Shown here: piece after piece, positions 1-64,000 of the stretch | How positions within the stretch are numbered: position 1 is the stretch's first letter | Layout of the letters: every line of letters begins with the position of its first letter | Assembly: GCA_964604905.1 (NCBI GenBank) | Contig: CAZSCC010000566.1 | Coordinates: 682 to 64,681 of the forward strand | Direction: 5' to 3' | Length of the DNA stretch: 64,000 bases | From: an uncultured Planctomycetales bacterium | GTDB taxonomy: Bacteria; Planctomycetota; MHYJ01; JACPRB01 | Notes under the pieces: model-generated | The model's database searches: none | Told to the model about the DNA's origin: nothing | Seen by the model: only the letters and a program-made list of their open reading frames with translations | Made by a program: the position numbers and the translations under genes

Positions 1-452
1 GCGACCTGGCGATGCTCCGGATCGTCAAGGCCTTCGAGAAGGCCCCGGGCGGCGCGCAGGTGAGCGACGCGCTCATGGCGGGCCTCCCTCCCGGCTCGAA
101 GCCCGAGACGGGCGGCTTCTTCGACTTCGGCGGCCGCTGGGTGGACCAGCGCGTGACGGGCATCCTCTGGCTGACGAACTATGCCCCGGGCGAGGCGGCC
201 CACGCGCCCCAGCTCTTCCGCCGGAAGGACGGGACGATCACGATCCTCTGGGAGAAGACGGGCGGCGCGGGCGGCGCGTCGATCCAGGCGCTCACGGTCG
301 ACGAGAGCGGCAAGAAGCTGGGCGAGCCGACGCGCCTGGGCGCGCCGCTCCAGCTCTCGCGCGAGGCGCTCCCGGTCCGCGTCGCTGACCGCCTCTTCAC
401 GCTGACGCGGGAGGGCCCGCGCCTGCTCCTCTCGTTCCTCCGGGACGATTGA
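1..452 (+). CDS. hypothetical protein, C-terminal part (frame open to window edge)
   Basis: Track ORF 12..452. The same frame has no stop back to nt 3 and shows a GC3-rich codon pattern. No motif recognised. Confidence 0.45.
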   Translation, partial: DLAMLRIVKAFEKAPGGAQVSDALMAGLPPGSKPETGGFFDFGGRWVDQRVTGILWLTNYAPGEAAHAPQLFRRKDGTITILWEKTGGAGGASIQALTVDESGKKLGEPTRLGAPLQLSREALPVRVADRLFTLTREGPRLLLSFLRDD

Positions 453-536
453 GCGCCCCGCCCGCCATTCATTCCGGATTTGACCGCAAGAATCGGATGT
501 CGCCGGCGGGACTCTGCCGCTATCCTGCCTCCTGAG

Positions 537-1577
537 ATGGGCCTGACGGCGACGGAGCGGCGATGGTGGCGCGGGGCGCTCCGTCGCGACCCCGCCTACG
601 ACGACGCCTTCGTCTTCGGCGTCGCCACCACGGCCATCTATTGCCGGGCGAGCTGTCCGGCGCGCCGGCCGCACCTCGCGAACGTCGCCTTCTTCCGGTC
701 CCCCCGCGAGGCGGAGCGCGAGGGCTTCCGCGTCTGCCTTCGCTGCGGTCCCTCGCGACGGGCGGGGGTCCTGGGAGCCTGCGAGTGGATCGCGCGTTCC
801 GTCGAGGCGCCGCCGACCCTCGAGCGCTTGGCGCGTCATGCGGGCTGGAGCCCCGGTCATTTCCAGCGCGTCTTCCTCCGGAGCCTCGGCGTCACACCCC
901 TGCAGTTCGCGCGCCGCCTCCGCTTCGAGCGCTTCGGGCGCGGCCTCCGTTCCGGGGGCCGCATCGCGTCTTCTCTTTACGCGGCGGGCTTCGGCTCTTC
1001 AAGCCGGCTCTACGAACGCGCGCTCTCCCAGATGGGGATGACTCCCGCGACCCTGGCCAGGAAGGGAGCCGGGATGCAGATCGCCTATGACCTGATGGAG
1101 AGCCCTCTCGGAAGGGTCCTGATCGCGGCGACTCCGCTCGGGATCTGCGCGGTGGAGCTCGGCTCCTCCGATCGCACGCTCGCGAAAGGGCTCCGGGACC
1201 GCTTCCCGGCGGCGTCGATCGGGAGAAGCTCGGCGCTCCTCCGGTTCGCGAAGAGCCGCCTGCGGGAGCTCTTCGCGGGCGCCATCCAGGACCCGTCGCT
1301 GCCGCTCGATCTGCGGGCGACGGCCTTCCAGGCGCGGGTGTGGGAGTCGCTCCGCTCCATCCCTTACGGAGAGACGCGCACCTACGCGGAAGTGGCGCGC
1401 GCCCTCGACGGTCCGCGCTCCGTGCGGGCGGTGGCGCGGGCGTGCGGCTCAAACCCTGTGGCGCTCCTCATCCCGTGTCACCGCGTGGTCGGCTCCGGCG
1501 GCGAACTGCGCGGCTACCGATGGGGTCTCGTGCGGAAGCGGGCGCTTCTTCGGGGAGAAAGGCGGAAGGCGCACTGA
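537..1577 (+). CDS. ada: bifunctional Ada: methylphosphotriester-DNA methyltransferase / AraC-type regulator / O6-methylguanine-DNA methyltransferase
   Basis: N-terminal Ada zinc-site pattern (YCRASCPARRP ... VCLRC), a central AraC-type HTH region, and the C-terminal alkyltransferase active site IPCHRVV. ATG at 537 is preferred over the TTG at 480 used by the track. Confidence 0.85.
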   Translation: MGLTATERRWWRGALRRDPAYDDAFVFGVATTAIYCRASCPARRPHLANVAFFRSPREAEREGFRVCLRCGPSRRAGVLGACEWIARSVEAPPTLERLARHAGWSPGHFQRVFLRSLGVTPLQFARRLRFERFGRGLRSGGRIASSLYAAGFGSSSRLYERALSQMGMTPATLARKGAGMQIAYDLMESPLGRVLIAATPLGICAVELGSSDRTLAKGLRDRFPAASIGRSSALLRFAKSRLRELFAGAIQDPSLPLDLRATAFQARVWESLRSIPYGETRTYAEVARALDGPRSVRAVARACGSNPVALLIPCHRVVGSGGELRGYRWGLVRKRALLRGERRKAH

Positions 1578-1581
1578 GGGA

Positions 1582-1627
1582 GAACTACGCCCCTTCGCCC
1601 AGCGCCTCCAGGTCGGCAAGGTCCTTC
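1582..1627. repeat. dispersed repeat copy A (3-prime end of the nucleotidyltransferase gene)
   Basis: 46 nt (gaactacgccccttcgcccagcgcctccaggtcggcaaggtccttc) recur at 7009..7054 with 2 mismatches. Confidence 0.85.
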
Positions 1628-2034
1628 TTTCGTCCCGCCGCGCGCTTGTTGGCCGTCAGCTGATCGCGGCCCAAGTAGGAAACCGATACGTCGCCATAGG
1701 CGCCGGGCGCCTTCCCGCGATCAGCTTCCTCCCAGGTCACGCCCGAGATCGAGGTGAGAAGGTCGATGCGGACGGGGGGCCTTCCCAGTTGGATCACCTG
1801 GTTCGGCTGGGTGAAGTCGGACTCGGCCAGCCCGAGCGAACCGAAGCTGAATTCACTGAGGACCTTCACCACTCTCCGCGCGTTCTCCTGGGACGGGCGG
1901 AGGTAGAGATCGAAGACTCCGGTGTTGCGGGGCGCTCCATGATGGGCGAGGGCGTAGGCGCCCACGACGACGCACTCAACGCCGTGATTGTTGAGCAACG
2001 CGAGCATGTCTCTGAAGTCGGGCTGAACTTCCAT
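1585..2034 (-). CDS. minimal nucleotidyltransferase-fold protein (toxin-antitoxin-like NTase family)
   Basis: 149 aa. It has an NTase-like G-x-(n)-D-x-D region (VVVGAYALAHHGAPRNTGVFDLYL) and the family-typical C-terminus ANKRAAGRKKDLADLEALGE. Confidence 0.65.
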   Translation of the reverse strand: MEVQPDFRDMLALLNNHGVECVVVGAYALAHHGAPRNTGVFDLYLRPSQENARRVVKVLSEFSFGSLGLAESDFTQPNQVIQLGRPPVRIDLLTSISGVTWEEADRGKAPGAYGDVSVSYLGRDQLTANKRAAGRKKDLADLEALGEGA

Positions 2035-2164
2035 ACCTCTCTCTTCGCAAGAGCTCTACGGCTTCAACACGCTCCTCGGGCGGCCGGCTCATCCAATAGG
2101 CCAGATCGTCGGCCTGGGCGGATGGGTCGCCCAGGGTCCGCTTCCGGACGACCTTCTGGATCAT
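1976..2164 (-). CDS. small partner protein upstream of the NTase (antitoxin-like)
   Basis: 62-aa ORF on the same strand whose 3-prime end overlaps the NTase start by 59 nt. Coding-like GC3. The functional call rests on context only. Confidence 0.4.
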   Translation of the reverse strand: MIQKVVRKRTLGDPSAQADDLAYWMSRPPEERVEAVELLRRERYGSSARLQRHARVAQQSRR

Positions 2165-2263
2165 GGAGTCATCCTACGACAAGGGGGTGAGTCGAGTCAA
2201 TTCTCCCCTGGCGGAGGGTCGTTCCAGCGGGGCGGCCAGGCGAAACAAATCGGTGAGGCAGCC

Positions 2264-2785
2264 TCAGTCCCCCTGCTCGGCCCGCTTCCGGATCCGGATC
2301 GGCGTTCCCAGAAGATGCAGGAATTCCGGGTAGTCCGAGAGGAGACGCTGGTAGGCGTGGATGGAGGCTTCGCTCTCCTCGTTCCAGAGCAGGTCGGCCG
2401 CGGCCAGGAGGAGCCGCGCTTCGTGCAGCAGCCGCGCCACCGGGCGGCCCCGGTGCCGGGGACACAGGCCCGCCCTTGTCTCGGGTTGATCGGCGGGGTC
2501 CGGGTGAAAGACGGTCCGCTCCCCGCCGTCGACCTCGACGAGGAGGAGGCGACGGGTCGACACCTTCACGGTTCCGGCGGGGACGATCTCGCAGCGGGTC
2601 CGGTCCGCGAGTGAGTCGACCTTCGTGCGGCACTCCCACGCGGTCACGTGGACGTCCGCCGGCTCGTTCCAGACCACCTTGATCCTGCGATCGGGGACGG
2701 TCGCCGCGGGAGGGGCGTCGCCGATCCCCGGACCCTGCGGGCAGCCCATGAGGAGCAGGGCCGGGAGGGCTCCGGAGAAGCGCAC
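2264..2785 (-). CDS. hypothetical lipoprotein
   Basis: N-terminal signal peptide with lipobox (ALLLMGC). No further motif recognised. Confidence 0.6.
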   Translation of the reverse strand: MRFSGALPALLLMGCPQGPGIGDAPPAATVPDRRIKVVWNEPADVHVTAWECRTKVDSLADRTRCEIVPAGTVKVSTRRLLLVEVDGGERTVFHPDPADQPETRAGLCPRHRGRPVARLLHEARLLLAAADLLWNEESEASIHAYQRLLSDYPEFLHLLGTPIRIRKRAEQGD

Positions 2786-2898
2786 GTATTGAAGACGTGC
2801 CGGCGGACGTCGATGCCGGAGGGGACCACGAAGGGCCGCGACGCCCGGCCGTGCACCGACCGAGGAGAAGCGCCTTGCCTGCGGCCGGCGGGAACTTC

Positions 2899-4248
2899 CT
2901 ACCGCTTCTTGAATCGACCCGCCTTCTCGGCCATCTCGCGGACCGCCTGGACCACCGCGTCCTGCGCGGCGGAGGCGAAGATCCCGGGGCCTCCGGAGTA
3001 GACGCCCCGCGTCTCGTAGCCCCCCTCCTCGAGCACCCGCGCCGACGGCAGGTAGCCGAAGACGTCGTTGCAGTAGGCGGCCACCCAGAGGTTGAGCGGC
3101 CCGAGCGCCTTCTCCAGGAAGGTCACGTAGTCCACCACCACTTCCCCCGGGAGGCCCACCATCGTGAGGTCGTCCCCGAACTGCCAGAGCGCCACGGGCG
3201 CGGCGTAGTGCGACGGCACTTTCTCTCCCTTGTCGAGCAGCGCGAGGAGGCCCTTGTACACACCCCGCTTCTCGCCCGGTCCGCTCTTCGCGAGCTTCTC
3301 GAGCTCGTCGCGCGCGGGCGCCGCCTGCAGGGGGAGGTCGACCTTCTGCATCAGGGTCTGGAGCGGCCCGCGCAGCGGCTGGAGCTTCGAGCCCAGGACC
3401 CGGCTCACCTCGCGGCCGAGCGAGGTCCCGTGCTCGCGGGCGATCTCGGCCGTCCCGCGCGGGTGGGGGTTCGCGTCCCCCGCGCAGCCCAGCATCATCA
3501 GCGCCCGGGCGCCCGGGTGGAGCTCCTCCACCTGCCGCTGCGCGTAGCCGCCGTAGTCCCCCGAGAGGAGCATGTTCTTGTCGGTGAGCGTCGTGTTGTG
3601 GCAGGCACAGCCGAAGAGCACCGCCCGGAGCTTGCCGTCCGCGCCGTCCACGCGGAGGACCGGGACGCTCCGGTCGACGAGCCCGCGGGCGTTCACCCCC
3701 AGGATCACCCCCCGCGGCGTGAACTCGCGGCGGTTCATGACGAAGCCCGCCACGCCTGCGCCCCAGGAGAGCCGCGCCGGCTCCAGGTTCGCGAGCGCGG
3801 CCGCGACGAGGTCGACCACCTGGTCCTGCAGCCGGCGCGTGTAGGCGGCGGTCCGCCGCGCATCCTCGGCGGGGAAGTTCTCGCGAGCGTTCTCGTCGAG
3901 GCTCAGCGTCGGGCCGCTGTGGGTGTGGATCGAGTTGAGGAGGATCTGCCCGCGCTTGAGGCCCGATTTCGCGGAGATCCTCTCGCAGATCGCCTCCGCG
4001 ATCGCGGCCCGGAAGCCGATGAGGTCGGAGGTCACGATCACGCCGCGGTTCCCCTGGGCGTCGGCGAACGCCAGCGCCTTCGCGAAGAGGTCGTCGTTCA
4101 CCTTCTCGAAGGGCTTCGTCCGCGACGCGTAGCCCGACATCTGGACCGGCTCGTCGGGCGTGATCTTGACCGACGCGACGCCGACCTTCCAGTCGTCGTC
4201 GAGGGGAGCCGCGAAAACGGCGAACGCCAGGAGGATCCGTCCGATCAT
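2899..4248 (-). CDS. neutral/alkaline non-lysosomal ceramidase-like hydrolase (secreted)
   Basis: Signal peptide MIGRILLAFAVFAAP. N-terminal family pattern KITPDEPVQMSGYASR ... DLFAKALAF ... SIHTHSGP. ATG at 4248 chosen; the track ORF extends to 4347. Confidence 0.75.
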   Translation of the reverse strand: MIGRILLAFAVFAAPLDDDWKVGVASVKITPDEPVQMSGYASRTKPFEKVNDDLFAKALAFADAQGNRGVIVTSDLIGFRAAIAEAICERISAKSGLKRGQILLNSIHTHSGPTLSLDENARENFPAEDARRTAAYTRRLQDQVVDLVAAALANLEPARLSWGAGVAGFVMNRREFTPRGVILGVNARGLVDRSVPVLRVDGADGKLRAVLFGCACHNTTLTDKNMLLSGDYGGYAQRQVEELHPGARALMMLGCAGDANPHPRGTAEIAREHGTSLGREVSRVLGSKLQPLRGPLQTLMQKVDLPLQAAPARDELEKLAKSGPGEKRGVYKGLLALLDKGEKVPSHYAAPVALWQFGDDLTMVGLPGEVVVDYVTFLEKALGPLNLWVAAYCNDVFGYLPSARVLEEGGYETRGVYSGGPGIFASAAQDAVVQAVREMAEKAGRFKKR

Positions 4249-4334
4249 GGGAATGCCCTCTACCGGATACTTAACGCCCCGCGCCGTACGCTTTTCCCTT
4301 TCCGGTGCCACGGAGAAGGGATAAGGAGGACTCG

Positions 4335-4793
4335 ATGAAGATCGCAAGCCTGATCCTGGTCTTTGCCGCCGGGGCGGCCCTCATGGCGTTGACGCAGGCG
4401 CCCGCGCAGGAACCCAAGCCCATCGCCTCGGGCGTGGTCCCCTGGAGCGAGACGCCCGAGACCTTCGCCTGGGGGGAGATGCGGAAGGCGTTCACGGGCG
4501 AATCGTTCGCCACGAAGAAGCTGTTCGTGTCGTCCTTCGTCCTCAAGGCCGGGACGGAGGTCCACGCCCCGCACCGCCACGCGCAGGAGGAGTTCATGAC
4601 GATGGTCGAGGGTTCGGGGACGTGGCATCTGGACGGGAAGGAGATCCCGGCGAAGAAGGGGGACGTCATCTACGTCGCCCCCTGGGTGAGGCACGGGCTC
4701 AAGAACACGGGCCCCACGCCGCTCGTCTACTTCGTCGCGCAGTGGAATCCCAAGGGGATGGAGGCGGCGCCCGACCCCGAGAAGGCGAAGTAG
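4335..4793 (+). CDS. cupin domain protein (secreted)
   Basis: AAGGAGGA lies 6 nt upstream of the ATG at 4335. Signal peptide present. Cupin motifs HAPHRHAQEEFMTMVEG and GDVIYVAPWVRHGLKN. Confidence 0.8.
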   Translation: MKIASLILVFAAGAALMALTQAPAQEPKPIASGVVPWSETPETFAWGEMRKAFTGESFATKKLFVSSFVLKAGTEVHAPHRHAQEEFMTMVEGSGTWHLDGKEIPAKKGDVIYVAPWVRHGLKNTGPTPLVYFVAQWNPKGMEAAPDPEKAK

Positions 4794-4826
4794 CCGCATC
4801 TTCCGGGGAGGACGGTTGTTCAACAC

Positions 4827-6140
4827 ATGATGCGTCTCGCGCTCGCCGCCCTGGCCTCGCTGATCGGGTCCCAGTCCGGGCCCCCGCGGCCCCACATCGT
4901 CTTCATCCTCGCCGACGACATGGGATGGAAGGACGTCGGCTACCACGGGAGCGAGATCAGGACGCCGAACCTCGACCGGCTGGCCGCCGAGGGGGTCCGC
5001 CTCGAGCAGTTCTACGTCCAGCCGCTCTGCTCCCCGACGCGCGCGTCGCTCATGACCGGGCGGTACCCGATGCGGTACGGCCTCCAGGTGGACGTGATCC
5101 GCCCCGACGCGACCTACGGGTTGCCGCTCGAGGAGCGGATGCTTCCCCAGGCGCTCCGCGAGGCGGGGTATGCGACGCACATGGTCGGCAAGTGGCACCT
5201 CGGGAGCTTCGACGAGAAGTACTGGCCTACGTCGCGCGGGTTCGACCATCACTACGGCCACCTCTTCGGCATGATCGACTACAACACCCACCTGCGCAAC
5301 GGCAAGCTCGACTGGTACCGCGACGGGAAGCCGCTCCAGGAGGAGGGCTACACCACGCAGCTCATGGGCCGCGAGGCGGTCCGGATCGTCCGCGAGCACG
5401 ACCTCTCGAAGCCGCTCTTCCTCTACGTCGCCTTCAACGCCACCCACTCGCCGCTCCAGGCGCCGCAGGAGTACGTCGACCGGGCCAAGGACATCGCCGA
5501 CGGCGACCGGCGGCTCAAGGCGGCGATGACGGCGTGCATGGACGACCAGGTGGGCGCGATCGCCACCGAGCTCGAGAAGCGCGGGATGCGGGGAAAGACG
5601 CTCTTCATCTTCCTGAGCGACAACGGCGGGCCGATCGGGAAGGGTCAGGCGTCGGACAACACTCCGCTCCGGGCCGGCAAGGCGACGCTCTACGAAGGCG
5701 GGGTCCGCGTCCCCGCGTTCGCGGTGTGGCCGGGCCGGATCCAGGCGGGCGCGGTCGTGAACGAGATGCTCCACATGGTGGACTGGCACCCGACTCTTCT
5801 CGGGCTCGCGGGGGCGAAGCGGGACTCCCCGCTGCCTCTCGACGGGAAGGACGCCTGGGCCGCGATCGCGGAAGGCAAGCCCTCGCCGCGCGACGAGATC
5901 CTCCACAACGTCGAGCCCGCGCGCGGGGCGCTCCGGAAGGGCGCGTGGAAGATCGTGGTCCAGGGGAAGCTCCCCGCCGAGGACGCCGGCGCTCCCCGGA
6001 ACGTGGAGCTCTTCAACATCGGCGACGATCCGAACGAGAAGAACGACCTGGCGGCGAAGCATCCCGACCGGGTGAAGGAGCTCCTGGAGCGCCTCAACAC
6101 CTTCGCGCGCGAGGCGGTCCCTCCCAGGAACCGGCCGTAG
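4827..6140 (+). CDS. arylsulfatase (formylglycine-dependent sulfatase family)
   Basis: Sulfatase signature CSPTRASLMTGRYP, ILADDMGWKDVG, and DNGGP further on. Confidence 0.9.
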   Translation: MMRLALAALASLIGSQSGPPRPHIVFILADDMGWKDVGYHGSEIRTPNLDRLAAEGVRLEQFYVQPLCSPTRASLMTGRYPMRYGLQVDVIRPDATYGLPLEERMLPQALREAGYATHMVGKWHLGSFDEKYWPTSRGFDHHYGHLFGMIDYNTHLRNGKLDWYRDGKPLQEEGYTTQLMGREAVRIVREHDLSKPLFLYVAFNATHSPLQAPQEYVDRAKDIADGDRRLKAAMTACMDDQVGAIATELEKRGMRGKTLFIFLSDNGGPIGKGQASDNTPLRAGKATLYEGGVRVPAFAVWPGRIQAGAVVNEMLHMVDWHPTLLGLAGAKRDSPLPLDGKDAWAAIAEGKPSPRDEILHNVEPARGALRKGAWKIVVQGKLPAEDAGAPRNVELFNIGDDPNEKNDLAAKHPDRVKELLERLNTFAREAVPPRNRP

Positions 6141-6171
6141 CCCTGCTTGTCGAGAATTGAAACGCCTGCTC

Positions 6172-6200
6172 TTGGTTCCGTGGCACGGGGTACCTATATA
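6172..6200 (+). promoter_or_regulatory. candidate sigma70-like promoter (TTGGTT-N17-TATATA)
   Basis: Hexamers at 6172..6177 and 6195..6200 with a 17-nt spacer, ~70 nt upstream of the 6266/6270 starts. Consensus match only. Confidence 0.2.
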
Positions 6201-6265
6201 TAGGCGAGGAGACGAGATCGTCCTCGAACAGCCGCTTGAAGTGAAGCCGTAACGCCACAGGAGGC

Positions 6266-7273
6266 ATGCATGTGGCGATTCCTGCCCGCGCTGTTCCTTG
6301 CGAGGGCGATCGGGTGCGGGAGCGCCCGGGAGGAGAGCGTTCCCCCGTCCACATCGGTGAAGCCCCCGCCCCTGCGAAGGCGCCCGGACCCGCTCCGGCG
6401 GAGAAGCCTGCTCCTTCTCCGCCTCCCCCAGCAGTGCCGCGCAAGGTCGTTGCCGGACTCGTCGCCCCCGTCGGTCCGCGCGGAACCCTCACGCGCGTCC
6501 GGACCCTGACGATCGACAAACCCGGCGTCTACGAAAACTATCTGGTGGATGCCGAGTTCGCCCCGCAGGACGCCGTCCGGATCAAGGCCGACGGCGTCGT
6601 CCTGCGCAACTGCGAGATCCGCAACGGGGCCCGCGACGGCATCGAGATCTACGCGTCGGACGTGCTCATCGAGAACTGCCGCATCCACCGCTTCCTCAAC
6701 GGCAGCTTCGCGCCCCACCTCGAAGCTCACGGCATCACCGGTCAGCCCACGCGCCTGACGATCCGCAACTGCGAGATCTCCTACGTCTCGGGCGATTGCG
6801 TCCAGTTCGATCCCGGCCGCAAGCCGTGGACCGACGTGGTGATCGAGAACTGCGTGTTCTACGACAACGAGATCTCGCTGCGGCTCCGCGGGCCGCAGGG
6901 CAATCCCAACGGCCTGGGCGGCGCGTGGGTGACGGCGGAGAGCTGCGCCTTCTACTCCTCCGGCGTCGCCGTGCGGCTGGAGGACCGGATTGAGAGACGC
7001 GCACATAGGAACTACGTCCCTTCGCCCAGCGCCTCCAGGTCGGCAAGATCCTTCCTGTCCCCGGGACCCGCTTGTTCCACGGTGCAGGCAAGCAGCCCCC
7101 GGGTAGGGATCTTCAGCAATCCAGGATCTTTCTCGCGAACGCAGACCGTGTGGCGCACTTGGACTTCTATCGGTGGGGCGGGCGATTCCTGCCACGGATC
7201 CGCGCCCCTCCCATTCAAGCGTACGGTCGGGACGCCTTCTGGGAAGCCTGCGCGGGGAGCGGCAGCGGCGTGA
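6266..7273 (+). CDS. right-handed parallel beta-helix (pectate-lyase-fold) protein; signal peptide lies in another frame (possible frameshift) and the 3-prime end runs into an antisense gene remnant
   Basis: Repeated NCEI/NCRI/NCEI/NCVF beta-helix rungs (VLRNCEIRNG, LIENCRIHRF, TIRNCEISYV, VIENCVFYDN). A lipoprotein signal MWRFLPALFLARAIGCGS starts at 6270 in the adjacent frame. Confidence 0.55.
   Translation: MHVAIPARAVPCEGDRVRERPGGERSPVHIGEAPAPAKAPGPAPAEKPAPSPPPPAVPRKVVAGLVAPVGPRGTLTRVRTLTIDKPGVYENYLVDAEFAPQDAVRIKADGVVLRNCEIRNGARDGIEIYASDVLIENCRIHRFLNGSFAPHLEAHGITGQPTRLTIRNCEISYVSGDCVQFDPGRKPWTDVVIENCVFYDNEISLRLRGPQGNPNGLGGAWVTAESCAFYSSGVAVRLEDRIERRAHRNYVPSPSASRSARSFLSPGPACSTVQASSPRVGIFSNPGSFSRTQTVWRTWTSIGGAGDSCHGSAPLPFKRTVGTPSGKPARGAAAA
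7009..7054. repeat. dispersed repeat copy B
   Basis: Matches 1582..1627 with 2 mismatches. Confidence 0.85.
7012..7218 (-). pseudogene. remnant of a second NTase-family gene (C-terminal part only)
   Basis: The translation ends ...GDRKDLADLEALGEGT, as does the intact NTase at 1585..2034 (...GRKKDLADLEALGEGA). An upstream PPIEVQV resembles PPVRIDL. The N-terminal catalytic half is absent. Confidence 0.45.
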
Positions 7274-7316
7274 GGAGTCTCACCCGATCACCCCTCATCC
7301 GTGACGCGTCCCGCCG

Positions 7317-9050
7317 TCAATGGTTGTCCCGCGGCACGGCGGCCCCGCTCCGGCCCACCAGGAAATCGAGGTCGGCGCCGCGGTCGGCCTGGAGCACGTG
7401 GTCCACGTAGAGCTTGTAGTACCCGCGCGCGAGGTGCTTGGGTGGGCCCTTCCACTCCGCGCGTCGCCTCGAGAGCTCCGGGTCGCCCACCTCCAGGTGC
7501 AGTCGCCGCTTTTCGACGTCGAGCTCGATCAGGTCTCCGTTCCGGACGAGGGCGAGCGGCCCGCCGGCGGCCGCTTCGGGAGCGACGTGGAGCACGACCG
7601 TGCCGTAGGCCGTTCCGCTCATCCGCGCGTCCGAGATCCGGACCATGTCCTTGACTCCCCGCCGCAGCAGTTTCGGGGGGAGCGGCATGTTCCCGCACTC
7701 GGCCATGCCGGGATAACCCTTAGGCCCGCAGTTCTTGAGCACCATGACGCAGGTCTCGTCGATGTCGAGGCCCTCGTCGTCGATCCGGCCGTAGAAGTCG
7801 TCGATGTCCTCGAAGACGACCGCGCGGCCGCGGTGCTTGAGGAGCGCGGGGGTGGCCGCGCACGGCTTGATCACGGCGCCCGAGGGCGCCAGGTTCCCGC
7901 GGAGGACGGCGATGCCCGCCGTCGGCTTGAAGGGCTTCCCCCACGGGTGGATCACCTCGCGGTTCCAGCAGGGCGCCTCGCGGTTGTTCTCCCCGAGGGT
8001 CCGGCCGGTCACGGTGAGCGCGTCCGCGTGGAGCACGCCCGCCTCGACCAGTTCGCGCAGGACCGCGGGCAGCCCCCCGGCGTAGCAGAGGTCCTCCATC
8101 AGGTACTTGCCCGAGGGCTGGAGGTTCACGAGGCACGGGAGGCGGCTCCCGATCCGGTCGAAGTCCTCCAGCTCCAGCGCGACGTCGATCCGCCCGGCGA
8201 TCGCGAGCAGGTGGATCACGGCGTTTGTCGAGCCCCCGATCGCGGCGAGCGTCATGATCGCGTTCTCGAACGCCTCGCGGGTGAGGATCTTGGACATGAC
8301 GAGGTCCTCGCGGACCATGTCGACGATTCGCCGGCCCGCCATGCGCGCGAGAAGGTTCCGCCGCGAATCGACCGCGGGGATCGCCGCGTTTCCCGGCAGT
8401 CCCATGCCGAGCGCCTCGACCATCGACGCCATCGTCGAGGCCGTCCCCATCGTCATACAGTGGCCCTGCGAGCGGTGCATGCACGACTCGGCCTCGCAGA
8501 AGTCGGCGAGCGGCATCCGGCCGGCCCGCACCTCCTCGGACATCTGCCAGATGCCCGTGCCGGAGCCGAGATCCCCGCCCCGCCAGCGGCCTGAGAGCAT
8601 CGGCCCGCCCGAAAGTCCGATCGCGGGAATGTCGCAGCTCGCCGCGCCCATCAGGAGCGAGGGCGTCGTCTTGTCGCAGCCGAACATCAGGACGACGCCG
8701 TCCATCGGATTGGCGCGGATCGATTCCTCGACGTCCATGCTCGCGAGATTGCGGAAGAGCATCGCCGTAGGGCGGACGATCGACTCGCCGAGCGACATCA
8801 CGGGGAACTCGAGGGGGAACCCGCCTGCCTCGAGCACCCCATGCTTCACGTGCTCGACGAGGAGGCGGAAGTGCGAGTTGCAGGGCGTGAGCTCGGAGAA
8901 GGTATTGCAGATGCCGATCACGGGGCGGCCGTCGAACTGGTCGTGCGGGACCCCGCGGTTCTTGACCCAGGTGCGGTAGATGAACCCCTCGCGGCCGTCG
9001 CGGCCGAACCATTCGGCGGAGCGGTGCGTGCGCGCTCGATCTTCAGACAT
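7317..9050 (-). CDS. IlvD/Edd family dehydratase (dihydroxy-acid / sugar-acid dehydratase)
   Basis: Family motifs GICNTFSELTPCNSH, MFGCDKTTPS, SGGPM, TDARMSGTAYG. 577 aa. Confidence 0.9.
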   Translation of the reverse strand: MSEDRARTHRSAEWFGRDGREGFIYRTWVKNRGVPHDQFDGRPVIGICNTFSELTPCNSHFRLLVEHVKHGVLEAGGFPLEFPVMSLGESIVRPTAMLFRNLASMDVEESIRANPMDGVVLMFGCDKTTPSLLMGAASCDIPAIGLSGGPMLSGRWRGGDLGSGTGIWQMSEEVRAGRMPLADFCEAESCMHRSQGHCMTMGTASTMASMVEALGMGLPGNAAIPAVDSRRNLLARMAGRRIVDMVREDLVMSKILTREAFENAIMTLAAIGGSTNAVIHLLAIAGRIDVALELEDFDRIGSRLPCLVNLQPSGKYLMEDLCYAGGLPAVLRELVEAGVLHADALTVTGRTLGENNREAPCWNREVIHPWGKPFKPTAGIAVLRGNLAPSGAVIKPCAATPALLKHRGRAVVFEDIDDFYGRIDDEGLDIDETCVMVLKNCGPKGYPGMAECGNMPLPPKLLRRGVKDMVRISDARMSGTAYGTVVLHVAPEAAAGGPLALVRNGDLIELDVEKRRLHLEVGDPELSRRRAEWKGPPKHLARGYYKLYVDHVLQADRGADLDFLVGRSGAAVPRDNH

Positions 9051-9375
9051 GGCAGGCTCCGATCAGGGAGTCCACTATAGACGGATTCAGAGGGTCGCGG
9101 AAAGAGAATGTTCCCGGCCCTCCTCCGGAGCTAACACCCTCAAGCAACAGGCGGCGCAGGATACGGTCGAGCCCCGGGGGGCCCCTCCGGATTCCGCGGG
9201 GCGGGGGTCGTGGCCGGGCCGAGATTCCCCTTGAGGGCCCCCTGTCTCCGGGAGCGGGGAGAGCTCCCGATGATTTACAGTTATACAAAGATTATGTCTT
9301 TCATGCCCCGAGGGGGCGGAGAGGGCGGGATCGATAGGATATTAGGTAGAGGCGGGTTGTGGAGGTCAAGGGGCG

Positions 9376-12126
9376 ATGGGTAAAGAGATCGTCTACTGCT
9401 CGGAGTGCGGGAAGATCATCCGCGAGGCCGACTTCGCCGGGGGGAAGGCCGCCACCCATGAGTGGCGCCCCTACTGCGGGGCGTGCCGGCCGGTGGCGAC
9501 GCCTCCACCCCGCGCTCCCGTGAAGCCCGCGACCTTCCGGACGTCCGTCCCGCCGACCGCTCCCGCGGAACCGGGGGGCGACCGGCGCAAGAGGATCCTC
9601 TTCGGGGGCGGAGCCGCGGCGGCGGCCGCGATCGTCGTCGCCGTTCTCGTCCTGGCCCTTTCGGGCAGGAAGGACGAAGCGCCCCCGGCCCCGGCGCCCG
9701 ATCTCGCGGCCCAGGTCTACAAGGATTTGGAGGGCTACGCCGCTTCGTCCACGGACGCCGAAGGCATCCTGCGCCGCTGCGGCGAGTCGCGCGCGACGCT
9801 CGCGGGCACGGCCCACGAGCGAGGCCTGCGGCGAATCGAGGAACAGGCCCTCAGGATGAAGGAGGCGAAGGAGCGCGAGGCGAAGCTCAATGCGCTCCTC
9901 GAGACGGCGCGCAAGATGCAGGAAGGCGACCCGAAGTTCCAGCGGCAGGACGGGGTCCGCGCTCTGTATGACAGCGCGCTCGAAGTGGCCGGGCCGCGCG
10001 CGGAGGAGATCGGGGAGCTCAAGGCCAGATACGAGAGGAAGGCGAAGGAGGCGGCAGTCGCCGCGCTCCCGAAGGAACAGGCCCCGGCGCCCGCGCCGGC
10101 CGCGGAGATCCCGAACCGGCCCCCGCAGGTGTCCATTACCCGCCCACTCGAAGGCGCGACGTTCAGCTCGCCGGCCGAGGTCGCGATCGTCGCGGACGCA
10201 TCCGACCCGGACGGCAAGGTCGCCCGCGTGGAGTTCTTCCTGGAGGTCGTGAAGCTGGGCGAGGCGAGCTCCGCGCCCTTCTCCATCACGAAGGCCATCG
10301 GCCAGGCCGGCAGCTACGTCCTGACGGCGAAGGCGATCGATGACGCCGGGGCGGAGACGACGTCCGGCCCGGTGACGATCGTCGTGACCCGGGATCTGAA
10401 GCGGGGCCCGTTCAAAGGCGTGGCGGCCTCCGTGCCGGGCACGATCGAGGTCGAGGACTTCGACGAAGGCGGCGAAGGGATCGCCTATCACGTCCTGGGT
10501 CCGACCCCGAAGGAGAGCCCCTATCGGGCCGGCGGCGTGGCCCTGTCGCCCTCGGGCGACGGAGGACTGTGCGTGGTCTCGATGAAGGCGGGCGAGTGGC
10601 TGGAATACACGATCGAGGTCCCGTCCTCCGGGACCTACACGGTCGAGGTCCAGGCGGCCTCGAAAGGGCCCGGCGGGACCTTCCACGTCGAGTTCGGGAA
10701 GGCGGACAAGACGGGGCCGCTGCTGATCCTCGACACGGGCGGTGATCTCTTGTGGAAACCCGTGACAAGGCCCGGGTTCGTCCTCGAGCTCGGCCAACAG
10801 GTCATGCGCCTCGTGATGGACAAGGACGGCCCGTCGAAGGCGGTGGGCTCTTTCAACAGCATCAAGATCGAGAAGGATGCGTCCTCCCCGGAAACCGCCA
10901 AGCCCGCGCTTGCGCCGCCCAAACCCGTCGCCAAGAAGCCGGCCAAGCCCGATCCGTTCCTCCTCAAGGTGGACGAGGCGATCAAGAAGGGGACGGAGTA
11001 CCTCAAGGCCCAGCCGAACATCCACCCGCAGTACAAAGAGCTGGTGATGCTCACGTTCCTCCACGCGGGGGTGCCGGAGAAGGACTCCCGGTTCCAGGAC
11101 CTGCTCAAGCAGTCGCTGGCCTTCACCAACGACGGCTACAGCGCCCGGACCTACAACATCTCGCTTCTCGCGATGGCCCTCGAGGAAATGGACCGCGTGA
11201 CCTACCAGCACGACCTCTACAAGTGCGCGCAGTTCCTGGTCGACAACGAGGCCGCGAACGGCCAGTGGGGCTACGGGTCGCACACGACCTACCTGGACAA
11301 GGTCCCCACGACGTCCGCCAAGAACGTCGCCACGCCCTCGAAGAGCAAGGCGTCGTCGTCGAAGACCCCGCAGGATCCGTACGCACTCTGGACTCCGCGC
11401 GTGAAGCCGCCCCTCCGGTTCAACGTCAAGGTGAAGCCGCAGCGGACCGGGCCCGACCACGGCGACAACTCGAACTCGCAGTACGCCGCCCTCGGCCTGC
11501 GCGCGTGTCATGACGGCGGCATCGTCTTTCCGAGGGAGCTCGTCGAGCGGGCGCGCAAGTGGTGGGTGGATGGCCAGCAGCCGGACGACGCGAAGAAAAA
11601 CAAGCCCGACGTGCCCACGGGGGCCGCGATCGGAGAGCCCCGGGGCTGGGGCTATCTCTCGGACGGGAAGGTGCCGTCGGCGGGCTATTACCACCCTACG
11701 GGCTCGATGACCGCCGGCGCCATCGGCGGCGTGTGCATCTACGACTACATGCTGGGCTTCAACTGGAAGGGCGATCCCTCGGTCCGCGACGGCATGGCGT
11801 GGCTCTCGGAGCACTTCGCGGTGACGGGGAACCCGCTGGAGGAGAAGGGGAAGGCGGGGCCGGACTGGCACTACTACTACCTCTACGCGATCGAGCGCGT
11901 CGGCATGCTCTACGGCACGGCCCAGATCGGGCGCCACGACTGGTACGGCGAAGGCGCCAAGCACCTGCTCGAGAAGCAGCTCGCCGACGGATCCTGGAAC
12001 GGGAGCAAGTACCACGGCAGCCCGGCCCCCGTCCTCGACACCTGCTACGCGATCCTCTTCCTCCGGCGCGTGACACGGCCGCTCGAGGACGTGGCGTCCG
12101 TCGACCCCTTCAAGAGCAAGAGGTAG
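9376..12126 (+). CDS. large multidomain membrane-anchored protein (Zn-ribbon, TM, coiled coil, Ig-like, CBM6-like, prenyltransferase/terpenoid-cyclase-like repeats)
   Basis: CSECG...CGAC at the N-terminus. TM segment AAAAAAIVVAVLVLAL. Ig-like segment PPQVSITRPLEGATF...VARVEFF. CBM6-like GTIEVEDFDEGGEGIAYH...GEWLEYTIEV. C-terminal NGQWGYG / DGSWNG repeats. Confidence 0.8.
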   Translation: MGKEIVYCSECGKIIREADFAGGKAATHEWRPYCGACRPVATPPPRAPVKPATFRTSVPPTAPAEPGGDRRKRILFGGGAAAAAAIVVAVLVLALSGRKDEAPPAPAPDLAAQVYKDLEGYAASSTDAEGILRRCGESRATLAGTAHERGLRRIEEQALRMKEAKEREAKLNALLETARKMQEGDPKFQRQDGVRALYDSALEVAGPRAEEIGELKARYERKAKEAAVAALPKEQAPAPAPAAEIPNRPPQVSITRPLEGATFSSPAEVAIVADASDPDGKVARVEFFLEVVKLGEASSAPFSITKAIGQAGSYVLTAKAIDDAGAETTSGPVTIVVTRDLKRGPFKGVAASVPGTIEVEDFDEGGEGIAYHVLGPTPKESPYRAGGVALSPSGDGGLCVVSMKAGEWLEYTIEVPSSGTYTVEVQAASKGPGGTFHVEFGKADKTGPLLILDTGGDLLWKPVTRPGFVLELGQQVMRLVMDKDGPSKAVGSFNSIKIEKDASSPETAKPALAPPKPVAKKPAKPDPFLLKVDEAIKKGTEYLKAQPNIHPQYKELVMLTFLHAGVPEKDSRFQDLLKQSLAFTNDGYSARTYNISLLAMALEEMDRVTYQHDLYKCAQFLVDNEAANGQWGYGSHTTYLDKVPTTSAKNVATPSKSKASSSKTPQDPYALWTPRVKPPLRFNVKVKPQRTGPDHGDNSNSQYAALGLRACHDGGIVFPRELVERARKWWVDGQQPDDAKKNKPDVPTGAAIGEPRGWGYLSDGKVPSAGYYHPTGSMTAGAIGGVCIYDYMLGFNWKGDPSVRDGMAWLSEHFAVTGNPLEEKGKAGPDWHYYYLYAIERVGMLYGTAQIGRHDWYGEGAKHLLEKQLADGSWNGSKYHGSPAPVLDTCYAILFLRRVTRPLEDVASVDPFKSKR

Positions 12127-12157
12127 CGACTGAAATGGATCGGCGAGGAGGGTCAAG

Positions 12158-13465
12158 ATGAAGGGTTTCACCGTTCTGATCCTTTCCGGGGCGGCCGTCC
12201 TGGGGAGCCCCTTGGCGCTTGGCGCGGACGAGCCCCGGCCGATCCCGCCGGACCGGTTCGACACGCTGCACCAGATGATCAAGCCGCAGCCGGGCGAGCA
12301 ACGCTTCTGGAAGATTCCGTGGAAGCTCAGCATCACGGAAGCCCGGGAGGAGGCGGCGAAGGAGGGGAAGCCGATCTTCGTCTGGGCGGGCGCGGGCGGC
12401 GCCCCGATCGGGGTCTGCTGAGCGGCGGCCTCCGCCGGCCGTGCGCCGGCCATCTGGACCGAAGAGGTCGTCCAGCTGCTCAAGGATAAGTTCGTCTGCG
12501 TGGCCCTCGACGCCCGTAAGGAGCGCGGCGAGTACAAGGATGCCGACGGCGATTTCGTCCGCGCCACCGCGTGTGTCACGGTCACGGCCTCCGGTTCGGT
12601 GTGCGTGGTGACCGCGGGCGCCAGGGCGCTCGGGCCGTACAGCGGTCCCGGACAGGGCATGGACAAGTGGCTGCAGGCCAAGCTCAAGGCCTGGAACGAG
12701 CTTCCGGAGTCCGAGCGCGCCCCCGGCGCCGTGACCGTGCCCAAGCCGGAGTCCGTCGATCCGAAGCGCGCCGCCCTGGCGCTGCCGCCGGGAGCGCTGG
12801 TCGTGCGGGTCTTCAACCGGCACCTCGGCTGGGACAAGGACGGGTCGCTGCGCTTCGTCGTTGCGGAAGACTACCTGCCCGGCGCGAGCAAGACGGAGGT
12901 CGAGCGTTTCGCCATGGCCCAGAACGATTTCATGTGGATCCCCGAAAGGGAATGGCAGGGACTGCTGCCTTCGGAGCCGAAGAAAGGCGAAAGCCGGCCC
13001 GTCCCCGTGTCCTTCGCCCTGCGGCTCTTCAGGTCCCATCTCGACCCGGCGCGGGGCTTCACCGAGGGGGCGAACTTCTCCGATTCCTCTTCCGACGCCG
13101 GCCGGCTGGCCCTGACGGTCCGCGACGTCACGGCGGACAAGCTGCAGCTGATGCTGGAGGGGAAGGCCGACCTCAAGCAACCCGGAAGGGACGAGCCGTC
13201 GACCTACCAGCCGGCCATCCTGGGCTGCCTGGAGTACGATCGAAACAAGAAGGCCTTCACCCGTTTCGACCTGCTGGCGCTGGGGAGCGCCTCCGGACTG
13301 CCGCGCGACGCCAACGGACGGATCGCGTTCCGCCAGGGGGCGTACCCGGTCGGCATCGCCTTCGAGTTGGTCGCCACCCCCACGTCGGCCGAACGGCTCC
13401 ATCCGCGGGGCGCCCGCGACAACCCGGCCGCCTACTTGGAACCGAAGGAAAAGGGAAAGCCATGA
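12158..13465 (+). CDS. secreted thioredoxin-fold protein with in-frame TGA (12419..12421): candidate selenoprotein (CU motif) fused to a C-terminal domain of unknown function
   Basis: Track ORFs 12158..12421 and 12500..13465 are in the same frame, and there is no other stop in 12422..12499. The TGA falls where the thioredoxin CxxC would sit (KPIFVWAGAGGAPIGVC-U-AAAS...IWTEEVVQLLKDKFVCVALD). A GC hairpin at 12434..12450 lies 13 nt downstream. Confidence 0.55.
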
Positions 13466-13613
13466 TGAGGGGGCCGGAGGCGGTTTCGTCGTACGCTTCG
13501 TACTGAAGCCCGTCGAGCGTCTCTGGACCTGAAGAGGGACCCGACTGCCCCTTCCGACTCGCGCCGTTTCCGAGGCGCTGGACTTTTCGTCCGCGGAGAA
13601 GTCTACTTGGGGC

Positions 13614-14969
13614 ATGCGGGCCGGCACGATCCTTCTGATGGGCCTGGCGGCCCTCGGCTGCCAGAAGCCCGCCCCCGATTCCCCCGAATCGAAGGCGCCG
13701 GACCCGGAGGTGACCGACGGCGCGGAGGCCTTCTGGCCCCACTGGCGCGGGCCGACGGGAAACGGCGTGGCGCCGAAGGCCGATCCGCCGGTCAACTGGG
13801 GCGAGGACAAGAACGTCCGGTGGAAGCTCGCGCTGCCGGGGCTGGGGCACTCGACGCCGATCGTGTGGCGCGACCGGGTCTTCGTAACGGCGGCCCTCTC
13901 CACGGGCGATCCCCTCCCGCCCCCCGCCGGGCACCGCGACGGCGAGCACGACAACCTCGAGTCCGTGCAGCGCCAGAAGTTCATGGTCATCGCGATCAAC
14001 CGCGGAGACGGGACGATCGCCTGGCAGCGCACGGTGCACGAGGGCGTCCCGCACGAGACCCGCCATCAGACCGGGAGCTTCGCCTCGCATTCCCCGGTGA
14101 CCGACGGCGAGCGGGTGTACGCCTCCTTCGGCTCGAGCGGCCTCTACTGCCTGGATTGGGACGGCCGTCCGCTGTGGCAGAAGGACTTCGGCCGGATGCA
14201 CTCGCTGCACGCGCACGGCGAGGGCAGCTCTCCCGCGCTGCACGGCGAGACGCTGATCGTCAACTGGGATCACGAGGGCGCGTCGTTCCTGGTCGCGCTG
14301 GACAAGCGGACCGGCCGGGAGCGGTGGAAGACGGCGAGGGAGGAGATCACCTCCTGGTCGACTCCGCTCGTCGTGGACCATCACGGCCGGCCGCAGGTGA
14401 TCGTGAGCGCGACGAAGCGGATCCGCGGATACGACCTCAGCACCGGCCGGGTCCTCTGGGAATGCGGCGGCCTGTCGCAGAACGTCGTCGCCTCGCCGGT
14501 GGCGGGCGACGGGATCGTGATCGCGGGCAGCAGCTACGAGAAGCGGGCGATGCTGGCGATCCGGCTCGAGGGCGCTCAGGGCGATCTCACGGGCACGGAC
14601 CGCGTGATCTGGACCCGGGACCGGAACACCCCGTACGTCCCGTCGCCGTTGCTCTACGAGGGCAAGCTCTACTTCTTCAGCCACTACCAGGGGATCCTGT
14701 TCTGCCTGGACGCGAAGACCGGGGTTCCGCATTTCGGTCCCGCCCGTCTGCCCGAGGTCACCGATTTCTACGCCTCGCCCCTGGGCGCCGCCGGTCGGGT
14801 CTACGTGATCTCCCGGGAAGGCGTGACCCTGGTCCTCAAGCACGGCCCCGCGCTGGAGATCCTCGCCACGAACCGCCTCGACGACCGCTTCAGCGCGTCG
14901 CCGGTCGCGGTCGGAGGCCAGCTCTTTCTCCGCGGCGAGCGCCGCCTCTACTGCATTTCGCGCGAGTAG
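13614..14969 (+). CDS. PQQ-like beta-propeller repeat lipoprotein (BamB-like fold)
   Basis: Lipobox LAALGC. WPHWRGPTGNG start and repeated propeller blades typical of the PQQ_2 repeat family. Confidence 0.85.
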   Translation: MRAGTILLMGLAALGCQKPAPDSPESKAPDPEVTDGAEAFWPHWRGPTGNGVAPKADPPVNWGEDKNVRWKLALPGLGHSTPIVWRDRVFVTAALSTGDPLPPPAGHRDGEHDNLESVQRQKFMVIAINRGDGTIAWQRTVHEGVPHETRHQTGSFASHSPVTDGERVYASFGSSGLYCLDWDGRPLWQKDFGRMHSLHAHGEGSSPALHGETLIVNWDHEGASFLVALDKRTGRERWKTAREEITSWSTPLVVDHHGRPQVIVSATKRIRGYDLSTGRVLWECGGLSQNVVASPVAGDGIVIAGSSYEKRAMLAIRLEGAQGDLTGTDRVIWTRDRNTPYVPSPLLYEGKLYFFSHYQGILFCLDAKTGVPHFGPARLPEVTDFYASPLGAAGRVYVISREGVTLVLKHGPALEILATNRLDDRFSASPVAVGGQLFLRGERRLYCISRE

Positions 14970-15017
14970 GACGCCACAAGGTCGGGAGGCGTCCGTCAAT
15001 CCAGCAGGGGGATTCTC

Positions 15018-16247
15018 ATGGACATCGCTCGAACGGCCGTCTGGCTCCTGGCTCTTTCCGCGTCCGTTCAAGGGCAGGCGGACGAGGGCCGGGATGGGCC
15101 GCTGAAGGGGCTGCCGAGCGCCGCGGGTCCCCATGCGACCGCGATCCGCGACCTGGCCGACAACCGCTGGGTCGATCTCGGGGCGCCGGCGCCCGACCCG
15201 AAGTGGGGCCGCGCGCCCGGCCGGAGTTGGTGCTGCACGATGCCCTTCGCCCCCGGGGCGCGCGGCGCCTTTCTCTACGGAGAGGGGCAGCACGGGTACG
15301 TCAAGCCCGGCGGCCGGTACATGGACGACTGCTGGTTCTACGACCTCAACGCCCACCGGTGGATCTGCGTCTATCCGGGGACGGACGTGAAAAACCCGGG
15401 GCTCAAGCCCGACGCCGACGGTTTTCCCGTCGACGCGGACGGCCGGCGGACGCCGGTCTCGCTCTGCGTCCACGCGTACGATCTCCTGACCTACGACAGC
15501 GACCTCCACAAGCTCATGATCATGGGGACGCACGAATACCATTTCGCGCCCAAGGCGATCAAGGAGCTTCTTCTCCCGACCGGCAAGGTCCCTCCGAGCA
15601 GTCCGTGGTCCTATGACCTCGGGAAGGGGAAATGGGAGGTGCGCGCGGTCGACGGTCCGTCGCCCGAGAAAGCGGAGGGGACCCTGCTCTACATCCCGGG
15701 AATGAAGAAGGCCTTCTACCGGTCGGGCAAGAGCGAGTTCGTGTGGTTCTACGATCCCGCGACGAACGCCTGGACGCGGGTGACGCCGAAGGGGCCGCGG
15801 CCGCCGTTCGGGATCGACCCGACCTCCTGCCTCGACCCCAAGCGCGGGCGGATCTACATCGGCGGGGGAAGCTACCCGTCCGTCGAGGAGGGGAAGAACG
15901 CCCTCTGGATCTACGACCTCAAGAACGACGCGTGGATCGACCCGCAGCCGAAGGGCACGCCGCTCAGCCATTTCGCGACGACCTACGCCGTGATGCGGTA
16001 CGACCCGGTGGCGGACGTCGTGCTCGTGTCCGCGCACGCGGAGAAGAAGCGGGGGATCCACGTCTACGACCCCTCGGCCAACGCGTGGAAGGAGGAGACC
16101 CTCCCGTTCCCGGAGGGTTTCCCGAAGAAGAGCGTCAACGGCTTCTACGATCCCGAGTGGAACGTGCACGTCTTCCACGTCGCGGGGGACAGCCGGGACG
16201 ACGGCCGGGTCTGGGCGTACCGATACCGCCGCGCGGGGCCGCGCTAG
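15018..16247 (+). CDS. secreted Kelch-like beta-propeller protein
   Basis: Signal peptide. Repeated blades of the form ...W..., e.g. NRWVDLG, HRWICVYPG, NAWTRVTP, DAWIDPQP, NAWKEETL. Confidence 0.7.
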   Translation: MDIARTAVWLLALSASVQGQADEGRDGPLKGLPSAAGPHATAIRDLADNRWVDLGAPAPDPKWGRAPGRSWCCTMPFAPGARGAFLYGEGQHGYVKPGGRYMDDCWFYDLNAHRWICVYPGTDVKNPGLKPDADGFPVDADGRRTPVSLCVHAYDLLTYDSDLHKLMIMGTHEYHFAPKAIKELLLPTGKVPPSSPWSYDLGKGKWEVRAVDGPSPEKAEGTLLYIPGMKKAFYRSGKSEFVWFYDPATNAWTRVTPKGPRPPFGIDPTSCLDPKRGRIYIGGGSYPSVEEGKNALWIYDLKNDAWIDPQPKGTPLSHFATTYAVMRYDPVADVVLVSAHAEKKRGIHVYDPSANAWKEETLPFPEGFPKKSVNGFYDPEWNVHVFHVAGDSRDDGRVWAYRYRRAGPR

Positions 16248-16267
16248 GAGGCGAAGCCCGGCTTTCA

Positions 16268-18589
16268 ATGGAACTTCCGGGGCCTCGCCTCCATACTTAC
16301 TTAGTGATGACCCTGAGAGCGGCCTTCGCTTCCGTCCTCCTCCTTCTGGGCGGAGTCGTCTTCCCGCAGCAGAAGCGCCCCGATCCCGTCGACTTCGCCC
16401 GCGACGTCGAGCCCATCCTCAGGGCCTCCTGCGTCAAGTGCCACGGACCCGAAAAGCCGAAAGCTCAGCTTCGCCTCGACTCGAAACCCCACGCCCTGAA
16501 GGGAGGGGTCGGCGGGCCCGCGATCCTCCCGGGGAAGGGCGCCGAAAGCCCGCTCGTGAAGCTGCTCCTCTCCGCCGATCCCGAAGAGCGCATGCCCCGC
16601 AAGGCGGAGCCGCTGCCCCGCGAGAAGATCGACCTCCTCCGCCGCTGGATCGACGAGGGCGCCGCGTGGCCCGACGCCGGCGCCGCACGGCTCGAGAAGC
16701 ACTGGGCGTACGTGAAGCCCGCGCGCCCCCGGACGCCGCCGGCGAAGGACGCGCCCACGCCGATCGACGCCTTCATCCGCGCGCGGCTCGAGAAAGAGGG
16801 CGTCGCCCCGTCTCCCGAGGCGCCGCGCGAGAAGCTCCTGCGGCGGCTCTGGATCGATCTCATCGGCCTCCCGCCCTCGCCCCGGGAGATCGACGACGCC
16901 CGGGACGAGCCGCTCGAGAAGATCGTCGACCGCCTCCTCGACTCGCCCCACTACGGCGAGCGGTGGGCGCGGACCTGGCTCGACCTCGCGCGGTACGCCG
17001 ACACTAACGGCTTCAACTTCGACAGCCCGCGTTCGATGTGGCGCTACCGCGACTGGGTGATCGACGCGCTCAACCGCGATCTGCCCTTCAGCGACTTCAC
17101 GGTCGAGCAGCTGGCCGGCGACCTCCTTCCGGGCGCGACCCTGGAGCAGAAGGTCGCCACCGGCTTCCACCGGAACACCATGATCAACGAGGAGGGCGGC
17201 GTCGATCGCGAGGAGGCGCGCTGGGAGACGCTCCTCGACCGGGTTCACACCACTGCGACCGTCTGGCTCGGCACCACGCTGGCCTGCGCCCAGTGCCACA
17301 ACCACAAGTTCGATCCCTTCACGCAGAGGGAGTTCTACCGCCTGCTCGCCTTCTTCGACCATCAGGACGAAGTGACGCTCGACTTCCTCCCCCCCGAGCA
17401 GGAGGCGCGGCGGAAGGACCTCAAGGGCGAGGTGTCGAGGCTGAACGCCGTCGTGAAGAACGACCGCACCGACCCCGTGACGATGAAGGACGCGAAGGAC
17501 CGGCTCGCGCGCTGCACGAAGGAGCTCAAGGAGATCGAGGGCGTGTCCACCACCTACGTGCTCCGCGAGAAGCAGACGAAGGAGGTCCCCTCCACGCGAC
17601 TCCGCGTGCGCGGGAGCTTCGAGAACGTGGGCGAGAAGGTCTCGGCCGGCGTCCCGGCGTCGCTCCATGCGTGGCCGGAGGGGGCGCCGCTCAACCGCCT
17701 GGGCCTCGCGCGGTGGCTGGTCGGCGACGAGAACCCGCTCGTCGCGCGCGTCGCGGCCAACCGCCTGTGGGACCAGCTGATGGGGCGGCCCCTCGTCGAA
17801 TCGCCCGAGGACTTCGGCACCCAGGGCCAGCCGCCCCTCCACCGCGAGCTCCTGGACTGGCTGGCGGTCGAGTTCATGGAGAACGGGTGGAGCCAGAAGA
17901 AGCTGCTCCGCACGATCGTCCTCTCCGCCACCTACCGGCAGTCGTCCCGCCTGACGCCGGCGCTCCTCGAGAAGGACCCGTACAACCGCCTCCATGCCCG
18001 CGGGCCGCGCCACCGGCTGGACGCCGAGCCCATCCGCGACGTCGCGCTCACGGCGAGCGGGCTCCTCTCGCGCAAGATCGGCGGCCCCAGCGTCTACCCT
18101 GTCCAGGCCGACATGAGCGGCGTGACGCCGATCAACAAGGTGTCGACCCAGTGGACCCCGAGCGCCGGGGAGGACCGCTACCGCCGCGGCCTCTACACCT
18201 ACTGGCGAAGGACCGCGCCCTTCGCGGCATTCGCCACCTTCGACGCGCCGAGCCGCGAGTGCTGCACCGTCAAGCGGCAGCGGACCAACACGCCGCTCCA
18301 GGCCCTGAGCGGCCTGAACGACCCCGGCTTCTTCGACCTGGCGCGCGGCCTCGCCCGTCGCGCGATCGCGGAGGGGGGCGCGGACGACCGATCGCGGATC
18401 GCCTACGCCTTCCGCTGCTGCACCGCGCGGACCCCCGTGAAGGATGAGATCGACCTGCTCGAGAAGGAGCTGGGCCGCGAGCGGGAGCATTACCGGAATG
18501 GAAAGGGGAAGGGCGACGCGGAGCTCTCGGCCTGGGCGATCGTGGCGAACATCCTCCTCAACCTCGACGAGACGATGAGCCAGGAATGA
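16268..18589 (+). CDS. PSCyt1 / DUF1549 / DUF1553 domain protein (planctomycete cytochrome-c-like)
   Basis: [17 protein letters not shown] (PSCyt1 CxxCH), [11 protein letters not shown], and a long DUF1553-type C-terminus. Starts at ATG 16268 or ATG 16307; the track ORF upstream of 16268 overlaps the previous gene. Confidence 0.9.
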
Positions 18590-20004
18590 ACCCCGAAGAT
18601 CTCAAGGCGGTCACGCGGCGCCACTTCTTCTCGAGGAGCGCCTGCGGGATCGGCACGCTCGCGCTGGGTTCGCTCCTCCAGGAGGGCCTCTTCGCGGGGG
18701 ACGAGCGGAATCCGCACCACGCCCCGAAGGCGAAGCGGATCCTCTACCTCTTCATGATGGGCGCCCCCTCGCAGATCGACCTCTTCGATCCGAAGCCGAA
18801 GCTCGAGGAGCTGCACGACAAGCCGATCCCGGAGGAGATGATCAAGGGGCAGCGCTTCGCGTTCATCAAGGGGACGCCGAAGGTGCTGGCGTCCCCCTAC
18901 AAGTTCCAGAGGCACGGCCGGTCGGGCGCGACGATCTCGGAGCTGCTCCCCCACACGGCGTCGATCGTCGACGAGCTCGCGATCGTGCGCTCGATGCACA
19001 CGGACCACTTCAACCACGGACCGGCGCAGATCTACATGAACACGGGCCACCAGATCCCCGGCCGGCCGAGCATGGGGTCGTGGACGACGTACGGCCTGGG
19101 AAGCGAGGGGCGCGACCTGCCGGGCTTCGTCGTGCTCGTCTCGGGGAAGATCGACCCCGGCGCCGGCGCGGCCTGCTGGTCGAGCGGCTTCATCCCGAGC
19201 AGCTACCAGGGCGTCGAATTCCGCTCGAAGGGCGACCCGGTGCTCTCGGTCTCGAACCCGGAAGGGGTCGACCCGGAGGTGCGGCGTCGGTCGATCGACG
19301 CGATCGAGGCGCTCAACCGGAAGCGTCTCGAGGAGACGGGCGACCCCGAGATCGCCACCCGCATCGCGGCGTACGAGATGGCCTACCGGATGCAGATGAG
19401 CGTGCCGGAGCTGGTCGACCTCTCGAAGGAGCCCAAGTGGGTCCACGAGATGTACGGCACGGAGCCCGGGAAGGCGTCGTTCGCGAACAACTGCCTCCTC
19501 GCCCGGCGGCTCCTTGAGCGCGGCACGCGGTTCGTCCAGCTCTATCACCGCGGCTGGGACCATCACGGGACCGACGCGAGCGACGACCTGATGAGCGGCC
19601 TCCCCGCGCTCTGCCGGCAGACCGACCAGGCCACGGCGGCGCTGATCCGGGACCTGAAGGCGCGGGGGCTCCTCGAGGACACGCTGGTGATCTGGGGCGG
19701 CGAGTTCGGGCGGACGCCCATGAACGAGTCGCGCGCCGCCGGGAAGTTCCTCGGTCGCGACCACCACCCGCGCGCGTTCACGGTCTGGCTGGCCGGCGGG
19801 GGCATCAAGCCGGGGATCTCGATCGGCGCGACCGACGAGCTCGGCTACAACGTGGTCGAGGACGCGGTCCACGTCCACGATCTCCACGCGACCGCACTCC
19901 ATCTGATGGGCATCGACCACACGAAGCTGACCTATCGTTTCCAGGGCCGGGACTACCGGCTGACCGACGTGCACGGAAAGGTGGTGGACAAGCTGCTTGC
20001 GTAG
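18586..20004 (+). CDS. DUF1501 domain protein (sulfatase-like fold, Tat signal)
   Basis: Twin-arginine signal [28 protein letters not shown] and GRDHH motifs. ATGA start/stop overlap with the preceding gene. Confidence 0.9.
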
Positions 20005-20593
20005 CGCCCTCGCGCTCCTCCTGTGCCTGGCCTCCTGCGCCACCGGCCCGAAGGCCCCCGCCGCGATCGACCTCCTCAAGCTCATCGACCCCAAGCGGGA
20101 CGCGGTCGACGGGGCGTGGGCGTTCGACGGCGGCGTCCTGGTGACCTCGACGGTCAGCTTCGGGCGCCTGCAAGTCCCCTACGCGCCGCCCCCGGAGTAC
20201 GACGTCCGGATGGTGGCCGAGCGGCGGGGCCCGGTCAACTCGATCGTGCTCGGCCTGGTGGCGGGCGGAAAGCAGTTCGCGGTCGTGATCGACGCCTTCC
20301 CCCGCGACACGACGAGCGGGGTGGACCGTGTGGACGACAAGGCGTTCCCCGACAACGAGACGGGCTTCAAGGGGGTCCTGCTGGCGGAGGGGAAGGCTTC
20401 TACTATTGTCGCCTCGGTCCGGAAGGGCTCGCTGGTCGTGACGGTGGACGGCCGGAAGATCGTGGACTGGAAGGCCGACTACAAGCGGGTCTCGCTCTAC
20501 CCGAACTGGAAGGTCCCGCGGGCGGACGCCCTCTTCCTGGGCGCCTGGACGACCCCCTACCGCATCCACTCCCTGGACCTGGTCCCGATATGA
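19997..20593 (+). CDS. hypothetical lipoprotein (possible lectin/jelly-roll-like)
   Basis: Lipobox LCLASC. Overlaps the DUF1501 stop by 8 nt, so probably the third gene of the operon. TTG start as given in the track. Confidence 0.6.
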
Positions 20594-20621
20594 TAAAGTA
20601 ATCCGATTACTTTATCATATC
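20587..20621. terminator. AT-rich perfect palindrome (17-nt arms, 1-nt centre) between convergent genes; candidate bidirectional terminator
   Basis: gatatgataaagtaatc c gattactttatcatatc. Both stop codons (TGA 20591..20593 on the plus strand; TCA 20615..20617, i.e. TGA on the minus strand) lie inside the arms. Confidence 0.5.
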
Positions 20622-21580
20622 TTGTTGGCCTGGGCGAGAGGGGGCTGGCCGCCCAAGACGCGGATCAGGTTCTCGGCCGCCATCGTCGCCTGGCGCTCGA
20701 CGCTCTCGTACGTGCGCGACGCGACGTGGGGAGTGAGGACGACGTTGGGCGCGCCGAGCAGCGGGTTGGTCTTTGCGATCGGCTCGGGCTCGACCACATC
20801 GGCGCCGTAGCCGCCCAGCTGGCCGCTCATGAGCGCCGCCGCGACGTCCGCTTCGTGGATCAGGGCGCCGCGCGCGCAGTTGAGCAGGTAGGCGCCCTTC
20901 TTCATGAGCGCGATCCGCGCCGCGTTCACGAACTCCTTGTTCTCCCCGGTCAGGTTCATGTGGAGCGAGACCACCTCCGAGGCCCGGAGGACGTCCTCGG
21001 CGGCGGTCTTCCGCTCGATCCCGTGCTGCTTCGCGAACGCCTCGTCCCAGTAGAGATCGAAGGCGCAGACCTTCATCTCGAACGCGACCGCCCGCTTGGC
21101 GACCTCCTTGCCGATGCGGCCCAGGCCCAGGATGCCGAACGTCTTCCCGGCGAGCTCGCGGCCCGTCGAGCGCTTCCACTCGCCCTTCTTGACGACCGCG
21201 TCCTGCTGCGGGATGAGGCGGGTCAGGGCGAGCAGCAGCCCGAACGTGTGCTCGGCGACCGTCACGTGGTTCACGCCGGGGCAGTAGGTCACGGGGATCC
21301 GGAGCTCCGTCGCGGCGGCCAGATCGATCTTGTCGACGCCGATCCCGTACTTCGAGAGGACCTTCAGGCGCGGGAGACACTTCTGGAGCACGGGGCGGGT
21401 GAAGGCGTCGTCGCCGCAGACGATGCCGTCGAAGCTCCCGACGAGCTTCAGCATCTCCGGCTCGGGGAGCGGGCCGCGGGCGCGCTCGACCTCGAAGCCG
21501 GCGCCGGCGATCAGGTCGTGGTGCCGTCCGGGGGTGTCCTGGAACGACGTGGTGGTGATCAGGATGCGCGTCTTGTCCAT
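20615..21580 (-). CDS. D-isomer-specific 2-hydroxyacid dehydrogenase (phosphoglycerate dehydrogenase-like)
   Basis: NAD-binding GILGLGRIGKEVAKRA. Catalytic-region pattern NCARGALIHE ... TPHVAS. Confidence 0.9.
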   Translation of the reverse strand: MDKTRILITTTSFQDTPGRHHDLIAGAGFEVERARGPLPEPEMLKLVGSFDGIVCGDDAFTRPVLQKCLPRLKVLSKYGIGVDKIDLAAATELRIPVTYCPGVNHVTVAEHTFGLLLALTRLIPQQDAVVKKGEWKRSTGRELAGKTFGILGLGRIGKEVAKRAVAFEMKVCAFDLYWDEAFAKQHGIERKTAAEDVLRASEVVSLHMNLTGENKEFVNAARIALMKKGAYLLNCARGALIHEADVAAALMSGQLGGYGADVVEPEPIAKTNPLLGAPNVVLTPHVASRTYESVERQATMAAENLIRVLGGQPPLAQANKI

Positions 21581-21608
21581 GGTGCTCCTCGTGCTCCGGC
21601 GGGGTCGA

Positions 21609-23657
21609 TCAGGCGGACTGTTGCGACATCTCCAGCAGCGCCGCGGTCAGCGCGCCCTTGGCGGTCGCGTTGAGCGGGTCCTTTGCCAGGCGGACCTCCT
21701 TCACGGGGATCGGGAAGTCCAGGTCCTTGAAGATCGTGCGGACGAGCTCGATGAAATTTCCCGCGAGGGCGGTGCCGCCCGAGAAGACCATCGTGATCGG
21801 GTCGGCGAAGGTCGGCATGTTCTCGGCGGCGCGGAATCGCTCGGCGATGTTGCTGAGGTTGTACTGGATCAGGTTGCGGTAGTAGATGGCGATGGCGTCC
21901 TCCTCGCGGGTCCTCGGGTTCATGAGGTCCACGCCCTTCTCCTTGATGAGCGCCGCCCTTGCGGGCTTCATGTTGAGCGTCTGTCCGACGTTGAGGTCGA
22001 TCCAGTCGCCGCTCCGCGCGGTCGAGAAGGTGAGCGCCGGCATCGACATGTACGCCACGCAGACGTTGAACATGCCGCCGCCGCAGGAGACGCCGATGCC
22101 GGTGAAGTCCTCGTCGGCCAGCTCGGAGAACGTCACGGCGTGGCCCTCGATGATGTGGCGCGGCGTGTAGCCCAGCGCCCTGAGCACCGCGTCGAAGAGG
22201 TCGCGGTGGTAGGCGACGGAGAGGTCGGCGTCCACCGGTTCGCCGGGGACCGAGTAGAAGCACGATTCGCCCGTGACCCGCGGCTCGCCCAGGATCGACC
22301 CGATCAGGAGCTTCATGATGGGGAGCGCGTCCGTCTCCTTGGGCGAGATGAGCCCGTCCTTCATGGGCCGGCGCGTGTTGCGGTTGAGGACGTTGGCCAG
22401 CTCGAAGGCCTGCTCGCCCAGGACGTACATGCGGCTGCCCTGCATGAAGTAGGGGACGTTGAGCCGCGTCAGCATCGACTTCGTATAGGCCGTCGTCTCG
22501 ACGTCGATGAACGCGTTCCGGGCGAGGCGGAGCTCGACCTCGCCCTGCACGTTCTGCTCCGCGGCGACGAGGTTGACGGTCCCGATGTCGAGGCCCTTGC
22601 CGGTGAGGAGTTGGCCCGCCTTGGCGGCGGCCTTCCTCCGCTCGAGGAGCACGATCGGGATCCGCTTGGGCCCGCGGGCCTTCTCCTCCTCTTCGGCGCG
22701 GCGCGCGGCCTCCTCGGCTTCGGCGCGGGCCTTCGCCTCCTCCTCGGCACGGATCGCCTCCGCGGCCTCGGTCTCGGCCTGTTCCGCGGCGCGGCGTGCT
22801 TCCGCCGCGGCCTCGGCCTCGGCCCTGGCCTTCGCTTGTTCTTCGGCGCGGCGGGCGGCCACGGCCTCTGCCTCGACCCGCGTCTTCTCTTCTTCCTCGG
22901 CGCGGCGCGCCACGTCGGCTTCGGCCTCGGCCTGTTCCGCGGCGCGGGTCCTCTGCTCCTCCTCCTCGGCACGGCGGTCCCCCGCCTGCTTGGCGTCCTG
23001 CGCCTTCTGCTGCTCGCCCTCGAGCTGGGTCCGGAGCGAGTCCACCTCCTGGAGGGCGTCGTCGAGCTCCTGGGAGGCGCCGGCCTGCTCGTCCGCCTTC
23101 GCCCGCAGGGCCTCGAGCTCGCGCGTGAGCCGGTCGATCTCCGCCTGGAGCCTCTTGATCTCGCTCTGCGCCTTGTCCAGCTCCTCGACCATGCGATCGT
23201 GCTCCTCGCGGAGCCAGACGTTGTCCGCGAGGGACTCCTTGAGCTTGGATTCCGTGGCCTGCTGGCGGTCGATGATGTCCTTGAGCTGGGTCTTGAAGTC
23301 GGACTCGCCCTCCTCCTCGATCTGGCGGCGGAGCTTGAGCTCGTTCTGGAGTTTCTCGATCTGCGCGACGAGGTCGGTCTTGCCGGCCTCGAGCAGGTTC
23401 GCCCGGGAACCGAACTGGTCGCGCTCGGCCATGAGCTTGGAGAGTTGCTTGCGGGAGTCGGCCAGGATCTTGGTGCGCTCCTCCGCGGTCTGCGTGGAGA
23501 TGACCAGGTCGACGGCCCGCTCGATCATCTCCTGGAGCGCGGCCTCGTCGAGCACCTTGACGTTCCGCACCCCCATGCTGGCGAGGTTGGAGACCGTCGT
23601 GTGCTGCGCGCCCTGGTCGATGACCTTCTTGATGTCGAGCCGTCTGTCGTTCGCCAT
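21609..23657 (-). CDS. actin/MreB-fold (ASKHA) ATPase with a long N-terminal coiled-coil / EA-rich extension
   Basis: C-terminal ~330 aa carry GLDIGTVNLV, RPMKDGLI, GIGVSCGGGMFNV, MVFSGGTALAGNF and AKDPLNATAKGA in MreB order. The N-terminal ~350 aa are heptad-like and E/A/R/K/Q-rich. Confidence 0.8.
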   Translation of the reverse strand: MANDRRLDIKKVIDQGAQHTTVSNLASMGVRNVKVLDEAALQEMIERAVDLVISTQTAEERTKILADSRKQLSKLMAERDQFGSRANLLEAGKTDLVAQIEKLQNELKLRRQIEEEGESDFKTQLKDIIDRQQATESKLKESLADNVWLREEHDRMVEELDKAQSEIKRLQAEIDRLTRELEALRAKADEQAGASQELDDALQEVDSLRTQLEGEQQKAQDAKQAGDRRAEEEEQRTRAAEQAEAEADVARRAEEEEKTRVEAEAVAARRAEEQAKARAEAEAAAEARRAAEQAETEAAEAIRAEEEAKARAEAEEAARRAEEEEKARGPKRIPIVLLERRKAAAKAGQLLTGKGLDIGTVNLVAAEQNVQGEVELRLARNAFIDVETTAYTKSMLTRLNVPYFMQGSRMYVLGEQAFELANVLNRNTRRPMKDGLISPKETDALPIMKLLIGSILGEPRVTGESCFYSVPGEPVDADLSVAYHRDLFDAVLRALGYTPRHIIEGHAVTFSELADEDFTGIGVSCGGGMFNVCVAYMSMPALTFSTARSGDWIDLNVGQTLNMKPARAALIKEKGVDLMNPRTREEDAIAIYYRNLIQYNLSNIAERFRAAENMPTFADPITMVFSGGTALAGNFIELVRTIFKDLDFPIPVKEVRLAKDPLNATAKGALTAALLEMSQQSA
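22674..22979 (-). repeat. in-frame imperfect tandem repeats encoding an EA-rich low-complexity tract
   Basis: Protein residues ~227-328: RRAEEEEQRTRAAEQAEAEA / RRAEEEEKTRVEAEA / RRAEEQAKARAEAEA / RRAAEQAETEA / RAEEEAKARAEAEEAARRAEEEEKAR. DNA words such as ctcggcctgttccgcggcgcgg occur twice. Confidence 0.8.
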
Positions 23658-23873
23658 GGATTACTCTCGCAAAGCCAATGGGAGGCTCGATTCTACGGAC
23701 TGGGACGGATGGGTTCAATGTCGATCCGTCGTCGGCGGCGGAATCGCGGCGGGTCGCGGGGCGGGGCGAGTCAAGAGTGCATCGCGGGAGAGATTGACAC
23801 ATAAACAATCGTCCGGTGAATGCCACGGAACGCGATCTCGGCCGCCCCTCTTTCCATAGTAGGAGGGGATCTC

Positions 23874-25877
23874 ATGGCGATGCTGATCGCGGCGCTCCTG
23901 GGGTTCGTCTCTCAGTCGGACTGGGGGAAGCACCCGGAGAACCAGTGGGTGAAACAGAGCCCGCGCGAGGGCGCCCCGGCGCCCAGGCTGGGATGGGAGG
24001 GCAGCGGCGCCTACGATCCCCTCCACCGCACGTGGATCCACCATGCGGGGCACGACGGCATCCCGCAGGGATTCGTCCTCTTCACGTTCAGCCTCGATTC
24101 GGGCGCCTGGCAGCAGCGCTTCCCGGCGAACTCGCCTCCGGGCGTGTGCTGCGTGGACGGGGCGAACGTCTTCGACCCCGCGGCCGGGCGGTTCGTCCGG
24201 TTCCCGGGCGGGAGTCTGGGCCACGGCTACCAGTGGAGCCGCGGCGTGCGGCTCAAGGAGTCGCCCGTCTGGCTCTACGACCCGTCGGCGAACCGCTGGA
24301 CCAATATGCGGCCACCGCCCTACGCCGAGCCCGAACGGCGCCAGGCGACCGGCGGACTCTGTCCCGGAGCGGCCTCCGCGGAGAACCTCGAGCTCTCGAT
24401 CTCCTTCGGCGGGACGGGCTCCGCCGGGGCGAAGAACAACCTCCACGCCTACGACGCGTGGACCAACACGCTCCACCTCCCGAAACCGGCGAATTCCCCG
24501 GACGCGCGGGACGGGATGGGACTCGCCTACGACCCCGGGAACGACGTCCTCGTGATGTTCGGGAGCCAGTACTTGAGCGACGAGAAGACCTGGCTCTACC
24601 GCTTCAAGACGAACGCCTGGGAGTCGCACGACCTGTCGCCCCGCCCGCCCGGAAAGAAGACGGGCACCTACTCGACGATCCCGAAGATGGCGTACGACTC
24701 GGCGAACCGGGTCCTCCTCTGCATCGCATGGCTGGGCGAGAAGGGCGGCCACGAGACGTGGACGTTCGATGCGGCCAAGCTGCAGTGGGCGAAGATGGAT
24801 CCGAAGGCGGACGTCGCGCCTTCGAAGAGCCGCGCGCGGAATCTCGCCTACTCGCGCGACCACAATGTCTTTATCCTCGAGACCACCGCCGTGAGCGGCG
24901 GGCCGGAGGTCTGGACCTACCGAACCCGGAATGCGCCGGCGCCCGTCGCGACGTTGTCGGGCCTCGAGGTCGTCACGGAGAAGGAGAAGGCGGTCCTGGC
25001 CTGGAGGGGCGCGGCCGAAGCGGAGATCCTCCGCGCCGAGCCGGCCGATCCGTGGGCGCTGGACTTTAAGAAGCTCGGGGCGGCGAAGGGCGGGCGGTAC
25101 GAGGACGCCGGCCTCGTGGGCGGGAAGGCGTATGTCTATCTCGTCCGGAGCGGCGGCGCGGTTCTGCGAGGCCGCGCGCAGCCGCGCGTCCCCGAGCCAC
25201 CCACGGTCTCGGTCGTCACGGCCGACCGGGTGGAGGTCCGCTGGAGCGCGCATCCGGCGAAAGACGTCGCCGGCTACAACGTCTACCGCGGCATCGCCGC
25301 TGTCAAGACGGTCATGAAGGGGCAGCCGGCGCCCTGGAAGGACAACGACCCCGAGTACGCCGGGCCGCAGGTGGTCCGCATCGTCGACGTCACCAGGATC
25401 GAGAAGCTGAATGGCGCGCCGCTCGCGGGGACGGCGTTCGAGGACCGGATCGACCTTTCGAAGAAGGGGCCGGAATCGGAAGACTACGCGTGGGCGGTAT
25501 ACGCCTACATCGTCCGTGCGGTGAACCGTCTGGGGACCGAGAGCGGCCCGTCGCCCTATGCGCTTACGATCCCCTCGGAGCCGCCGGGCCTGCTGTGCCG
25601 CGAGAAGGGGACGACGGCGGAGCTCCGCTGGGGCGCGAGCCCCGAGAAGGGGATCCGCGGGTATCACGTCTACAAGCTGGAAGGCGGCGTCTTCGGGATC
25701 AAGCGGGTGACGGAGACGCCGGTCGCCGCGACGACGTTCACCCACGAGGCGGGGAAGGGCGCGACCCGCTACTGGGTGGTCGCGGTCGACGCGCTCGGCC
25801 AGGAGGGCCAACCGTCGTCGCCCGCCTGGTTCGGCCAGTCGTACAAGGGCTTCTTCGAGGGCGAGTGGCACCCCTGA
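23874..25877 (+). CDS. Kelch-like beta-propeller plus fibronectin-III-like domains, membrane-anchored or secreted
   Basis: AGGAGGGG RBS precedes the ATG at 23874. N-terminal hydrophobic segment MAMLIAALLGFV. Propeller blades (NRWTNMRPP, NAWESHDL, LQWAKMDP) followed by two FN3-like segments (VEVRWSAHPAKDVAGYNVYR; AELRWGASPEKGIRGYHVYK). Confidence 0.8.
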   Translation: MAMLIAALLGFVSQSDWGKHPENQWVKQSPREGAPAPRLGWEGSGAYDPLHRTWIHHAGHDGIPQGFVLFTFSLDSGAWQQRFPANSPPGVCCVDGANVFDPAAGRFVRFPGGSLGHGYQWSRGVRLKESPVWLYDPSANRWTNMRPPPYAEPERRQATGGLCPGAASAENLELSISFGGTGSAGAKNNLHAYDAWTNTLHLPKPANSPDARDGMGLAYDPGNDVLVMFGSQYLSDEKTWLYRFKTNAWESHDLSPRPPGKKTGTYSTIPKMAYDSANRVLLCIAWLGEKGGHETWTFDAAKLQWAKMDPKADVAPSKSRARNLAYSRDHNVFILETTAVSGGPEVWTYRTRNAPAPVATLSGLEVVTEKEKAVLAWRGAAEAEILRAEPADPWALDFKKLGAAKGGRYEDAGLVGGKAYVYLVRSGGAVLRGRAQPRVPEPPTVSVVTADRVEVRWSAHPAKDVAGYNVYRGIAAVKTVMKGQPAPWKDNDPEYAGPQVVRIVDVTRIEKLNGAPLAGTAFEDRIDLSKKGPESEDYAWAVYAYIVRAVNRLGTESGPSPYALTIPSEPPGLLCREKGTTAELRWGASPEKGIRGYHVYKLEGGVFGIKRVTETPVAATTFTHEAGKGATRYWVVAVDALGQEGQPSSPAWFGQSYKGFFEGEWHP

Positions 25878-25905
25878 GCGGTGTACAGCCCTGAGCGGTG
25901 TATAG
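25872..25905 (+). repeat. 17-nt tandem duplication spanning the stop codon of the preceding gene
   Basis: ccctgagcggtgtacag (25872..25888) is followed directly by ccctgagcggtgtatag (25889..25905), with 1 mismatch. Confidence 0.8.
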
Positions 25906-25923
25906 TCAGGAGAGGACCGACCC

Positions 25924-26613
25924 ATGCCCACGCTCCTGGCCATCGGCGCCCACTACGACGACAGTGTCTTCGGGCTCGGCGGGACCCTGCTCCGTGCCGT
26001 CCGGAAGAACTACCGCACCGTGGTCCTCTCGCTCATCGGCGACTACACGAACTGGAAGCCGGTGCGGGGGCGCGAGGCGCAGCTTCTGGCACGGTCGGTC
26101 GAGCTCGCGAAGGCGCGCGGGGTGGAGATGAGGTTCCTCGAGTTCTCCGAGATGAAGTTCGACGTGACGGTCGAGGCCAAGCGCGCGGTCGCGAAGGCCG
26201 TGGCGGAGATCCAGCCCGACGTCGCCCTCATGCTCTGGCCCGACGATCGCCACGCCGACCACGCGGTCGCCTCCGCGCTGTCCAAGGTGGCGCTCCAGCA
26301 CGGCGACCGCCTGCTCGAGCCGGACGCGGGGTACCGTCCCGCGAAGGCGATCTACTGGTACGACAACGGCCCGGGCCACACGATCGGCTATGAGCCCGAC
26401 ACCTACATGGACGTCTCGGACGTGTGGGGCGAGGCGAGCGACTGGCTGGGCGAGCTGATGGCGGCGCTGCGGAACGAGGCGTACGACCGCGCGAAGCCCG
26501 ACGGCGCCCGGTCGGCGAAGGAGGCGCTTTCCCGGTATCGGGGTTCGGCCTGCGGCGTCCGCTACGCCGAGGCGCTGAAGTCCTTCCGTCCGCGCCCGCA
26601 GGACATCCTGTAG
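25924..26613 (+). CDS. PIG-L/LmbE family deacetylase
   Basis: N-terminal LAIGAHYDDSVFGLGGTLL (AHPDD-type motif), then HADH further on. Confidence 0.85.
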   Translation: MPTLLAIGAHYDDSVFGLGGTLLRAVRKNYRTVVLSLIGDYTNWKPVRGREAQLLARSVELAKARGVEMRFLEFSEMKFDVTVEAKRAVAKAVAEIQPDVALMLWPDDRHADHAVASALSKVALQHGDRLLEPDAGYRPAKAIYWYDNGPGHTIGYEPDTYMDVSDVWGEASDWLGELMAALRNEAYDRAKPDGARSAKEALSRYRGSACGVRYAEALKSFRPRPQDIL

Positions 26614-26632
26614 GGCGGCGGGATCCGCTGGC

Positions 26633-28051
26633 CTACGTTCCCCACTCCGTGTGGAACGGCCCCTGCCCGGGTTTGTCCACGCGCTCGTAGGTGTGCGCGC
26701 CGAAGTAGTCGCGCTGCGCCTGCGTGAGGTTGAGCGGCAGCCTCTCGGCCCGCACGCTGTCGTAGTAGGCGAGGCTGGCCGACATCGCGAGCACCGGGAT
26801 CCCCATCGACTGGGCCGTCTGCACCACGTGGCGCCAGCGCGGCTGCGCCTCCGTCACCCACGCCTTGAAGTGGTCGTCGAGCAGCAGGTTCGGCAGGCCC
26901 GGGTTCTTCCGGAACGCGGTCTTGATGAGGTCCAGGAACTGCGCGCGGATGATGCAGCCGCCCTTCCAGATGCGGGCGATCTCGCCGAGCTCGAGCCCCC
27001 ATTTGTACTCGTCGCTCGCAACCTTCATCATCAGCAGCCCCTGCGCGTAGGAGCAGATCTTGGAGGCGTAGAGCGCGTCCTGGACCGCGTCGATCAGCGA
27101 CTGGGGATCTCCCGCGTACTTCGTCGGCTTCGGGCCCGAGAGGACCTTGCTCGCCGCCACGCGCTCGGTCTTGTAGGCCGAGAGGATGCGCCCCTCGACC
27201 GCGGCGTTCACGGTCGGGATCGCGACGCCCAGGTCGAGCGCGATCTGGCTCATCCACTTGCCGGTCCCCTTCTGTCCGGCCTTGTCGAGGACCAGGTCGA
27301 CCAGCCACTTCCCGGTCTCGGCGTCCTTCTTCCGGAGCACCTTGCCGGTGATCTCGATCAGGAAGCTGGAGAGGAGGCCCTTGTTCCACTCCTCGAAGAT
27401 CTCGGCCAGCCTCGGGGCGTCCAGCCCCAGCGCCTGCCGGAGCACGTCGTAGCTCTCGGCGATCAGCTGCATGTCGCCGTACTCGATCCCGTTGTGGATC
27501 ATCTTGACGAAGTGCCCGGCGCCGTCGGGGCCGATGTAGGTGACGCACGGGCCGTCGTCGACCTTGGCGGCGATCTTCTCCCAGACGGGGCGGATCTTCT
27601 CGTACGCCTCCTTCGGGCCACCGGGCATGAGCGACGGGCCCCAGAGCGCGCCCTCCTCGCCGCCCGAGACACCCGAGCCGACGAAGTGGAGCCCCTTCGC
27701 CCGGATCGCCGCGTCGCGGCGGCGGGTGTCGGCGAAGTGGGAGTTGCCGCCGTCGATCAGGATGTCGCCGGGCTCGAGGAGCGGGGCGAGCTGGGCGATC
27801 ATGTCGTCGACCGGCGCGCCGGCCTTGACCATGAGAATGATGCGGCGCGGCCGCTCGAGGGAGGCGACCAGTTCCTGGACGGTCTTCGCCCCGGTGAAGC
27901 GGAGCCCCTTGGCCCGGCCGGCCAGGAGCGCCTCGGTGCGCTCACCGGTCCGGTTGTAGACCGTGATGGGGAAGCCGTTGCGCTCGATGTTGAGCGCCAG
28001 GTTCTCGCCCATGACGGCGAGGCCGACGAGCCCGATCTGCGATTTCGTCAT
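26633..28051 (-). CDS. gnd: 6-phosphogluconate dehydrogenase, decarboxylating
   Basis: GLVGLAVMGENLALNIERNGF NAD(P)-binding start, GGNSHF, IHNGIEYGDMQLI, WKGGCIIRAQFL. 472 aa. Confidence 0.95.
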   Translation of the reverse strand: MTKSQIGLVGLAVMGENLALNIERNGFPITVYNRTGERTEALLAGRAKGLRFTGAKTVQELVASLERPRRIILMVKAGAPVDDMIAQLAPLLEPGDILIDGGNSHFADTRRRDAAIRAKGLHFVGSGVSGGEEGALWGPSLMPGGPKEAYEKIRPVWEKIAAKVDDGPCVTYIGPDGAGHFVKMIHNGIEYGDMQLIAESYDVLRQALGLDAPRLAEIFEEWNKGLLSSFLIEITGKVLRKKDAETGKWLVDLVLDKAGQKGTGKWMSQIALDLGVAIPTVNAAVEGRILSAYKTERVAASKVLSGPKPTKYAGDPQSLIDAVQDALYASKICSYAQGLLMMKVASDEYKWGLELGEIARIWKGGCIIRAQFLDLIKTAFRKNPGLPNLLLDDHFKAWVTEAQPRWRHVVQTAQSMGIPVLAMSASLAYYDSVRAERLPLNLTQAQRDYFGAHTYERVDKPGQGPFHTEWGT

Positions 28052-28069
28052 AGAGAGGACCTTAAAGAG

Positions 28070-28127
28070 GCCGCAGAGGCGCAGAGAATTCTCTCGATAG
28101 ATTCAAGCTTCTCTGCGCCTCTGCGGC
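28070..28127 (-). terminator. 19-bp perfect inverted repeat with 20-nt loop between the kdgK-like gene and gnd (terminator/attenuator or REP-like element)
   Basis: gccgcagaggcgcagagaa (28070..28088) pairs with ttctctgcgcctctgcggc (28109..28127). On the minus-strand RNA the hairpin is followed by CUCUUUAAGG. Confidence 0.4.
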
Positions 28128-28133
28128 TGTTTT

Positions 28134-29210
28134 CTACCTCTTGATCCGCGCGCTCCCGCCCTTCCGGACGTGCTCGATCTCGTCCAGCGTCACCATCGAG
28201 GTGTCGCCGCGGGTCGACTGCGCGAGCGCCCCGTGCGCCGCGCCGTATTCCACCGCTTCCTGCGCTCCCTTCCCGGAGAGCAGGCCGTAGATGACGCCGC
28301 CGGCGAAGCCGTCGCCGCCGCCCACCCGGTCCTCGATCTCCAGGTTCTCGTACTTCCGGCTCTCGTAGAACCGGCCTTCGCACCAGAAGATGGCGCTCCA
28401 GTGGTTGACGAGGCCGCTCACCACCTCGCGGAGCGTCGTCCCGACGGCCTGCACCTGCGGATGGGCCTTCACCACCTGCTCGACCATCCGCTTGTAGCCG
28501 TCGACTTCCAGGCCCTTGAAGTCCTCCTTCACGCCCTCGATCTTCATGCCGAGGACCTTGATGAAGTCCTCCTCGTTGCCGATCAGGACCTGGATGTGGG
28601 GGAGGAGCTTCTGCGTCGCCGCGCTGGCCTCCTTCGCGCTCCAGAGCTTGGAGCGGAAGTTGAGGTCGTAGCTCGTGACCACGTCTGCCTCGCGGGCGGC
28701 CTTGAGCGCCTCGAGCGCCACCTCGGCGCACGAAGTCGAGAGAGCCGAGAAGATGCCCCCCGTGTGGAACCAGCGGACCCCCTTCGCGAAGACCTTCTTC
28801 CAGTCGACCTCGCCCGGCTTCAAGTGCGACGCGGCCGAGTGGCCGCGGTCGTACATCGTGACCGAGCCGCGCACGCCGGTCCCGACCTCGGTCCAGTTGA
28901 GGCCCACGCGGTCGGTCCGCCCGACGCCGTCGTAGGGGACCCAGACGACGTCCGAGATGTCGAGGCCGCCGCCCCGCGCGTGGTTGCGGATCATCGAGGC
29001 GACATAGTTGTCGGGGAGGCGCGAGACCCAGCCCGCGCGCAGCCCCATGCGCGCCACCGCGTAGGCGACGTTGTATTCTCCGCCGCCCACCCACGCCTCG
29101 AAGAGCGGGGCGAACTCGATCCGCTGGCGCCCCTCGGGGGAGAGACGGACCATGCATTCGCCGAGCGAAAGCATGTCGAGCGTCGCTTCTTTAGCGTCCT
29201 TGATCTTCAT
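28134..29210 (-). CDS. PfkB-family sugar kinase (2-dehydro-3-deoxygluconokinase-like)
   Basis: LSLGECMVRL ... GGGEYNVAYAVARMG N-terminal pattern and C-terminal DRVGGGDGFAGG (PfkB signature 2). Confidence 0.85.
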   Translation of the reverse strand: MKIKDAKEATLDMLSLGECMVRLSPEGRQRIEFAPLFEAWVGGGEYNVAYAVARMGLRAGWVSRLPDNYVASMIRNHARGGGLDISDVVWVPYDGVGRTDRVGLNWTEVGTGVRGSVTMYDRGHSAASHLKPGEVDWKKVFAKGVRWFHTGGIFSALSTSCAEVALEALKAAREADVVTSYDLNFRSKLWSAKEASAATQKLLPHIQVLIGNEEDFIKVLGMKIEGVKEDFKGLEVDGYKRMVEQVVKAHPQVQAVGTTLREVVSGLVNHWSAIFWCEGRFYESRKYENLEIEDRVGGGDGFAGGVIYGLLSGKGAQEAVEYGAAHGALAQSTRGDTSMVTLDEIEHVRKGGSARIKR

Positions 29211-29255
29211 GGCCTCTCTCTTCGTCTGGCTTCCAGCTTCCAGTTTCCAGCTTCT

Positions 29256-30041
29256 TCATGAAAATTCCATGCAGGAGAACCCGCCGTCCACGGTCAGGTG
29301 GCATCCCGTGACGAAGCTGCCCGCCTTGCGGGCGCAGAGGAAGACGATCGGGCCCATGAGCTCGGAGGCCTCTCCGAACCGGTTCATGGGCGTGTGGGCC
29401 ATGATCTTCGCGACCCGCTCGGGCTGCAGGATCTTGCGGTTCTGCTCGGCAGGGAAGAAACCCGGCGAGAGCGCGTTCACGCGGATCCCCTCCGGCGCCC
29501 ACTCGCGCGCGAGGTTCATCGTGAGGTTGAGCACCGCCGCCTTGGTCGCGCTGTACGTGAAGACGCGCGAGAGCGGCCGGATGGCCGACATCGACGAGAT
29601 GTTGACGATGGTCCCGCCCTGCTTCTGGTCGATCAGGACCTTCCCGAAGACCTGGCAGCCGAAGACGACCGACTTGTAGTTGGTCTCCAGGATCCGCTGC
29701 ATCTCCTCGTCGGAGATCTCGAGGAAGGGGGTGGGGGAGTTGGTCCCCGCGCCGTTCATGGCGATCGTGAGCTTCCCGAACTTCTTGACGGTCTCGGCTG
29801 CGACCCGCTCCAGTTCGGCTTTCTTCGTCACGTCCGCGGCGATGAAGACCGCCTCGCCGCCCGCCCTGCGGATCGCCTCCAGGCGCTTCTCCGCCTTCGC
29901 CGCGTCGCGCCCGACGATCGCCACTTTCGCGCCCGCCTGCGCCATCGCCTGGGCCATCGCACTGCAGAGTTCGCCCGTGCCGCCCGTCACGACGGCCACT
30001 TCGCCCGAGAGCGAGAACTGTTCTTCCAGGAAGGGGTTCAT
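29256..30041 (-). CDS. SDR-family oxidoreductase (sugar-acid/gluconate 5-dehydrogenase-like)
   Basis: VVTGGTGELC cofactor motif, NGAG, and the catalytic YSATKAA (YxxxK). Confidence 0.9.
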   Translation of the reverse strand: MNPFLEEQFSLSGEVAVVTGGTGELCSAMAQAMAQAGAKVAIVGRDAAKAEKRLEAIRRAGGEAVFIAADVTKKAELERVAAETVKKFGKLTIAMNGAGTNSPTPFLEISDEEMQRILETNYKSVVFGCQVFGKVLIDQKQGGTIVNISSMSAIRPLSRVFTYSATKAAVLNLTMNLAREWAPEGIRVNALSPGFFPAEQNRKILQPERVAKIMAHTPMNRFGEASELMGPIVFLCARKAGSFVTGCHLTVDGGFSCMEFS

Positions 30042-30118
30042 GGCCCGGTATTCTAGGAACTGCCGCGCCGCTTGTGTAGAAGTCTCGTGCGCGAATTCGG
30101 CCCCTCCCTGTGTATTCC

Positions 30119-30132
30119 AAGTGTATACACTT
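30119..30132. promoter_or_regulatory. 14-bp perfect palindrome AAGTGTATACACTT; candidate GntR-family operator in a divergent promoter region
   Basis: Self-complementary sequence with a GT-N-AC core, 4 nt upstream of the GntR gene start and 78 nt from the divergent SDR gene start. Confidence 0.45.
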
Positions 30133-30135
30133 TAG

Positions 30136-30819
30136 GTGATGAGCGAGAGCGTTGCGCGCGGAGGACTGGGGGAGCCCCGGACCCTCATGCCCCGGGGGAG
30201 CCGGGAAGGGGAAGTGGACCGGGTGCACCGCCTCGTCAAGGGATGGATCCTCCAGGGGCGCGCCCGCCCGGGCGAGTTCCTGGCGGAAGTGGCCCTGGCC
30301 CGGCTCTGCCGGACGAGCCGCACCCCGGTCCGCGAGGCCTGCAACCGCCTGGCCCAGGAGGGCTGGCTCTCCCACATCCGCCACAAGGGGTACCTCGTCC
30401 CCCCTCTCTCCGTGCGGGAGATCGTCGACGTCTACGAGTACCGGAAGCTCCTCGAGGGCTTCACGGCGGAGAAAGCCGCCCGGACGGCCGGGGCAGAGCA
30501 GATCGAGGTGCTGAAGGCAACCCTCGAGGCCGAGCGGAATCCCCGCTCCACGCAGGGCGAGCTCGTCGCGGCCAACCACCGGTTCCACCTCGGCCTCGCG
30601 GAGATCGCGGGGAACCAGCGGGTCCTGGACCAACTGAAGCATCTCCTTGAGTACGTCGACCGCCTCGACCTCCTGTCGCTGGAGAAGGACCGCGCCGTCG
30701 TCCGCCACGACGAGATCGTCCGGGCGGTCGCGGCGCACAATCCGCGGACGGCGCAGCGGGCCATGCTGGCCCACATTGATTCCGCCCGCGACCGCATGGT
30801 GAAGCTCTTCGGGACATAA
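30136..30819 (+). CDS. GntR-family transcriptional regulator (FadR/FCD type)
   Basis: Winged-HTH segment FLAEVALARLCRTSRTPVREACNRLAQEGWL followed by a helical FCD-like C-terminal domain. GTG at 30136 or ATG at 30139. Confidence 0.9.
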   Translation: MMSESVARGGLGEPRTLMPRGSREGEVDRVHRLVKGWILQGRARPGEFLAEVALARLCRTSRTPVREACNRLAQEGWLSHIRHKGYLVPPLSVREIVDVYEYRKLLEGFTAEKAARTAGAEQIEVLKATLEAERNPRSTQGELVAANHRFHLGLAEIAGNQRVLDQLKHLLEYVDRLDLLSLEKDRAVVRHDEIVRAVAAHNPRTAQRAMLAHIDSARDRMVKLFGT

Positions 30820-30832
30820 TAAGAGAGACCTT

Positions 30833-32215
30833 ATGAAGCGGCGCGAGTTCCTCCGGGCCGGACTCTCCGGGTTCGCGAGCCTCTCGCTCCCGGGGCTCTT
30901 CCGTCTGCGCGCGGCGACGGCCCAGGAGGCGAAGCCCAGGACGGCCGTCATCCTGGTCTGGCTGCGCGGAGGGGCCTCCCACCTCGAGACGTACGACCCC
31001 AAGCCCGAGGCGTCGTCCGAATTCCGCGGCATCTTCGGCCCCCTCTCCACGCGCGTGCCCGGCCTGCGGGTCAGCGAACTGCTCCCGCTCCACGCGAAGA
31101 TCGCCGACAAGTTCACGCTGGTCCGCTCGATGTCCCACACCGGCGGAGGCCATCCGGCCGGCTCGCTCCAGATGCTCGGCGGCGATCCCGACCCGCAGGA
31201 CAAGCAGCGGCCGATCTATCCCGACTGGATGACGGTGGCCAACCTGCTGCGCGCCGACCGCGCCCGTCCGCTGCCGAACTACGTCGGCGTGAACCCGGTC
31301 TCCACCTACGACGGCTTCGTCATCGCGGGCTCCGGCTACGTGAGCCCGGCTTACGGCCCCTTCTCCGTGACGGGCGACCCCAGCGACCCCCGCTTCGAGG
31401 TCCCCAACATCGGCCTCCGGGACCCGGCCCAGGCGGAGCGGCTCGGCGAGCGTGTCCGGCTCAGCCGACGGCTCGACGGCCTCGCGCGGGCCGCGGATCA
31501 CTCGGGGGCGATGAAGACGATCGACGACTTCGAGGGGCAGGCGCTCAAGCTCCTGACCAGCCCCTCGGCCCGGGAGGCCTTCGACCTGACGCGCGAGCCG
31601 GACCGCGTCCGCGACCGCTACGGCCGCCACGCCTGGGGGCAGCAGTGCCTCATGGCCCGCCGGCTCGTCGAAGCCGGCGTGGAGATCGTCACGACGACCT
31701 TCGACGGCCCGCTCTGCGGGCGTGTCGGCAACTGGGACGACCACGCGGTCAACCACCACATCTTCGACGCGATGAAGTTCAGGGCGCCCGTCTTCGACCA
31801 GGCCGTCAGCGCCCTGATCGAGGACGTCACCGCGCGGGGCCTGGACAAGCGGGTGCTCGTGGTCGTCACCGGCGAGTTCGGTCGGACGCCGCGCCTGACC
31901 GAGGTGGCCAGCAGCGGCGGCGGGGTCGCGAGCGGCCCGGTGGGGACGGTCCAGCCCGGCCGCGACCACTGGCCGCGGGCCTTCTCGCAGCTTTGGGCGG
32001 GCGGCGGCATCGAGACGGGCTGCGTGATCGGCGCCACGGACAAGCGGGGCGAGGAGGTGGTCGAGCGGAGGTTCTCGACCGGGGATTTCCTGGCCACGAT
32101 CTACCGCCATCTGGGCATCCCGGCGGAGCAGGTGGCGCTCCCCGATTTCTCCGGGCGGCCCACGCCGATCCTCACCCACGGCGCGCCGATCCCGGAGTTG
32201 AAGGGACGGTCCTGA
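30833..32215 (+). CDS. DUF1501 domain protein (Tat signal)
   Basis: MKRREFLRAGLSGFASL twin-arginine signal, TGEFGRTPR, GRDHW. Confidence 0.9.
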   Translation: MKRREFLRAGLSGFASLSLPGLFRLRAATAQEAKPRTAVILVWLRGGASHLETYDPKPEASSEFRGIFGPLSTRVPGLRVSELLPLHAKIADKFTLVRSMSHTGGGHPAGSLQMLGGDPDPQDKQRPIYPDWMTVANLLRADRARPLPNYVGVNPVSTYDGFVIAGSGYVSPAYGPFSVTGDPSDPRFEVPNIGLRDPAQAERLGERVRLSRRLDGLARAADHSGAMKTIDDFEGQALKLLTSPSAREAFDLTREPDRVRDRYGRHAWGQQCLMARRLVEAGVEIVTTTFDGPLCGRVGNWDDHAVNHHIFDAMKFRAPVFDQAVSALIEDVTARGLDKRVLVVVTGEFGRTPRLTEVASSGGGVASGPVGTVQPGRDHWPRAFSQLWAGGGIETGCVIGATDKRGEEVVERRFSTGDFLATIYRHLGIPAEQVALPDFSGRPTPILTHGAPIPELKGRS

Positions 32216-32234
32216 CGCCCCAGCCCCCGGCGGC

Positions 32235-32912
32235 TCAGAAGCCGGGCTTCTCGGAGCTGAGCGAGACGGAGGGCGCCTGGCCCGGCGAAGGCGACGTGGC
32301 CTGGACCCCCCACTGGAATGGCCCTCGCACGGCGGCATTGCAGGCGGCTTTCGGAAAGTCGGCCTGCAGGAGCTTGATCAGCCGCCCGGCCAGCGCCTTC
32401 TTCCCGTCGTTGCCGTAGTCCCTGAGGCGTTCGGTCTCGACGAAGACCGACGCCTTCTTCGCCGTCGCGGGATCGGGTCCGTCGAGCTCGACGGAGACGC
32501 TCACCTTGCCCGAGAGCCCGGCCTGCTTTTCGAACTCGAGGACCGAAAGCCGGTACGCGCCCGCCTTCGACTCCGCGATCGGATGGGAGCCGCTCGCGAG
32601 GTTCGCGGAGAGCTTCCCGGTCGCCGACTTCGCCTGCTCCTTCACCCGCGACTGCTCGTTGAACCCCGCGGGCCAGAGGAAGGTGGCGATCCCGACGCCG
32701 GCGACCAGGACGCCCCAGGCGGGGAGCTTTCCGTCGCGGACCCGGGGGTCGCGGCGCGCGAGGAGGATCACGGTCACGCCCCAGGCGATGCAGCCCGCGC
32801 CCCCCGCCCGCACATCCTTGAGCCCGAGCATCATCGCGACCCCGCAGGCCACGAGCCCGACGACGGCGCCCACGATCTTGATCAGGCAACCGCCGCCACT
32901 CAGGAGGATCAT
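32235..32912 (-). CDS. hypothetical membrane protein
   Basis: Three N-terminal hydrophobic segments (IVGAVVGLVACGVAMMLGL, CIAWGVTVILLA, WGVLVAGVGIATFLW) and a soluble C-terminus. Starts 9 nt after the HEAT gene. Confidence 0.6.
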   Translation of the reverse strand: MILLSGGGCLIKIVGAVVGLVACGVAMMLGLKDVRAGGAGCIAWGVTVILLARRDPRVRDGKLPAWGVLVAGVGIATFLWPAGFNEQSRVKEQAKSATGKLSANLASGSHPIAESKAGAYRLSVLEFEKQAGLSGKVSVSVELDGPDPATAKKASVFVETERLRDYGNDGKKALAGRLIKLLQADFPKAACNAAVRGPFQWGVQATSPSPGQAPSVSLSSEKPGF

Positions 32913-32921
32913 CGCTCCATT

Positions 32922-33914
32922 CTACCGCATCCGCTCGAGGGCCCGCGCAGCCTTCGAACGGACCGCCTCGCGGGGATCCCCCAGGGCCTTGCGGATCGAA
33001 GCGACGGCCTCTCCCGCTTCGAGCTGAACGAGGGCGTCCAGGGCCGCGAGGCGTTCGTCCTCCCGCTCGGACGACAGCAGGTCGATGAGCGCAGGAACGG
33101 CTTTGCGGACGCCGAGTTCGGCAAGCGATCGGGCCGCGCTTCCTCGAGCGCCGTCCTTGGTTCGAAGCTCCGCCAGGAGAGCTGGAGAGGCCTCGGGAAC
33201 GCGCAACTTTCCCGCCGCGCGGATCGCCGCCGCGCGGAGGCCGCCCGGTTTTGATCCCAGGAACGGCGCGATCTTCTCCCATGACTCGCGGATGCCGAGA
33301 TCGCTCAGGGTGAGGATCGCTTGTTCGGCCACCGATGGATCCCGGTCCTGCAGGGCCGCCACGATCGCGGGAAAGTCCGCCTTCGATCCCAACTCGCCGA
33401 CCGCCCAGACGGCGCTCACGCGGATTTCCCCGGACCGATCACCCAGAAGCTTCCGGGCCTCGGGAAGGATGAGGACGTGCTTCCATGCCACCGCATGTCC
33501 GAGGATGAGGCGCTTCTCGTCCACCGTCGCAGCGCCGCGGTCCGCCGCGCCCGCCAGGAGGGCAAGGTCCTCTCCATCCAGCGGCGGGTCGACGGTCGTC
33601 TGCACGATACGGAGGTACAACTCGGCGAAGCTGCGGTCATCGCGCCGCTCGGCCCGGTCGAAGAGGTCGGGCAGCTCCCGGAGTAGTTTAGGCGTGACCA
33701 TCCGGTCGAGGAGCCCGCGGGAACGGGCGGCCACTTCGCTGTCGGGGTCCCGTGCCCCCCGCCTGAGAACGGGAAGGGCGGCCTCCCCGAGGGACTTGAG
33801 GCCGGCCACGGCGGCGTCCCGCTCGGCGATATCGGCCGAACGGAGCATTTCCAGCAGCCGGCCAGGGTCATCCTGGATCGACGCCAGGACGAAGGCCGCC
33901 AGGACGGGAAACAT
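32922..33914 (-). CDS. HEAT-repeat protein
   Basis: Repeated units such as RDAAVAGLKSLGEAALPVL, RVSAVWAVGELGSKADFPAIVAALQD, RAAAIRAAGKLRVPEASPALL, RGSAARSLAELGVRKAVPALIDLL. ATG at 33914; the track ORF extension overlaps the FHA gene. Confidence 0.75.
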   Translation of the reverse strand: MFPVLAAFVLASIQDDPGRLLEMLRSADIAERDAAVAGLKSLGEAALPVLRRGARDPDSEVAARSRGLLDRMVTPKLLRELPDLFDRAERRDDRSFAELYLRIVQTTVDPPLDGEDLALLAGAADRGAATVDEKRLILGHAVAWKHVLILPEARKLLGDRSGEIRVSAVWAVGELGSKADFPAIVAALQDRDPSVAEQAILTLSDLGIRESWEKIAPFLGSKPGGLRAAAIRAAGKLRVPEASPALLAELRTKDGARGSAARSLAELGVRKAVPALIDLLSSEREDERLAALDALVQLEAGEAVASIRKALGDPREAVRSKAARALERMR

Positions 33915-33958
33915 CCCCTGTTGAACGGAGGAGGCGGGCCTGAGGTTCGGCTTCTCGG

Positions 33959-35671
33959 CTAACCCAGTTCCCGGACCTGCGCGTCCAGGAGCAGCACCTC
34001 GGCGATCTGCGCGCGCTCGGTCTCGAGCGGGACGCCGCGGTCGACGACGCTCCGGCCCAGTCGCAAGAGCGAGCGCTCGAGGCGGAGCTCGGCGTTCTTC
34101 AGTTCGTGCCTGGCGAGGATCACGTCCTTCGCGGGGGTCGTCCCGCCGTCCCCGCCGCAGCGGCGCCTCGAGACCTCGAGTTCCTGGGAGACCTTCTCGA
34201 CCGCGTCGGCCTCGGCGCAGGGGATCTTCGAGACGCGGGCTGCCGCGCCCACCCGGCGGAGGAGGTCGTCCCTCTTCCGGAAGAGGAGCGCCTTCTCGTG
34301 CGCCCGCCTGCCGGTCATGTCGCGAAATATCCGGAGGGTCGTCCCGCTCGCGAGCGCCGCTGCGCCCTTCACCGAGCCCCAGAGCTTCTTGGGGTGGGAG
34401 AGGGGCGTGGCCTCGCGCAGGTCGCGCCGCAGCCAGACGGAGAGGAGGACCGCGACGCCGGAGAGCATCGCCAGGTGAAGGCCGACCCCGCCGCTTGCCG
34501 CCGGGTCGAGCGCGAGGGCGATCAGGCGGGTCATGCCGATCCCCGCGACCAGGGCCGGCGCGGCGACGATCGCCATGAGGACACGGCCCTCCGGGGCTCG
34601 CGAGCGGTCCTTGAGGAGTGCGAGCACGGTCGTCCCGCCGAATAGGACGAGCGCGACGAGGCCGAGGCCCTTTATCCCCGGCGTGGTCGCGCCGTCCGCG
34701 TGGCGGGTCCATGGGAGGAAGGAGGCGAGCATCCCGATCCAGGCGGCGAGGACGAAGAGCTGACGCTGCGGATGGACGCCCGGCGCGAGCTTCGCGAAGA
34801 CGCGGCGGAAAGCCTCGCTAGGTTTCACGCGAGCGCGAGGAGGAGGAGGCGGTTCGGGCGGCGGCTCCCCAAGCGCGATGCCCGGCCCGACCGCGTAGCG
34901 GAAGATCGCGTCGCCGATCCGGATGCGGTCGCCGGGCAGGAGCGCGCGGGGGACCGCGAGGCGCTCGCCGTTCACGTAGGTGCCGTTGCGGCTGTCGAGG
35001 TCGGCGAGGACGTGCTGCCGGGTCACGGCCGAGAACTCGAGGCGCGCGTGGTTGCGGGACGAGCCCATATCGGGCACGGGGACCTCGTGGGAGCTCATGC
35101 GCCCGATCATCGCGGCGGCGCCCACGGGAAAGGGCTCGTGCCGCCCCGCGGAGGTCTCCAGGATGAGCCACGCGCCCGGGTCCGCGGGGGCGGCGGCCGG
35201 GGCCGCGACGACGGGGACCTCCTTCGTCTCCACGTCGAGTTCCTCGTCGGAAATCGCGCCCTTCCGGAGCCTCTCCTGGGCGGCGAGGAGCGCGCTGAGC
35301 GCCTGGGTCGAGATCGCGCCCTTCTCGAGGAGGATCTCACCGAGCTTTGCGAGAGCTCCGGTCTGATGGACGAGGGCGGCGCCGATGTCTTCCTCCCGGG
35401 CGAAGCCGTTCCGGACGGCAAGGGAGCCCAGGCGGGTCTCCACCTCGGCGACTGCGCCCTCCCGCTGGACCTGGAGGATCCGGCGGATCTGGTTGGAGCT
35501 CAGCAGGCCGCGGCGGCGGCAGATTTCGCCGAGCGGGGCGGGGGCCTTCTCCTGCTCCTCGAGGACGGCGTCCAGGGCTTCCTTCGTCAGCCGACCGGTC
35601 TGCAGGGCGATCGTGCCGAACAGGAGGGCGGGATTGACGGCGGCCACGATAGGTTCTCCCATCCTCTCCAC
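33959..35671 (-). CDS. membrane protein with two N-terminal MshEN-type (c-di-GMP-binding-like) motif pairs, an FHA domain, 4-5 TM segments and a C-terminal coiled coil
   Basis: Four 24-residue matches to (R)LGxxLLxxGLLxxxxLxxxLxxQ in two pairs, each with a 5-residue spacer. FHA pattern IGRMSSHEVPVPDMGSSRNHARLEF...SRNGTYVNGERL. Hydrophobic segments follow. Confidence 0.8.
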   Translation of the reverse strand: MERMGEPIVAAVNPALLFGTIALQTGRLTKEALDAVLEEQEKAPAPLGEICRRRGLLSSNQIRRILQVQREGAVAEVETRLGSLAVRNGFAREEDIGAALVHQTGALAKLGEILLEKGAISTQALSALLAAQERLRKGAISDEELDVETKEVPVVAAPAAAPADPGAWLILETSAGRHEPFPVGAAAMIGRMSSHEVPVPDMGSSRNHARLEFSAVTRQHVLADLDSRNGTYVNGERLAVPRALLPGDRIRIGDAIFRYAVGPGIALGEPPPEPPPPPRARVKPSEAFRRVFAKLAPGVHPQRQLFVLAAWIGMLASFLPWTRHADGATTPGIKGLGLVALVLFGGTTVLALLKDRSRAPEGRVLMAIVAAPALVAGIGMTRLIALALDPAASGGVGLHLAMLSGVAVLLSVWLRRDLREATPLSHPKKLWGSVKGAAALASGTTLRIFRDMTGRRAHEKALLFRKRDDLLRRVGAAARVSKIPCAEADAVEKVSQELEVSRRRCGGDGGTTPAKDVILARHELKNAELRLERSLLRLGRSVVDRGVPLETERAQIAEVLLLDAQVRELG

Positions 35672-35753
35672 GTCGGACTGGGCTCGGCCGAGGAATCGTT
35701 CAATATTATATCCCCCGGGCGTCCGGGAGCAAGGATCGGGAGAAGAAGGGCGG

Positions 35754-37781
35754 CTACGCCCGGCGTGTCTGGACGATCTTCTGCCGGGAGGCCACGATCT
35801 CCTCCGCCAGGCTGAACGGCACCGGCTCGTAGTGGTCGAAGGTCATCGTGAAGGTGGCCTTGCCGCTCGAGAGGGTGCGCACCTGGGTGGAGTAGCCGAA
35901 CATCGAGCCCAACGGGACGTAGGCGCGGATCTCGTGGTTGACGCCCTTCTGCTCCATCGCCTCGATCCGGCCGCGGCGGGAGGCGAGATCGCCGTTCACG
36001 CCCCCCAGGTACTCCGCGGGGGTGACCACGCTGACGGACATGACGGGCTCGAGGAGCGCGGGTGCGGCCTTCCGGAAGAGCTCCTTGAAGGCCATCGACG
36101 CGCAGGTGAAGAACGCGCGCTCGCTCGAATCGACGTCGTGATAGTCGCCGTCGGTGAGCGTCACGCGGAGGTCGACAACCGGGAAGGCCGCGTAGGGGCC
36201 CTTCTGCATCGCGTCGATCACGCCCTTCTCGACGGCGGGGACGTACTCCCTGGGGACATTGCCGCCCTTGACGTCGTTGACGAACTCGAAGCCGCTCCCG
36301 GAGGGGAGGGGCTCGCAGCTGAGGCAGACGCGGGCGAAGTCGCCCTTGCCGCCGGTCTGCTTCTGGAGCTTGTGGTCGACCTCGGAGGCCGCGGTCGCGG
36401 TCTCGCGGTAGGCCACCTGGGGGCGGCCGACCTTCGCCATGACGTTGTGCTCGCGCTTGAGACGGTCCACCAGGATCTCGAGGTGGAGCTCGCCCATGCC
36501 CGACATGATCGTCTCCTCGGTCTCCTGGTCGAAGCTGACGATGAACGTCGGGTCCTCCTCGGCCAGCTTGGCGAGGGCATACGAGAGCTTGTCCCGGTCG
36601 CCGCGCGACTCGGGGGTGATGGAGACCGAGATGACGGGGGAGGGGAACTCGATGGCCTCGAGCTGCACGGGGTGCTCGGGGTCGCAAATCGTGTTGCCGG
36701 TCAGGGTCTTGTCGAAGCCGATGACGGCGCCGATCTCGCCGGCGTCCAGGTACTCGCGGGCGATCGGCTTGTTGGCGTGCATCTCGACGAGGCGGCCGAC
36801 GCGCTCGCGATGGTTGCGGGTGCTGTTGAGCACGTAGGATCCCGCGTCGAGGCGGCCGCGGTAGACGCGGACGTAGGTCAGTTTGTTGTGGCGGTCGCTG
36901 AAGATCTTGAAGGCGAGCGCGGCGAGCGGTCCCTCCTCGATCTTGGGGGCCGGTAGGTAGTCGATGACGGCGTCGAGGAGCCGCTGGATGCCGATGTTGC
37001 GGGCGGCGGAGCCGCAGAGGACCGGATGGATCGAGCGGGCGAGCGTCGCCTTGCGGAGCGCCGCGCGGATCTCCAGCTCGCTGGGCTCCACCCCGGAGAC
37101 GAACTTCTCGAGGAGGCTCTCGTCCTGCTCGGAGACCTTCTCGACGAGGTTCTTCCGCCACTTGTGGGCCTCGTCCTTCCACGCCTCGGGGATGGGCCGC
37201 TCCTCGACGTGGAGCTGCCCCTTGGTCTCGTGGAAGAGGACCTCGCAGTTCTTGACCAAGTCGATGAGGCCGTTGAACTGCTCCTGCTTGCCGACAGGGA
37301 GGACGATGGGGACGGCGTTCCCGCCGAGCTCCTTCTGGATCTTCTCGACGACGTCGAAGAAGTCGGCGCCCGTGCGGTCCATCTTGTTGATGAAGCAGAT
37401 CGAAGGCACCTGGTATTTCTCGGCCTGGCGCCAGACGGTCATGGACTGGGGTTCGACACCGCCGACGCCGCAGAAGAGGGCCACGGCGCCGTCCAGGACG
37501 CGGAGCGAGCGTTCGACCTCGACGGTGAAGTCGACGTGGCCGGGGGTGTCGATCAGGTTGATGCGGTGGTCCCGCCACTCGACGGCGGTGGCGGCGGCGG
37601 TGATGGTGATGCCGCGCTCGCGCTCCTGGTCCATCCAGTCGAGGGCCGTGTTCCCGTCGTCCACCTCGCCGATCTTGTGGGTGCGGCCGGTGAAGAATAG
37701 GATGCGCTCGCTCGTGGTGGTCTTCCCCGAGTCGATGTGCGCGATGATGCCGATGTTGCGGATCTTGCTGGCGTCGATCAT
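35754..37781 (-). CDS. fusA: elongation factor G family GTPase
   Basis: RNIGIIAHIDSGKTT (G1), DTPGHVDF (G3), NKMDR (G4), and EF-G domains II-V in collinear order. ATG at 37781 (alternative at 37814); the track ORF extension upstream is rejected. Confidence 0.9.
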   Translation of the reverse strand: MIDASKIRNIGIIAHIDSGKTTTSERILFFTGRTHKIGEVDDGNTALDWMDQERERGITITAAATAVEWRDHRINLIDTPGHVDFTVEVERSLRVLDGAVALFCGVGGVEPQSMTVWRQAEKYQVPSICFINKMDRTGADFFDVVEKIQKELGGNAVPIVLPVGKQEQFNGLIDLVKNCEVLFHETKGQLHVEERPIPEAWKDEAHKWRKNLVEKVSEQDESLLEKFVSGVEPSELEIRAALRKATLARSIHPVLCGSAARNIGIQRLLDAVIDYLPAPKIEEGPLAALAFKIFSDRHNKLTYVRVYRGRLDAGSYVLNSTRNHRERVGRLVEMHANKPIAREYLDAGEIGAVIGFDKTLTGNTICDPEHPVQLEAIEFPSPVISVSITPESRGDRDKLSYALAKLAEEDPTFIVSFDQETEETIMSGMGELHLEILVDRLKREHNVMAKVGRPQVAYRETATAASEVDHKLQKQTGGKGDFARVCLSCEPLPSGSGFEFVNDVKGGNVPREYVPAVEKGVIDAMQKGPYAAFPVVDLRVTLTDGDYHDVDSSERAFFTCASMAFKELFRKAAPALLEPVMSVSVVTPAEYLGGVNGDLASRRGRIEAMEQKGVNHEIRAYVPLGSMFGYSTQVRTLSSGKATFTMTFDHYEPVPFSLAEEIVASRQKIVQTRRA

Positions 37782-37940
37782 AGGTCCCTGATTAGAAAAC
37801 CGAAGGCGGGGCATATTAGCGGGAAGGGGGCCGGAATGCAACGGGGAAACGGGGGCCGGGGGTGGAATGCGGGACCGCGGAGGCGGCTGCGGGGAGTGCT
37901 GGACTTGACCCGGACCGCCCCTCATAATGCCGGGCGAATC

Positions 37941-38855
37941 ATGACCCGGATCGCGAAGAAATTGGGCCTCGTCCCCGAGGAGGCGGCCCTGGCGGCCTCC
38001 GCCAAGCGCTTCCCCGACGGCGCCCAGTACCGCTTCGAGATCCCCAGCATCGAGACCCCCGAGGCCCTCTCCGCCGTCCTGGAGGAGGCCGACAAGCACA
38101 AGATCCTCATCCACCGCGTCAGCCAGGGCTCGGGCATCATGCTCCTGACCGACGCGGAGATCGCGTCGATGTGCCGGATCGCCCGGGACGCGAAGATGGA
38201 GCTGTCGCTCTTCGTCGGCCCCCGCGCGGGGTACGACACGACCCCGCAGCCCCACGTGCCGGCGGGGAAGATCATCGGCGGGAACCTCCGGGGCGCGTCG
38301 CAGCTCCTCTACGCGGTCGAGGACGTGAAGCGCGGCTGCGACCTCGGGCTCCGCAGCGTCCTGGTCGCCGACCTCGGCCTGCTCCACGTCCTGAACGAGA
38401 TGAAAAGGGCGGGCGAGCTCCCCGCGAGCCTCGTCCTGAAGATCTCCATCCTCTTCAGCGTCACCAACCCCATGACCGCGAAGGTCCTCGAGTCGCTCGG
38501 GGCCGGGACGATCAACGTCTCGCCCGACCTCTCGCTCGCCCACCTGGCCGGGCTCCGCGGCGCGATCGACGTCCCGCTCGACATCTACGTCGAGGTCCCC
38601 GATGGCTTCGGCGGCTACATCCGCACCTACGAGGTCCCGGAGATGATCCGCGTCGCCTCCCCGGTCTACGTCAAGATGGGCCTCCGGAACGCGCCCGACA
38701 TCTACCCCTATGGGGAGCAGCTGAGGAACGTCGCCCTCGCCATGAGCCGCGAGCGCCTCCACCGCGCGCGCCTCGTGATGGACATGATCCAGCGCCACGC
38801 TCCCGAGGCCGTGATGTCCCAGAGAGGCGCGAAAGGGCTGGGGATCCCCGAATGA
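37941..38855 (+). CDS. conserved hypothetical protein (first gene of the 4-gene sugar-acid-type operon)
   Basis: 304-aa ORF with coding GC3. Its stop overlaps the next start (ATGA at 38852..38855). No family motif recognised. Confidence 0.6.
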   Translation: MTRIAKKLGLVPEEAALAASAKRFPDGAQYRFEIPSIETPEALSAVLEEADKHKILIHRVSQGSGIMLLTDAEIASMCRIARDAKMELSLFVGPRAGYDTTPQPHVPAGKIIGGNLRGASQLLYAVEDVKRGCDLGLRSVLVADLGLLHVLNEMKRAGELPASLVLKISILFSVTNPMTAKVLESLGAGTINVSPDLSLAHLAGLRGAIDVPLDIYVEVPDGFGGYIRTYEVPEMIRVASPVYVKMGLRNAPDIYPYGEQLRNVALAMSRERLHRARLVMDMIQRHAPEAVMSQRGAKGLGIPE

Positions 38856-40108
38856 TCCGGATGATGGCGGTCCGGCAGGACTTCCCGAAGGCGCCGCCGC
38901 TCGACATCGCGGCAACGCTCCGGCGCGACTTCAAGCCCTCCGTGAAGCGCGGCGCCTCGATCGCCGTCGCGGCCGGCAGCCGGGGCATCTCGAACTACGC
39001 CGCCGTCGTCTCGACCGTGATCGCGATCCTGAAGGACGCCGGCGCGAACCCCTTCATCGTCCCCGCCATGGGGAGCCACGGCGGCGCCACGCCCGAGGGA
39101 CAGCGCGGGCTTCTCGCCGAATACGGCATCACCGAGGAGAAGATGGGCGTCCCTCTCCGCGACTCGATGGCCGCCGAGCGGCTCGGGACCACGGAGGAGG
39201 GCATCGCGGTCCACTTCAGCGCGGAGGCGCTCAAGGCGGACGGCATCGTCCTCGTCAACCGCGTGAAGCCCCACACCGACTTCATCGGGAAGGTCGGGAG
39301 CGGCCTCCTCAAGATGGCCGCGATCGGCCTGGGCAAGCAGGCGGGCGCGGCGGCCTGCCACGCGGCGGGGCAGAAGTTCGGCCTCGAGCGGGTGATCCAG
39401 GGCGTCGCCGCCGTGTCGCTCCGGAAGGCCCCGATCCTCTGGGGCGTGGCGATCCTCGAGGACCCCTACCACGAGACCGCCCGCCTCGCGGTCGTCCCGG
39501 CCGCCGAGATCGAGGCGCGCGAGGTGGAGCTCCAGGCCGAGGCGCGGACGCTCATGCCGCGGCTGCCGTTCGACGACATGGACCTCCTCATCATCGACCG
39601 GATCGGGAAGAACATCAGCGGCCCCGGCATGGACCCGAACGTGGTCGGCCGGCCCGTGCAGGGCTACACGGCCACGCTCTCCGACCGCTCGTGGAACCCG
39701 GTCGTCCGCCGCATCCTCGTCACGGACCTCACCCCAGAGTCCCACGGCAACGCGATCGGGATCGGGATGGCCGACTTTACGACGGCGAAGCTCGTCGCGA
39801 AGATCGACAAGAAGTCGATGTACATGAACGCGCTGACGTCGCTCAGCGTGGCGACGGTGAAGATCCCGATCACGTTCGACACCGACCGCGACGCCGTGGC
39901 GGGGGCGCTCGGGACGCTGGCGCTCGAGGACCCTTCGAAAGCCAGAGTGATCCGTATCCAGGACACGCTCTCGCTCGGCGTCATCGAGGTCTCGGATGCG
40001 TTCGCGGAGGCGGTGAAGGGGAAGAGGGAGCTCGCGGCCCTCGGGCCGCCCGCGGAGATCGCATTCGACCCGGCGGGGAACCTGCTTCCGATCGGATCCC
40101 AGCGATAG
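38852..40108 (+). CDS. DUF2088/LarA-N-terminal-like domain protein (tentative)
   Basis: Pattern IAVAAGSRGISN...FIVPAMGSHGGATPEGQ...GI resembles the N-terminal domain of lactate-racemase-like proteins. Assignment is from memory of the family, not from a search. Confidence 0.6.
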   Translation: MIRMMAVRQDFPKAPPLDIAATLRRDFKPSVKRGASIAVAAGSRGISNYAAVVSTVIAILKDAGANPFIVPAMGSHGGATPEGQRGLLAEYGITEEKMGVPLRDSMAAERLGTTEEGIAVHFSAEALKADGIVLVNRVKPHTDFIGKVGSGLLKMAAIGLGKQAGAAACHAAGQKFGLERVIQGVAAVSLRKAPILWGVAILEDPYHETARLAVVPAAEIEAREVELQAEARTLMPRLPFDDMDLLIIDRIGKNISGPGMDPNVVGRPVQGYTATLSDRSWNPVVRRILVTDLTPESHGNAIGIGMADFTTAKLVAKIDKKSMYMNALTSLSVATVKIPITFDTDRDAVAGALGTLALEDPSKARVIRIQDTLSLGVIEVSDAFAEAVKGKRELAALGPPAEIAFDPAGNLLPIGSQR

Positions 40109-40115
40109 GTGAACG

Positions 40116-41708
40116 ATGGCGCTTCACGGAAAGAACCTGGTCGCCGGCGAGCTCGGCGCCGCCGGCCCGAAGACCTTCAAGGCGTGGAACCCCGGCGCCG
40201 GCGCCGCGATGGAGCCCCCCTTCCACGAGGTCGCGGCCGACGAGCTCGACCGCGCGATGGAGGCCGCCGAGGCGGCGTTCCAGGTCTACCGGAAGGTCAA
40301 ACCCGAGGCGGTCGCGGCGTTCCTCGAGCGGATCGGGACGGAGATCGTCGCGCTCGGGCAGGAGCTGATCGACCGCGCCTCCGCCGAGACGGCGCTCCCG
40401 CCCGACCGGATCACCGGCGAGCGCGGCCGCACCGTCGGCCAGCTCAACCTCTTCGCCGGACTCGTGCGCGACGGCTCGTGGGTCGACGCGCGGATCGACC
40501 GCGCGATCCCCGACCGCAAGCCCCTCCCCAAGCCCGACGTGCGGCGGATGCTGATCCCGATCGGGCCGGTGGTGGTCTTCTGCGCGAGCAACTTTCCGCT
40601 GGCCTTCTCGGTCGCGGGCGGCGACACGGCGTCGGCGCTCGCGGCGGGCTGCCCGGTGGTCGTGAAGGCGAACCGTGCCCATCCGGGGACGGCCGAGCTG
40701 GTCGGCGAGGCGGTCCGGAAGGCGGTCGCCGCCTGCGGGATGCCGCCCGGGGTCTTCTCGCTCCTCCAGGGCGCGAACCATGAGATCGGGACGGCGCTCG
40801 TGCGCCATCCGAGGGCGCGCGCGGCGGGCTTCACCGGCTCGCAGGGCGGCGGCCGCGCGCTCTTCGACGCCGCCGCCCGGCGGCCCGATCCGATCCCGGT
40901 CTACGCGGAGATGGGGAGCGTCAATCCGGTCTTCATCCTGCCGGGCGCTCTCCGCGAGCGCGCCGAGTCGATCGCGGAGGGGCTCAAGGGTTCGGTGGCG
41001 CTCGGGAACGGCCAGTTCTGCACGAAGCCGGGGGCCGTGCTCGCGGTGGACGACCCGGCGCTCGGGAAGCTCATGGAGAAGCTGGGCGGCCTGATCGCGC
41101 AGCAGCCCGCCGGGACGCTCCTCCACACGGGGATCCATAAGGGGTACGAGCAGGGGGTGAAGGAGATCGCCTCGGTCGACGGCGTGAAGGTGGCGAGCCG
41201 GTCGGCGGCCGCCGCCGACGCGCAGAAGACGCAGGTGAAGGCCGCGCTCTTCACGACCGACGGAGCGACGTTCCTCAAGGAGCGCCGCCTGCGCGAGGAG
41301 GTCTTCGGTCCGGCGACGCTCGTGGTCCGCTGCGGCTCGCGCGACGAGCTCGAGAAGGCCGCGCGGGCGATGGAAGGACATCTCACGGCGACGGTCCACG
41401 GTACCGAGGCGGACCTCAAGGAGTACGCGGGCCTGGTTTCTATCCTCGAGACCCGGGTCGGCCGCCTCGTCTTCAACGGCTATCCGACGGGCGTCGAGGT
41501 GTGCCCATCGATGAACCACGGCGGGCCGTATCCCGCGACGACGGACGTCCACTCGACCTCGGTGGGGACGGCCGCGATCTACCGCTGGGCGCGCCCGGTC
41601 TGCTACCAGAATTTTCCGCAGGAGGCGCTCCCGGCCGAACTTCAGGACCGGAACGCCCGGAAGGTCTGGCGCACGGTCGACGGAAAGCTCACCCAGGAGG
41701 ACCTCTAG
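40116..41708 (+). CDS. NADP-type aldehyde dehydrogenase (alpha-ketoglutaric semialdehyde dehydrogenase-like)
   Basis: ~530-aa ALDH with catalytic-region motifs EMGSVNP and GQFCTKPG and the N-terminal HGKNLVAGE pattern of the KGSADH type. Confidence 0.85.
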   Translation: MALHGKNLVAGELGAAGPKTFKAWNPGAGAAMEPPFHEVAADELDRAMEAAEAAFQVYRKVKPEAVAAFLERIGTEIVALGQELIDRASAETALPPDRITGERGRTVGQLNLFAGLVRDGSWVDARIDRAIPDRKPLPKPDVRRMLIPIGPVVVFCASNFPLAFSVAGGDTASALAAGCPVVVKANRAHPGTAELVGEAVRKAVAACGMPPGVFSLLQGANHEIGTALVRHPRARAAGFTGSQGGGRALFDAAARRPDPIPVYAEMGSVNPVFILPGALRERAESIAEGLKGSVALGNGQFCTKPGAVLAVDDPALGKLMEKLGGLIAQQPAGTLLHTGIHKGYEQGVKEIASVDGVKVASRSAAAADAQKTQVKAALFTTDGATFLKERRLREEVFGPATLVVRCGSRDELEKAARAMEGHLTATVHGTEADLKEYAGLVSILETRVGRLVFNGYPTGVEVCPSMNHGGPYPATTDVHSTSVGTAAIYRWARPVCYQNFPQEALPAELQDRNARKVWRTVDGKLTQEDL

Positions 41709-42866
41709 ATGAAGATCTCGAAGATGACGCCCATGGTGATGGGCACTCCCTGGAGGAACCTGACGTTCCTGAAGCTTGAGACCGACGAGGGGCTGGTCGG
41801 CGTCTCGGAAGTCCGGTCGATCCGGACCGACGCGCTGCTCGGCTACCTCAAGCAGATCGAGAAGCGCTACGTGCTCGGGAGCGACCCGTTCAACGTCGAG
41901 CAGCTCGTCCAGCGGGCGTTCGTGGACGACTTCCTGCGCGTGAACGACATCACGGGGGCGGGGATCGCGCTCGTCGAGATGGCCTGCTGGGACATCATCG
42001 GGAAGGCGGTCAACCAGCCGGTCTACAAGCTCCTGGGCGGCGCGTGCCGGGACAGGATCAAGACCTACGCGAACGGCTGGTACACGGTCGAGCGGACCCC
42101 TGCGGCGTTCGAGGAGGCCGTGAAGAAGGTCGTCGCGCGCGGGTACCTGGGGCTCAAGGTCGACCCGTTCGGGTCGGGCTTCTACGAGATGGAGCGCGCA
42201 GAGAAGAACAAGTCCATTTCGCTCATCGAGGCGATCCGCGGCACGGTCGGGCCGGACGTGGAGATCATGATCGAGATGCACGGGCGCTTCAGCCCGGCGA
42301 CGGCGATCGATCTCTCGCGCGACCTGGAGAAGTTCAAGCCCTCGTGGGTGGAGGAGCCGGTCCCCGCGGACAATCTCGAGGCGATGGCGAAGGCGGCGGC
42401 GAAGATCAACATCCCGGTCGCGGCGGGCGAGCGGATCCACACGCGGCACGAGACGCGCCGGCTCCTCGAGCTGGGCGCGCTCGACGTCCTCCAGACCGAC
42501 ATCACGATGTCCTGCGGGATCCTGGAGGGGAAGAAGATCGCGGCGATGGCGGACGCCTACTACGTGACGTTCGCGCCGCACAACACGGGCGGCCCGGTGA
42601 GCACGGCGGCGTGCCTCCATCTCGCCGCCTGCACCCCGAACTTCAAGATCCAGGAGCACTTCAACGACTTCGTGGACGCATGGGTGAAGGATGCGGCGAA
42701 GGGGCCGGGCTATCCCGAGGTGAAGGACGGCTATTTCCCGCTCCCGTCGGGGCCGGGCCTGGGCGTCACGCTGAACGAGGACTTCATCCGCGAGCATCCG
42801 ACCCAGGGCGAGACCTTCAACCTGTTCAAGGAGGACTGGCACCGCCGCCAGTCGGCCAAGAAGTAA
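41709..42866 (+). CDS. enolase-superfamily (mandelate racemase/muconate lactonizing) acid-sugar dehydratase-like enzyme
   Basis: GLKVDPFG, WVEEPVP and AAGERIH metal-ligand segments, and HNTGGPV near the C-terminus. The start follows the ALDH stop directly (TAGATG). Confidence 0.9.
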   Translation: MKISKMTPMVMGTPWRNLTFLKLETDEGLVGVSEVRSIRTDALLGYLKQIEKRYVLGSDPFNVEQLVQRAFVDDFLRVNDITGAGIALVEMACWDIIGKAVNQPVYKLLGGACRDRIKTYANGWYTVERTPAAFEEAVKKVVARGYLGLKVDPFGSGFYEMERAEKNKSISLIEAIRGTVGPDVEIMIEMHGRFSPATAIDLSRDLEKFKPSWVEEPVPADNLEAMAKAAAKINIPVAAGERIHTRHETRRLLELGALDVLQTDITMSCGILEGKKIAAMADAYYVTFAPHNTGGPVSTAACLHLAACTPNFKIQEHFNDFVDAWVKDAAKGPGYPEVKDGYFPLPSGPGLGVTLNEDFIREHPTQGETFNLFKEDWHRRQSAKK

Positions 42867-43011
42867 GCAACAGAGGAGCTTCGAATCCGTTCAGGGGTTC
42901 GATGTCTGGCCTCGGGCATCGGAGGATTCCCGGGGTCGATCCTTGAACGAATGCGGGGCTTCTTTGCCGAATCGTGCCACGCCGCGACGACCTCCCCGTC
43001 AGTCCTGTTAG

Positions 43012-43551
43012 ATGTTCGTGACGCAAGAATCGGAGACGGGGACCCGGGACGCCCGGCTCGCGATGCAGGGCGATGCCGCCGCGCGCGACCGCCTCTTTGA
43101 GGAGATCTACGCCCGGATCCTCCGGTACCACCGGAAGCTTGCGACGGGCCGCCCCGCCCTCGCCGAGGAGCTCACCCAGGAGGCGATGGTCCGTCTCATT
43201 AGGTCGTTCGACCAGCTCCGCGAGCCCGGGCGCTTCATTCCCTGGGCCTTTCGGATCGCCACGAACGTCTGGCGCGACCACCACCGCCCCAAGGGGAAGC
43301 GAGGGGCGGACGCCCCGGCCGAGGCGCCGGCGAGTGGCCGCGTCGCGGAGCGCGAGGAGCTGGCGGAGCGGGTCCTCGAGGAGGTCGGCCGGCTGCCGGA
43401 GACCTACCGCGTGGTCCTCACGCTGCACTACCTGGAAGGGATGGACTACGAGGCGATGGCGGATGTCCTCGACACGCCGGTCCCGACGCTGCGGTCGCAG
43501 ATCGCCCGGGGACGCCAGATGATCCGACGACTATTGGGAGACGAGCGATGA
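43012..43551 (+). CDS. ECF-type RNA polymerase sigma factor
   Basis: Region 2 (LTQEAMVRLIRSFDQL...FIPWAFRIATNVWRDHHR) and region 4 (YRVVLTLHYLEGMDYEAMADVLDTPVPTLRSQIARGR). Confidence 0.9.
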   Translation: MFVTQESETGTRDARLAMQGDAAARDRLFEEIYARILRYHRKLATGRPALAEELTQEAMVRLIRSFDQLREPGRFIPWAFRIATNVWRDHHRPKGKRGADAPAEAPASGRVAEREELAERVLEEVGRLPETYRVVLTLHYLEGMDYEAMADVLDTPVPTLRSQIARGRQMIRRLLGDER

Positions 43552-46127
43552 ACTGCGAGCGCGCGAACGACCTGCTGGAGTCCTACCAGGACGACCTTCT
43601 TGACTCCTCCGAGCGGCCGGCCGTCGAGAACCACCTGGTCGAGTGCGCGGAGTGCCGGCGCGGCTTCCGCCGCGCGCAGGCGATCGAGGAGGTCCTCGAG
43701 GAGGCGGGCGAGCGAGACCCCGTGGCCCCCGACGCCGTCGCCGCGGGGATGCGGCGCGTGCAGCAGCGGCTGGCGCCTCCCGTGCGGTGGAAGGAGCGGC
43801 TGCCGATGGCCGCCGCGGCGCTCGTGACGCTCGCGATGCTCGGCTGGTTCCTGGGGCCCGGCCGCGCCGCCGAGTTGATCCGCTCCGCCAAGAGCGGGTC
43901 CTGGTCGGACAAGGCCACCTGGGAGGGCGGCGCCGTACCGGGCGCCGGCGCGCGGGTCCAGATCCGGGCGGGCCATGCGGTCACCTACGACGTCGTCTCC
44001 GACCAGGCGATCCGCCTGATCCACGTCGCCGGAACGCTCGACTTTGCCCGCGACCGCGACACGCGGCTCGATGTCGGCCTCATCAAGATCCAGGGAGGCG
44101 AGGACGCGAGCGAGGACGGCTTCAGCTGCGACGCGCGGGTCACGGTGGGCGAGACGGCCGACGCGAAGCCGACGCTCCGCGTGGGCGCGGCCGACCAGCC
44201 GGTCGACGCGAAGCACACCGCGCTGATCCGCCTGGTCTACTTCGACGGCATGGACAAGGCCACCTGCCCCGCGATCGTCTCCTGCGGCGGCCGGCTCGAG
44301 TACCACGGCGCGCCGATGAGCCGCACCTGGCTCAAGCTCGGCGAGACCGCGAAGGCGGGGGCCTCCGAGGCCCTCCTCGCGGAGGCCGTCACGGGCTGGA
44401 AGACGGGCGACCGCGTGATCGTCACCGCGACGCAGCGCGACATGAACGAGCAGGGGACGCGCCGCGCGGGCGACGCGAAGCGCCGGAAGGTCTTCACCGA
44501 GGAGCGGACGATCAAGGCGATCGAGGGCGCGAAGGTCGCGCTCGACCGGCCCCTCGAGTTCGACCACCTGGGCGCGGGCGACTTCCGGGGCGAGGTGGCG
44601 AACCTCAGCCGGAACGTCGTCGTCGAGTCGGCCGACCCGGCCAAAGGGCGCGGCCACACGATGTGGCACCGCCACTCGGCGGGCGGCGTCAGCTACGCCG
44701 AGTTCCGTCACCTCGGAAAGGAAAACGTCCTAGGCAAGTACAGCCTCCACTTCCACCTCGTGGGGGACTCGATGCGCGGCGCGCAGGTCCTGGGCGCGTC
44801 GATCTGGGACAGCGGCAACCGGTGGATCACGATCCACGGGACGAACTACCTGGTCGTCCGCGACTGCGTGGGCTACCAGAGTGTGGGCCACGGCTTCTTC
44901 CTCGAGGACGGGACCGAGGCGTACAATGTCCTCGACCGCAACCTCGCGGTCCAGGCGTACCTGGGGAAGAGGCTTCCCAAGCAGGTCCTCCCGTTCGACC
45001 CCAACGACGGAGCAGGCTTCTGGTGGGCGAACAACCTGAACAGCTTCACGCGGAACGTGTCGTGCGAGAACGATCGCTACGGCTTCCGGGCGGAGGCGAC
45101 GCCGTCCAGCCAGTTCGATCTGAAGCTGCCCATCCTCCACCCCGACGGAGAGCGGAAGACCGTCGACATCCGGACGCTGCCGTTCGTCCGGTTCGAGGAC
45201 AACGAGTCGCACTCCGAGGGCCTCTACGGGATCCGCCTGGGCGAGTGCGTCCGCGGGGCGCAGCGCGCGGGTCCCGACGAGAAGCACCCGCACGTGATCC
45301 GGAACACCAAGATCTGGGACATCCACTACGCCTTCCGTCCGGAGGTGCCGAACGTCCTGGTGGAGGACATGAAGCTGTGGCGGCCGGTCTACGGGATCTA
45401 CCACCCGGACTTCGACCGGCACGTCTACCGGCGGCTCCTCATCAGCGAGTCGACGGCCGAGCCGTTCAACCGGGGCCACGACGACGACAACCGCCAGCAC
45501 GGGCCCCTCAGCGTGGACGGGTTGACGATCGAGCGCTCCCACGGCACGCTCATCCAGGTGAGCCAGTGGTCGCCCGCCGGGAAGACGGAGTCGCACTTCC
45601 GGAACGTGGTCTTCAAGGACAACAAGCCGTACCGGGCCGCGTACGTGGACACGACCGCGAACGGCCAGCCGAAGAACCCCCCGCCCGACGACCTGATCCC
45701 CTACTACTTCCACGACTGGTTCGGCCCGGGCCGGACGGCGAAGCTCCTGACGGCGAGCATGGTGGAGAAGGCGAAGGACGGCCTGGACTACCAGCCCGGC
45801 CCGACCCCCTTCACGGGGAAGAACATGCGGGTGGTCGAGGTGAAGGACGCGGCGTTCCCCGAGTTCCTCTCACCGGTGGACGATCTCCCGCCGGCGACGG
45901 TGATCACATCGATCCGCCGCTCGGGAGGGAAGCTCCTCGTGCGCGGGACGACTTCCGACAACGGCGAGGTGAAGCGCGTGGTCGTGGGCGGCCGCGAGGC
46001 CCGCGCGCTGGCGCCGAACTTCCTCGAGTGGGAGGCGGAGGTCGACGCGACCGAGAAAGTATCCGCGCATGGCGAGGACGCGGCGGGAAACGTCGAGAAG
46101 CTCGTCCACGAGGTGGGCGGAAAGTAG
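43548..46127 (+). CDS. anti-sigma factor (zf-HC2) fused to a large extracytoplasmic G8 / right-handed beta-helix domain
   Basis: ATGA overlap with the sigma gene. HLVECAECRRGF zinc motif. One TM segment (AAAALVTLAMLGWFL). G8-like SGSWSDKATWEGGAVPGAGARVQIRAGHAVTYD...LIHVAGTLDF. Confidence 0.8.
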   Translation: MNCERANDLLESYQDDLLDSSERPAVENHLVECAECRRGFRRAQAIEEVLEEAGERDPVAPDAVAAGMRRVQQRLAPPVRWKERLPMAAAALVTLAMLGWFLGPGRAAELIRSAKSGSWSDKATWEGGAVPGAGARVQIRAGHAVTYDVVSDQAIRLIHVAGTLDFARDRDTRLDVGLIKIQGGEDASEDGFSCDARVTVGETADAKPTLRVGAADQPVDAKHTALIRLVYFDGMDKATCPAIVSCGGRLEYHGAPMSRTWLKLGETAKAGASEALLAEAVTGWKTGDRVIVTATQRDMNEQGTRRAGDAKRRKVFTEERTIKAIEGAKVALDRPLEFDHLGAGDFRGEVANLSRNVVVESADPAKGRGHTMWHRHSAGGVSYAEFRHLGKENVLGKYSLHFHLVGDSMRGAQVLGASIWDSGNRWITIHGTNYLVVRDCVGYQSVGHGFFLEDGTEAYNVLDRNLAVQAYLGKRLPKQVLPFDPNDGAGFWWANNLNSFTRNVSCENDRYGFRAEATPSSQFDLKLPILHPDGERKTVDIRTLPFVRFEDNESHSEGLYGIRLGECVRGAQRAGPDEKHPHVIRNTKIWDIHYAFRPEVPNVLVEDMKLWRPVYGIYHPDFDRHVYRRLLISESTAEPFNRGHDDDNRQHGPLSVDGLTIERSHGTLIQVSQWSPAGKTESHFRNVVFKDNKPYRAAYVDTTANGQPKNPPPDDLIPYYFHDWFGPGRTAKLLTASMVEKAKDGLDYQPGPTPFTGKNMRVVEVKDAAFPEFLSPVDDLPPATVITSIRRSGGKLLVRGTTSDNGEVKRVVVGGREARALAPNFLEWEAEVDATEKVSAHGEDAAGNVEKLVHEVGGK

Positions 46128-46133
46128 AAGGCG

Positions 46134-48779
46134 CTACCAGGTCCTGCGGTCGGCCAGCATCGCCTCGGCCTGCACGGGGACGACAGGCTTGGAGAAGATG
46201 TAGCCTTGGGCGTACTCGCAGCGGAGCGCCCGGAGGGCCGCCAGTTGCTCGGGGGTCTCGACCCCTTCCGCGATCACGTTGATGTCGAGGTTCTGGGCGA
46301 GCGAGATGATCGTCCGCACGATCTCGTGGCCTTCCCCCACCGAGCCCATCCGACCCACGAACGAGCGGTCGATCTTGAGCGCGTCGATCGGAAACTTGTG
46401 GAGGTAGGAGAGGGACGAATAGCCGGTCCCGAAATCGTCGAGGTAGAACCGCGCGCCGCCGCGGCGGATGTTCTCGAGGATCGCGTTGGCGGCGTCGGCG
46501 CCGTCCATGAGGACGCTCTCGGTGATCTCCAGGCCGAGCGAGTCGCCGTGCAGCCCGGTCGACTGGAGGGTGCTCTCGATGTAGTGGGCGAGGTCCGCCT
46601 GGCCGAACTGGCGGCCGGAGAGGTTGACGCTCACCGAGAGCGGCCGGGCCTTGGGGAATTTCAGGTGCCACTCCTGGAGTTGCCGGCACGCCTCGCGGAG
46701 CACCCAGCGGTCGATGTCGATCACGAGGCCGGTCTCCTCGGCCATCTTGATGAATTCGCCGGGCGCGACGAGCCCGCGACCGGGGTGGTTCCAGCGGACG
46801 AGGGCTTCAAAGCCCGAGATGCGTCCGTCCTGCAGGGAGACGACCGGCTGGTAGTGGACGACGAACTCCTGCCGCTCGATGGCGCGGCGAAGGTCGGTCT
46901 CCATCTTGAAAATGTGGAGCGCGCGGGCGTGCATGGCGCGGTCGAAGACCTCGTGGCGCGCGCCGCCATTCGATTTCGCGCGGTACATGGCGATGTCGGC
47001 GTCGCGAAGGATGTCGTCCGTCTTCTCGTAGCCGGTCTCGCTGAGCGCGACGCCGATGCTCGCGCTCGTGAAGATCTCCTGGCCGCCGAGCAGGATGGGC
47101 TGCCTGAACTGCGCCTGGATGCGGTCCGCCACCTGCGAGGCATCGGCGCCGTCCTTCACGTCCTCGAGGAGGACGGTGAACTCGTCGCCGCCGAGGCGGG
47201 CGGCGGTGTCCCCGGGCCGCACGCAGCGCTCGATGCGGCGGGAGACCTCGATCAGGAGCTGGTCGCCGGCGAGGTGGCCGAGGCTGTCGTTGACCACCTT
47301 GAATCGGTCGAGGTCGAGGAAGAGGACCGCGAAGCGCAAGTCCTTCCGGCGGAGCGCGAGGCGGAGGCACTGGCCGAGGCGGTCCATGAAGAGCGCGCGG
47401 TTGGGGAGTCCGGTGAGCGCGTCGTGGAACGCGTCGTGGATGAGCTGCTCCTCGAGGGACTTGCGCTCGGTGATGTCGGTGGCGGTGACGACGTAGAACC
47501 GGGGCGCGCCGTCGTGGCCGGCGAGCGACGTCCGCGACCAGCTGATCCGGGGACGGCTCCCGTTCTTCGTCACCCACGAGTGCTCGAAGAGGTCCGAGGT
47601 GGGCGCGTCGTGGCCCTGCGAGAGGATGGTGCGGCCCTGCTCGACGTCCTCCGGGGACAGGAAGAGCGGGGCGAAGGGGAGCCCTCTTACCTCGTCGGGC
47701 GAGTGGCCCATCGTGTGGGCGCACTGCCGGTTGATCCGCACGACCCGGAGCGACGCGTCCAGGACGATCACCATGATGTTGGCGGTGTCGAGGACGGCGG
47801 AGACGAAGTTGCGCTCCTCGCGGAGCGCCTCCTCCGCGCGGCGCCGGCCTTCGGCCTCGATCGCGAGCGAGGCCATGTCGGCGATCGACGAGGCGAACTC
47901 CTGTTCCTCGAGCGTCCACTCGCGGGCCGGCCCGACGTGCTCGTAGCAGAGGACGCCTGCCAGCTTGCCGTGGAGGCGCACGGGGACGTCCATCATGGAC
48001 GTGATTCCGAGCGGCTTTAGGTAGCCCTCCGTGAACTCGGCGGTGCGGGGGTCCTTCCGCGCGTCGTCGGCCGGCACGACGCGGCTCTCCTCGAGCGCCC
48101 CGAAGTAGCGGGGGTAATCGCGCGCGGCGAGGCGCATGCCCTGCTCGTAGACCCGCGCGTCGAGCCGGTAGAGGAGCCGGCACTGGATGTCGCTGTGGTC
48201 CTCGTTGAACAGCCACAAGCCCACGCGCTCCACCTTCAGCATCTGGGAGGAACAAAGGGTCAGCCTCCGCAGGGCGGGCTCGAGGTCCGAAGAGTCGAGC
48301 CGGGCGAGCTCAAGGAGCGCCTCCTGGTAGCGGTGGACGAGGTCGGTCCGCTTCAGGAGCGCCTCGCGGGAGCGCCGTCGTTCCGCGGCGTAGCGGACGG
48401 ACCGGACGAGGAGGTACGGGTCGAGCCGGTTCTTGAAGAGGAGATCGAGCGCTCCCCGCTGGGCGGCGAGCGTGGGAGTGCATCCCAAGGACGAATGGGC
48501 CAGGGCGATCACGGGGACGCCCGGGGCGCCTTGGCGGAAGCGGTCAATGGCGTCGAGCCCGGGGGCGTCCGGGAGCGCCAGGTCGAGGAGCGCGACGTCG
48601 TGGGGCTGCTGGGCGTGCCGCTCGAGGGCCGCGTCGAGCCGGGTCGCATGGCTGATCGAGAAGTTGAGGAGCGGCTTGACGGTGTCTAGCATCGACATGA
48701 TGAGCTTGACGTCTACGGGGTCGTGCTCGATGAGGAGGATGCGGAAGGGCTCGCGCCGGTCGGTTCTGGAACTGTCCAT
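46134..48779 (-). CDS. response-regulator receiver / GAF / PAS / GGDEF / EAL protein
   Basis: REC (ILLIEHDPVD...VALLDLALPD), RLGGDEFTVLL, GFEALVRWNHP, DDFGTGYSSLSYL. Confidence 0.9.
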   Translation of the reverse strand: MDSSRTDRREPFRILLIEHDPVDVKLIMSMLDTVKPLLNFSISHATRLDAALERHAQQPHDVALLDLALPDAPGLDAIDRFRQGAPGVPVIALAHSSLGCTPTLAAQRGALDLLFKNRLDPYLLVRSVRYAAERRRSREALLKRTDLVHRYQEALLELARLDSSDLEPALRRLTLCSSQMLKVERVGLWLFNEDHSDIQCRLLYRLDARVYEQGMRLAARDYPRYFGALEESRVVPADDARKDPRTAEFTEGYLKPLGITSMMDVPVRLHGKLAGVLCYEHVGPAREWTLEEQEFASSIADMASLAIEAEGRRRAEEALREERNFVSAVLDTANIMVIVLDASLRVVRINRQCAHTMGHSPDEVRGLPFAPLFLSPEDVEQGRTILSQGHDAPTSDLFEHSWVTKNGSRPRISWSRTSLAGHDGAPRFYVVTATDITERKSLEEQLIHDAFHDALTGLPNRALFMDRLGQCLRLALRRKDLRFAVLFLDLDRFKVVNDSLGHLAGDQLLIEVSRRIERCVRPGDTAARLGGDEFTVLLEDVKDGADASQVADRIQAQFRQPILLGGQEIFTSASIGVALSETGYEKTDDILRDADIAMYRAKSNGGARHEVFDRAMHARALHIFKMETDLRRAIERQEFVVHYQPVVSLQDGRISGFEALVRWNHPGRGLVAPGEFIKMAEETGLVIDIDRWVLREACRQLQEWHLKFPKARPLSVSVNLSGRQFGQADLAHYIESTLQSTGLHGDSLGLEITESVLMDGADAANAILENIRRGGARFYLDDFGTGYSSLSYLHKFPIDALKIDRSFVGRMGSVGEGHEIVRTIISLAQNLDINVIAEGVETPEQLAALRALRCEYAQGYIFSKPVVPVQAEAMLADRRTW

Positions 48780-48871
48780 GACCCCGCAGGAAAAGGTTCG
48801 AAGAAACTATACCCCGCCGAGGGGAGATTGGGGGCAAAAACCATAGGGGATCGGGTGATTAGAAAGAGGGG

Positions 48872-49063
48872 TCAGTCGCGGCGGGAGACGCCGGTCTGCC
48901 AGGAGGCGAACTCGAGGACCCCCCGGCAGTGAGGGCAGAAGTAGACGCACTCGAAGACGTGGGGCTGCGCCTCGCGGACGTCCCGGCGCACGGTGGTCCA
49001 GTCGACGGGCTTGCGGCATTGGCGGCAGAGGGGACCGTCGGGGCGTGAGGCGAAAGAGGGCAC
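48872..49063 (-). CDS. small zinc-ribbon protein
   Basis: 63 aa with CRQC...CPHC spacing and GC3-rich codons. No homology evidence available. Confidence 0.45.
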   Translation of the reverse strand: MPSFASRPDGPLCRQCRKPVDWTTVRRDVREAQPHVFECVYFCPHCRGVLEFASWQTGVSRRD

Positions 49064-49111
49064 CGGACCATTCTTGCCGCGATTCCCGGGCGCGGCAAAG
49101 AAAATCCCCCC

Positions 49112-49411
49112 CTACTGGAAGTCGTAGACCTCGACGCGGAGCCAGTTTTTCCTGTTTCGCCGGATGAAGACCTGGTGCTGCGGATCGTCCTGGTAGGCGT
49201 CGTGGTCGGCGACGTTGTCGAACGTCACGAGCAGCCCGACGTCGAAGGTCGCATTCACGACGTCGCGAACCGTCGTCTTCGCGGGCGGCCCGGCGTGGAG
49301 CGTCCGGACGGTCTTCGACTTCAGGTACTTCTTCGCGTCCCGGATCGTCTGTTCGGCGGCCCCCTTGAGGGCGTTCTTCTTCATCCAGAAGTACACGGCG
49401 TGGATCAGCAT
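49112..49411 (-). CDS. Dabb (stress-responsive alpha/beta-barrel) family protein
   Basis: 99 aa. MLIHAVYFWMK ... FDNVADHDAYQDDPQHQVF, the typical Dabb pattern. The track ORF extension upstream overlaps the sulfatase gene. Confidence 0.75.
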   Translation of the reverse strand: MLIHAVYFWMKKNALKGAAEQTIRDAKKYLKSKTVRTLHAGPPAKTTVRDVVNATFDVGLLVTFDNVADHDAYQDDPQHQVFIRRNRKNWLRVEVYDFQ

Positions 49412-49473
49412 GGGACGAGTCTCCGATGGTACGGCCGGGGAATGTACCTGAGGAGGGGGCCCGAGTCCAGAGT

Positions 49474-50820
49474 CTATTTCCCCTTGGGATCGTAATCCGG
49501 GTTGGGCGAGGGCATCTGGGCCCCCACCGCGGCCCGCCAGTCGGCGAGGCGCTTCCGGAGCTCGCGGGCGATCTCGGGCCGCGCCGCGGCCAGGTCCTTC
49601 GTCTCGCCCACGTCCTCCTTCAGGTCGTAGAGCTCGACGCGACCGTCCTCGAAGAACTCGACCAGGCGGAGGTCCCCCTGGCGGATCGCACCGTGGGGGG
49701 TCGCGCCGCCCGGATGGTAGTGCGGGTAGTGCCAGAAGATCGCGTCGCGCGACAGGCCGCCCGTGCCCTTGAGGAGCGGGACGAGGCTCAGGCCGTCGAC
49801 GGCCGGCTTCGCGCCCGCGAGGTCCAGCATCGTGGCCGCGTGATCGGGGGTGATCACCGGCGTCGCGCAGACGGTCCCGGCCTTCACTGCGCCGGGCCAG
49901 CGGACGATCAACGAAACGCGGACTCCGCCCTCGTACGCGGACCCCTTGCCCGCGCGGAGCGGCCGGTTGGAGGTGCTCCGGAGGAGCCCGCCGTTGTCGC
50001 TGGTGAAGACGATCACGGTGCGCGACGAGAGCTTGAGCTCGTCGAGCTTGGCCACCACTCGGCCCACGCTGTCGTCCACGCTCTCGATCATCGCCGCGTA
50101 GGTCGCGTTCGAATGATCCGCTCCGGCTTTCGCCTTCGCCTGGTACTTCTCGACGAGCGCCTTCTTCGCCTGGAGCGGGGTGTGGACGCCGTAGTGGGGG
50201 AAGTAGAGGAGGAAGGGGCGGTCCTTGTTGGAATCGAGGAACGCGAGCGCCTCGGTGGTCAGGCGGTCGGTCAGGTATTCGCCCTTCTCGCCCTCCTCGA
50301 GAGTGGGGATCTTGTAAGGCGAGAAGTAGCTGGGCGGCTGCCCCTTGTCGCTTCCACCGCGGTTGAGGTCGAAGCCCTGCTTCTCGGGGAAGTACGCGGG
50401 CGGCCCGAGGTGCCACTTGCCGATCGAAGCGGTCGCGTAGCCGGCGCCTTTGAGCGCCTCGGCGATCGTCACCTCCTCGTGCGCGAGGTGCATCGTCCAG
50501 TCCGGCACCTTGAGCTTGGCCTTCGGCTGCTTGTGGCCGGCGATCCAGTCGGTCACGTGGAGTCGGGCCGGGTATTTCCCGGTCATGAGGCTGGCGCGGG
50601 TCGGGGAGCAGACGGTGCACGCCGAGTAGGCGTGGGTGAACTTCATTCCCTGCGCGGCCAGGCGGTCGATGTGGGGGGTCTCGTAGAACGAGCTGCCGAA
50701 GCAGCCCAGATCGGTCCAGCCCAGGTCGTCGACCAGGAAGATGACGAAGTTGGGCCGGTCGGACTGGGGGGAGGAGGCCGCGGGGAGGATGAGGGCGAGG
50801 AGGAGCGCGAGCGTTCTCAT
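49474..50820 (-). CDS. arylsulfatase A-family sulfatase
   Basis: Signal peptide, FLVDDLGWTDLG, CSPTRASLMTGKYP, SDNGG. Confidence 0.9.
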   Translation of the reverse strand: MRTLALLLALILPAASSPQSDRPNFVIFLVDDLGWTDLGCFGSSFYETPHIDRLAAQGMKFTHAYSACTVCSPTRASLMTGKYPARLHVTDWIAGHKQPKAKLKVPDWTMHLAHEEVTIAEALKGAGYATASIGKWHLGPPAYFPEKQGFDLNRGGSDKGQPPSYFSPYKIPTLEEGEKGEYLTDRLTTEALAFLDSNKDRPFLLYFPHYGVHTPLQAKKALVEKYQAKAKAGADHSNATYAAMIESVDDSVGRVVAKLDELKLSSRTVIVFTSDNGGLLRSTSNRPLRAGKGSAYEGGVRVSLIVRWPGAVKAGTVCATPVITPDHAATMLDLAGAKPAVDGLSLVPLLKGTGGLSRDAIFWHYPHYHPGGATPHGAIRQGDLRLVEFFEDGRVELYDLKEDVGETKDLAAARPEIARELRKRLADWRAAVGAQMPSPNPDYDPKGK

Positions 50821-50892
50821 GCAGGTCTAAACCGCGCCCCGGGACAAACGTTGCGCGACCCGCTATTATAGTAGGTCGACGAGGGAGACCCT

Positions 50893-51609
50893 ATGAACCG
50901 ATGGGCATTGATCCTGGCGCCGCTGTTCCTGGCGTGCGTCCATCAGGAGGACAAGCTTCCTCCTCCGCCCGACCCGCTTTACGAGACGCGCGCGAAGCAC
51001 GATCCGAACGGGATCGGCAAGTTCTACATGGATCGCGAGATCGCGCACGTGATGGGGCCCGGCGGGATCCCCTGGCTGGAGCGCCCGGAGCGGGAGGACG
51101 AGGAGCGGCCCACCAAGGTCATCGAGGCCCTGGGGCTCAAGGGGGACGAGGTGGTCTGCGACCTGGGAGCCGGGAGCGGCTACTACACGTTCCGACTGGC
51201 TCCGAAGCTCCCCAAGGGGAAGGTCCTCGCCGTCGAGATCCAGGACGACATGATCAAGGAGCTCAAGAAGAACATCGAGTCGAAGAAGACCACGAACGTC
51301 GAGATCATCAAGGGGGAGGAGAAGGATCCGAAGCTCCCGGAGAAGGGCGTGGACCTGCTCCTCATGGTCGACGTCTACCACGAGCTGGCGTTCCCCTACG
51401 AGACGATGCTGGCGATCAGGAAGGGGCTCAAGCCGGGGGCGCGGGTCGTGCTCGTCGAGTTCCGCAAGGAGGACCCGAAGGTCCCGATCAAGGAAGTGCA
51501 CAAGATGTCGGAGGAGCAGATCAAGAAGGAGATGGCGGTCGTGGGGCTCACGCACGTGAAGACGGTGGGGACGCTGCCGTGGCAGCACATCGCCATCTAC
51601 AGGAGATAG
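50893..51609 (+). CDS. class I SAM-dependent methyltransferase with lipoprotein-type signal
   Basis: LFLAC lipobox and motif I VCDLGAGSGYYT. 238 aa. Confidence 0.8.
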   Translation: MNRWALILAPLFLACVHQEDKLPPPPDPLYETRAKHDPNGIGKFYMDREIAHVMGPGGIPWLERPEREDEERPTKVIEALGLKGDEVVCDLGAGSGYYTFRLAPKLPKGKVLAVEIQDDMIKELKKNIESKKTTNVEIIKGEEKDPKLPEKGVDLLLMVDVYHELAFPYETMLAIRKGLKPGARVVLVEFRKEDPKVPIKEVHKMSEEQIKKEMAVVGLTHVKTVGTLPWQHIAIYRR

Positions 51610-51655
51610 GGAGATAGGGGAGATTAGGAGATAAGAGAAGAGGAGAAGAGGGGAT
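51601..51655 (+). repeat. C-free polypurine-rich tract with four GGAGAT(A/T) units at 8-9-nt spacing
   Basis: aGGAGATAgGGAGATAggGGAGATTaGGAGATAagagaagaggagaagagggga. By my count, 49 of 55 positions are purines and there is no C. It overlaps the methyltransferase stop (51607..51609). Confidence 0.8.
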
Positions 51656-51737
51656 CCGAGAGGAAAATATTATAGGGCACGGGGCAGGCCATACGTGAGG
51701 GAGCGGCGTATACTCCCCCAGACGGAGGGTGACTGGA

Positions 51738-52496
51738 ATGAAGATGCTCTCGATGGCTGCGGTGGCGCTGGCGCTCATGGCCTCCTCGGCCCTGGCGGGC
51801 GGCGGCGGGAAGATCAAATTCAGCGAGGGGAAGCAGCACGACCAACTCCTCGCCGAGGCGAAGGCGAGCGGCACGCCCGTCATGCTCTACTTCACGGGCG
51901 AGGGGTGAGTGTACTGCAAGCAGCTGGACGCAGGTGCGTTCTCCGACGACAAGGTGGTCAAGGCCTCGGAAGGGTTGATCCGGATCCTGGTCGACAACGG
52001 CAAGGACGGGAAGCTCTTCCAGAAGTACAACATCAGCGGCATGCCGACGATCCTCTTCCTCGACGCGGAAGGCAAGCAGGTGGGCTCGCTCGGGGACCGG
52101 AGCGCCGGCGGCGTGGAGAAGCAGCTGACCGAGATCGTCTCCAAGCACAGCCGGGCCCCGCAGTGGACGGCGGGCGCCGACGCGACGGTGACGGCGGCGA
52201 AGGACGGCTCCAAGCCCGGGGTGCTCGTCTTCGTGGACGACAAGCCCAAGTCGCAGCTGTTCCTCAAGATCTTCAGCGATCCGGCGCTGGCCTCGCTCTA
52301 CGAGAAGGCCTCGTTCGGGAAGGTCGAGTTCAAGAAGGACTCGGAGGAGTGCAAGAAGTGGAAGGTGACGGAGGCGCCGGTCTGCCTGATCGTCGATCCT
52401 GCGGATGAATCGAAGCCGCTCAAGACGTGGAAGAGCGGGACGGCCAAGGCGCTCGCCAAGGAGATCGAGGAGGCCGCCAAGAAGCTGAAGAAGTGA
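51738..52496 (+). CDS. secreted thioredoxin-fold protein with in-frame TGA (51906..51908): candidate selenoprotein with UxxC redox motif
   Basis: The ATG at 51738 (GGAGGG 8 nt upstream) opens signal peptide MKMLSMAAVALALMASSALA, then ...GTPVMLYFTGEG-TGA-VYCKQLDAGAFSDDKVV... The track ORF 51909..52496 is in the same frame and starts on the codon right after the TGA. Confidence 0.7.
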
Positions 52497-52601
52497 TCTG
52501 AAGGAGAGTCCCGAACGGGCCCTGCTTCCTGTGGGGCCCGCTTCATTTTAAATGATGTGCGCGATCGTGAATCAAGCGGACCGGCCGGTCGTCTCCTGAA
52601 C

Positions 52602-53480
52602 ATGGAACCGAAGCCGAACCGAGGGGCCTGGATCGTCGGGCTGGGGGCGATCGTCGCCTGTCTCCTGATCGTGGGGCCGATCGCGTGCTCGATGAGCTCC
52701 GCCCGCCATACCGGGGAAAGGGTCGAGCTGCGCTACCGGTTCGAATGGATCGTGAGGCGCTCCGGCCCCCCTCAATCGATCCCTCAGCTGACCGACTCTG
52801 TCCGTCGACGCCTGGAATCCCTGGACAGCGGCGAGGTCCGGGTGAGGGTCGAGAGAGACGAGGTCGTGGTGAGGATGGACGGGATCGACCCCGTGCGCCT
52901 GCCCGACGCCCGAAGATTGCTCGGACAGACGGGATTCCTGGAGCTCTGCCCCGTCGCGGATCGGGCGGTCCAGGATCAGTTCAAGCGGGACGGCACCCTC
53001 CCGCCCGGGTACCGTGGCGTCGAGAACAAGGTCCGGTCGTTCGACGCGGAATACGCACCCTGGAGCGGGCCGATGCTCATCATAGAGAGCCGGCCAGCTC
53101 TCCACGGTGGCCACATCATCGCAAGCGAGGCCCAGCAGGAATTGGGGCTCGGTGGATCCATGTGGGTCACGACGTTCGAGCTGGACGCGGACGGGGCGCG
53201 GTCCTTCGACGCGGCGGCGAAGATCCTCTATCACCGGAGCCCGGCGGGATTGGTCGCCATCCTGCTCGACGGGACATTGAAGAGCGCTCCGGCCGTCCTC
53301 TCGGAGTCGTTCGTCGGCCGCGTTCGGATCTCGGGGGCCAAGAGCGAGCAGGAGGCGAAGGAACTGGCCATCATCCTCAAGAGCGGAGCGCTCCCGGCAC
53401 GGCTGGGGAGGATCAAGGACGGCGTCTTCGTCCCTGGCGAGCCCCAGGAGGAGCGCCGCTTTGGTCCGGAGAAGAAGTAG
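52602..53480 (+). CDS. SecD-like periplasmic (P1) domain protein lacking the SecD/F membrane domain
   Basis: One N-terminal TM segment, then FLELCPVAD, ...LDADGARSFDAAAK..., VAILLDGTLKSAPAVLS...ISGAKSEQEAKELAIILKSGALPARL, which resembles the SecD P1 head/base. No further TM segments. Confidence 0.55.
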   Translation: MEPKPNRGAWIVGLGAIVACLLIVGPIACSMSSARHTGERVELRYRFEWIVRRSGPPQSIPQLTDSVRRRLESLDSGEVRVRVERDEVVVRMDGIDPVRLPDARRLLGQTGFLELCPVADRAVQDQFKRDGTLPPGYRGVENKVRSFDAEYAPWSGPMLIIESRPALHGGHIIASEAQQELGLGGSMWVTTFELDADGARSFDAAAKILYHRSPAGLVAILLDGTLKSAPAVLSESFVGRVRISGAKSEQEAKELAIILKSGALPARLGRIKDGVFVPGEPQEERRFGPEKK

Positions 53481-53518
53481 GTCTGCTCTGCGTCTCTGTG
53501 GCTCTGCGGCTGGCTCTT

Positions 53519-55963
53519 CTACCAGCGGGGCTCGGTGGCGACGAGCGCGGCGATCTCCTCGGCGCTCACCGGCTTGCTGAAGAGGTAGCCCTGCCCGAAG
53601 CCGCACTTGAGCATGCGGAGCTCGCCCAACTGGTTCTGGGTCTCCACGCCCTCCGCGACCACGCGCATCCCCATGTTGTGAGCGAGCGTCACGATCGCGC
53701 GCACGATCTCGTGGCCCTCGCGCTTGGCGCCCATCCGCGAGACGAAGGAACGGTCGATCTTGACCGCGTCGATCGGGAACCGGTGGAGGTAGCTGAGCGA
53801 GGAGTAGCCCGTGCCGAAGTCGTCGAGGTAGATCTGGACCCCGTGCTTGCGAAGGTCGCGCAGCATCTGGCCGGCCGCCTCGGCGTTGTCGATCAGGACG
53901 CCCTCGGTGATCTCGACCGCCAGGCTGCTGGGGGAGAGGCCCGTCTCCTTGAGCGCCCCCGTCACGGCGTCGACGAGATCGCTCTGGCGGAACTGGCGGC
54001 CGGAGAGGTTGACGCTCACGGTGAGTCGGCCGCCGTCGGGGAAGTGGCCCTGCCACTCCTTGAGCTGGCGGCAGGCCTCGCGCAGGACCCAGCGGTCGAT
54101 GGCGATGATGAGGCCCGCCTCCTCGGCCACGTTGATGAAGTCGAAGGGCGAGACGAAGCCGCGCTGGGGGTGATTCCACCGGACCAGCGCCTCGAAGCCG
54201 ATGATGCGGCCGCTCTCGAGGGAGACGATGGGCATGTAGTAGGCGACGAACTCGCCGCGCTCGATGGCCTGCCGGAGCTCGGTCTCCATCTGGAGGAGCA
54301 CGACCGCGCGGGCGTGCATGGTGGTGTCGAAGACCTCGGCGCGCGCGCGGCCCAGGGACTTGGCGCGGTACATCGCGGTGTCGGCGTCGCGGAGGACGTC
54401 CTCCGCCTTCTCGTATCCCGTCATGCCCATCGCGATCCCGATCGAGGCGCTGCAGACGATCTCCTGCCCGCCCACGTGGACGGACTCCTTGAGGGCGACC
54501 TGGATGCGGTCCGCCACGACGGCGGCGTCCGCGGAGTCGGTCACGTCCTCGAGGAGGATCGCGAACTCGTCGCCGCCCAGGCGTGCGACCGTGTCGCCGG
54601 GGCGGACGGACTTCTCGAGGCGGCGCGCGGTCTCGACCAGGAGTTCGTCGCCGGGCCCGTGGCCCATCGAGTCGTTGATCAGCTTGAAGCGGTCGAGGTC
54701 GAGGAAGAGGACGGCGAAGAGCTTGTCCTTCTCGCGCCGCTTGTGCTTGAGGCGGTGGCCGAGGCGGTCGATGAAGAGCGAGCGGTTGGGGAGGCCGGTG
54801 AGGGCGTCGTGGAGGGCCTCGTGGATGAGCTGCTCCTCGGCGAGTTTGCGCTGGGTGGTGTCGGTCTGGGCGCCGACCATGCGGTAGGCGTGGCTGTCGC
54901 CGTTGCGGACGGCGAGGCCGCGGCTGAGGACCCAGCGGTAGCCGCGGTCCTTGTGGCGAATGCGGTGCTCGATCTCGAAGGTGGCGGTCCGGCCCTCGAG
55001 GTGTTCCTGGAGCGCGGCCTGGACGTTGGCGAGGTCGTCGGGGTGGATGCGGCGGAACCATTCGAAGGGGGTGGTCCCGATCTCGCCGTTGTCGCAGCCC
55101 AGCATCTCCTTCCAGCGCAGGGAGTAGTAGACCTCGTTGGTCTTGAGGTTCCAGTCCCAGAGGCCGTCGTTGACGCTCTGGGCGGCGAGGGCGTAGCGCT
55201 CCTCGCTGGCGCGGAGGGCTTCCTCGGCGACGCGGCGCTCGCTGATGTCGACGGCCATGCCGCCCACGAAGCGTTGGCCCGAGCCGTCGTCGACGGGGAA
55301 CTGGAGGATCCACCAGTGCTGGAGCGGGCCGCTCTGGACGGGGAGAGTCTCGTAGAGCTGGCGGGACTTGCCGGTCTCGAGGATGGCGCGGTCGTTCTCG
55401 GCCATCTGGCGCGAGGTCTCGGAGGTCCAGGGGCCCGCGCCGGAGCGGCCGGCGACGTCGGCGAGACGGAGCTTGAAGGTCAGCTCGAAGGGGGTGTTGA
55501 CGTACACGTAACGGCCATGCTCGTCCTTCATCCACGCGACGGTGGGGCTGTGGTCCATGAACGCCTTGAACCGTTCCTCGCTCTCGCGGAGCTTGAGCGA
55601 GACCCGGCTGGCGCCGCGCCGGTAGAGGAGGCCGACCATCAGGACGATGACGGGGAGGATGATCGTGGCCCCGATGACGCGGCGGAGTTCCTCGGGCTCG
55701 TACCGGAAGGGACGGCCCGGGAGCGAGAAGGACCACGCGAGGTAGATCCAGCCGATGGCCGCGCTGGCGAAGCCGGGGCGGAGGCCGCCCGAGAAGGCGG
55801 AGAAGACGACGGCAAGGAGGACGAGCGCGGAAGGGTCATGGATGGGAAAAGCGAAGCGGAGAAGCTCCAGCGCTCCCACGCCCGCGAGGGTGAGCGCCGG
55901 CCCGCCGGCCTGGGTCCAGAACTTCTTGCGGGAGGGGTCCCGCAGCCAATCCCCGATTCCCAT
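53519..55963 (-). CDS. membrane sensor with PAS domains / GGDEF / EAL
   Basis: N-terminal hydrophobic segments, PAS repeats, RLGGDEFAILL, GFEALVRWNHP, DDFGTGYSSLSYL. Confidence 0.9.
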   Translation of the reverse strand: MGIGDWLRDPSRKKFWTQAGGPALTLAGVGALELLRFAFPIHDPSALVLLAVVFSAFSGGLRPGFASAAIGWIYLAWSFSLPGRPFRYEPEELRRVIGATIILPVIVLMVGLLYRRGASRVSLKLRESEERFKAFMDHSPTVAWMKDEHGRYVYVNTPFELTFKLRLADVAGRSGAGPWTSETSRQMAENDRAILETGKSRQLYETLPVQSGPLQHWWILQFPVDDGSGQRFVGGMAVDISERRVAEEALRASEERYALAAQSVNDGLWDWNLKTNEVYYSLRWKEMLGCDNGEIGTTPFEWFRRIHPDDLANVQAALQEHLEGRTATFEIEHRIRHKDRGYRWVLSRGLAVRNGDSHAYRMVGAQTDTTQRKLAEEQLIHEALHDALTGLPNRSLFIDRLGHRLKHKRREKDKLFAVLFLDLDRFKLINDSMGHGPGDELLVETARRLEKSVRPGDTVARLGGDEFAILLEDVTDSADAAVVADRIQVALKESVHVGGQEIVCSASIGIAMGMTGYEKAEDVLRDADTAMYRAKSLGRARAEVFDTTMHARAVVLLQMETELRQAIERGEFVAYYMPIVSLESGRIIGFEALVRWNHPQRGFVSPFDFINVAEEAGLIIAIDRWVLREACRQLKEWQGHFPDGGRLTVSVNLSGRQFRQSDLVDAVTGALKETGLSPSSLAVEITEGVLIDNAEAAGQMLRDLRKHGVQIYLDDFGTGYSSLSYLHRFPIDAVKIDRSFVSRMGAKREGHEIVRAIVTLAHNMGMRVVAEGVETQNQLGELRMLKCGFGQGYLFSKPVSAEEIAALVATEPRW

Positions 55964-56023
55964 GGTCTCCTAGACTCCCCCTCTCCGTTCTCCCCATAAG
56001 TTATACCCCCTCATTCGAGGAGT

Positions 56024-56048
56024 GACAAAACAAACGGTTTGTTTTGTT
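56024..56048 (-). terminator. AT-rich hairpin 8 nt downstream of the SUI1-family gene stop
   Basis: gacaaaacaaac g gtttgttttgtt: 12-nt arms (outermost pair G-U in RNA) in otherwise GC-rich DNA. Confidence 0.45.
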
Positions 56049-56055
56049 ACGCGGG

Positions 56056-56406
56056 CTACCCGCCCGCCCGCTTGGAGCGGAAGCCGCGTTCCAGGAGCGC
56101 CTCGGCCAGCGCGTCTCGGTGGTCCCCCTGGATCTCGATCGTGAAGTCGCGGACGCAGCCGCCGGTGCCGAGCCGCTTCTTCAGGTCCCGCGCGAGGGCG
56201 TCCAGGTCGAAGCCCCCCTTGGGGAATCCCTCCAGGATGACCAACTCCCGCCCGGCCCCGCGCTTCTCCCGGCGCATCTTGATGATCTCGGGCCGGACCT
56301 TGGGCTTCGACGGGGTGGGGTCGGCCGGCCCCGGCGGGAGCGGCGGACAGGCGCAGTCGGGCGGCGGGATCTTTCCGCACTGCGGGCACGGGATTTCAAG
56401 CGGCAT
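56056..56406 (-). CDS. yciH: SUI1/YciH-family translation initiation factor-like protein
   Basis: C-terminal SUI1 pattern KRGAGRELVILEGF...LARDLKKRLGTGGCV...IEIQGDHRD. Cys/Pro-rich N-terminus. Confidence 0.8.
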   Translation of the reverse strand: MPLEIPCPQCGKIPPPDCACPPLPPGPADPTPSKPKVRPEIIKMRREKRGAGRELVILEGFPKGGFDLDALARDLKKRLGTGGCVRDFTIEIQGDHRDALAEALLERGFRSKRAGG

Positions 56407-56454
56407 CCCGGGATGATAGCGGGCGGCGGTGGGGGCCGCCAGAGTCCGACGCCG

Positions 56455-57144
56455 CTACGCCAGGTCGAACAGGATGAACTCCGAGGGCTCGACGCCCGAG
56501 AGCTCGAGCGTCTCCCTTCCGCCGACCGCCGCGCCGTCTCCCGCGGTGAGTCTTTGGCCGTTGAGCGAGACAGCGCCCCGGGCGATCTGGAGCCAGGCGT
56601 GCCGCCCGGCGGCCACGTCGTGCGTGGCCCTCCCGCCCTTCGCGAGGGCCCCGCGCCAGACGGACGCGTCCTGATGGATCCCGAGCGAGCCGTCGCGGCC
56701 GTCGCGCGACGCCACGAGCTGCAGCCCCTCCTTCGGGGGGAACGCCTTCTGGTCGTAGCCGGGGGGGAGCCCCTTCCGGTCGGGGAGGATCCAGATCTGG
56801 TAGAGGTGGGCCGGGTCCTTCTCCGACGGGTTGAACTCGCTGTGGATCACGCCCGTCCCCGCGGTCATCCGCTGCACTTCGCCGGGGCGGATGATGCTTT
56901 CGTTCCCCATGCTGTCCCGGTGCTGGAGCGCGCCCTCGAAGACGATCGTCACGATCTCCATGTCGCGGTGCGGGTGCATCCCGAACCCCTGGCCGGCGGC
57001 GACCCGGTCGTCGTTGAGGACCCGCAGCGTGCGGAAGCCCATCCAGTCGGGATCGTGGTAGTCCGCGAACGAGAAGGTGTGCCAGGTGTCGAGCCACCCG
57101 TGGTCCGCGTGGCCGCGCTCGGCGGCCTTCCGGATCGTGATCAT
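56455..57144 (-). CDS. pirin family protein
   Basis: GFGMHPHRDMEIVTIVFEG and the bicupin layout. 229 aa. Confidence 0.9.
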   Translation of the reverse strand: MITIRKAAERGHADHGWLDTWHTFSFADYHDPDWMGFRTLRVLNDDRVAAGQGFGMHPHRDMEIVTIVFEGALQHRDSMGNESIIRPGEVQRMTAGTGVIHSEFNPSEKDPAHLYQIWILPDRKGLPPGYDQKAFPPKEGLQLVASRDGRDGSLGIHQDASVWRGALAKGGRATHDVAAGRHAWLQIARGAVSLNGQRLTAGDGAAVGGRETLELSGVEPSEFILFDLA

Positions 57145-57230
57145 GCCGCCCTTCTAACTCCCGCGGGCCGGGAGACCATCCGATTTTCGGTGTCACATTC
57201 GGAGCCCGGCTCCATAGACTGGATGACCGC

Positions 57231-57788
57231 ATGACCGACGACCAGGCAAGACAGGCCCTTGAGCGCGTGCTCGCGGGGGACCGCGACGCGTACGGGGAGA
57301 TCGTCTCGGGCTTCCAGGACGCGCTCCGCGGAGCCCTCGGCGGCTTCGCCCGCTCGCTCGAGGAGCTCGAGGACTTCTGCCACCTCGCGTTCGTCGAGAC
57401 CTACTTCAAGCTGGGCGAGTACCGTCCGCAGCGCGGACCGGTCTTTCCGTGGTTCCTGGCCGTCGCCCGCAACGCCGTCCTCGAGGAACTCCGCCGCCGC
57501 CGTGCCCAGGGACGGAGGCTCTTCCGCTACGTCGAGCGGAACGCCGCGCAGGGGCCGGTCCACGAGGAGACCGATCATGCCCGGCGAGCGCTCGAGCGCT
57601 GCCTCTCCGAGCTCGAGCCCGGAGAATCGCGCGTCCTCCGCGACCACTACCGCGACGGCCGTGGCTGCAACGAGATCGCCTCCGCGCTCGGGAAGAGCGG
57701 CCCCGCCGTCCGCAAGATCCTGCAGAGGCTTCGCGAGCGCCTTCGCGCCTGCGTGGAGAAGCGGATGGTCGCGGCGGAGGAACCGTGA
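57231..57788 (+). CDS. ECF-type RNA polymerase sigma factor
   Basis: Region 2 (FPWFLAVARNAVLEELRRR) and region 4 (SRVLRDHYRDGRGCNEIASALGKSGPAVRKILQR). Confidence 0.85.
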   Translation: MTDDQARQALERVLAGDRDAYGEIVSGFQDALRGALGGFARSLEELEDFCHLAFVETYFKLGEYRPQRGPVFPWFLAVARNAVLEELRRRRAQGRRLFRYVERNAAQGPVHEETDHARRALERCLSELEPGESRVLRDHYRDGRGCNEIASALGKSGPAVRKILQRLRERLRACVEKRMVAAEEP

Positions 57789-59500
57789 GCACGCCCGAAT
57801 TCGAGGACCTCCTGGCCCGCCATTTCGAGGGGACGCTCGATGAGGCCGGCGCCGCGCGGCTGGACGAGCTGCTGGCGGCCGATCCCGCGGCGTTCGAGCG
57901 GTTCCGCGGCCTCTCGGAGGTCCACGGCTTCCTCCGCGCCCGGGAGGCTTCTGACTCCGACCGCGATCGCCTCGAGGCGGGCGTCGCCCGGTCGATCGTC
58001 GAAGAGGATCGCCGCCGGCGACTGACCTCGCGCGTGCTCGGCACGATCCGCAACCGTCGTCCGGCGCCGACCCGCCCGTGGGGCGCGATCGGGATCGCCG
58101 CCGCGGGGGTGCTGGTTGCGATCCTGGTCGTCCTTGCGACCCGTCCCTCGCCGAAGCCGCCCCGTCCCGAGATCGCCCTCCCTCCGGTCCCTCTCGAAAA
58201 GGCGGTGATCGGGGAGGAGTCGCCGCAGCCGCCCGTGCCGGAGCCCGAACGCCCTCTTCCGATTCCGCCTCCCGTGCCTCCCAAGCCGGTCGTGCCGAAG
58301 GAGAAGAAGCCCGAACCTCCACCCCCGGCTCCAGAGCCTCCCAAACCCGTCGTGCCCGAGAAGACGATCCCCGAACCGCCGAAGCCCCGCGCGATCGCGC
58401 GGACCTCGCTGGTCGCGACCCCTCGCCGGGGTGCCCGATTCACTCCGGCGGGCTTCGCGGTCACGCTCGAGCGGGGCTCGTCGCTGCTCCTCGAGCAGGA
58501 GGAGGGCGGCGGGACGCGGGCGACGCTCTCGGCGGGCCTCGCCTTCTTCGAGGTCGAGAAGCGGACGTCGCCGTTCATCGTGAACCTGGGCGTCGCGGAG
58601 GCGGTGGTCGTGGGCACCTCCTTCCAGGTCGAGCGGACCGCGCTCACGGTCGTGGAAGGCTCGGTCCGGCTCCGGAACGAGAAGGGCGAGGTGCTCGTTC
58701 GCGCGGGCCAGCGTTCGACGCTCCGCGCGGGCGAGAAGCCGTCCGCCCCTGCGAAGGCGGAGGTGGAATCGATCACGGCGTGGCGCCGGCGGCCCGAGCT
58801 TCTTCCGAACCCGGAAGGCGCTCCGTTCGTGGAGCGCGAAGTCGGCGCGAGCCGGAGGCTGCCGGGGTTGGTCCTCGCATCGCCCTTCGGGGAAGGGGAG
58901 GCCGAGTCGGAGAAGCTCGCGCGCGCGACGGCCGAGCGGATGGACCTGGGGCTCGTGGTGGGCCACCGCTTCCGCGACCCCGTGAAGAAGACCTGGATCA
59001 ATGTCGACCGCGCGATGGAGGCCGACGTGCGAGACGACGGGACGCCCGGGAAGGAGGCGTTCACCGACCGCGCGCGGAAGGCGACGGCCGAGTACCTCGA
59101 CCACCTGCGGGCGGCGGCGGGGGTCGCGCCGCGCGAGGCGGTCCCGATGGTCGTCCAGTTCCGAAACCACTACGAGCCGGGGCTCGACGTCTGCGAGGTG
59201 GCGCTGTCGGGCTGGAACAAACAGACGGTCGCGGGGCTGAAGGCGCTCTATGTCCAGCTGCTCGAGAAGCACAAGCCCGCCGCGCGGATCGAGATGCGCT
59301 TTCAGGGAGTGGACGACACCTACGAGCACAAGGGTGCGAAGCGGGCGTTCACGTTCACCGAGGCGGACGCGCGGATCGAGGGGTACATGGCTCCGAAGAA
59401 CGCGCGGAACGCGGCCGCGTTCTTTTTCAAGAGCCCGGGCGACGCGGACGCGAGGATCCTGGGGGAGCTGATCGAGTACCTGTACTCCCGGAGGAGGTAG
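57785..59500 (+). CDS. FecR-like anti-sigma factor with Pro-rich spacer and an extra C-terminal domain
   Basis: GTGA overlap with the sigma gene. TM segment IGIAAAGVLVAILVVLA. Pro-rich PPKPVVP repeats. FecR-like beta segment (FEVEKRTSPFIVNLGVAEAVVVGTSFQV). ~230 further residues of unknown family. Confidence 0.7.
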   Translation: MSTPEFEDLLARHFEGTLDEAGAARLDELLAADPAAFERFRGLSEVHGFLRAREASDSDRDRLEAGVARSIVEEDRRRRLTSRVLGTIRNRRPAPTRPWGAIGIAAAGVLVAILVVLATRPSPKPPRPEIALPPVPLEKAVIGEESPQPPVPEPERPLPIPPPVPPKPVVPKEKKPEPPPPAPEPPKPVVPEKTIPEPPKPRAIARTSLVATPRRGARFTPAGFAVTLERGSSLLLEQEEGGGTRATLSAGLAFFEVEKRTSPFIVNLGVAEAVVVGTSFQVERTALTVVEGSVRLRNEKGEVLVRAGQRSTLRAGEKPSAPAKAEVESITAWRRRPELLPNPEGAPFVEREVGASRRLPGLVLASPFGEGEAESEKLARATAERMDLGLVVGHRFRDPVKKTWINVDRAMEADVRDDGTPGKEAFTDRARKATAEYLDHLRAAAGVAPREAVPMVVQFRNHYEPGLDVCEVALSGWNKQTVAGLKALYVQLLEKHKPAARIEMRFQGVDDTYEHKGAKRAFTFTEADARIEGYMAPKNARNAAAFFFKSPGDADARILGELIEYLYSRRR

Positions 59501-59503
59501 GCC

Positions 59504-60766
59504 ATGCTGTTCCAGATGCTCTTCGTCCTACTCGCGACGCAGGACCCCGGGACGCCCGAGCTCCGGGGGGCGTGGCTGGCGAACGATACGGTCGACACGG
59601 CGGCGCACCGGGCGGAGATGCTGGCGAAACTCCGGCGAGGCCACTTCAACACGGTCTTCATCGCCGTGCCGTCGCTGGGGGGGCAGTACGGGACCTCCGA
59701 CGCTGCAGGGTTCGGCGCGATGGTGGACGACTGCAGGGCGGCCGGGCTTTCGGTCCACGCCTGGTTCCAGAACTTCAAGCGCCTGGGCGAGTCGACGCAG
59801 GCGGACTTCGCGAGCGCCGCGGAACGGGCGGCGCAGCGGCAGTGGGTCCTCGACATGCTCGTCGCCTATCCGAAGCTGGACGGCGTGCAGTGCGATTACA
59901 TCCGGTACTCGACGTGGGAGGCCTGCAACGGCGCGAAGATGCAGGGGGTGGCCGACACCGTGAAGGCCATCCGCGATGCGGTCGCACCGCGGCCGGTCAC
60001 CTGCGCGGTCTTCAACGCGGCGTCGATCAGCTACCGCGGGTGGAAGCCGACCTGGGAGGGGGACGTTCCCCCATGGTATCGCGACTGGTACGCCGCGAAT
60101 CCCGACAACTATTACGAGCAACAGGCGAACGCGGCGGGGAGCAATCCCAACTGGCTGCTCGGGGGGAGTTTTTTCAGCTACCAGCAGGACCCTGCGGCAT
60201 GGATCAAGGCCGGGCTTGCGGACGGCTGCGCGACGATGCAGTACACGGCGGTCGACGCGACCTGGCAGAACGAGGTGCAGATCTGGAAGAGTTTCCTCGG
60301 GGCGGAGAACGGGAAGCTCTACATGGGGCTGGGTTGGATGGGGCCGACCCAGTGGTTCACGGACTCGGCCTTCGACGCGGCCGCGATGGTCCGCTTCATC
60401 AAGTATGGCCGCGCGAACGGGGTGAAGGGGTTCGTGGTCTTCCGCCTGGGGCAGCCCGGGGTGGACGACGGGCCGTTCCTGGATGCTCTTTCGGTGGACG
60501 GTCCGGCGAATGGGAACGCGGCGCCGTTCACGCGGGATGTGGCATCGACGCTCTCCTCGGGCGGCAGCCCTTCACCCGCTCCGGCGCCTTCGGCTCCCGG
60601 AGCTTCCGGGGGCGGCGGGGGAGGGCACTCGGGCTGCGGCGGGACGATCTCCGCCCGGAGGCCCGTCGCTCCGCTCTTCCTGGGTCTGGTCGCGCTGCTG
60701 CTGGCTACTTGGCCTTGGGCTTGGTCCGGACGGTGCGGGGCGGCTGGCCGCAGTCGGGGCACTTGA
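59504..60766 (+). CDS. glycoside-hydrolase-like (GHL10/DUF187-type TIM barrel) protein with Gly/Cys + hydrophobic C-terminal tail
   Basis: ELRGAWLAN...HFNTVFIAV...GLSVHAWF...DGVQCDYIRY pattern. The C-terminus is GGGGGGHSGCGG...LFLGLVALLLA followed by basic residues. Confidence 0.65.
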   Translation: MLFQMLFVLLATQDPGTPELRGAWLANDTVDTAAHRAEMLAKLRRGHFNTVFIAVPSLGGQYGTSDAAGFGAMVDDCRAAGLSVHAWFQNFKRLGESTQADFASAAERAAQRQWVLDMLVAYPKLDGVQCDYIRYSTWEACNGAKMQGVADTVKAIRDAVAPRPVTCAVFNAASISYRGWKPTWEGDVPPWYRDWYAANPDNYYEQQANAAGSNPNWLLGGSFFSYQQDPAAWIKAGLADGCATMQYTAVDATWQNEVQIWKSFLGAENGKLYMGLGWMGPTQWFTDSAFDAAAMVRFIKYGRANGVKGFVVFRLGQPGVDDGPFLDALSVDGPANGNAAPFTRDVASTLSSGGSPSPAPAPSAPGASGGGGGGHSGCGGTISARRPVAPLFLGLVALLLATWPWAWSGRCGAAGRSRGT

Positions 60767-61085
60767 GGGCCGCGTTGTCGTACAGCTTGAGGCACGCGTA
60801 GCAGCGGAACGCCTCCTCGGCGTGGTCGCGGTAGAAGTAGTTGATCTGCGAGCACGACGCGCACATGGAGATGAAGACCTCCCGGTCCTCGTGCTTGTCG
60901 CTGTTGGCGCAGATCCACATGATGGCGCCGGTGTCGGAGGCGCTCATCCCGTCGCGCTCGGCGGGGATGGACTGGCCCGGCAGGATGCCCGCGCGGGCGA
61001 GGTGGGGTTTGCGGACGACGGAGGCCTCGTTTCCCGACGCGCAGGCGCCGAGGGCGACGAGCAGGAGCGGCAGGGCGTGCTTCAT
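60705..61085 (-). CDS. Cys-rich (double zinc-ribbon-like) lipoprotein
   Basis: MKHALPLLLVALGACASG lipobox, then CASC / CYAC / CPDC pairs. ATG at 61085 chosen. Confidence 0.55.
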   Translation of the reverse strand: MKHALPLLLVALGACASGNEASVVRKPHLARAGILPGQSIPAERDGMSASDTGAIMWICANSDKHEDREVFISMCASCSQINYFYRDHAEEAFRCYACLKLYDNAALKCPDCGQPPRTVRTKPKAK

Positions 61086-61129
61086 GGCGATCCCCCTATG
61101 ATTCACAAACGGACGGTCGACGCGCTCAA

Positions 61130-61159
61130 AGTATAACCTATGGGTCATCGGTTCGGCAA
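61130..61159 (-). promoter_or_regulatory. candidate sigma70-like promoter (TTGCCG-N18-TATACT on the minus strand)
   Basis: Hexamers at 61154..61159 and 61130..61135 (minus strand), ~45 nt upstream of the ATG at 61085. Consensus match only. Confidence 0.25.
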
Positions 61160-61325
61160 CGTTCGCCTGCCTTTTTTTTGAGGAGTGAGTGGGGCAGGAA
61201 CCGGTCGCCGGCATGAGCCGTGATCCGGTGCGTGCGGGCCGCCGAATAAAGGAGAGGGTCGGTCGAAGGGCCGCAGGCCCGAATTTCGTTTCGCCTCTCC
61301 CGGGCGCGCCTTAGAATGACGGCCC

Positions 61326-62153
<828 letters not shown>

Positions 62154-62155
62154 CG

Positions 62156-63169
62156 ATGACTCTCACCGAGGACGTGCCCTTCAAGGTGCTCCGGCGGACT
62201 TGGCAGCCGGTGGCGCTCTCGCGCGACCTCAAGGAGAACCAGGTCCGCGGCTACACGCTCCTCGACCAGGAGATCCTCGTCGCGAGATTCCCCGGGACTC
62301 TGATGGCCTCGCAGGCGTGGTGCCCCCACAAGGGGATGCGCCTGGAGAACGGGACGATCGCGGGCGGCGAGCTCCGCTGCGCCTACCACGGCTGGCGGTT
62401 CGACGCGTGCGGGAACTGCACCAACATCCCGTCGCTGATCGAGCCGGTCCCCAACAAGCAGGAGCAGGCGCGCCTCGAGACGTACGACGTCCGCGAGCGG
62501 TACGGCATGGTGTGGGTGAAGCTCGAGAAGGGCGAGGCGGCGCCGCTCCCCGACGTGGCCGAGTTCGAGGACCGCGCGTGGACCTACGTCGTGGCCGACC
62601 CCATGGTCTTCCAGGCGGGCTTCCGCCGCGAGATCGAGAACTACCTCGACATGACCCACTTCGCGTTCGCCCACGCGACGACGCTCGGGGTCGCGGCCGA
62701 CGCGGTCGTGCCGCCCATGAAGATCGAGGAATATCCCGACGGCTTCCTGATGGACGCGCCGTTCCCCTCGCTGGCGTCGCCCGAGAACCCGCCCGGGAAG
62801 CTCCAGCAGGCCCACCGGCGGCGGCAGCGCTGCTGGCTCCCCAACTTCACGACGATCCGGCAGTCGTTCCTGGACGGCGACGAGCGCGTCCTGGTCCACA
62901 TCCCGTCGCCCAACACTGTCGACCGCTGCACGGTCTTCTGGGCGCTGGCGATCTCCCCCGGCTTCAAGGGCCCCGCGCCCGAGGAGCAGATGCGGTTCGC
63001 CGTCAACGTCCTGAAGGAGGATCGGCGGATGTGCGAGAGCCAGGTCCCGGCGGAGGTGCCGGTCAACCCCTCGCGGGGCGGCTGGGGAGTGCTCGTCACG
63101 CCGGGCGACACGCTGGCCAACACCTTCCAGCGGACGTTCCGGAAGTTCCTGCTCGCCTCAGATCGCTAG
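62156..63169 (+). CDS. Rieske [2Fe-2S] non-heme-iron oxygenase (alpha subunit-like)
   Basis: CPHKGMRL-x-CAYHGWRF Rieske motif and the mononuclear iron motif E-x3-D-x2-H-x4-H (EIENYLDMTHFAFAH). Starts 2 nt after the FAH gene. Confidence 0.9.
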   Translation: MTLTEDVPFKVLRRTWQPVALSRDLKENQVRGYTLLDQEILVARFPGTLMASQAWCPHKGMRLENGTIAGGELRCAYHGWRFDACGNCTNIPSLIEPVPNKQEQARLETYDVRERYGMVWVKLEKGEAAPLPDVAEFEDRAWTYVVADPMVFQAGFRREIENYLDMTHFAFAHATTLGVAADAVVPPMKIEEYPDGFLMDAPFPSLASPENPPGKLQQAHRRRQRCWLPNFTTIRQSFLDGDERVLVHIPSPNTVDRCTVFWALAISPGFKGPAPEEQMRFAVNVLKEDRRMCESQVPAEVPVNPSRGGWGVLVTPGDTLANTFQRTFRKFLLASDR

Positions 63170-63463
63170 GAGCCGGACCGCCGAGCCCAGGAGGAGGAGG
63201 GCTCCACTCCACTTCACCCACTCCACGGGATGCTCGCGCCATCGGGAGCGGGTCCAGCCGTAGTCGCCCGTGGTCATCGCCACCTCGTCGCTGGCGAGGA
63301 AGGAGACCAGGCCGAGGAGGGCGAGGAGGAAGGGCTTGAGGTCGAGCATCCAGCTGTGGCCGATCCAGACCTTGGCGAGGCAGGCCGCGAAGAGGGCGAT
63401 CGCGAGCAACTCCTGCCACCAGGTTTGGAGGAAATCCCGGGTGAGGGTCCGCAGGCGGTTCAT
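63158..63463 (-). CDS. small hypothetical membrane protein
   Basis: 101 aa with three hydrophobic segments (LLAIALFAACLA, FLLALLGLVSFLA, ALLLLGSAVRLLAI). 12-nt convergent overlap with the Rieske gene. Confidence 0.5.
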   Translation of the reverse strand: MNRLRTLTRDFLQTWWQELLAIALFAACLAKVWIGHSWMLDLKPFLLALLGLVSFLASDEVAMTTGDYGWTRSRWREHPVEWVKWSGALLLLGSAVRLLAI

Positions 63464-63589
63464 CTCGGGTGAGACGGGGGGGCAGGTGCGCCGTTACAGG
63501 CCTGAATTTGCGCTCGGTGTCATAACGGCAGGTGCTCGGGCTATGTACTGATACTTGGCGTTTCGTTCAAGGACACGGGAGGCTATGCC

Positions 63590-64000
63590 ATGAAGACGAT
63601 CATCCGCGCCTTCGCGCTCCTTCTGCTGCTCTCGCCCCTGGCGGGCGCCGCCCAGGAGAAGAAGAAGTACAAGGTCCTCGCGCTCACCCAGTCCAAGGGC
63701 TTCCGGCACGGCCCCGTGACCCGGAAGAGCCCCCAGGACCTCTGCCTCTCCGAGGTCACGATCACCCAGATCGGGAAGGACTCGGGCCTCTTCGACACCG
63801 AGTGCACCCAGGACGCCAACACGATCACCGCCGAGAAGCTCAAGGACGTCGATCTCCTCCTCTTCTACACGACCGGCGGCGACCTCCTTAGCCCCGCGAC
63901 CTGGACCGCGATCGACGAGTGGCTCAAGAGCGGCAAGGCCTTCGTCGGCACCCACAGCTCGACCGACACGATGAACAACCACAGGGGCTATTACGAGATG
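63590..64000 (+). CDS. ThuA-domain protein, N-terminal part (runs off window)
   Basis: Not in the ORF track because no stop is reached. ATG at 63590 follows GGGAGG. Signal peptide MKTIIRAFALLLLLSPLAGAA, then KVLALTQSKGFRHG, typical of the ThuA family. Confidence 0.7.
   Translation, partial: MKTIIRAFALLLLLSPLAGAAQEKKKYKVLALTQSKGFRHGPVTRKSPQDLCLSEVTITQIGKDSGLFDTECTQDANTITAEKLKDVDLLLFYTTGGDLLSPATWTAIDEWLKSGKAFVGTHSSTDTMNNHRGYYEM

What the first reader, a model, noticed from the sequence alone, without database searches (positions are those of the whole stretch)
12158..13465. Second in-frame UGA in a thioredoxin-like N-terminal domain, giving an unusual Cys-Sec (C-U) dyad with a GC hairpin 13 nt downstream
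Seen in sequence: ORF 12158..12421 and ORF 12500..13465 share one frame, and the only stop between them is TGA 12419..12421. ORF 12158..12421 encodes a signal peptide and then ..ITEAREEAAKEGKPIFVWAGAGGAPIGVC. Read-through gives ..PIGVC-U-AAASAGRAPAIWTEEVVQLLKDKFVCVALD.. The flanks align with the other candidate (AEAKASGTPVMLYF..U..F-S-DDKVV): the U is 12 residues before the conserved aromatic here, versus 11 there. That places it at the position of the N-terminal catalytic Cys of the fold. There is no Cys at +3; instead a Cys directly precedes the U. Downstream of the UGA, GCCGGC-CGUGC-GCCGGC (12434..12450) forms a 6-bp GC stem with GU in the loop. An alternative stem is CGGCGG-CCU-CCGCCG (12423..12437). 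Inference: this is a 435-aa secreted selenoprotein whose thioredoxin-like head is fused to a ~330-aa domain of unknown function. A CU redox dyad in a bacterial thioredoxin fold is not a type I can name, so it is either novel or a pseudogene.
Basis: partly seen in the sequence, partly recalled or inferred. Interest (0 to 1): 0.75.

Follow-up and report, generated by a model that had tools for sequence, protein, structure and literature searches.

The report
New secreted selenoprotein family in Planctomycetota
The apparent stop codon at 12419 is almost certainly read as selenocysteine, so the two ORFs are one 435-residue secreted protein that belongs to a large planctomycete selenoprotein family I could not find in any current catalogue.

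Summary
ORF 12158..12421 and ORF 12500..13465 share one frame and are separated only by TGA 12419-12421.

The TGA is conserved, not accidental:
- 45 of 46 homologous N-terminal domains in the window and 39 public loci carry TGA at this column, never TAA or TAG.
- Protein similarity and third-codon-position variation continue across it.
- A hairpin starts 13 nt downstream (GCCGGC-CGUGC-GCCGGC). It meets the published bacterial SECIS constraints, covaries across subfamilies, and places a rare CGU Arg codon in its loop.

The family has over 1,100 clusters at 50% identity, nearly all annotated as split genes. Rare full-length relatives have Cys (2), Arg, Ser, Asp, Gly, Ala or Asn at the site.

Isosphaera pallida carries a member and is reported to have selA, selB, selC and selD.

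Structure prediction gives a thioredoxin fold of the DsbH/DUF255/AGR type. Sec88 lies in the active-site turn, and the C-terminal beta-rich domain matches no solved structure.

No NCBIfam or Pfam model, and none of the 119 families in a 2026 inventory, corresponds to it.

The redox motif is C-U (35 of 45), C-x-U (7) or U without a nearby Cys (3). Biochemical function is still inferred. No sel genes lie in this window.

The parts
12146..12151 (+). Shine-Dalgarno-like AGGAGG, 6 nt before the ATG
   Evidence: Read directly from the sequence.
12158..13465 (+). Full coding sequence: 435 codons including Sec88, plus the terminal TGA (followed by a second TGA at 13466-13468)
   Evidence: One frame with a single internal TGA. 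GC3 is 0.88-0.92 throughout. tblastn matches to query residues 1-432 run across the stop in other genomes.
12158..12226 (+). Putative Sec-type signal peptide (MKGFTVLILSGAAVLGSPLALGA, cleavage inferred after ALG-A)
   Evidence: Read by eye. Homologous N-terminal fragments all start with a comparable hydrophobic leader. Not tested with a predictor.
12245..12712 (+). N-terminal thioredoxin-fold domain (about residues 30-185): beta1 73-78, turn with C87-U88, helices 90-94 and 102-111, beta2 113-118, beta3 147-151, beta4 157-160, helix 168-180
   Evidence: AF2 full model has pLDDT 90.1 and pTM 0.89. The domain model hits 3ira, AGR3, AGR2, ERp18, 7tkv and DsbH with Foldseek probability 1.00 and TM 0.5-0.64. 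Pfam Thioredoxin_7 is sub-threshold at E 1.4e-3.
12416..12418 (+). Cys87 codon (TGC), vicinal partner of Sec
   Evidence: Cys is at -1 in 35 of 45 family members and at -2 in 7 of 45.
12419..12421 (+). Sec-UGA (residue 88)
   Evidence: TGA sits at this column in 45 of 46 homologous domains, never TAA or TAG. Cys occupies it in P0279 and P0387.
12434..12450 (+). Bacterial SECIS-type hairpin: 6-bp stem GCCGGC/GCCGGC with apical loop CGUGC (12440-12444), 18 nt between the UGA and the loop
   Evidence: It meets the bSECIS constraints of PMC13188914 Fig. 2. Covariation score is 0.449 against 0.10-0.16 for slid controls, with 80.7% of cells paired against 39-48%. RNAalifold finds the same helix. The loop Arg codon is CGT in 28 of 38 members, although CGT is 2.7% of Arg codons in this window. 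Synonymous sites inside the hairpin are frozen among 9 orthologues.
12440..12442 (+). Arg95 codon CGU, which supplies the G-U of the apical loop; Arg is nearly invariant in the protein family
   Evidence: R-type (non-Sec) paralogues use CGC here.
12770..13432 (+). C-terminal beta-rich domain (about residues 205-425) of unknown function, with motifs NRxLGR, NDxMW, HLDPxRG, TRFDxVALG and GIAFELV
   Evidence: It is confidently modelled, but no PDB match has E below 0.06. There is no Pfam or NCBIfam hit. 1,141 representative clusters match its profile.

Best explanation
12158..13465 is a single gene for an exported 435-residue selenoprotein.

Decoding (inferred from sequence, and strongly supported). 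During translation the UGA at 12419 is decoded as selenocysteine. SelB carrying Sec-tRNA(Sec) binds the hairpin at 12434-12450, whose apical loop CGUGC lies 18 nt after the UGA. That brings Sec-tRNA to the A site as the ribosome reaches the UGA.

Product (predicted). The protein has a signal peptide, a thioredoxin-fold domain of the DsbH/DUF255/AGR type, and a novel beta-rich domain packed against it. Sec88 with its neighbour Cys87 occupies the turn before helix alpha1, where thioredoxins carry CxxC.

Chemistry (inference). Sec88 is the reactive nucleophile of an extracytoplasmic redox centre that cycles through a vicinal Cys87-Sec88 selenenylsulfide. In other subfamilies the partner is a Cys two residues back, or an external thiol. 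The C-terminal domain holds the substrate or ligand.

The gene belongs to a large family spread across Planctomycetota that public annotation splits into an ~87-aa and a ~320-aa hypothetical protein.
For: **Conserved recoding site**
- 45 of 46 homologous domains have TGA at the column.
- All of the roughly 120 best C-terminal homologues are truncated just after it. All of the roughly 120 best N-terminal homologues end at it.
- Adjacent locus tags AYO44_14105 and AYO44_14110 show how GenBank splits the gene.

**Coding continues through the TGA**
- Amino-acid identity runs across it in tblastn.
- GC3 is 0.88 in the 26 codons that precede any start codon.
- Variable sites by codon position in those codons are 11, 8 and 19.

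**SECIS**
- The window hairpin passes all four published constraints.
- 28 of 45 family sites pass, against 5.6% of background codons.
- Stem pairs change on both sides in 6 of 7 pairs across subfamilies with different peptide sequences.
- The rare CGU codon sits in the loop.
- Third positions inside the stem are frozen, while those flanking it vary.
- The two Arg-type paralogues examined use CGC, and neither has the register-conserved CGUG-loop hairpin. L007 has essentially no local structure (-1.9 kcal/mol); L043 folds differently at -10.4 kcal/mol.

**TGA is not reassigned.** 17 of 48 GC3-supported ORFs in the window end in TGA.

**Cys/Sec pairing.** P0279 and P0387 have G-C-T-C where relatives have G-C-T-U. 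P0387 is 66% identical to the Tautonia Sec form.

**Sec machinery in a carrier**
- Isosphaera pallida Isop_3654 is the N-terminal fragment of a member. Its locus reads through TGA to 465 aa with hairpin GCGGGC-CGUGC-GCUCGC.
- I. pallida and Gemmata obscuriglobus are reported to have selA, selB, selC and selD (PMC4807772 Table S8).
- The window holds a second, canonical U-x-x-C candidate with a SECIS-like hairpin.

**Fold:**
Against: - No selA, selB, selD or tRNA-Sec was found in this 64-kb window. Ten ORFs were scanned with Pfam and ARAGORN was run. Sec decoding in this particular genome is therefore inferred.
- Of ten full-length non-Sec relatives (nine distinct lineages, since P0106, P0108 and P0243 are all Arg-type), only two have Cys. 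The others have Arg, Ser, Asp, Gly, Ala or Asn. That is unusual for a catalytic Sec.
- 17 of 45 family hairpins fall short of -7.5 kcal/mol when only a perfect upper stem is counted, and two sites gave none under my strict search.
- The codons in the stem encode conserved Ala, Gly, Arg and Pro. Part of the stem's conservation could therefore be protein-level.
- The thioredoxin domain lacks CxxC and has no conserved cis-Pro before beta3. It is below Pfam's threshold.
- Function is untested: gene neighbourhoods are not conserved.
- pLDDT is only 68-75 around residues 81-100.
Confidence: 0.85

Rival explanations
1. The TGA is a true stop. An 87-aa secreted peptide and a separately initiated ~321-aa protein are two adjacent genes, as public annotations have them.
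For: Gene callers everywhere annotate two ORFs. A GTG at 12500 with AAGGA about 13 nt upstream could serve as a start.
Against: - The two parts are always in the same frame, and the stop is always TGA.
- The 26 codons between the TGA and the first start codon are conserved as protein and show coding periodicity.
- Annotated starts of the C-terminal ORFs differ from genome to genome.
- The thioredoxin fold is only complete when both parts are joined: beta1 is before the TGA, and alpha1 to alpha3 are after it.
- Full-length relatives exist as single ORFs.
- The C-terminal part would lack the signal peptide.
Confidence: 0.03
2. The UGA is recoded but not as Sec. The downstream hairpin stimulates stop-codon read-through by a near-cognate tRNA (for example Trp, Cys or Arg), giving a mixture of short and long products.
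For: Non-Sec relatives carry varied residues, including Arg (CGC), rather than mostly Cys. sel genes are not visible in the window. Hairpins downstream of stops can promote read-through (general knowledge).
Against: - The hairpin has the specific bSECIS features: spacing of 18-23 nt, a small loop, and G followed by U or G in the first two loop positions, held there by a rare codon.
- The site lies in the active-site turn of a thioredoxin fold, next to a Cys.
- Cys forms exist.
- A carrier species has the full Sec machinery.
- A second, canonical U-x-x-C gene is in the same window.
Confidence: 0.06
3. Pseudogene or sequencing/assembly error at this codon (really TGC or TGG).
For: It is a single in-frame stop in an otherwise intact ORF.
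Against: The same TGA is present in 44 other independently assembled homologues at 25-87% identity. Over 1,000 clusters are truncated at the same point. Purifying selection acts on both sides.
Confidence: 0.01
4. This rival concerns function and accepts Sec. Cys-Sec is not a catalytic redox pair but a soft-metal or metalloid ligand site (Cu(I), Hg(II), As or Se species), or a redox- or ligand-sensing site. The protein would be a periplasmic binding or sensor protein rather than an oxidoreductase.
For: - Most catalogued bacterial C-U selenoproteins belong to organometallic or metal-binding contexts: SaoL, HgcA, MbdU and Csac_0668 (PMC13188914 Table 1).
- Non-Sec relatives of the whole module are fused to an ECF sigma factor (P0260) and a Ser/Thr kinase (P0331), so the module can act as an extracytoplasmic sensor domain.
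- P0266 sits next to ECF sigma and FecR genes.
- The fold's nearest solved relatives, AGR2 and AGR3, are CxxS proteins that act by binding partners.
- There is no conserved cis-Pro or CxxC.
Against: There are no metal-resistance or transport neighbours in the six contexts with listed gene calls. Three members have no Cys near the U, so a two-ligand site is not universal. A thioredoxin fold with Sec in the active-site turn is the commonest design of redox selenoproteins (PMC13188914).
Confidence: 0.25

Closest known systems
Thioredoxin_7 / Thioredox_DsbH (DUF255) thioredoxin-like domains (PF13899, PF03190; structures 3ira, 7tkv, DsbH 2ju5)
   Same: These are the best sequence and structure relatives of the N-terminal domain. 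The profile hits 3ira at E 1e-3. Foldseek gives probability 1.00 and TM 0.50-0.53. They share the N-terminal 'W..(A)..A..(E)GKP-I/L-hydrophobic strand' signature and the helix 'F/W..e.v..l....FV.v.vD'. They are also often N-terminal heads fused to another domain.
   Different: - Below Pfam's gathering score: 19.1 against 27 bits.
- The loop between beta1 and the active site is 4-6 residues longer.
- CxxC is replaced by C-U, C-x-U or U.
- No conserved cis-Pro.
- The C-terminal partner domain is unrelated to the (alpha/alpha)6 domain of DUF255 proteins.
AGR2 / AGR3 / ERp18 (TXNDC12) family of secreted or ER thioredoxin-fold proteins
   Same: They are among the top structural matches: 3ph9, 9i3u and 1sen, with TM up to 0.64 on the target. 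They have a single reactive residue in the active-site turn (CxxS in AGR2 and AGR3) and sit in a secretory location.
   Different: They are eukaryotic and have no Sec, no C-terminal beta domain and no detectable close sequence relationship (E 0.04-1.8).
Catalogued thioredoxin-like bacterial selenoproteins (Trx UxxC, thiol:disulfide interchange UxxC, Trx7/PDZ CxxU, VPGUxxT, Sec.1 CxU / Sec.2 UxC, SaoT, HUIPC)
   Same: A Trx fold with Sec in or next to the CxxC turn. A SECIS hairpin lies inside the coding sequence just after the UGA. Public annotation splits them (PMC13188914).
   Different: No NCBIfam model of any of these scores the protein (0 families at E<=1). The motif is C-U. The C-terminal domain is new. 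Cys forms are rare, whereas for most families they predominate (general knowledge).
Bacterial C-U motif selenoproteins (SaoC, SaoL, HgcA, KCU-star/DUF466, MbdU, Csac_0668 2Fe-2S; SaoB CUxxT)
   Same: Adjacent Cys-Sec (PMC13188914 Table 1).
   Different: The folds and contexts are unrelated, and there is no NCBIfam hit. None is listed there as a thioredoxin fold.
C-terminal Gly-Cys-Sec-Gly redox centre of mammalian thioredoxin reductase
   Same: This is a 'works like' comparison only. A vicinal Cys-Sec forms an eight-membered selenenylsulfide ring that shuttles electrons (established biochemistry, cited from memory).
   Different: No homology. In TrxR the dyad is on a flexible C-terminal tail of a flavoenzyme; here it is in the active-site turn of a Trx fold. 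Not tested.

Membership tests
Bacterial selenoprotein (SelB/SECIS-dependent UGA decoding) | In-frame UGA conserved at the same codon among homologues, with coding conservation on both sides | tested here: met
   45 of 46 domains have TGA. tblastn identity runs across it. GC3 and codon-position variation support coding on both sides.
Bacterial selenoprotein (SelB/SECIS-dependent UGA decoding) | bSECIS hairpin: 3-9 nt apical loop, 4-16 bp upper stem, G in the first two loop positions, 16-37 nt from the UGA, MFE <= -7.5 kcal/mol (PMC13188914 Fig. 2) | tested here: met
   In the window the loop is CGUGC, the stem 6 bp, the spacing 18 nt and the energy -11.2 kcal/mol. 28 of 45 family sites pass, against 5.6% of background codons. 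Covariation is shown.
Bacterial selenoprotein (SelB/SECIS-dependent UGA decoding) | Cys-containing homologues aligned to the UGA | tested here: inconclusive
   Two Cys forms were found (P0279, P0387). The other eight full-length non-Sec relatives have Arg (three), Ser, Asp, Gly, Ala or Asn.
Bacterial selenoprotein (SelB/SECIS-dependent UGA decoding) | selA, selB, selC and selD present in the same genome | not testable with these tools
   None were found in the window, but only 64 kb is available. Indirect support comes from I. pallida, which carries a member and is reported to have all four genes (PMC4807772 Table S8). The window also has a second U-x-x-C candidate.
Bacterial selenoprotein (SelB/SECIS-dependent UGA decoding) | Selenium demonstrated in the polypeptide (75Se labelling or mass spectrometry) | not testable with these tools
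   This needs an experiment.
Thioredoxin fold (Thioredoxin_7 / DsbH-like) | beta-alpha-beta-alpha-beta-beta-alpha topology and structural similarity to solved thioredoxin-fold proteins | tested here: met
   The AF2 element order fits the fold. The top 50 Foldseek hits are dominated by Trx-fold proteins, the best with probability 1.00 and TM 0.5-0.64.
Thioredoxin fold (Thioredoxin_7 / DsbH-like) | Score above Pfam's gathering threshold for PF13899 or PF03190 | tested here: not met
   19.1 and 13.3 bits, against a cut-off of 27.
Thioredoxin fold (Thioredoxin_7 / DsbH-like) | CxxC (or UxxC/CxxU) active-site motif at the N-terminus of helix alpha1 | tested here: not met
   The motif is C-U-A-A-A-S, with no Cys at +3 or -3. 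Family-wide it is C-U, C-x-U or U alone.
Thioredoxin fold (Thioredoxin_7 / DsbH-like) | Conserved cis-proline immediately before strand beta3 | tested here: not met
   No Pro is conserved in the columns preceding beta3 (..TASGSVCVVTA..) in the 29-sequence alignment A6.
Catalogued prokaryotic selenoprotein families (NCBIfam models; 119 families of PMC13188914; BSepDB) | Match to a family model or a listed family description | tested here: not met
   NCBIfam release 20 gives 0 hits at E<=1. No entry of Table 1 fits. The BSepDB paper does not mention Planctomycetes. The databases themselves could not be queried.

The most novel reading that the evidence does not exclude
This would be an obligate-selenium, Planctomycetota-wide family of exported proteins. 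It has over 1,000 sequence clusters and up to six tandem Sec-encoding paralogues in one locus, and Cys cannot normally replace Sec. The Trx-like C-U head together with the new beta domain would carry out a so far undescribed extracytoplasmic chemistry. The same module, having lost Sec, would have been recruited as the sensor domain of ECF sigma factors and Ser/Thr kinases. That would make these bacteria among the most selenoprotein-rich known and would reveal a hidden selenium dependence of planctomycetes.
Probability: 0.3. Interest if true: 0.8.

Novelty: new variant of a known kind. Interest (0 to 1): 0.66.

Why it matters
- **Annotation.** Every public annotation I saw splits these genes into two hypothetical proteins. 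The selenoproteomes of Planctomycetota (Gemmatales, Isosphaerales, Pirellulales, Phycisphaerae) are therefore under-counted, possibly by many genes per genome.
- **Catalogue.** No corresponding family appears in the 119-family inventory published in 2026, and NCBI has no model for one. A model built from the alignment here would correct thousands of records.
- **Biochemistry.** A vicinal Cys-Sec in the active-site turn of a thioredoxin fold is a motif not listed for that fold. Cys variants are rare, which suggests a reaction for which sulfur is a poor substitute.
- **Testability.** Cultured carriers exist (Isosphaera pallida ATCC 43644, Thermogemmata fonticola, Tautonia sp. JC769), so the prediction can be tested directly.

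Tried and rejected
- **Rfam, gathering threshold, whole window:** no family, so no curated SECIS model applies.
- **ARAGORN on the window and 43 loci:** no tRNA-Sec.
- **Pfam on 10 further ORFs chosen by size for SelA, SelB or SelD:** ordinary planctomycete genes (Volactin, DUF1501, 6PGD, PfkB and others), with no sel genes.
- **Whole-protein Foldseek against PDB:** nothing significant (best E 0.06, TM <=0.16). The C-terminal domain therefore stays unassigned. Only the separately modelled N-terminal domain gave thioredoxin hits.
- **Conserved neighbours:** contexts differ in each locus (PSD/DUF1501, sulfatases, unknowns), so no operon-based function is possible.
- **DNA of the Cys form P0279 and the Ser form P0266:** not retrievable because the sample files were too large. 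'Hairpin absent when TGA is absent' was therefore tested on only two Arg-type paralogues.
- **Alignments A3 and A4:** these mixed N-terminal and C-terminal fragments, were misaligned by MAFFT and were discarded.
rejected as not conserved.
- **Global TGA reassignment:** rejected because 17 of 48 ORFs end in TGA.
- **Literature searches:** no description of this family was found. One 'hypothetical' selenoprotein candidate of strain P1 in PMC4807772 Table S9 could not be compared.
Full report
**The observation**

- An ATG at 12158 follows AGGAGG (12146-12151). One reading frame runs to the TGA at 13463-13465.
- The only interruption is TGA 12419-12421. Read through, it gives a 435-residue product: ..KEGKPIFVWAGAGGAPIGVC(87)-U(88)-AAASAGR(95)APAIW(100)TEEVVQLLKDKFVCVALD...
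- The window is 69% G+C. Its real genes have GC3 near 0.9.
- In this frame GC3 is 0.92 before the TGA, 0.88 in the 26 codons between the TGA and the first possible start (GTG 12500), and 0.89 afterwards. The other two frames give 0.46-0.69.
- TGA is an ordinary stop here: 17 of 48 GC3-supported ORFs in the window end with it.

**The stop is conserved, and it is always TGA**

- A search with the read-through protein found more than 120 relatives. Nearly all are 300-335 aa and cover only the last ~75% of the query. Their annotated starts are scattered over the 10-25 residues after the TGA.
- A search with the N-terminal part found more than 120 proteins of ~87 aa that all end at ..GAPIGVC.
- One GenBank record shows the two halves as adjacent locus tags, AYO44_14105 and AYO44_14110.
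- Fetching DNA for 39 loci from GTDB species genomes allowed a direct check. They are almost all Planctomycetota: Gemmataceae, Isosphaeraceae (Tautonia), Pirellulales and Phycisphaeraceae, plus a few probably mis-binned MAGs.
- tblastn aligns across the stop in the same frame in every case. The codon is TGA in 45 of 46 homologous domains at 25-87% identity, never TAA or TAG. Four further loci agree.
- The one exception is a paralogue type with Arg (..GNC-R-WSV..).
- Among nine close orthologues, variable sites by codon position are 23/23/55 upstream, 11/8/19 in the 26 'linker' codons and 50/43/93 downstream. That is purifying selection on one continuous reading frame.

This excludes a pseudogene, a sequencing error and two independent genes.

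**The hairpin behaves as a bacterial SECIS**

The review PMC13188914 (Fig. 2) gives four consensus constraints:
- an apical loop of 3-9 nt on a 4-16 bp stem;
- a G, mostly followed by G or U, in the first two loop positions;
- 16-37 nt between the UGA and the loop;
- MFE <= -7.5 kcal/mol.

The window's GCCGGC-CGUGC-GCCGGC (12434-12450) meets all four: 6 bp, loop CGUGC, spacing 18 nt, -11.2 kcal/mol.

The same test gives these results elsewhere:
- With perfect stems only, 28 of 45 family sites pass, against 5.6% of 12,013 in-frame codons in this window's own genes.
- 43 of 45 sites have a G[G/U]-loop hairpin. The spacing is 18-23 nt in all but one, which is at 31 nt.

Covariation across subfamilies, on an alignment of 38 sites (A2):
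- The helix is paired in 80.7% of cells, against 39-48% when the 3' arm is slid by 1-3 columns.
- The covariation score is 0.449, against 0.10-0.16 for the slid controls.
- Six of seven pairs show double changes. RNAalifold predicts the same helix on its own.
- The stems are kept in subfamilies whose peptides differ completely there (..SAGRAP....VLDRES....GGNRSG..). Protein constraint alone does not explain them.

Two further observations point to selection on the RNA:
- The Arg codon in the loop is CGU in 28 of 38 members, although CGU makes up 2.7% of Arg codons in this window.
- Among nine orthologues the third positions inside the stem-loop are invariant, apart from one G-C to G-U change. 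The four third positions before the hairpin and the one after it all vary.

The two Arg-type paralogues examined use CGC at both places, and neither has the register-conserved CGUG-loop hairpin. L007 has essentially no local structure (-1.9 kcal/mol); L043 folds differently at -10.4 kcal/mol. That is only n=2.

**Cys forms and Sec machinery**

- An exhaustive profile search found 1,141 representative clusters at 50% identity. About 143 of the best 150 are N-terminally truncated.
- Seven of the best 150 hits are full-length, and together with P0106 and P0108 and a later hit they show what replaces U. It is Cys in P0279 and P0387 (G-C-T-C against G-C-T-U; P0387 is 66% identical to the Tautonia Sec form). 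It is Arg, Ser, Asp, Gly, Ala or Asn in the others.
- So the classical Cys/Sec pairing exists but is rare. I record that criterion as inconclusive rather than met.
- The window has no tRNA-Sec, and the ten ORFs I scanned are not sel genes. Sixty-four kilobases cannot settle this.
- Indirectly, Isosphaera pallida ATCC 43644 gene Isop_3654 is the N-terminal fragment of a member. Its locus reads ..GHPLGCT-TGA-NNGIAGR.. through to 465 aa, with hairpin GCGGGC-CGUGC-GCUCGC.
- I. pallida and Gemmata obscuriglobus are reported to possess selA, selB, selC and selD (PMC4807772, text and Table S8).
- The window's other candidate (TGA 51906..FTGEG-U-VYC..) matches DsbD, TsoB and thioredoxin models. It has a hairpin GGACGC-AGGU-GCGUUC 23 nt downstream.

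**What the protein looks like**

- AlphaFold2 on a 90-sequence alignment gives pLDDT 90.1 and pTM 0.89.
- Residues ~30-185 have the order beta1 (73-78), turn (79-89, containing C87-U88), alpha (90-94, 102-111), beta2 (113-118), alpha (119-137), beta3 (147-151), beta4 (157-160), alpha (168-180). That is a thioredoxin fold.
- Modelled alone (pLDDT 76), the domain's Foldseek hits are dominated by thioredoxin-fold proteins. The top ones are 3ira (DUF255-type), AGR3, AGR2, ERp18, Brucella 7tkv (Thioredox_DsbH) and DsbH. Probability is 1.00 and TM is 0.5-0.64.
- By sequence the relationship is weak. Pfam Thioredoxin_7 scores 19 bits against a cut-off of 27. The family profile hits 3ira at E 1e-3. 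hhalign to the in-window U-x-x-C protein gives 75.5% probability.
- Those two alignments place U88 at the first or second 'x' of CxxC, not on the first Cys. The beta1-to-active-site loop is 4-6 residues longer than in relatives. I therefore say only that U88 lies in the active-site turn.
- There is no CxxC and no conserved cis-Pro.
- Across 45 Sec members the motif is C-U in 35, C-x-U in 7, and [L/V/A]-T-U without a nearby Cys in 3. Sec is the invariant. Arg95 is nearly invariant.
- The C-terminal ~230 residues form long antiparallel strands and are confidently modelled. They match nothing in the PDB (best E 0.06), Pfam or NCBIfam.

**Mechanism and function**

- *Shown or strongly supported:* SelB/SECIS-type decoding of UGA 12419 as Sec, and a single exported polypeptide.
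- *Inferred:* Sec88 is the nucleophile of an extracytoplasmic redox centre that cycles through a Cys87-Sec88 selenenylsulfide. This works like the GCUG centre of mammalian thioredoxin reductase, without homology. The beta domain provides the substrate or ligand site.
- *Serious functional rival (about 0.25):* a soft-metal or metalloid binding or sensing site.
  - Most catalogued bacterial C-U selenoproteins are in organometallic or metal contexts.
  - Non-Sec versions of the whole module are fused to an ECF sigma factor (P0260) and to a Ser/Thr kinase (P0331), so it serves there as an extracytoplasmic sensor domain.
  - One non-Sec copy lies next to ECF sigma and FecR genes.
- Gene neighbourhoods of Sec forms are not conserved and give no help.

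**Comparison with what is known**

- The protein scores against no NCBIfam model at E<=1. These models include those behind nearly all catalogued selenoprotein families.
- None of the 119 families and subfamilies in the 2026 inventory fits a Trx-like C-U protein with this C-terminal domain.
- The BSepDB paper covers 111 known families and does not mention Planctomycetes.
- Literature searches found only a 2016 report of other selenoproteins in planctomycetes.
- I therefore regard it as an uncatalogued selenoprotein family: a new variant of the commonest kind (thioredoxin-fold, SECIS in the coding region).
- It is distinguished by its motif, its second domain, the scarcity of Cys forms and lineage-specific expansion. 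One Gemmataceae MAG contig carries six tandem copies, each with the TGA.
- I could not query BSepDB or recent supplementary lists directly, so prior mention somewhere cannot be excluded.

**Verdict**

- Observation confirmed.
- Interpretation supported, with two corrections: the exact position of U relative to CxxC, and the fact that C-U dyads are known outside Trx folds.
- Confidence that this is a Sec-decoded single gene of a conserved family is about 0.85-0.9.
- Confidence in the redox-catalyst reading of its function is about 0.45.

Noticed in passing
L011:1-8745 (SHZY01000147.1, Gemmataceae MAG Baikal-deep-G160); also L014: A tandem array of six paralogues of the family, about 1.36 kb apart. 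Each has the in-frame TGA (at 125, 1487, 2846, 4253, 5607 and 6958) and belongs to a different motif subfamily (C-U and C-T-U types). A seventh copy is on another contig of the same MAG.
   Followed up: partly
window 51738..52496 (TGA at 51906-51908): This is the other selenoprotein candidate, ..MLYFTGEG-U-VYCKQLD... With U replaced by C it matches TsoB, DsbD, DsbH and thioredoxin NCBIfam models (all hits below NCBIfam's curated cut-offs). It has a hairpin GGACGC-AGGU-GCGUUC 23 nt after the UGA (-6.7 kcal/mol for the perfect stem). It supports Sec decoding in this genome.
   Followed up: partly
window 51600..51680: A purine-rich, low-GC tract with GGAGATA/GGAGAAG-like repeats, followed by an AT-rich stretch, immediately upstream of the second candidate. 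It is very unlike the 69% G+C surroundings.
   Followed up: no
P0260 (709 aa) and P0331 (812 aa), metagenomic relatives: Non-Sec versions of the whole two-domain module are C-terminal to an ECF sigma-70 factor (Sigma70_r2/r4) and to a Ser/Thr protein kinase. They have C-D and C-V-A at the Sec position. The module apparently doubles as an extracytoplasmic sensor domain.
   Followed up: partly
L044:3001-4398 (identical to Isosphaera pallida ATCC 43644 Isop_3654 plus the next ORF): A cultured, completely sequenced species carries a C-T-U member: TGA at 3370-3372, hairpin GCGGGC-CGUGC-GCUCGC, 465 aa when read through. GenBank annotates only fragments.
   Followed up: yes
L043:87-1385 and L043:6001-7275 (Thermogemmata fonticola-type contig): A Sec-type copy (86 aa plus 321 aa ORFs) and the Arg-type full-length paralogue P0106 lie 5 kb apart. 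Several ~420-460-aa proteins without Pfam hits and two sulfatases lie between and around them. L007 has the same Sec-type and Arg-type pair in tandem.
   Followed up: partly
window 9376..12126 (+): The upstream neighbour is a 916-aa protein. It has an N-terminal Cys-rich zinc-ribbon-like segment, a membrane anchor, Big_7 and CBM6/CBM35 domains, and a ~400-aa C-terminal region without a Pfam hit.
   Followed up: no
window 21609..23657 (-); 18586..20004 (+); 30833..32215 (+); 15632..18589 (+): Typical planctomycete gene content: a Volactin-domain protein, two DUF1501 proteins, and an ORF at 15632..18589 (Pfam not run) whose translation looks like a planctomycete cytochrome/DUF1553-type protein. 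This fits a Gemmatales-like origin of the window.
   Followed up: no
P0389 (157 aa, metagenomic): This protein begins with the post-Sec part of a C-T-U member and ends with ..ERDGKPILLWEMDGHPLGCT, the pre-Sec motif. It looks like a chimeric assembly or a junction of tandem copies.
   Followed up: no

What the first reader, a model, noticed from the sequence alone, without database searches (positions are those of the whole stretch)
21609..23657. MreB/actin-fold ATPase fused to a ~350-aa coiled-coil and EA-rich repeat N-terminus
Seen in sequence: residues ~350-682 carry the actin/ASKHA motifs in MreB order. These are phosphate-1 GLDIGTVNLV, RPMKDGLI (cf. MreB RPLxDGVI), phosphate-2 GIGVSCGGGMFNV, adenosine motif MVFSGGTALAGNF, and the C-terminal AKDPLNATAKGA (cf. 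MreB AEDPLxxVAxG). The usual Asp of the DxGGG phosphate-2 motif is replaced (V-S-C-G-G-G). Residues 1-350 form a charged helical region with heptad-like character. It includes an in-frame imperfect repeat tract (22674..22979; RRAEEEE[QK].TR.., AEQAE[AT]EA). Established knowledge: canonical MreB, ParM, MamK and FtsA lack such an N-terminal coiled-coil extension. Inference: this could be a cytoskeletal or scaffold protein in which a filament-forming actin fold is tethered to, or regulated by, a long coiled coil. That would be of interest in a lineage with unusual cell biology. It is followed after 28 nt by a 2-hydroxyacid dehydrogenase gene on the same strand.
Basis: partly seen in the sequence, partly recalled or inferred. 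Interest (0 to 1): 0.7.

Follow-up and report, generated by a model that had tools for sequence, protein, structure and literature searches.

The report
Actin-like protein fused to its partner
This planctomycete gene encodes a volactin-family bacterial actin joined in one chain to a long helical stalk protein that most related bacteria encode as a separate gene just upstream, pointing to an undescribed actin-plus-partner cytoskeletal system in a phylum that lacks FtsZ.

Summary
The C-terminal 320 aa are not MreB. They match Pfam Volactin (PF25216) at 266 bits against a cutoff of 35. The nearest solved relative is MamK, and the predicted fold matches MreB, MamK and BeeR filaments. Ser in place of the phosphate-2 Asp is a trait of the whole family. 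The N-terminal half has four parts: a conserved unannotated ~110-aa module, a true heptad coiled coil (aa 57-222), an Ala/Glu/Arg repeat tract that scores as a charged single helix rather than a coiled coil, and a disordered linker. The main result is that in about 38 related Planctomycetota loci the module-plus-coiled-coil protein and the actin are separate adjacent genes, often followed by a second actin gene. In the window and its close relatives they are fused, and the same MAGs hold both forms. The fusion is therefore real, derived, and marks the stalk protein as the actin's partner. All relatives come from uncultured Planctomycetota; I found no paper describing this. Filament formation and cellular role are inferred, not shown. 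I rate it a new variant of a known kind, of moderately high interest.

The parts
21609..23657 (-). Complete CDS of 682 aa plus stop codon: a fusion of the partner module, helical stalk and volactin-family actin domain
   Evidence: ORF. Full-length homologues at 55-67% identity, P0002-P0081.
23690..23718 (-). Sigma-70-like promoter match (TTGAAC-17-TAGAAT, 9 of 12), 33 nt upstream of the ATG
   Evidence: 3 sites in the region against 0.1 expected from shuffles. This is a consensus match only.
23328..23657 (-). N-terminal module, aa 1-110 (conserved core aa 25-110; invariant L25, G29, V33, V35, L36, A48). Unannotated domain shared with the separately encoded partner proteins.
   Evidence: Alignments A1, A3 and A4. 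No Pfam or NCBIfam hit. No PDB sequence or fold match. AF2 predicts short helices, an extended segment at aa 28-37, then a long helix.
22992..23327 (-). Heptad coiled-coil stalk, aa 111-222 (the heptad signal starts at about aa 57, inside the module)
   Evidence: Excess of hydrophobic residues at a/d positions, z = 5.8 against shuffles. AF2 predicts continuous helices at 94-188 and 195-322.
22683..22991 (-). Ala/Glu/Arg-rich imperfect tandem-repeat tract, aa 223-325 (A 35%, E 31%, R 16%). Charged single-helix-like spacer, hypervariable among homologues.
   Evidence: Composition. No heptad signal (z = 0.2) and charge pairing z = 5.6. TRF period 54 nt. Mean pairwise identity 0.29, with many indels.
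22590..22682 (-). Basic, disordered linker, aa 326-356, containing the short motif RIPIVLLE (22641-22664) that recurs in many of the fused homologues aligned
   Evidence: pLDDT 30-42. Motif visible in alignment A1. Coordinates.
21612..22589 (-). Volactin-family actin-fold domain, aa 357-682
   Evidence: PF25216, 266 bits, E 6.8e-79, model positions 3-321 of 321. AF2 fold. Foldseek hits to MreB, MamK and BeeR with target TM-score 0.64-0.66. Mean pairwise identity 0.81 among fused homologues.
22566..22595 (-). Phosphate-1 loop GLDIGTVNLV (D357, G359, T360)
22134..22154 (-). IIEGHAV, containing Glu504. This Glu is invariant across the whole family and aligns with the Glu of the SEP segment of MamK.
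   Evidence: Invariant column E162 of A2. Profile alignment to MamK.
22062..22100 (-). Phosphate-2 loop GIGVSCGGGMFNV. Ser524 stands where MamK, MreB and ParM have Asp, and Met529 where they have Thr.
   Evidence: Alignment to MamK 'VDIGAGTTD'. The same Ser-type loop occurs in Haloarcula. Inteins are inserted exactly here in other family members.
21753..21791 (-). Adenosine-binding motif MVFSGGTALAGNF (G627, G628)
20615..21580 (-). Downstream D-2-hydroxyacid dehydrogenase. Probably co-transcribed (28-nt gap, no terminator-like site), but not a conserved neighbour and not part of the system.
   Evidence: Absent next to homologues in L001 and L002.

Best explanation
The gene encodes a volactin-family bacterial actin (closest solved relative MamK) that is covalently fused to its own partner protein. 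Shown: the partner consists of a conserved ~110-aa N-terminal head module followed by a coiled coil. In most related Planctomycetota it is a separate gene immediately upstream of the actin gene. In one shallow sub-lineage a duplicated copy of the pair became a single ORF, which is the form in the window. Inferred mechanism: the actin domain binds ATP and polymerises into filaments, as volactin does in Haloferax and MamK does in magnetotactic bacteria. Each protomer then carries a helical stalk of about 265 helical residues: a dimerising heptad coiled coil, then a rigid charged Ala/Glu/Arg helix of variable length, joined to the actin by a flexible linker of about 30 aa. The stalk holds the head module away from the filament. 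There it can pair with other stalks to bundle or cross-link filaments, or bind a fixed cellular target or cargo. The fusion makes an interaction that is normally non-covalent permanent, at one partner per actin subunit.
For: Family and fold. PF25216 scores 266 bits against a cutoff of 35 over the whole model. The window domain is 37% identical (E 2e-80) to a Haloarcula protein that scores 447 bits on PF25216. A profile search of PDB sequences ranks MamK 5e-16, BeeR 1e-8, MreB 8e-8 and FtsA 4e-5. The AF2 model has an actin fold at pLDDT 75-95. Foldseek's top 50 hits are nearly all filament-forming actins. The nucleotide-site residues D357, E504, G526, G528, G627 and G628 are conserved across 43 diverse family members. 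The actin domain is 81% identical on average among fused homologues, against 29-44% for the stalk. Volactin forms dynamic filaments in vivo (PMC10869688).

Fusion of a partner. In L010 the 302-aa module-plus-coiled-coil protein, a 338-aa actin (76% identical to the window domain) and a 636-aa second actin are three consecutive co-oriented genes. Stop-to-stop ORF analysis finds the pair fused in 7 genome loci and separate in about 38. The module gene is present in 19 of 19 operon-type loci. The module is clearly homologous between fused and separate forms. Five MAGs contain both forms. The fused actins lie in one shallow clade with the split actins of the same MAGs, nested among split forms.

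Stalk anatomy. Heptad signal z = 5.8 for aa 57-222. No heptad signal but charge-pair z = 5.6 for aa 223-325. N-terminal extension length varies from 289 to 420 aa among 34 fused homologues. An unrelated E/Q/A/R-rich helical extension precedes the actin domain in P0097.
Against: Nothing here tests polymerisation, ATPase activity or binding between the stalk protein and the actin. The phosphate-2 Asp and Thr are replaced by Ser and Met, so the chemistry of the nucleotide site differs from that of characterised actins. The head module has no recognisable fold or known ligand. The AF2 model gives no confident contact between the N-terminal half and the actin domain (overall pTM 0.46). A bulky ~350-aa appendage on every subunit could hinder filament assembly rather than decorate the filament. 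The neighbour-joining tree has no support values, and the fused forms are paraphyletic in it.
Confidence: 0.6

Rival explanations
1. The actin-fold domain does not form cytomotive filaments. Instead it acts as a nucleotide-gated adaptor or short oligomer, like FtsA or PilM, or as a chaperone-like ASKHA protein like EutJ. The coiled coil would then be a scaffold recruiting other proteins.
For: FtsA, PilM and EutJ are among the Foldseek hits. There are sub-threshold Pfam FtsA matches in close relatives. NCBI names some homologues 'cell division protein FtsA'. The altered phosphate-2 loop could reduce hydrolysis.
Against: The best sequence and structure matches are MamK, MreB and BeeR over the whole domain, with target TM-score 0.64-0.66. 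The name-giving family member forms dynamic filaments. No FtsA-type 1C subdomain insertion appears in the model or alignments, and FtsA matches cover only part of the domain (about 208-231 aligned columns). The very high conservation of the actin domain fits a polymer-forming protein.
Confidence: 0.17
2. It is a DNA or cargo segregation machine of the ParM or salactin type. The head module would bind a centromere-like site, a nucleoid protein or an organelle, and the growing filament would push or pull that cargo.
For: Actin-plus-adaptor gene pairs are the classic layout of ParMRC-type systems (established knowledge). The haloarchaeal actin salactin aids DNA partitioning (PMC10869688). The split operon lies next to holA and hflX in many loci. 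Family members occur in two huge phage genomes.
Against: The window context is chromosomal and metabolic, with no plasmid or phage genes. No bacterial plasmid carries a homologue. The head module and the N-terminal domain of the second actin show no DNA-binding signature in Pfam or PDB profile searches. The fused gene has no conserved neighbours.
Confidence: 0.15
3. The fusion is an artefact: an assembly chimera, or a sequencing error that removed the stop codon between two genes.
For: The two halves are separate genes in most relatives.
Against: About 80 independently assembled proteins from many samples and pipelines have the same continuous architecture. Seven genome loci do as well. The sequence aligns through the junction, including the shared RIPIVLLE-like motif and GKGLDIGT. 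Split and fused versions coexist in the same MAGs as distinct paralogues with different head-module sequences (30-44% against 47-59% identity to the window).
Confidence: 0.02
4. The N-terminal half is a non-specific low-complexity extension with no dedicated function.
For: The aa 223-325 tract is low-complexity, repetitive and poorly conserved.
Against: The head module is 64% identical on average among fused homologues and has invariant residues shared with distant separately encoded proteins. The module gene is present in 19 of 19 operon-type loci.
Confidence: 0.04

Closest known systems
Volactin (VolA, HVO_2015) of Haloferax volcanii; Pfam PF25216
   Same: Same Pfam family, well above the gathering score. 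About 37% identity to a haloarchaeal core member. Same Ser-type phosphate-2 loop. Same actin fold.
   Different: Volactin is a stand-alone protein of about 340 aa from an archaeon. Here a ~350-aa partner is fused to the N-terminus and the host is a bacterium. The Haloarcula homologue's upstream neighbour is an unrelated membrane protein, DUF7139. The disk-shape role of volactin cannot be carried over.
MamK (magnetosome actin)
   Same: Nearest solved structure by sequence profile (E 5e-16) and a good fold match (5ljv, target TM-score 0.64). MamK works with separate partner proteins. A 2025 paper title and abstract describe a network of coiled-coil and actin-like proteins in magnetosome positioning (PMC12748827, seen only, not read).
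   Different: NCBIfam MamK scores 15 bits against a cutoff of 400. There is no magnetosome gene context. The phosphate-2 Asp and Thr are replaced. The partner is fused.
MreB
   Different: No MreB_Mbl Pfam match at E <= 10. No mreC or mreD nearby. Different phosphate-2 loop.
ParM/ParR-type actin-plus-adaptor pairs
   Same: The logic of an actin gene paired with a dedicated adaptor gene. The fusion here argues for a physical partnership of that kind.
   Different: No sequence relationship to ParR. Chromosomal rather than plasmid location. The adaptor gene lies upstream and encodes a long coiled coil. Cargo is unknown.
Saltatorellin (MamK-like actin of Saltatorellus, bioRxiv 10.1101/817700)
   Same: A second, MamK-like actin in a deep-branching planctomycete-related lineage with about 70% GC. 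It was reported to form filaments when expressed in E. coli.
   Different: No N-terminal partner or fusion is mentioned in the text I read. No Saltatorellus record appeared among the 80 loci kept from the genome scan.
ER/K single alpha-helix spacers (for example in myosin VI and X)
   Same: The aa 223-325 tract has few hydrophobic residues, no heptad pattern, dense i/i+3 and i/i+4 opposite-charge pairs and variable length.
   Different: It is unusually Ala-rich (35%), with Arg and little Lys. It was scored only with my own simple measure, not a validated predictor.

Membership tests
Volactin family (Pfam PF25216) | Match to the family HMM above the gathering score across the whole model | tested here: met
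   266.1 bits against a cutoff of 35, E 6.8e-79, model positions 3-321 of 321, aa 354-673.
Volactin family (Pfam PF25216) | Actin/ASKHA fold | tested here: met
   The AF2 model has pLDDT 75-95 over most of aa 357-680. Foldseek probability is 1.00 to MreB, MamK, BeeR and actin.
Volactin family (Pfam PF25216) | Family-typical nucleotide-site motifs: D-x-G-T phosphate-1, invariant Glu, S-x-G-x-G-M phosphate-2, G-G adenosine loop | tested here: met
   D357/G359/T360, E504, S524-M529 and G627/G628 match conserved columns of A2 and the Haloarcula core member.
Volactin family (Pfam PF25216) | Dynamic polymerisation into filaments in vivo | not testable with these tools
   Shown only for H. volcanii volactin (PMC10869688).
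Volactin family (Pfam PF25216) | Stand-alone single-domain architecture of about 330-345 aa | tested here: not met
   Here 356 aa precede the domain. The wider family is architecturally diverse, so this is a variant rather than a reason for exclusion.
MreB (Pfam PF06723 MreB_Mbl) | Match to the MreB_Mbl HMM at the gathering score | tested here: not met
   No hit at E <= 10.
MreB (Pfam PF06723 MreB_Mbl) | Canonical D-x-G-G-G-T phosphate-2 loop | tested here: not met
   The loop is S-C-G-G-G-M.
MreB (Pfam PF06723 MreB_Mbl) | Linkage with mreC/mreD | tested here: not met
   The neighbours are a dehydrogenase, a Kelch protein, PIG-L and Gnd.
MamK (NCBIfam NF040964) | Score above the family cutoff | tested here: not met
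   15.1 bits against a cutoff of 400. Remote homology only.
MamK (NCBIfam NF040964) | Magnetosome gene-cluster context | tested here: not met
   No mam genes among the neighbours scanned.
ParM/Alp plasmid-segregation actins | Encoded on a plasmid or phage with an adjacent small DNA-binding adaptor and centromere | tested here: not met
   Chromosomal housekeeping context. No bacterial plasmid homologue. No DNA-binding signature in the partner.
FtsA | FtsA Pfam match, 1C subdomain and C-terminal membrane-targeting helix | tested here: not met
   No FtsA hit for the window protein at E <= 10. Foldseek alignments to FtsA cover only about 208-231 columns. The protein ends right after the actin fold.
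Non-filament ASKHA (sugar kinases, Hsp70) | Best profile or fold matches fall in these families | tested here: not met
   None among the Pfam, NCBIfam or PDB hits, nor in the Foldseek top 50.
Two-stranded coiled coil | Heptad periodicity of hydrophobic residues in a long helix | tested here: met
   aa 57-222: z = 5.8, with 0 of 500 shuffles reaching the observed value. Long AF2 helices. Oligomeric state was not tested.
ER/K-type single alpha-helix | Charged helix with dense i/i+4 salt-bridge pairs and no hydrophobic seam | tested here: inconclusive
   aa 223-325: charge-pair z = 5.6, heptad z = 0.2, 0-11% hydrophobic. The scoring is my own simple measure and the composition is atypically Ala-rich.

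The most novel reading that the evidence does not exclude
The window gene is one paralogue of a vertically inherited, undescribed actin cytoskeleton of uncultured Planctomycetota. The system comprises a head-module/coiled-coil partner and two volactin-like actins, encoded beside hflX and holA. It could supply the filament system for division, budding or shape in a phylum that lost FtsZ and often MreB. The natural fusion shows directly which protein binds the actin.
Probability: 0.25. Interest if true: 0.85.

Novelty: new variant of a known kind. Interest (0 to 1): 0.62.

Why it matters
Planctomycetota divide without FtsZ, and many lack MreB (review PMC12673574). What organises their division and shape is an open question. 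This work finds a strongly conserved actin-family protein and a dedicated, unannotated partner across many uncultured Planctomycetota. A natural gene fusion argues that the two proteins work together. That yields concrete, testable candidates for a bacterial actin-plus-adaptor system. It also extends volactin, so far characterised only in one haloarchaeon, to bacteria, DPANN archaea and huge phages. Finally, the Ser-type phosphate-2 loop, which inteins target in some members, is a distinctive nucleotide site that merits biochemical study.

Tried and rejected
- **MreB, FtsA, ParM or sugar-kinase membership:** no Pfam or NCBIfam support.
- **Assembly-error explanation:** rejected, because the fusion recurs in about 80 assemblies and coexists with split paralogues.
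- **Conserved neighbours of the fused gene:** none found. The dehydrogenase neighbour is specific to the window.
- **Identity of the head module:** nothing in Pfam or NCBIfam, in a PDB profile search (best E 0.13, generic coiled coils) or in Foldseek on a dedicated AF2 model (all E > 4).
- **Head-module profile search of the 5.8-billion-protein database:** only 47 hits, mostly short fragments, all unnamed, so the partner family's size is not established.
- **My impression that the second actin's N-terminal domain looks like a ParB helix-turn-helix:** no Pfam hit and no PDB profile hit at E <= 10. Dropped.
- **Haloarcula upstream gene as a possible homologue of the partner:** it is an unrelated DUF7139 membrane protein.
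- **Strain-level repeat copy number:** not testable. The window protein's 90% cluster has one member. The closest other sequence is a 61-aa fragment at 87% identity (P0405).
- **Rfam scan of the window:** no RNA genes, so no rRNA-based taxonomy.
- **Link to saltatorellin:** its sequence was not obtainable, so this is untested.
Full report
**Observation.** The minus-strand ORF at 21609..23657 encodes 682 aa. The repeat tract is detected by Tandem Repeats Finder; the best row has period 54 nt, 2.7 copies and 76% matches. The downstream gene is a D-2-hydroxyacid dehydrogenase 28 nt away. A sigma-70-like promoter match lies 33 nt upstream of the ATG, and there is no terminator-like site before the dehydrogenase gene. 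The window is about 69% GC. It carries the PSCyt1/PSCyt2/PSD1 and DUF1501 genes characteristic of Planctomycetota.

**The C-terminal domain.** Residues 354-673 match Pfam Volactin (PF25216) over the whole model, with 266 bits against a cutoff of 35. No MreB_Mbl, FtsA, actin or ParM model matches at E <= 10. NCBIfam and PDB single-sequence searches give only weak MamK hits.

A profile of 43 diverse family members ranks MamK at 5e-16, BeeR at 1e-8, MreB at 8e-8 and FtsA at 4e-5 among solved structures. The AlphaFold model has a confident actin fold at aa 357-680. Foldseek returns MreB, MamK, FtsA, BeeR, actin, PilM and EutJ, with target TM-scores up to 0.66. No sugar kinase or Hsp70 is in the top 50.

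The domain is 37% identical (E 2e-80) to a Haloarcula marismortui protein that scores 447 bits on PF25216. Volactin itself is a Haloferax volcanii actin that forms dynamic filaments and promotes the rod-to-disk transition (PMC10869688).

The alignment to MamK shows S-x-G-x-G-M opposite D-I-G-A-G-T. It is a family-wide trait, present in 90% or more of diverse members and in the haloarchaeal protein. An invariant Glu (E504), the phosphate-1 Asp and the adenosine Gly-Gly are all retained.

**The N-terminal half.** Alignment of 34 full-length homologues, composition and periodicity tests and structure prediction divide it into four parts.
- **aa 1-110:** a conserved head module. The core is aa 25-110, with 64% mean pairwise identity, and includes the invariant G29-x-x-x-V33-K-V-L36 in a non-helical segment flanked by helices.
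- **aa 57-222:** a helix with significant heptad periodicity (z = 5.8), that is, a true coiled coil.
- **aa 223-325:** the Ala/Glu/Arg-rich repeat tract (A 35%, E 31%, R 16%). It has no heptad signal (z = 0.2) but dense i/i+3 and i/i+4 opposite-charge pairs (z = 5.6). It is best read as a rigid charged single helix. It is the least conserved and most length-variable part (29% identity). The whole extension ranges from 289 to 420 aa among homologues.
- **aa 326-356:** a disordered basic linker with a short RIPIVLLE-type motif.

The head module has no Pfam, NCBIfam, PDB-sequence or fold match.

**The fusion.** The genome scan returned 79 loci, almost all labelled as Planctomycetota MAGs and none from a cultured isolate. 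In L010 the window protein's two halves are separate, adjacent, co-oriented genes:
- a 302-aa protein with the head module plus coiled coil;
- a 338-aa stand-alone volactin-family actin, 76% identical to the window domain;
- a 636-aa second actin with its own ~165-aa N-terminal domain and a Pro-rich tail.

Stop-to-stop ORF analysis of all loci shows the module and actin in one ORF in 7 loci (L001-L006, L014). They are in separate ORFs in about 38 loci. All 19 operon-type loci carry the module gene about 1.1 kb upstream of the first actin gene. The module is unmistakably homologous between fused and separate proteins.

Five MAGs contain both a fused locus and a split operon. In a neighbour-joining tree of 105 actin domains, the fused forms fall in one shallow clade. 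They share it with the split first actins of those same MAGs, and the clade is nested within split forms (no support values). The fusion is therefore genuine, since about 80 independent assemblies share it. It is also derived, having arisen from a duplicated gene pair. A natural fusion of adjacent, co-conserved genes is classic evidence that the two products act together.

**Wider family and context.** An exhaustive search found 1136 clusters at 50% identity related to the actin domain, 358 of them at E <= 1e-30. A profile search of the named database found at least 1841 clusters at 90% identity. Their names are Planctomycetota, Omnitrophota and Nanoarchaeota, and most are stand-alone proteins of 326-420 aa. 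Well-populated clusters are all from MAGs. One NCBI record already names a planctomycete homologue "disk-shape morphogenesis protein volactin".

The fused gene has no conserved neighbours. The split operon is often flanked by hflX and holA. That fits a chromosomal housekeeping role rather than a mobile element. No bacterial plasmid carries a homologue.

**Mechanism.** Shown here:
- membership of the volactin family;
- an actin fold with an intact but unusual nucleotide site;
- very strong constraint on the actin domain (81% identity);
- a partner protein that is separately encoded in relatives and fused here;
- the segmental anatomy of the stalk.

Inferred: the actin domain polymerises in a nucleotide-dependent way. 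The stalk dimerises through its heptad region. The charged helix sets a variable distance. The head module binds another stalk, a fixed structure or a cargo, so that filaments are bundled, anchored or loaded. I put 0.6 on this reading.

The main rivals are a non-polymerising FtsA/PilM-like adaptor (0.17) and a ParM- or salactin-like segregation machine (0.15). An artefact (0.02) and a functionless extension (0.04) are effectively excluded.

**Comparison and novelty.** The actin domain is a member of a known, recently defined family. The closest mechanistic analogues are MamK with its partners and ParM with ParR. What appears new is:
- the conserved head-module/coiled-coil partner;
- its operon with two volactin-like actins in Planctomycetota;
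- its fusion to the actin in the window's lineage.

Full-text searches for volactin, planctomycete actin-like proteins, Uabimicrobium actin and saltatorellin found no description of these. Saltatorellin, a MamK-like filament-former from the ~70% GC Saltatorellus clade, might be related, but I could not test this.

**Limits.**
- There is no experimental evidence.
- The taxonomy of the window and of the relatives goes no deeper than phylum.
- The genome scan depended on two exact peptide patterns and kept 80 of 138 matches, so absence from cultured planctomycetes is not proven.
- The tree is a quick distance tree.
- The coiled-coil and single-helix calls rest on simple scores of my own.

Noticed in passing
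Family members P0095 (698 aa) and P0163 (702 aa); about 10 similar representatives: An intein (Intein_splicing plus LAGLIDADG, about 370 aa) is inserted exactly between the Ser and Cys of the S-C-G-G-G phosphate-2 loop of the volactin domain. Inteins usually sit in functionally critical sites.
   Followed up: partly
L007-L013, L015-L024, L026, L028, L036, L073, L075, L080 (for example L010:7141-9051): A second volactin-family actin gene follows the first. It has a conserved ~165-aa N-terminal domain of unknown type (no Pfam or PDB match) and a Pro-rich tail ending in an acidic-hydrophobic motif (DIDDIPLIS; EDFPLFS in P0086). From memory, that motif resembles the FtsZ C-terminal peptide; I did not verify this.
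   Followed up: partly
P0092 (1160 aa, NCBI MBI4566665.1, Planctomycetes MAG): A volactin domain fused to Wzz, GNVR and a ParA/MinD-like P-loop, which is the layout of a polysaccharide co-polymerase/tyrosine kinase. This suggests a link between this actin family and envelope polysaccharide export.
   Followed up: partly
P0082, P0083, P0085 (727-750 aa): Proteins with two volactin domains in tandem. The first copy is degenerate (for example GIFCAGGAFD in place of GISCGGGMFN).
   Followed up: no
Phage records LR745208.1 (485 kb; 337462-338382) and LR756511.1 (595 kb; 548834-549790): Two huge uncultured phage genomes encode volactin-family proteins, 40.6% and 31.0% identical to the window domain.
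   Followed up: no
L082 (Haloarcula marismortui pNG700, NC_006395.1) 1920-2828 and 2995-4023: The haloarchaeal volactin homologue lies directly downstream of a co-oriented DUF7139 membrane protein with an acidic tail. This could be a membrane anchor, given that volactin filament tips touch the membrane in H. volcanii.
   Followed up: partly
P0097 (908 aa; Planctomycetes MAG MBP9891465.1): A different ~570-aa acidic and E/Q/A/R-rich helical N-terminal extension, unrelated in sequence to the window's, precedes a volactin domain. Long charged helical extensions seem to have been acquired more than once in this family.
   Followed up: no
Type B loci, for example L024:4069-4962 (+) and L010:2046-3020 (-): The split operon is flanked upstream by an HflX-type GTPase gene in 14 of 19 loci and by DNA polymerase III delta (holA) in 11 of 19.
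   Followed up: partly
window 15632-20004 (+): A PSCyt1/PSCyt2/PSD1 protein (985 aa) is followed by a DUF1501 protein (472 aa). This is the typical planctomycete gene pair and supports the phylum assignment of the window.
   Followed up: no
window 23820-25877 (+): A 685-aa Kelch/beta-propeller protein is transcribed divergently from the actin gene, separated by a 162-bp intergenic region. It is not seen next to the two homologues checked.
   Followed up: no
window 1-64000: No Rfam family reaches its gathering score anywhere in the 64-kb window.
   Followed up: yes

Follow-up and report, generated by a model that had tools for sequence, protein, structure and literature searches.

Background

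MshEN domains form one of the main classes of c-di-GMP receptor, and the examples that have been studied gate ATPases or glycosyltransferases. The membrane glycosyltransferase NfrB of Escherichia coli, for instance, has an MshEN domain and is said to be activated by c-di-GMP. Proteins that combine an FHA domain with transmembrane (TM) segments, such as GltG, TagH/Fha, YscD and FipA, are scaffolds in envelope machines, and MshEN normally gates a motor ATPase.

In the relaxed motif of Wang et al. 2016 (PMC5013675) each 24-mer has 11 constrained positions, and the sections of that paper drawn upon here give positions 1, 2, 3, 10, 17, 21 and 24 as its key residues. According to the same sections an isolated MshEN_N without MshEN_C still binds c-di-GMP (KD 0.35 µM), (MshEN_N)2 tandems are known, and fusions of MshEN_N to Ser/Thr kinases are mentioned. 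In PilF, as far as the portion of its description used here goes (PMC11731258), domain GSPII-B, with K167 and L196 at motif position 1, has a KD of 6 nM and GSPII-C, with P335 there, one of about 460 nM; GSPII-A possesses similar motifs, yet does not bind. For the tails of GarA, OdhI and DgcB the relevant part of PMC6733907 gives a pattern of hydrophobic residue at −3, Glu at −2, Ser at +1 and hydrophobic residue at +2.

Gene, start site and host genome

The window, that is, the whole 64,000-nucleotide stretch of DNA analysed here, comes from an uncultured freshwater planctomycete. The ORF under study (33959..35671, minus strand) has 570 codons counted from a GTG at 35671, and all residue numbers are counted from that codon. 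A second GTG at 35647, which would give a protein of 562 aa, is the probable true start, since the database copy of the protein is 562 aa long, this codon lines up with the N-termini of most homologues, and GGGAGA is found 7 nt upstream of it. From the N-terminus the protein comprises two motif-pair units and an FHA domain; a Pro-rich linker then leads to four TM helices, and the chain ends in a helical domain.

The ORF is preceded by an EF-G gene (35754..37850, minus strand, start uncertain), and in the 82-bp spacer between them there is a perfect TATAAT (35705..35710, minus strand) which is a candidate −10 box for a promoter belonging to the gene itself. It was not called in a consensus scan because its −35 match is only 3/6. 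This promoter/terminator scan returned 0 promoter-like sites. Its single terminator-like hairpin lies at the EF-G stop; shuffled sequences would be expected to yield 1.8, and the result is not significant. There is no RNA record among the listed holders of the gene. Two runs labelled “METAGENOMIC RNA-Seq”, whose RNA status is a guess and which may be DNA, contain short contigs with perfect matches to parts of the gene.

MshEN_N-type units

The four 24-residue segments which the initial annotation had matched to the MshEN consensus are present in the translation exactly as they were first quoted (residues 17–40, 46–69, 80–103 and 109–132), in two pairs with spacers of 5 residues each: EKAPA (41–45) and TGALA (104–108). 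Unit 2 (motifs 3 and 4, residues 80–132; 35276..35434, minus strand) fits the relaxed motif at 11/11 positions in both of its motifs, while unit 1 (motifs 1 and 2, residues 17–69; 35465..35623, minus strand) is divergent, with 9/11 in each. Its departures are motif 1 position 11 (Arg) and position 1 (Leu) and motif 2 positions 6–7 (Cys-Arg); the ligand-contact positions 1, 2, 3, 17, 21 and 24 are kept (L-F-G..L..L..Q and P-L-G..I..L..Q). As a chance control we took all six frames of the window, which contain 96,405 stop-free 24-mers. Only two of these fit at 11/11, and they are segments 3 and 4. Since 51 24-mers of the window reach at least 9/11, segments 1 and 2 alone are not above background. 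Unit 2 is the best candidate for a c-di-GMP site. Motif position 1 is occupied by Leu, Pro, Arg and Lys in the four motifs; of these Leu, Pro and Lys would be binding-competent by precedent, because PilF carries L196, P335 and K167 there.

NCBIfam NF053729 (“cyclic di-GMP-binding domain, MshE-related”), a model of 53 positions, describes exactly the 53-residue c-di-GMP unit. It matches the protein in two stretches [E 9.6e-16, 57.3 bits against a cut-off of 38]; scored singly, the units gave 37.1 bits (residues 80–132) and 35.7 bits (residues 18–69), each just under that cut-off. The model also matches 12/12 aligned family members at E<=1e-5. The best single-sequence match in the PDB was PilF [6.6e-8], and a family profile recovered PilF [2.3e-13], PilB [1.9e-6] and MshE [2.1e-6, 5HTL], the last over chain residues 8–62, which correspond to the c-di-GMP site. 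In nearly all four motifs the residues at positions 2, 3, 10, 21 and 24 are the same throughout 12 homologues (40–86% identity). The spacers, which had been called exactly canonical, do have 5 residues here, but are 10 and 12 residues long in the distant family members P0010–P0012.

The initial annotation had also set the lack of a PF05157 (MshEN/T2SSE_N) match as grounds for rejecting an MshEN-type N-terminus, and at E<=10 there was indeed no match on the whole protein, its N-terminal 140 residues or either 70-residue half. Though formally negative, this result is uninformative for the N-subdomain, because in the PilB-like ATPase of the same genome PF05157 covers only the part (residues 58–141) which directly follows the 53-residue motif unit at 5–55. 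The Pfam model misses proteins possessing the ligand-binding N-subdomain only, an annotation gap as a result of which the members of this family are called merely “FHA domain-containing protein” or “hypothetical protein” in public sources. Other Pfam matches in the N-terminal region were weak ones to DUF4388 and FumaraseC_C. The latter match is probably due to a helical hairpin common to both, for chains of fumarase and aspartase also come up among the lower-ranked Foldseek matches.

In the AF2 model of the N-terminal region [pLDDT 87.2] the predicted four-helix bundle can be superposed on ligand-bound structures. Foldseek aligned 53 columns with c-di-GMP-bound MshE [5htl, rmsd 0.9 Å, 36% identity] and 53 with PilF GSPII-B [8pfa, rmsd 0.8 Å, 40% identity]; the E-values of these 53-residue superpositions are weak (0.19–0.24) and none reached E<=0.001. 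VIA paired unit 1 with 5htl_B [Z 9.9, model residues 12–72] and unit 2 with 8pdk_A [Z 9.8, model residues 76–135]. Because AlphaFold has seen 5HTL, the agreement in fold partly mirrors likeness to solved structures. Profile, PDB and model comparisons support the assignment of the N-terminus as a homolog of the c-di-GMP-binding MshEN_N subdomain.

FHA domain and the linker around Thr149

Residues 167–261 (34889..35173, minus strand) make up the FHA domain that the initial annotation had recognized. Pfam PF00498 matches residues 189–253 [1.9e-14, 54.2 bits against a cut-off of 20.7], and VIA gave Z 14–15.5 to EmbR, FhaA, GarA and DgcB. The signature residues G190-R191, S205-R206-x-H208 and S227-R228-N229-G230-T231 are all present; G190, R191, S205, R206, H208, S227, N229, G230 and T231 are invariant in 12/12 family members, and those of the phosphothreonine loops align with their counterparts in FhaA and DgcB. 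By its sequence this is a canonical FHA domain of the phosphothreonine-binding type. The FhaB/FipA equivalog (NF049868) was rejected at 51.8 bits against a cut-off of 125, with a match confined to the FHA core, as was the GltG equivalog at 25.2 bits against 650.

Between the second unit and the FHA domain is a flexible, acidic linker containing E-L-D-V-E-T-K-E-V-P around Thr149 (35213..35242, minus strand). Thr149 is invariant, and stands in a conserved Glu-Thr-[Lys/Arg]-x-[Val/Ile/Leu]-Pro motif; the residue just before it is acidic, and the one at +3 is Val, Ile, Leu or Met. The motif occurs in 21/22 cassette proteins, as against 0/6 FHA-only matches. Thr149 is a candidate phospho-acceptor and FHA ligand. 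The tail pattern of GarA, OdhI and DgcB is absent around it; the linker has Asp at −3, Val at −2, Glu at −1, Lys/Arg at +1 and Glu at +2. A complex prediction of the FHA domain (163–266) with the unphosphorylated linker (131–162) gave a score of 0.00 (mark 0.32), which speaks neither for an interaction nor against one.

Membrane region and C-terminal domain

The Pro-rich linker, likewise noted earlier, is a low-confidence stretch at residues 268–282 (34826..34870, minus strand) with PPPEPPPPP at 270–278. It is followed by a bundle of four TM helices (301–316, 336–352, 363–388 and 396–415) spanning residues 301–415 (34427..34771, minus strand), so that the protein is polytopic as first supposed, with four TM segments and not five. 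The bundle belongs to no Pfam or NCBIfam family. Cytoplasmic segments carry 6/3/5 Lys plus Arg residues and periplasmic loops, which are only about 7–19 residues long, 2/0; the positive-inside rule predicts an N-in/C-in topology with both sensor domains on the cytoplasmic side. For model residues 296–421 VIA listed a designed claudin fold [Z 10.8], claudin-19 [9.9] and claudin-15 [9.7], although values of Z below about 13 are common for helical bundles.

Residues 427–569 (33965..34393, minus strand) are predicted to form a cytoplasmic, all-helical domain [pLDDT about 90], which recurs both with and without the TM bundle in relatives. FHA matches dominate the Foldseek and VIA results for the full-length model, which hardly probe this C-terminal domain, and residues 285–570 gave no usable match in the Protein Atlas.

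Family and signalling repertoire

Eleven full-length homologs were found, all in Planctomycetota MAGs. The 2xMshEN_N-FHA cassette is rare and modular, and is joined to C-termini of various kinds. In a scan that covered 22 of the 68 proteins related to the C-terminal module, NF053729 matched at the N-terminus in 14/22, and an FHA domain was present as well in 7/22; judged by these matches, the 4TM-plus-helical module usually carries MshEN_N units. A search for longer proteins containing the whole cassette found none, only matches at the FHA level, which is weak evidence.

In the host genome Pkinase is found in 112 open frames, GGDEF in 14 and MshEN_N units in 48; of these 48, 25 are MshEN_N-Pkinase fusions. 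The initial annotation could name no characterized protein of this architecture, and our literature search likewise found no described protein combining MshEN and FHA; “FHA” and “forkhead” have 0 occurrences in two supplementary files of Wang et al. (PMC5013675). The combination of known parts is rare and uncharacterized.

Neighbourhood

Downstream of the gene, on the same strand, are a gene for a HEAT-repeat protein (32922..33914; HEAT_2, E 1.4e-27) after a gap of 44 bp and, 9 bp further on, one for a 225-aa membrane protein (32235..32912) without a family match. Both genes are as initially described. Their grouping with the FHA gene as an operon agrees with strand and spacing here, but is not borne out beside a 63%-identical orthologue, where the EF-G gene lies upstream as in the window and an SDR gene, homologous to window 29256..30041, directly follows without either a HEAT or a membrane gene. 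Adjacency to EF-G was seen in the window and in the orthologue locus L013 only, which are too few loci to interpret. A tblastn search with the HEAT protein gave no match in loci L014 and L015 (7-kb flanks). HEAT proteins of this kind are highly paralogous, with 45 matches in the genome itself. In a genome of the same genus (L049), the second gene downstream of a cassette paralogue codes for a HEAT protein of 773 aa that has the same N-terminal leader, and a protein sharing the leader [43% over 63 residues, 3e-10] adjoins, in convergent orientation, a TM4-CC paralogue (L038). Since its N-terminal segment is signal-like and hydrophobic, the HEAT protein may be periplasmic, apart from the cytoplasmic domains discussed above.

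No kinase, phosphatase or c-di-GMP enzyme adjoins the gene, and its neighbourhood is not conserved. The two GGDEF-EAL enzymes reported from the window do exist (46134..48779 and 53519..55963, both minus strand), but are 10–20 kb distant and unlinked.

Proposed function and alternatives

The analysis establishes the identity, order and conservation of the domains, together with their predicted folds and topology. We believe that this protein is probably, though by no means certainly, a c-di-GMP receptor and phosphothreonine adaptor that is anchored in the inner membrane and has no enzymatic domain. That it binds c-di-GMP and phosphothreonine we infer from its sequence. The N-terminal cytoplasmic cassette consists of the two four-helix MshEN_N-type units, the flexible acidic linker and the FHA domain; in MshE and PilF each such unit of 53 residues takes up one c-di-GMP. 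Cyclic di-GMP would most likely bind to unit 2 at least, and probably to both units, and so shift the N-terminal arm relative to the FHA domain, which would in turn take up or let go of a phosphothreonine ligand at the membrane. Possible ligands are a partner that one of the more than 100 Ser/Thr kinases of this genome has phosphorylated, and the protein's own phospho-Thr149. The four-helix membrane bundle and cytoplasmic helical domain would anchor the protein, and probably oligomerize it.

Alternatively, the MshEN_N-like units may be helical docking modules that do not bind c-di-GMP, the protein then being an FHA-type membrane scaffold; we regard this as unlikely. There are precedents for such modules in the N-termini of XpsE/GspE, in PilF GSPII-A, which does not bind despite similar motifs, and in the PilZ-binding N-terminus of Xanthomonas PilB, and the PilB(N)-PilZ complexes 7lkn and 7lkm are among the Foldseek matches. 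Unit 1 reaches only 9/11 in each motif, and its Arg at motif position 11 is equivalent to the Ile-to-Arg change that Wang et al. list for the non-binder XpsE, though known non-binders differ at several contact positions in the sections of that paper used here (PMC5013675). The family's variable spacer length and the lack of a PF05157 match would also suit docking. Unit 2, with its canonical spacer and 11/11 positions in both motifs, the invariance of the ligand-contact positions in 12/12 homologs and the score of the curated c-di-GMP-motif model, above its cut-off for the whole protein, argue for binding. A fixed three-part complex with the HEAT-repeat and 225-aa membrane proteins, as the operon reading implies, strikes us as quite improbable: both genes are missing beside the 63%-identical orthologue, where the SDR gene stands instead, tblastn found no HEAT match in L014 and L015, the HEAT proteins have 45 matches in their own genome and this one is perhaps periplasmic. 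In favour of such a complex are the common strand, the gaps of 44 and 9 bp and the presence of HEAT-leader proteins near paralogues L049 and L038.

We see very little chance that the protein is a regulatory subunit of an envelope machine, be it a pilus, secretion or gliding apparatus. Its similarities to GltG [5.7e-6], FhaB/FipA [51.8 bits against 125] and the YscD cytoplasmic domain [33.8 against 33.2] are weak and all fall inside the FHA fold (residues 185–260), its periplasmic loops of about 7–19 residues are unlike GltG or YscD, and no pilus, secretion or gliding gene lies near it in the window or near the orthologues and paralogues whose loci we examined. Such a role would nevertheless accord with the classical occurrence of MshEN on T2SS/T4P ATPases, as described in the consulted part of PMC5013675.

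Within the receptor and adaptor role that we prefer, a bolder version would have the protein act as a coincidence detector joining the c-di-GMP and Hanks-kinase networks via a GarA-like switch, which we consider rather doubtful. Cyclic di-GMP would have two points of action in this scheme: the MshEN_N-Ser/Thr kinases of the genome, whose target would be Thr149, and then the two MshEN_N units of the protein itself. Once phosphorylated, Thr149 would be recognized by the FHA domain of the same molecule or of a neighbour, in cis or trans as in DgcB, and a membrane scaffold formed by the 4TM-helical module would assemble or come apart as a result. If this is true, 2xMshEN_N-FHA would be a portable “c-di-GMP AND phosphothreonine” logic cassette attached to varied localization modules (TM4, helical domain, Zn-ribbon/SHOCT).

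A receptor whose sole other recognizable domain is a phosphothreonine reader would directly link second-messenger and Ser/Thr-kinase signalling; of the MshEN_N-bearing frames in the genome that encodes it, half are kinases themselves. Because this small family occurs in uncultured Planctomycetota only, the pay-off is mechanistic rather than broad.

Comparison with known systems

As in Vibrio cholerae MshE (PDB 5HTL, PMC5013675), the predicted receptor unit consists of two 24-residue motifs and a 5-residue spacer in a 53-residue four-helix unit. Unlike MshE, two units stand in tandem without the MshEN_C alpha/beta subdomain and without an ATPase, and the residues at motif position 1 are Leu, Pro, Arg and Lys, where MshE has Arg in both motifs. 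PilF, the best PDB sequence match, shares the consecutive arrangement of units, but is a soluble hexameric pilus ATPase in which each GSPII domain keeps its C-terminal subdomain. NfrB (NF008411), with a weak match to residues 79–148 [1.3e-6], is similarly a membrane protein with an MshEN-type receptor; it differs in having an enzymatic output domain and a single MshEN domain, and in lacking FHA.

The self-recognizing FHA proteins GarA, OdhI and Bdellovibrio DgcB resemble the present protein in the flexible segment before the FHA domain with its conserved Thr and hydrophobic +3 residue, and DgcB also in connecting FHA/phosphothreonine signalling with c-di-GMP, according to the parts of PMC8546545 and PMC6733907 used here. 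Whereas DgcB makes c-di-GMP, the present protein would sense it, and the phosphorylation of Thr149 is our proposal. FhaB/FipA (Rv0019c), GltG and YscD likewise tether a cytoplasmic FHA domain to the inner membrane; they lack MshEN units, however, and the present protein lacks a sizeable periplasmic domain. The 25 MshEN_N-Ser/Thr kinase fusions of the genome share with it the same N-terminal receptor unit and the currency of phosphothreonine. Unlike these kinases, which write the phospho-mark, the protein described here carries a reader domain.

Gene, start site and motif segments

The window has a G+C content of ~69% and carries planctomycete signature genes (PSD1/PSCyt1/PSCyt2 and two DUF1501); the relatives of the ORF under study likewise derive from Planctomycetota MAGs. 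The ORF (33959..35671, minus strand) comprises 570 codons counted from GTG, and its residues are numbered here from the GTG at 35671. Since the database copy of its product (P0002) has 562 residues, the first motif is preceded by only about four residues in most homologues, and a GGGAGA lies 7 nt upstream of the GTG at 35647, the latter is probably the true start. The choice does not affect the remaining analysis.

The initial annotation quoted four 24-residue MshEN-type segments, and these recur unchanged in the translation at residues 17–40, 46–69, 80–103 and 109–132, together with both 5-residue spacers, EKAPA and TGALA. As a chance control, 96,405 stop-free 24-mers from the six frames of the window were each scored against the relaxed motif (eleven constrained positions) which Wang et al. 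applied to genome counts (PMC5013675). Only two 24-mers in the window satisfy all eleven, namely segments 3 and 4; this second pair (unit 2, residues 80–132) is far above chance by motif alone. Segments 1 and 2 (unit 1, residues 17–69) satisfy 9/11 positions, a level attained by 51 window 24-mers, so the first pair required further evidence.

Identity of the N-terminal units

A PF05157 (T2SSE_N) profile match had been set beforehand as the test of the N-terminus, yet Pfam returned none for the whole product, its first 140 residues or either half, even at E≤10. This test is uninformative because the model covers essentially the C-terminal alpha/beta subdomain and not the 53-residue motif unit. 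This is seen in L004, a PilB-like ATPase encoded in the same genome, where the motif unit occupies residues 5–55 and the PF05157 match follows directly at residues 58–141. Proteins possessing MshEN_N alone are invisible to Pfam and are annotated by their other domains only.

NF053729, a 53-position NCBIfam model entitled [quoted passage not shown] matched the product in two stretches [9.6e-16, 57.3 bits, cut-off 38], the better of which places model positions 1–53 on residues 80–132. In the genome scan each unit was scored by itself and fell slightly below that cut-off, at 37.1 and 35.7 bits. The model was also matched by 12/12 aligned homologues. The ORF's single sequence retrieved Thermus PilF from the PDB [6.6e-8], and a family profile (A2) built from 13 N-terminal regions retrieved PilF [2.3e-13], Geobacter PilB [1.9e-6] and V. 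cholerae MshE [2.1e-6, 5HTL], the last aligned over chain residues 8–62, which form the c-di-GMP site.

An AlphaFold model of residues 12–140 (pLDDT 87.2) contains two helix-turn-helix-loop-helix-turn-helix units. The top Foldseek rows were ligand-bound MshE (53 columns, rmsd 0.9 Å, 36% identity) and PilF GSPII-B (53 columns, rmsd 0.8 Å, 40% identity), with E-values for these short-domain matches of only 0.19–0.24 and no row attaining 0.001. VIA-align matched residues 12–72 of the full-length model with 5htl_B (Z 9.9, rmsd 1.8, 58 aligned) and residues 76–135 with 8pdk_A (Z 9.8, rmsd 1.8, 57 aligned). Agreement in fold is not independent of PDB structures, which the predictor had already seen. 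The feature described in the initial annotation is real.

FHA domain, membrane region and C-terminal domain

The FHA domain which had been recognized by eye proved canonical [PF00498, 1.9e-14], and its model superimposes on EmbR, FhaA, GarA and DgcB with Z of 14–15.5. In FhaA and DgcB the residues aligned with its invariant ones (G190-R191, S205-R206-x-H208 and S227-R228-N229-G230-T231) bind phosphate.

The linker joining unit 2 to the FHA domain is predicted to be disordered (pLDDT below 50); within it Thr149 is invariant and forms part of the motif E-L-D-x-E-T-[K/R]-E-V-P. The +3 residue is read by FHA domains. Ahead of the first FHA strand, 21/22 MshEN_N+FHA proteins examined have a Thr flanked by an acidic -1 residue and by Val/Ile/Leu/Met at +3; 0/6 FHA-only matches do. 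Binding to the protein's own phosphorylated tail is known from GarA/OdhI and DgcB (PMC6733907), and an ETTS motif is described in such self-bound tails (PMC8546545). The flanking pattern differs here, with Glu at -1 instead of -2 and Lys/Arg instead of Ser at +1, and we therefore regard the Thr149 motif as a candidate internal FHA ligand, a lead and not a sign of membership in the GarA/OdhI/DgcB group.

C-terminal to the FHA domain lie a low-confidence Pro-rich stretch (residues 268–282), an amphipathic helix and TM helices at 301–316, 336–352, 363–388 and 396–415; of the 4–5 TM segments suggested initially four are thus predicted and the fifth is not. The two outer loops, both short, have 2 and 0 Lys plus Arg, compared with 6, 3 and 5 on the predicted cytoplasmic segments, and hence both the sensor cassette (2xMshEN_N-FHA) and the C-terminal domain are predicted to be cytoplasmic. 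The latter (residues 427–569) is modelled as four long helices, at a pLDDT close to 90. Neither it nor the TM bundle has a family match in Pfam or NCBIfam. The bundle's likeness to claudin-type tetraspans (Z 9.7–10.8) is inside the helical-bundle background.

Genomic neighbourhood

An EF-G gene lies 82 bp upstream on the same strand, and this neighbour (89% identity) is conserved at L013, the locus of the 63%-identical orthologue. The 82-bp spacer contains a perfect TATAAT (35705..35710, minus strand), unusual at ~70% G+C, so that the ORF may have its own promoter; the hexamer precedes the candidate start codons by ~35–55 nt. Downstream on the minus strand follow a HEAT-repeat gene (32922..33914, gap 44 bp) and, after a further 9 bp, a gene for a 225-residue membrane protein. 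Genes for a GntR/FCD regulator and for a DUF1501 protein lie at 30136..32215 (plus strand) and form with these two a four-gene block.

The three-gene operon envisaged earlier is not conserved, the HEAT and membrane genes being missing beside the L013 orthologue. There the orthologue is directly followed by an SDR gene (window counterpart 29256..30041), and HEAT, membrane, DUF1501 and GntR genes are all absent from between the two; absence of the block between orthologous flanks indicates lineage-specific insertion or loss. At the loci of two other relatives, L014 and L015, the neighbours are unrelated (pyruvate kinase, epimerase) and the 7-kb flanks gave no tblastn match to the HEAT protein.

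The N-terminal leader of the HEAT protein (residues 1–70) is also found on proteins near two paralogues in same-genus genomes (L038:2520-3758, minus strand; L049:1498-3819, plus strand). In it a short hydrophobic start precedes a pair of conserved HEAT-like helices (43% identity across 63 residues, 3e-10). Its carriers, otherwise different (HEAT or other proteins), lie near three MshEN/TM4-helical members in three same-genus genomes. Because HEAT proteins of this kind are so numerous (45 matches in the ORF's own genome), the link is graded weak, and would be a recurrent association and not an operon.

Two GGDEF-EAL proteins had been noted in the window and were confirmed 10–20 kb from the ORF, a REC-GAF-PAS-GGDEF-EAL protein (46134..48779) and a PAS-PAS-GGDEF-EAL protein (53519..55963). 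No Ser/Thr kinase or PP2C phosphatase was found among the 41 window proteins scanned. A 682-aa protein (21609..23657, minus strand) matches Pfam Volactin over its C-terminal 320 residues [PF25216, 6.8e-79]. Short contigs showing no differences from 32200..36200 occur in runs X3 and X4 of a second freshwater-sediment study, and the same or a near-identical strain is thus present beyond the probable source samples.

Distribution and modularity

A word-indexed search gave 23 homologous proteins at E≤1e-3. Twelve have at least 96% query coverage (the window's own copy and eleven others of 36–86% identity), and their source names are "FHA domain-containing protein" or "hypothetical protein" only. 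Matches at E≤1e-20 occur in 10/61 related genomes, the ORF's own included, and among these only G004, a genome of the same genus, has the full-length form (64% identity). Of 251 genomes sampled evenly from the phylum, seven, again including its own, match the cassette at E≤1e-18, just four of them across both domains (G000, the ORF's own; G030, which has five copies; G144; and G020).

The cassette is modular, judging from its relatives. It occurs with the 4-TM bundle and no helical domain (L014/L029), with the helical domain and no bundle (L015/L031, L030) and with further MshEN-like repeats (L034). In two G030 paralogues (L032:1450-3264 and L037:1462-2640, both plus strand) the bundle is replaced by a Cys-rich (CxxC...CxxC) segment plus a SHOCT-like tail, or by a SHOCT-like tail alone, these labels being assigned by eye. 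An exhaustive HMMER search of 1.84 billion proteins with residues 285–570 yielded 68 cluster representatives at E≤1e-3 (16 at E≤1e-10); 14 of the 22 scanned carry an N-terminal NF053729 match and seven also FHA. The TM4-helical module is found solo (L033) or after one MshEN_N unit and a decayed FHA domain (L038), and the bundle also exists as solo proteins of 125–150 residues or behind GYF_2 or zinc-ribbon domains. Hence the stable association is that of MshEN_N units with the membrane/helical module, FHA being a frequent middle piece.

Ligand binding and possible function

In MshEN_N the ligand contacts are motif positions 1, 2, 3, 17, 21 and 24, Gly10 forms a turn and the central hydrophobic positions form the core; MshEN_N without MshEN_C binds at 0.35 µM, and (MshEN_N)2 tandems are known (PMC5013675). 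Unit 2 (R-L-G... / K-L-G...) has all constrained motif positions and probably binds c-di-GMP. Unit 1 keeps Gly3, Gly10, hydrophobic 17 and 21, and Gln24. Its position 1 is Leu in motif 1 and Pro in motif 2; motif 1 further has Phe2 and Arg11, and motif 2 has Cys-Arg at positions 6–7. In PilF the position-1 Arg is dispensable: GSPII-B, with Lys and Leu there, binds at 6 nM, and GSPII-C, whose second motif has Pro, at ~460 nM; GSPII-A, with one degenerate motif, is a non-binder (PMC11731258). XpsE has lost binding; among the changes responsible are the replacement of Gly by Val at position 3 and of Ile by Arg at position 11 (PMC5013675). Binding by unit 1 is conceivable but somewhat doubtful.

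We favour, as reasonably likely on present comparisons, a c-di-GMP receptor and adaptor anchored in the membrane, which would use its FHA domain to recruit or release a phosphothreonine ligand. The helical units might instead be docking modules without ligand. The spacers of 10 and 12 residues (5 in the ORF) in the distant members P0010–P0012 do count against a simple c-di-GMP reading; set beside them are the contact positions invariant in 12 aligned homologues of 40–86% identity, i.e. F18, G19, G26, L33, L37 and Q40 (motif 1), G48, G55, L57, L66 and Q69 (motif 2), L81, G82, G89, L100 and Q103 (motif 3) and G111, G118, L129 and Q132 (motif 4), and we hold ligand-free docking to be unlikely. 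A little less likely still is Thr149 as a GarA-like switch, in which the cassette would be a c-di-GMP-AND-pThr logic element.

That the product, the HEAT protein and the membrane protein form a dedicated complex, to which the recurrent leader might point, appears improbable, and the L013 orthologue has neither gene beside it. Most improbable of all seems a subunit of an envelope machine.

The genome's repertoire comprises 61 NF053729 matches (48 distinct open frames), 115 Pkinase (112), 21 FHA (21) and 17 GGDEF (14). A Pkinase domain is also present in 25/48 MshEN_N frames, two of which were checked with Pfam; examples are L006 (Pkinase residues 109–330) and L011 (146–395). If the units bind c-di-GMP, this genome holds a large set of potentially c-di-GMP-regulated kinases. 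Three neighbouring frames on contig C518 (438, 444 and 587 aa) each combine FHA with Pkinase. Cross-wiring of c-di-GMP and Ser/Thr phosphorylation looks heavy in this organism, which makes a c-di-GMP-sensing pThr reader plausible.

The literature searched yielded no account of an MshEN_N–FHA combination, of the 4-TM/helical membrane family or, as initially supposed, of a characterised protein with the ORF's architecture. The individual parts are all known already, and published MshEN fusions involve kinases, receivers, cyclases and glycosyltransferases (PMC5013675). Within its own genome the ORF is the only frame joining MshEN_N to FHA, and FHA is joined to GGDEF in a single 588-aa frame, on contig C750, whose architecture resembles that of DgcB.
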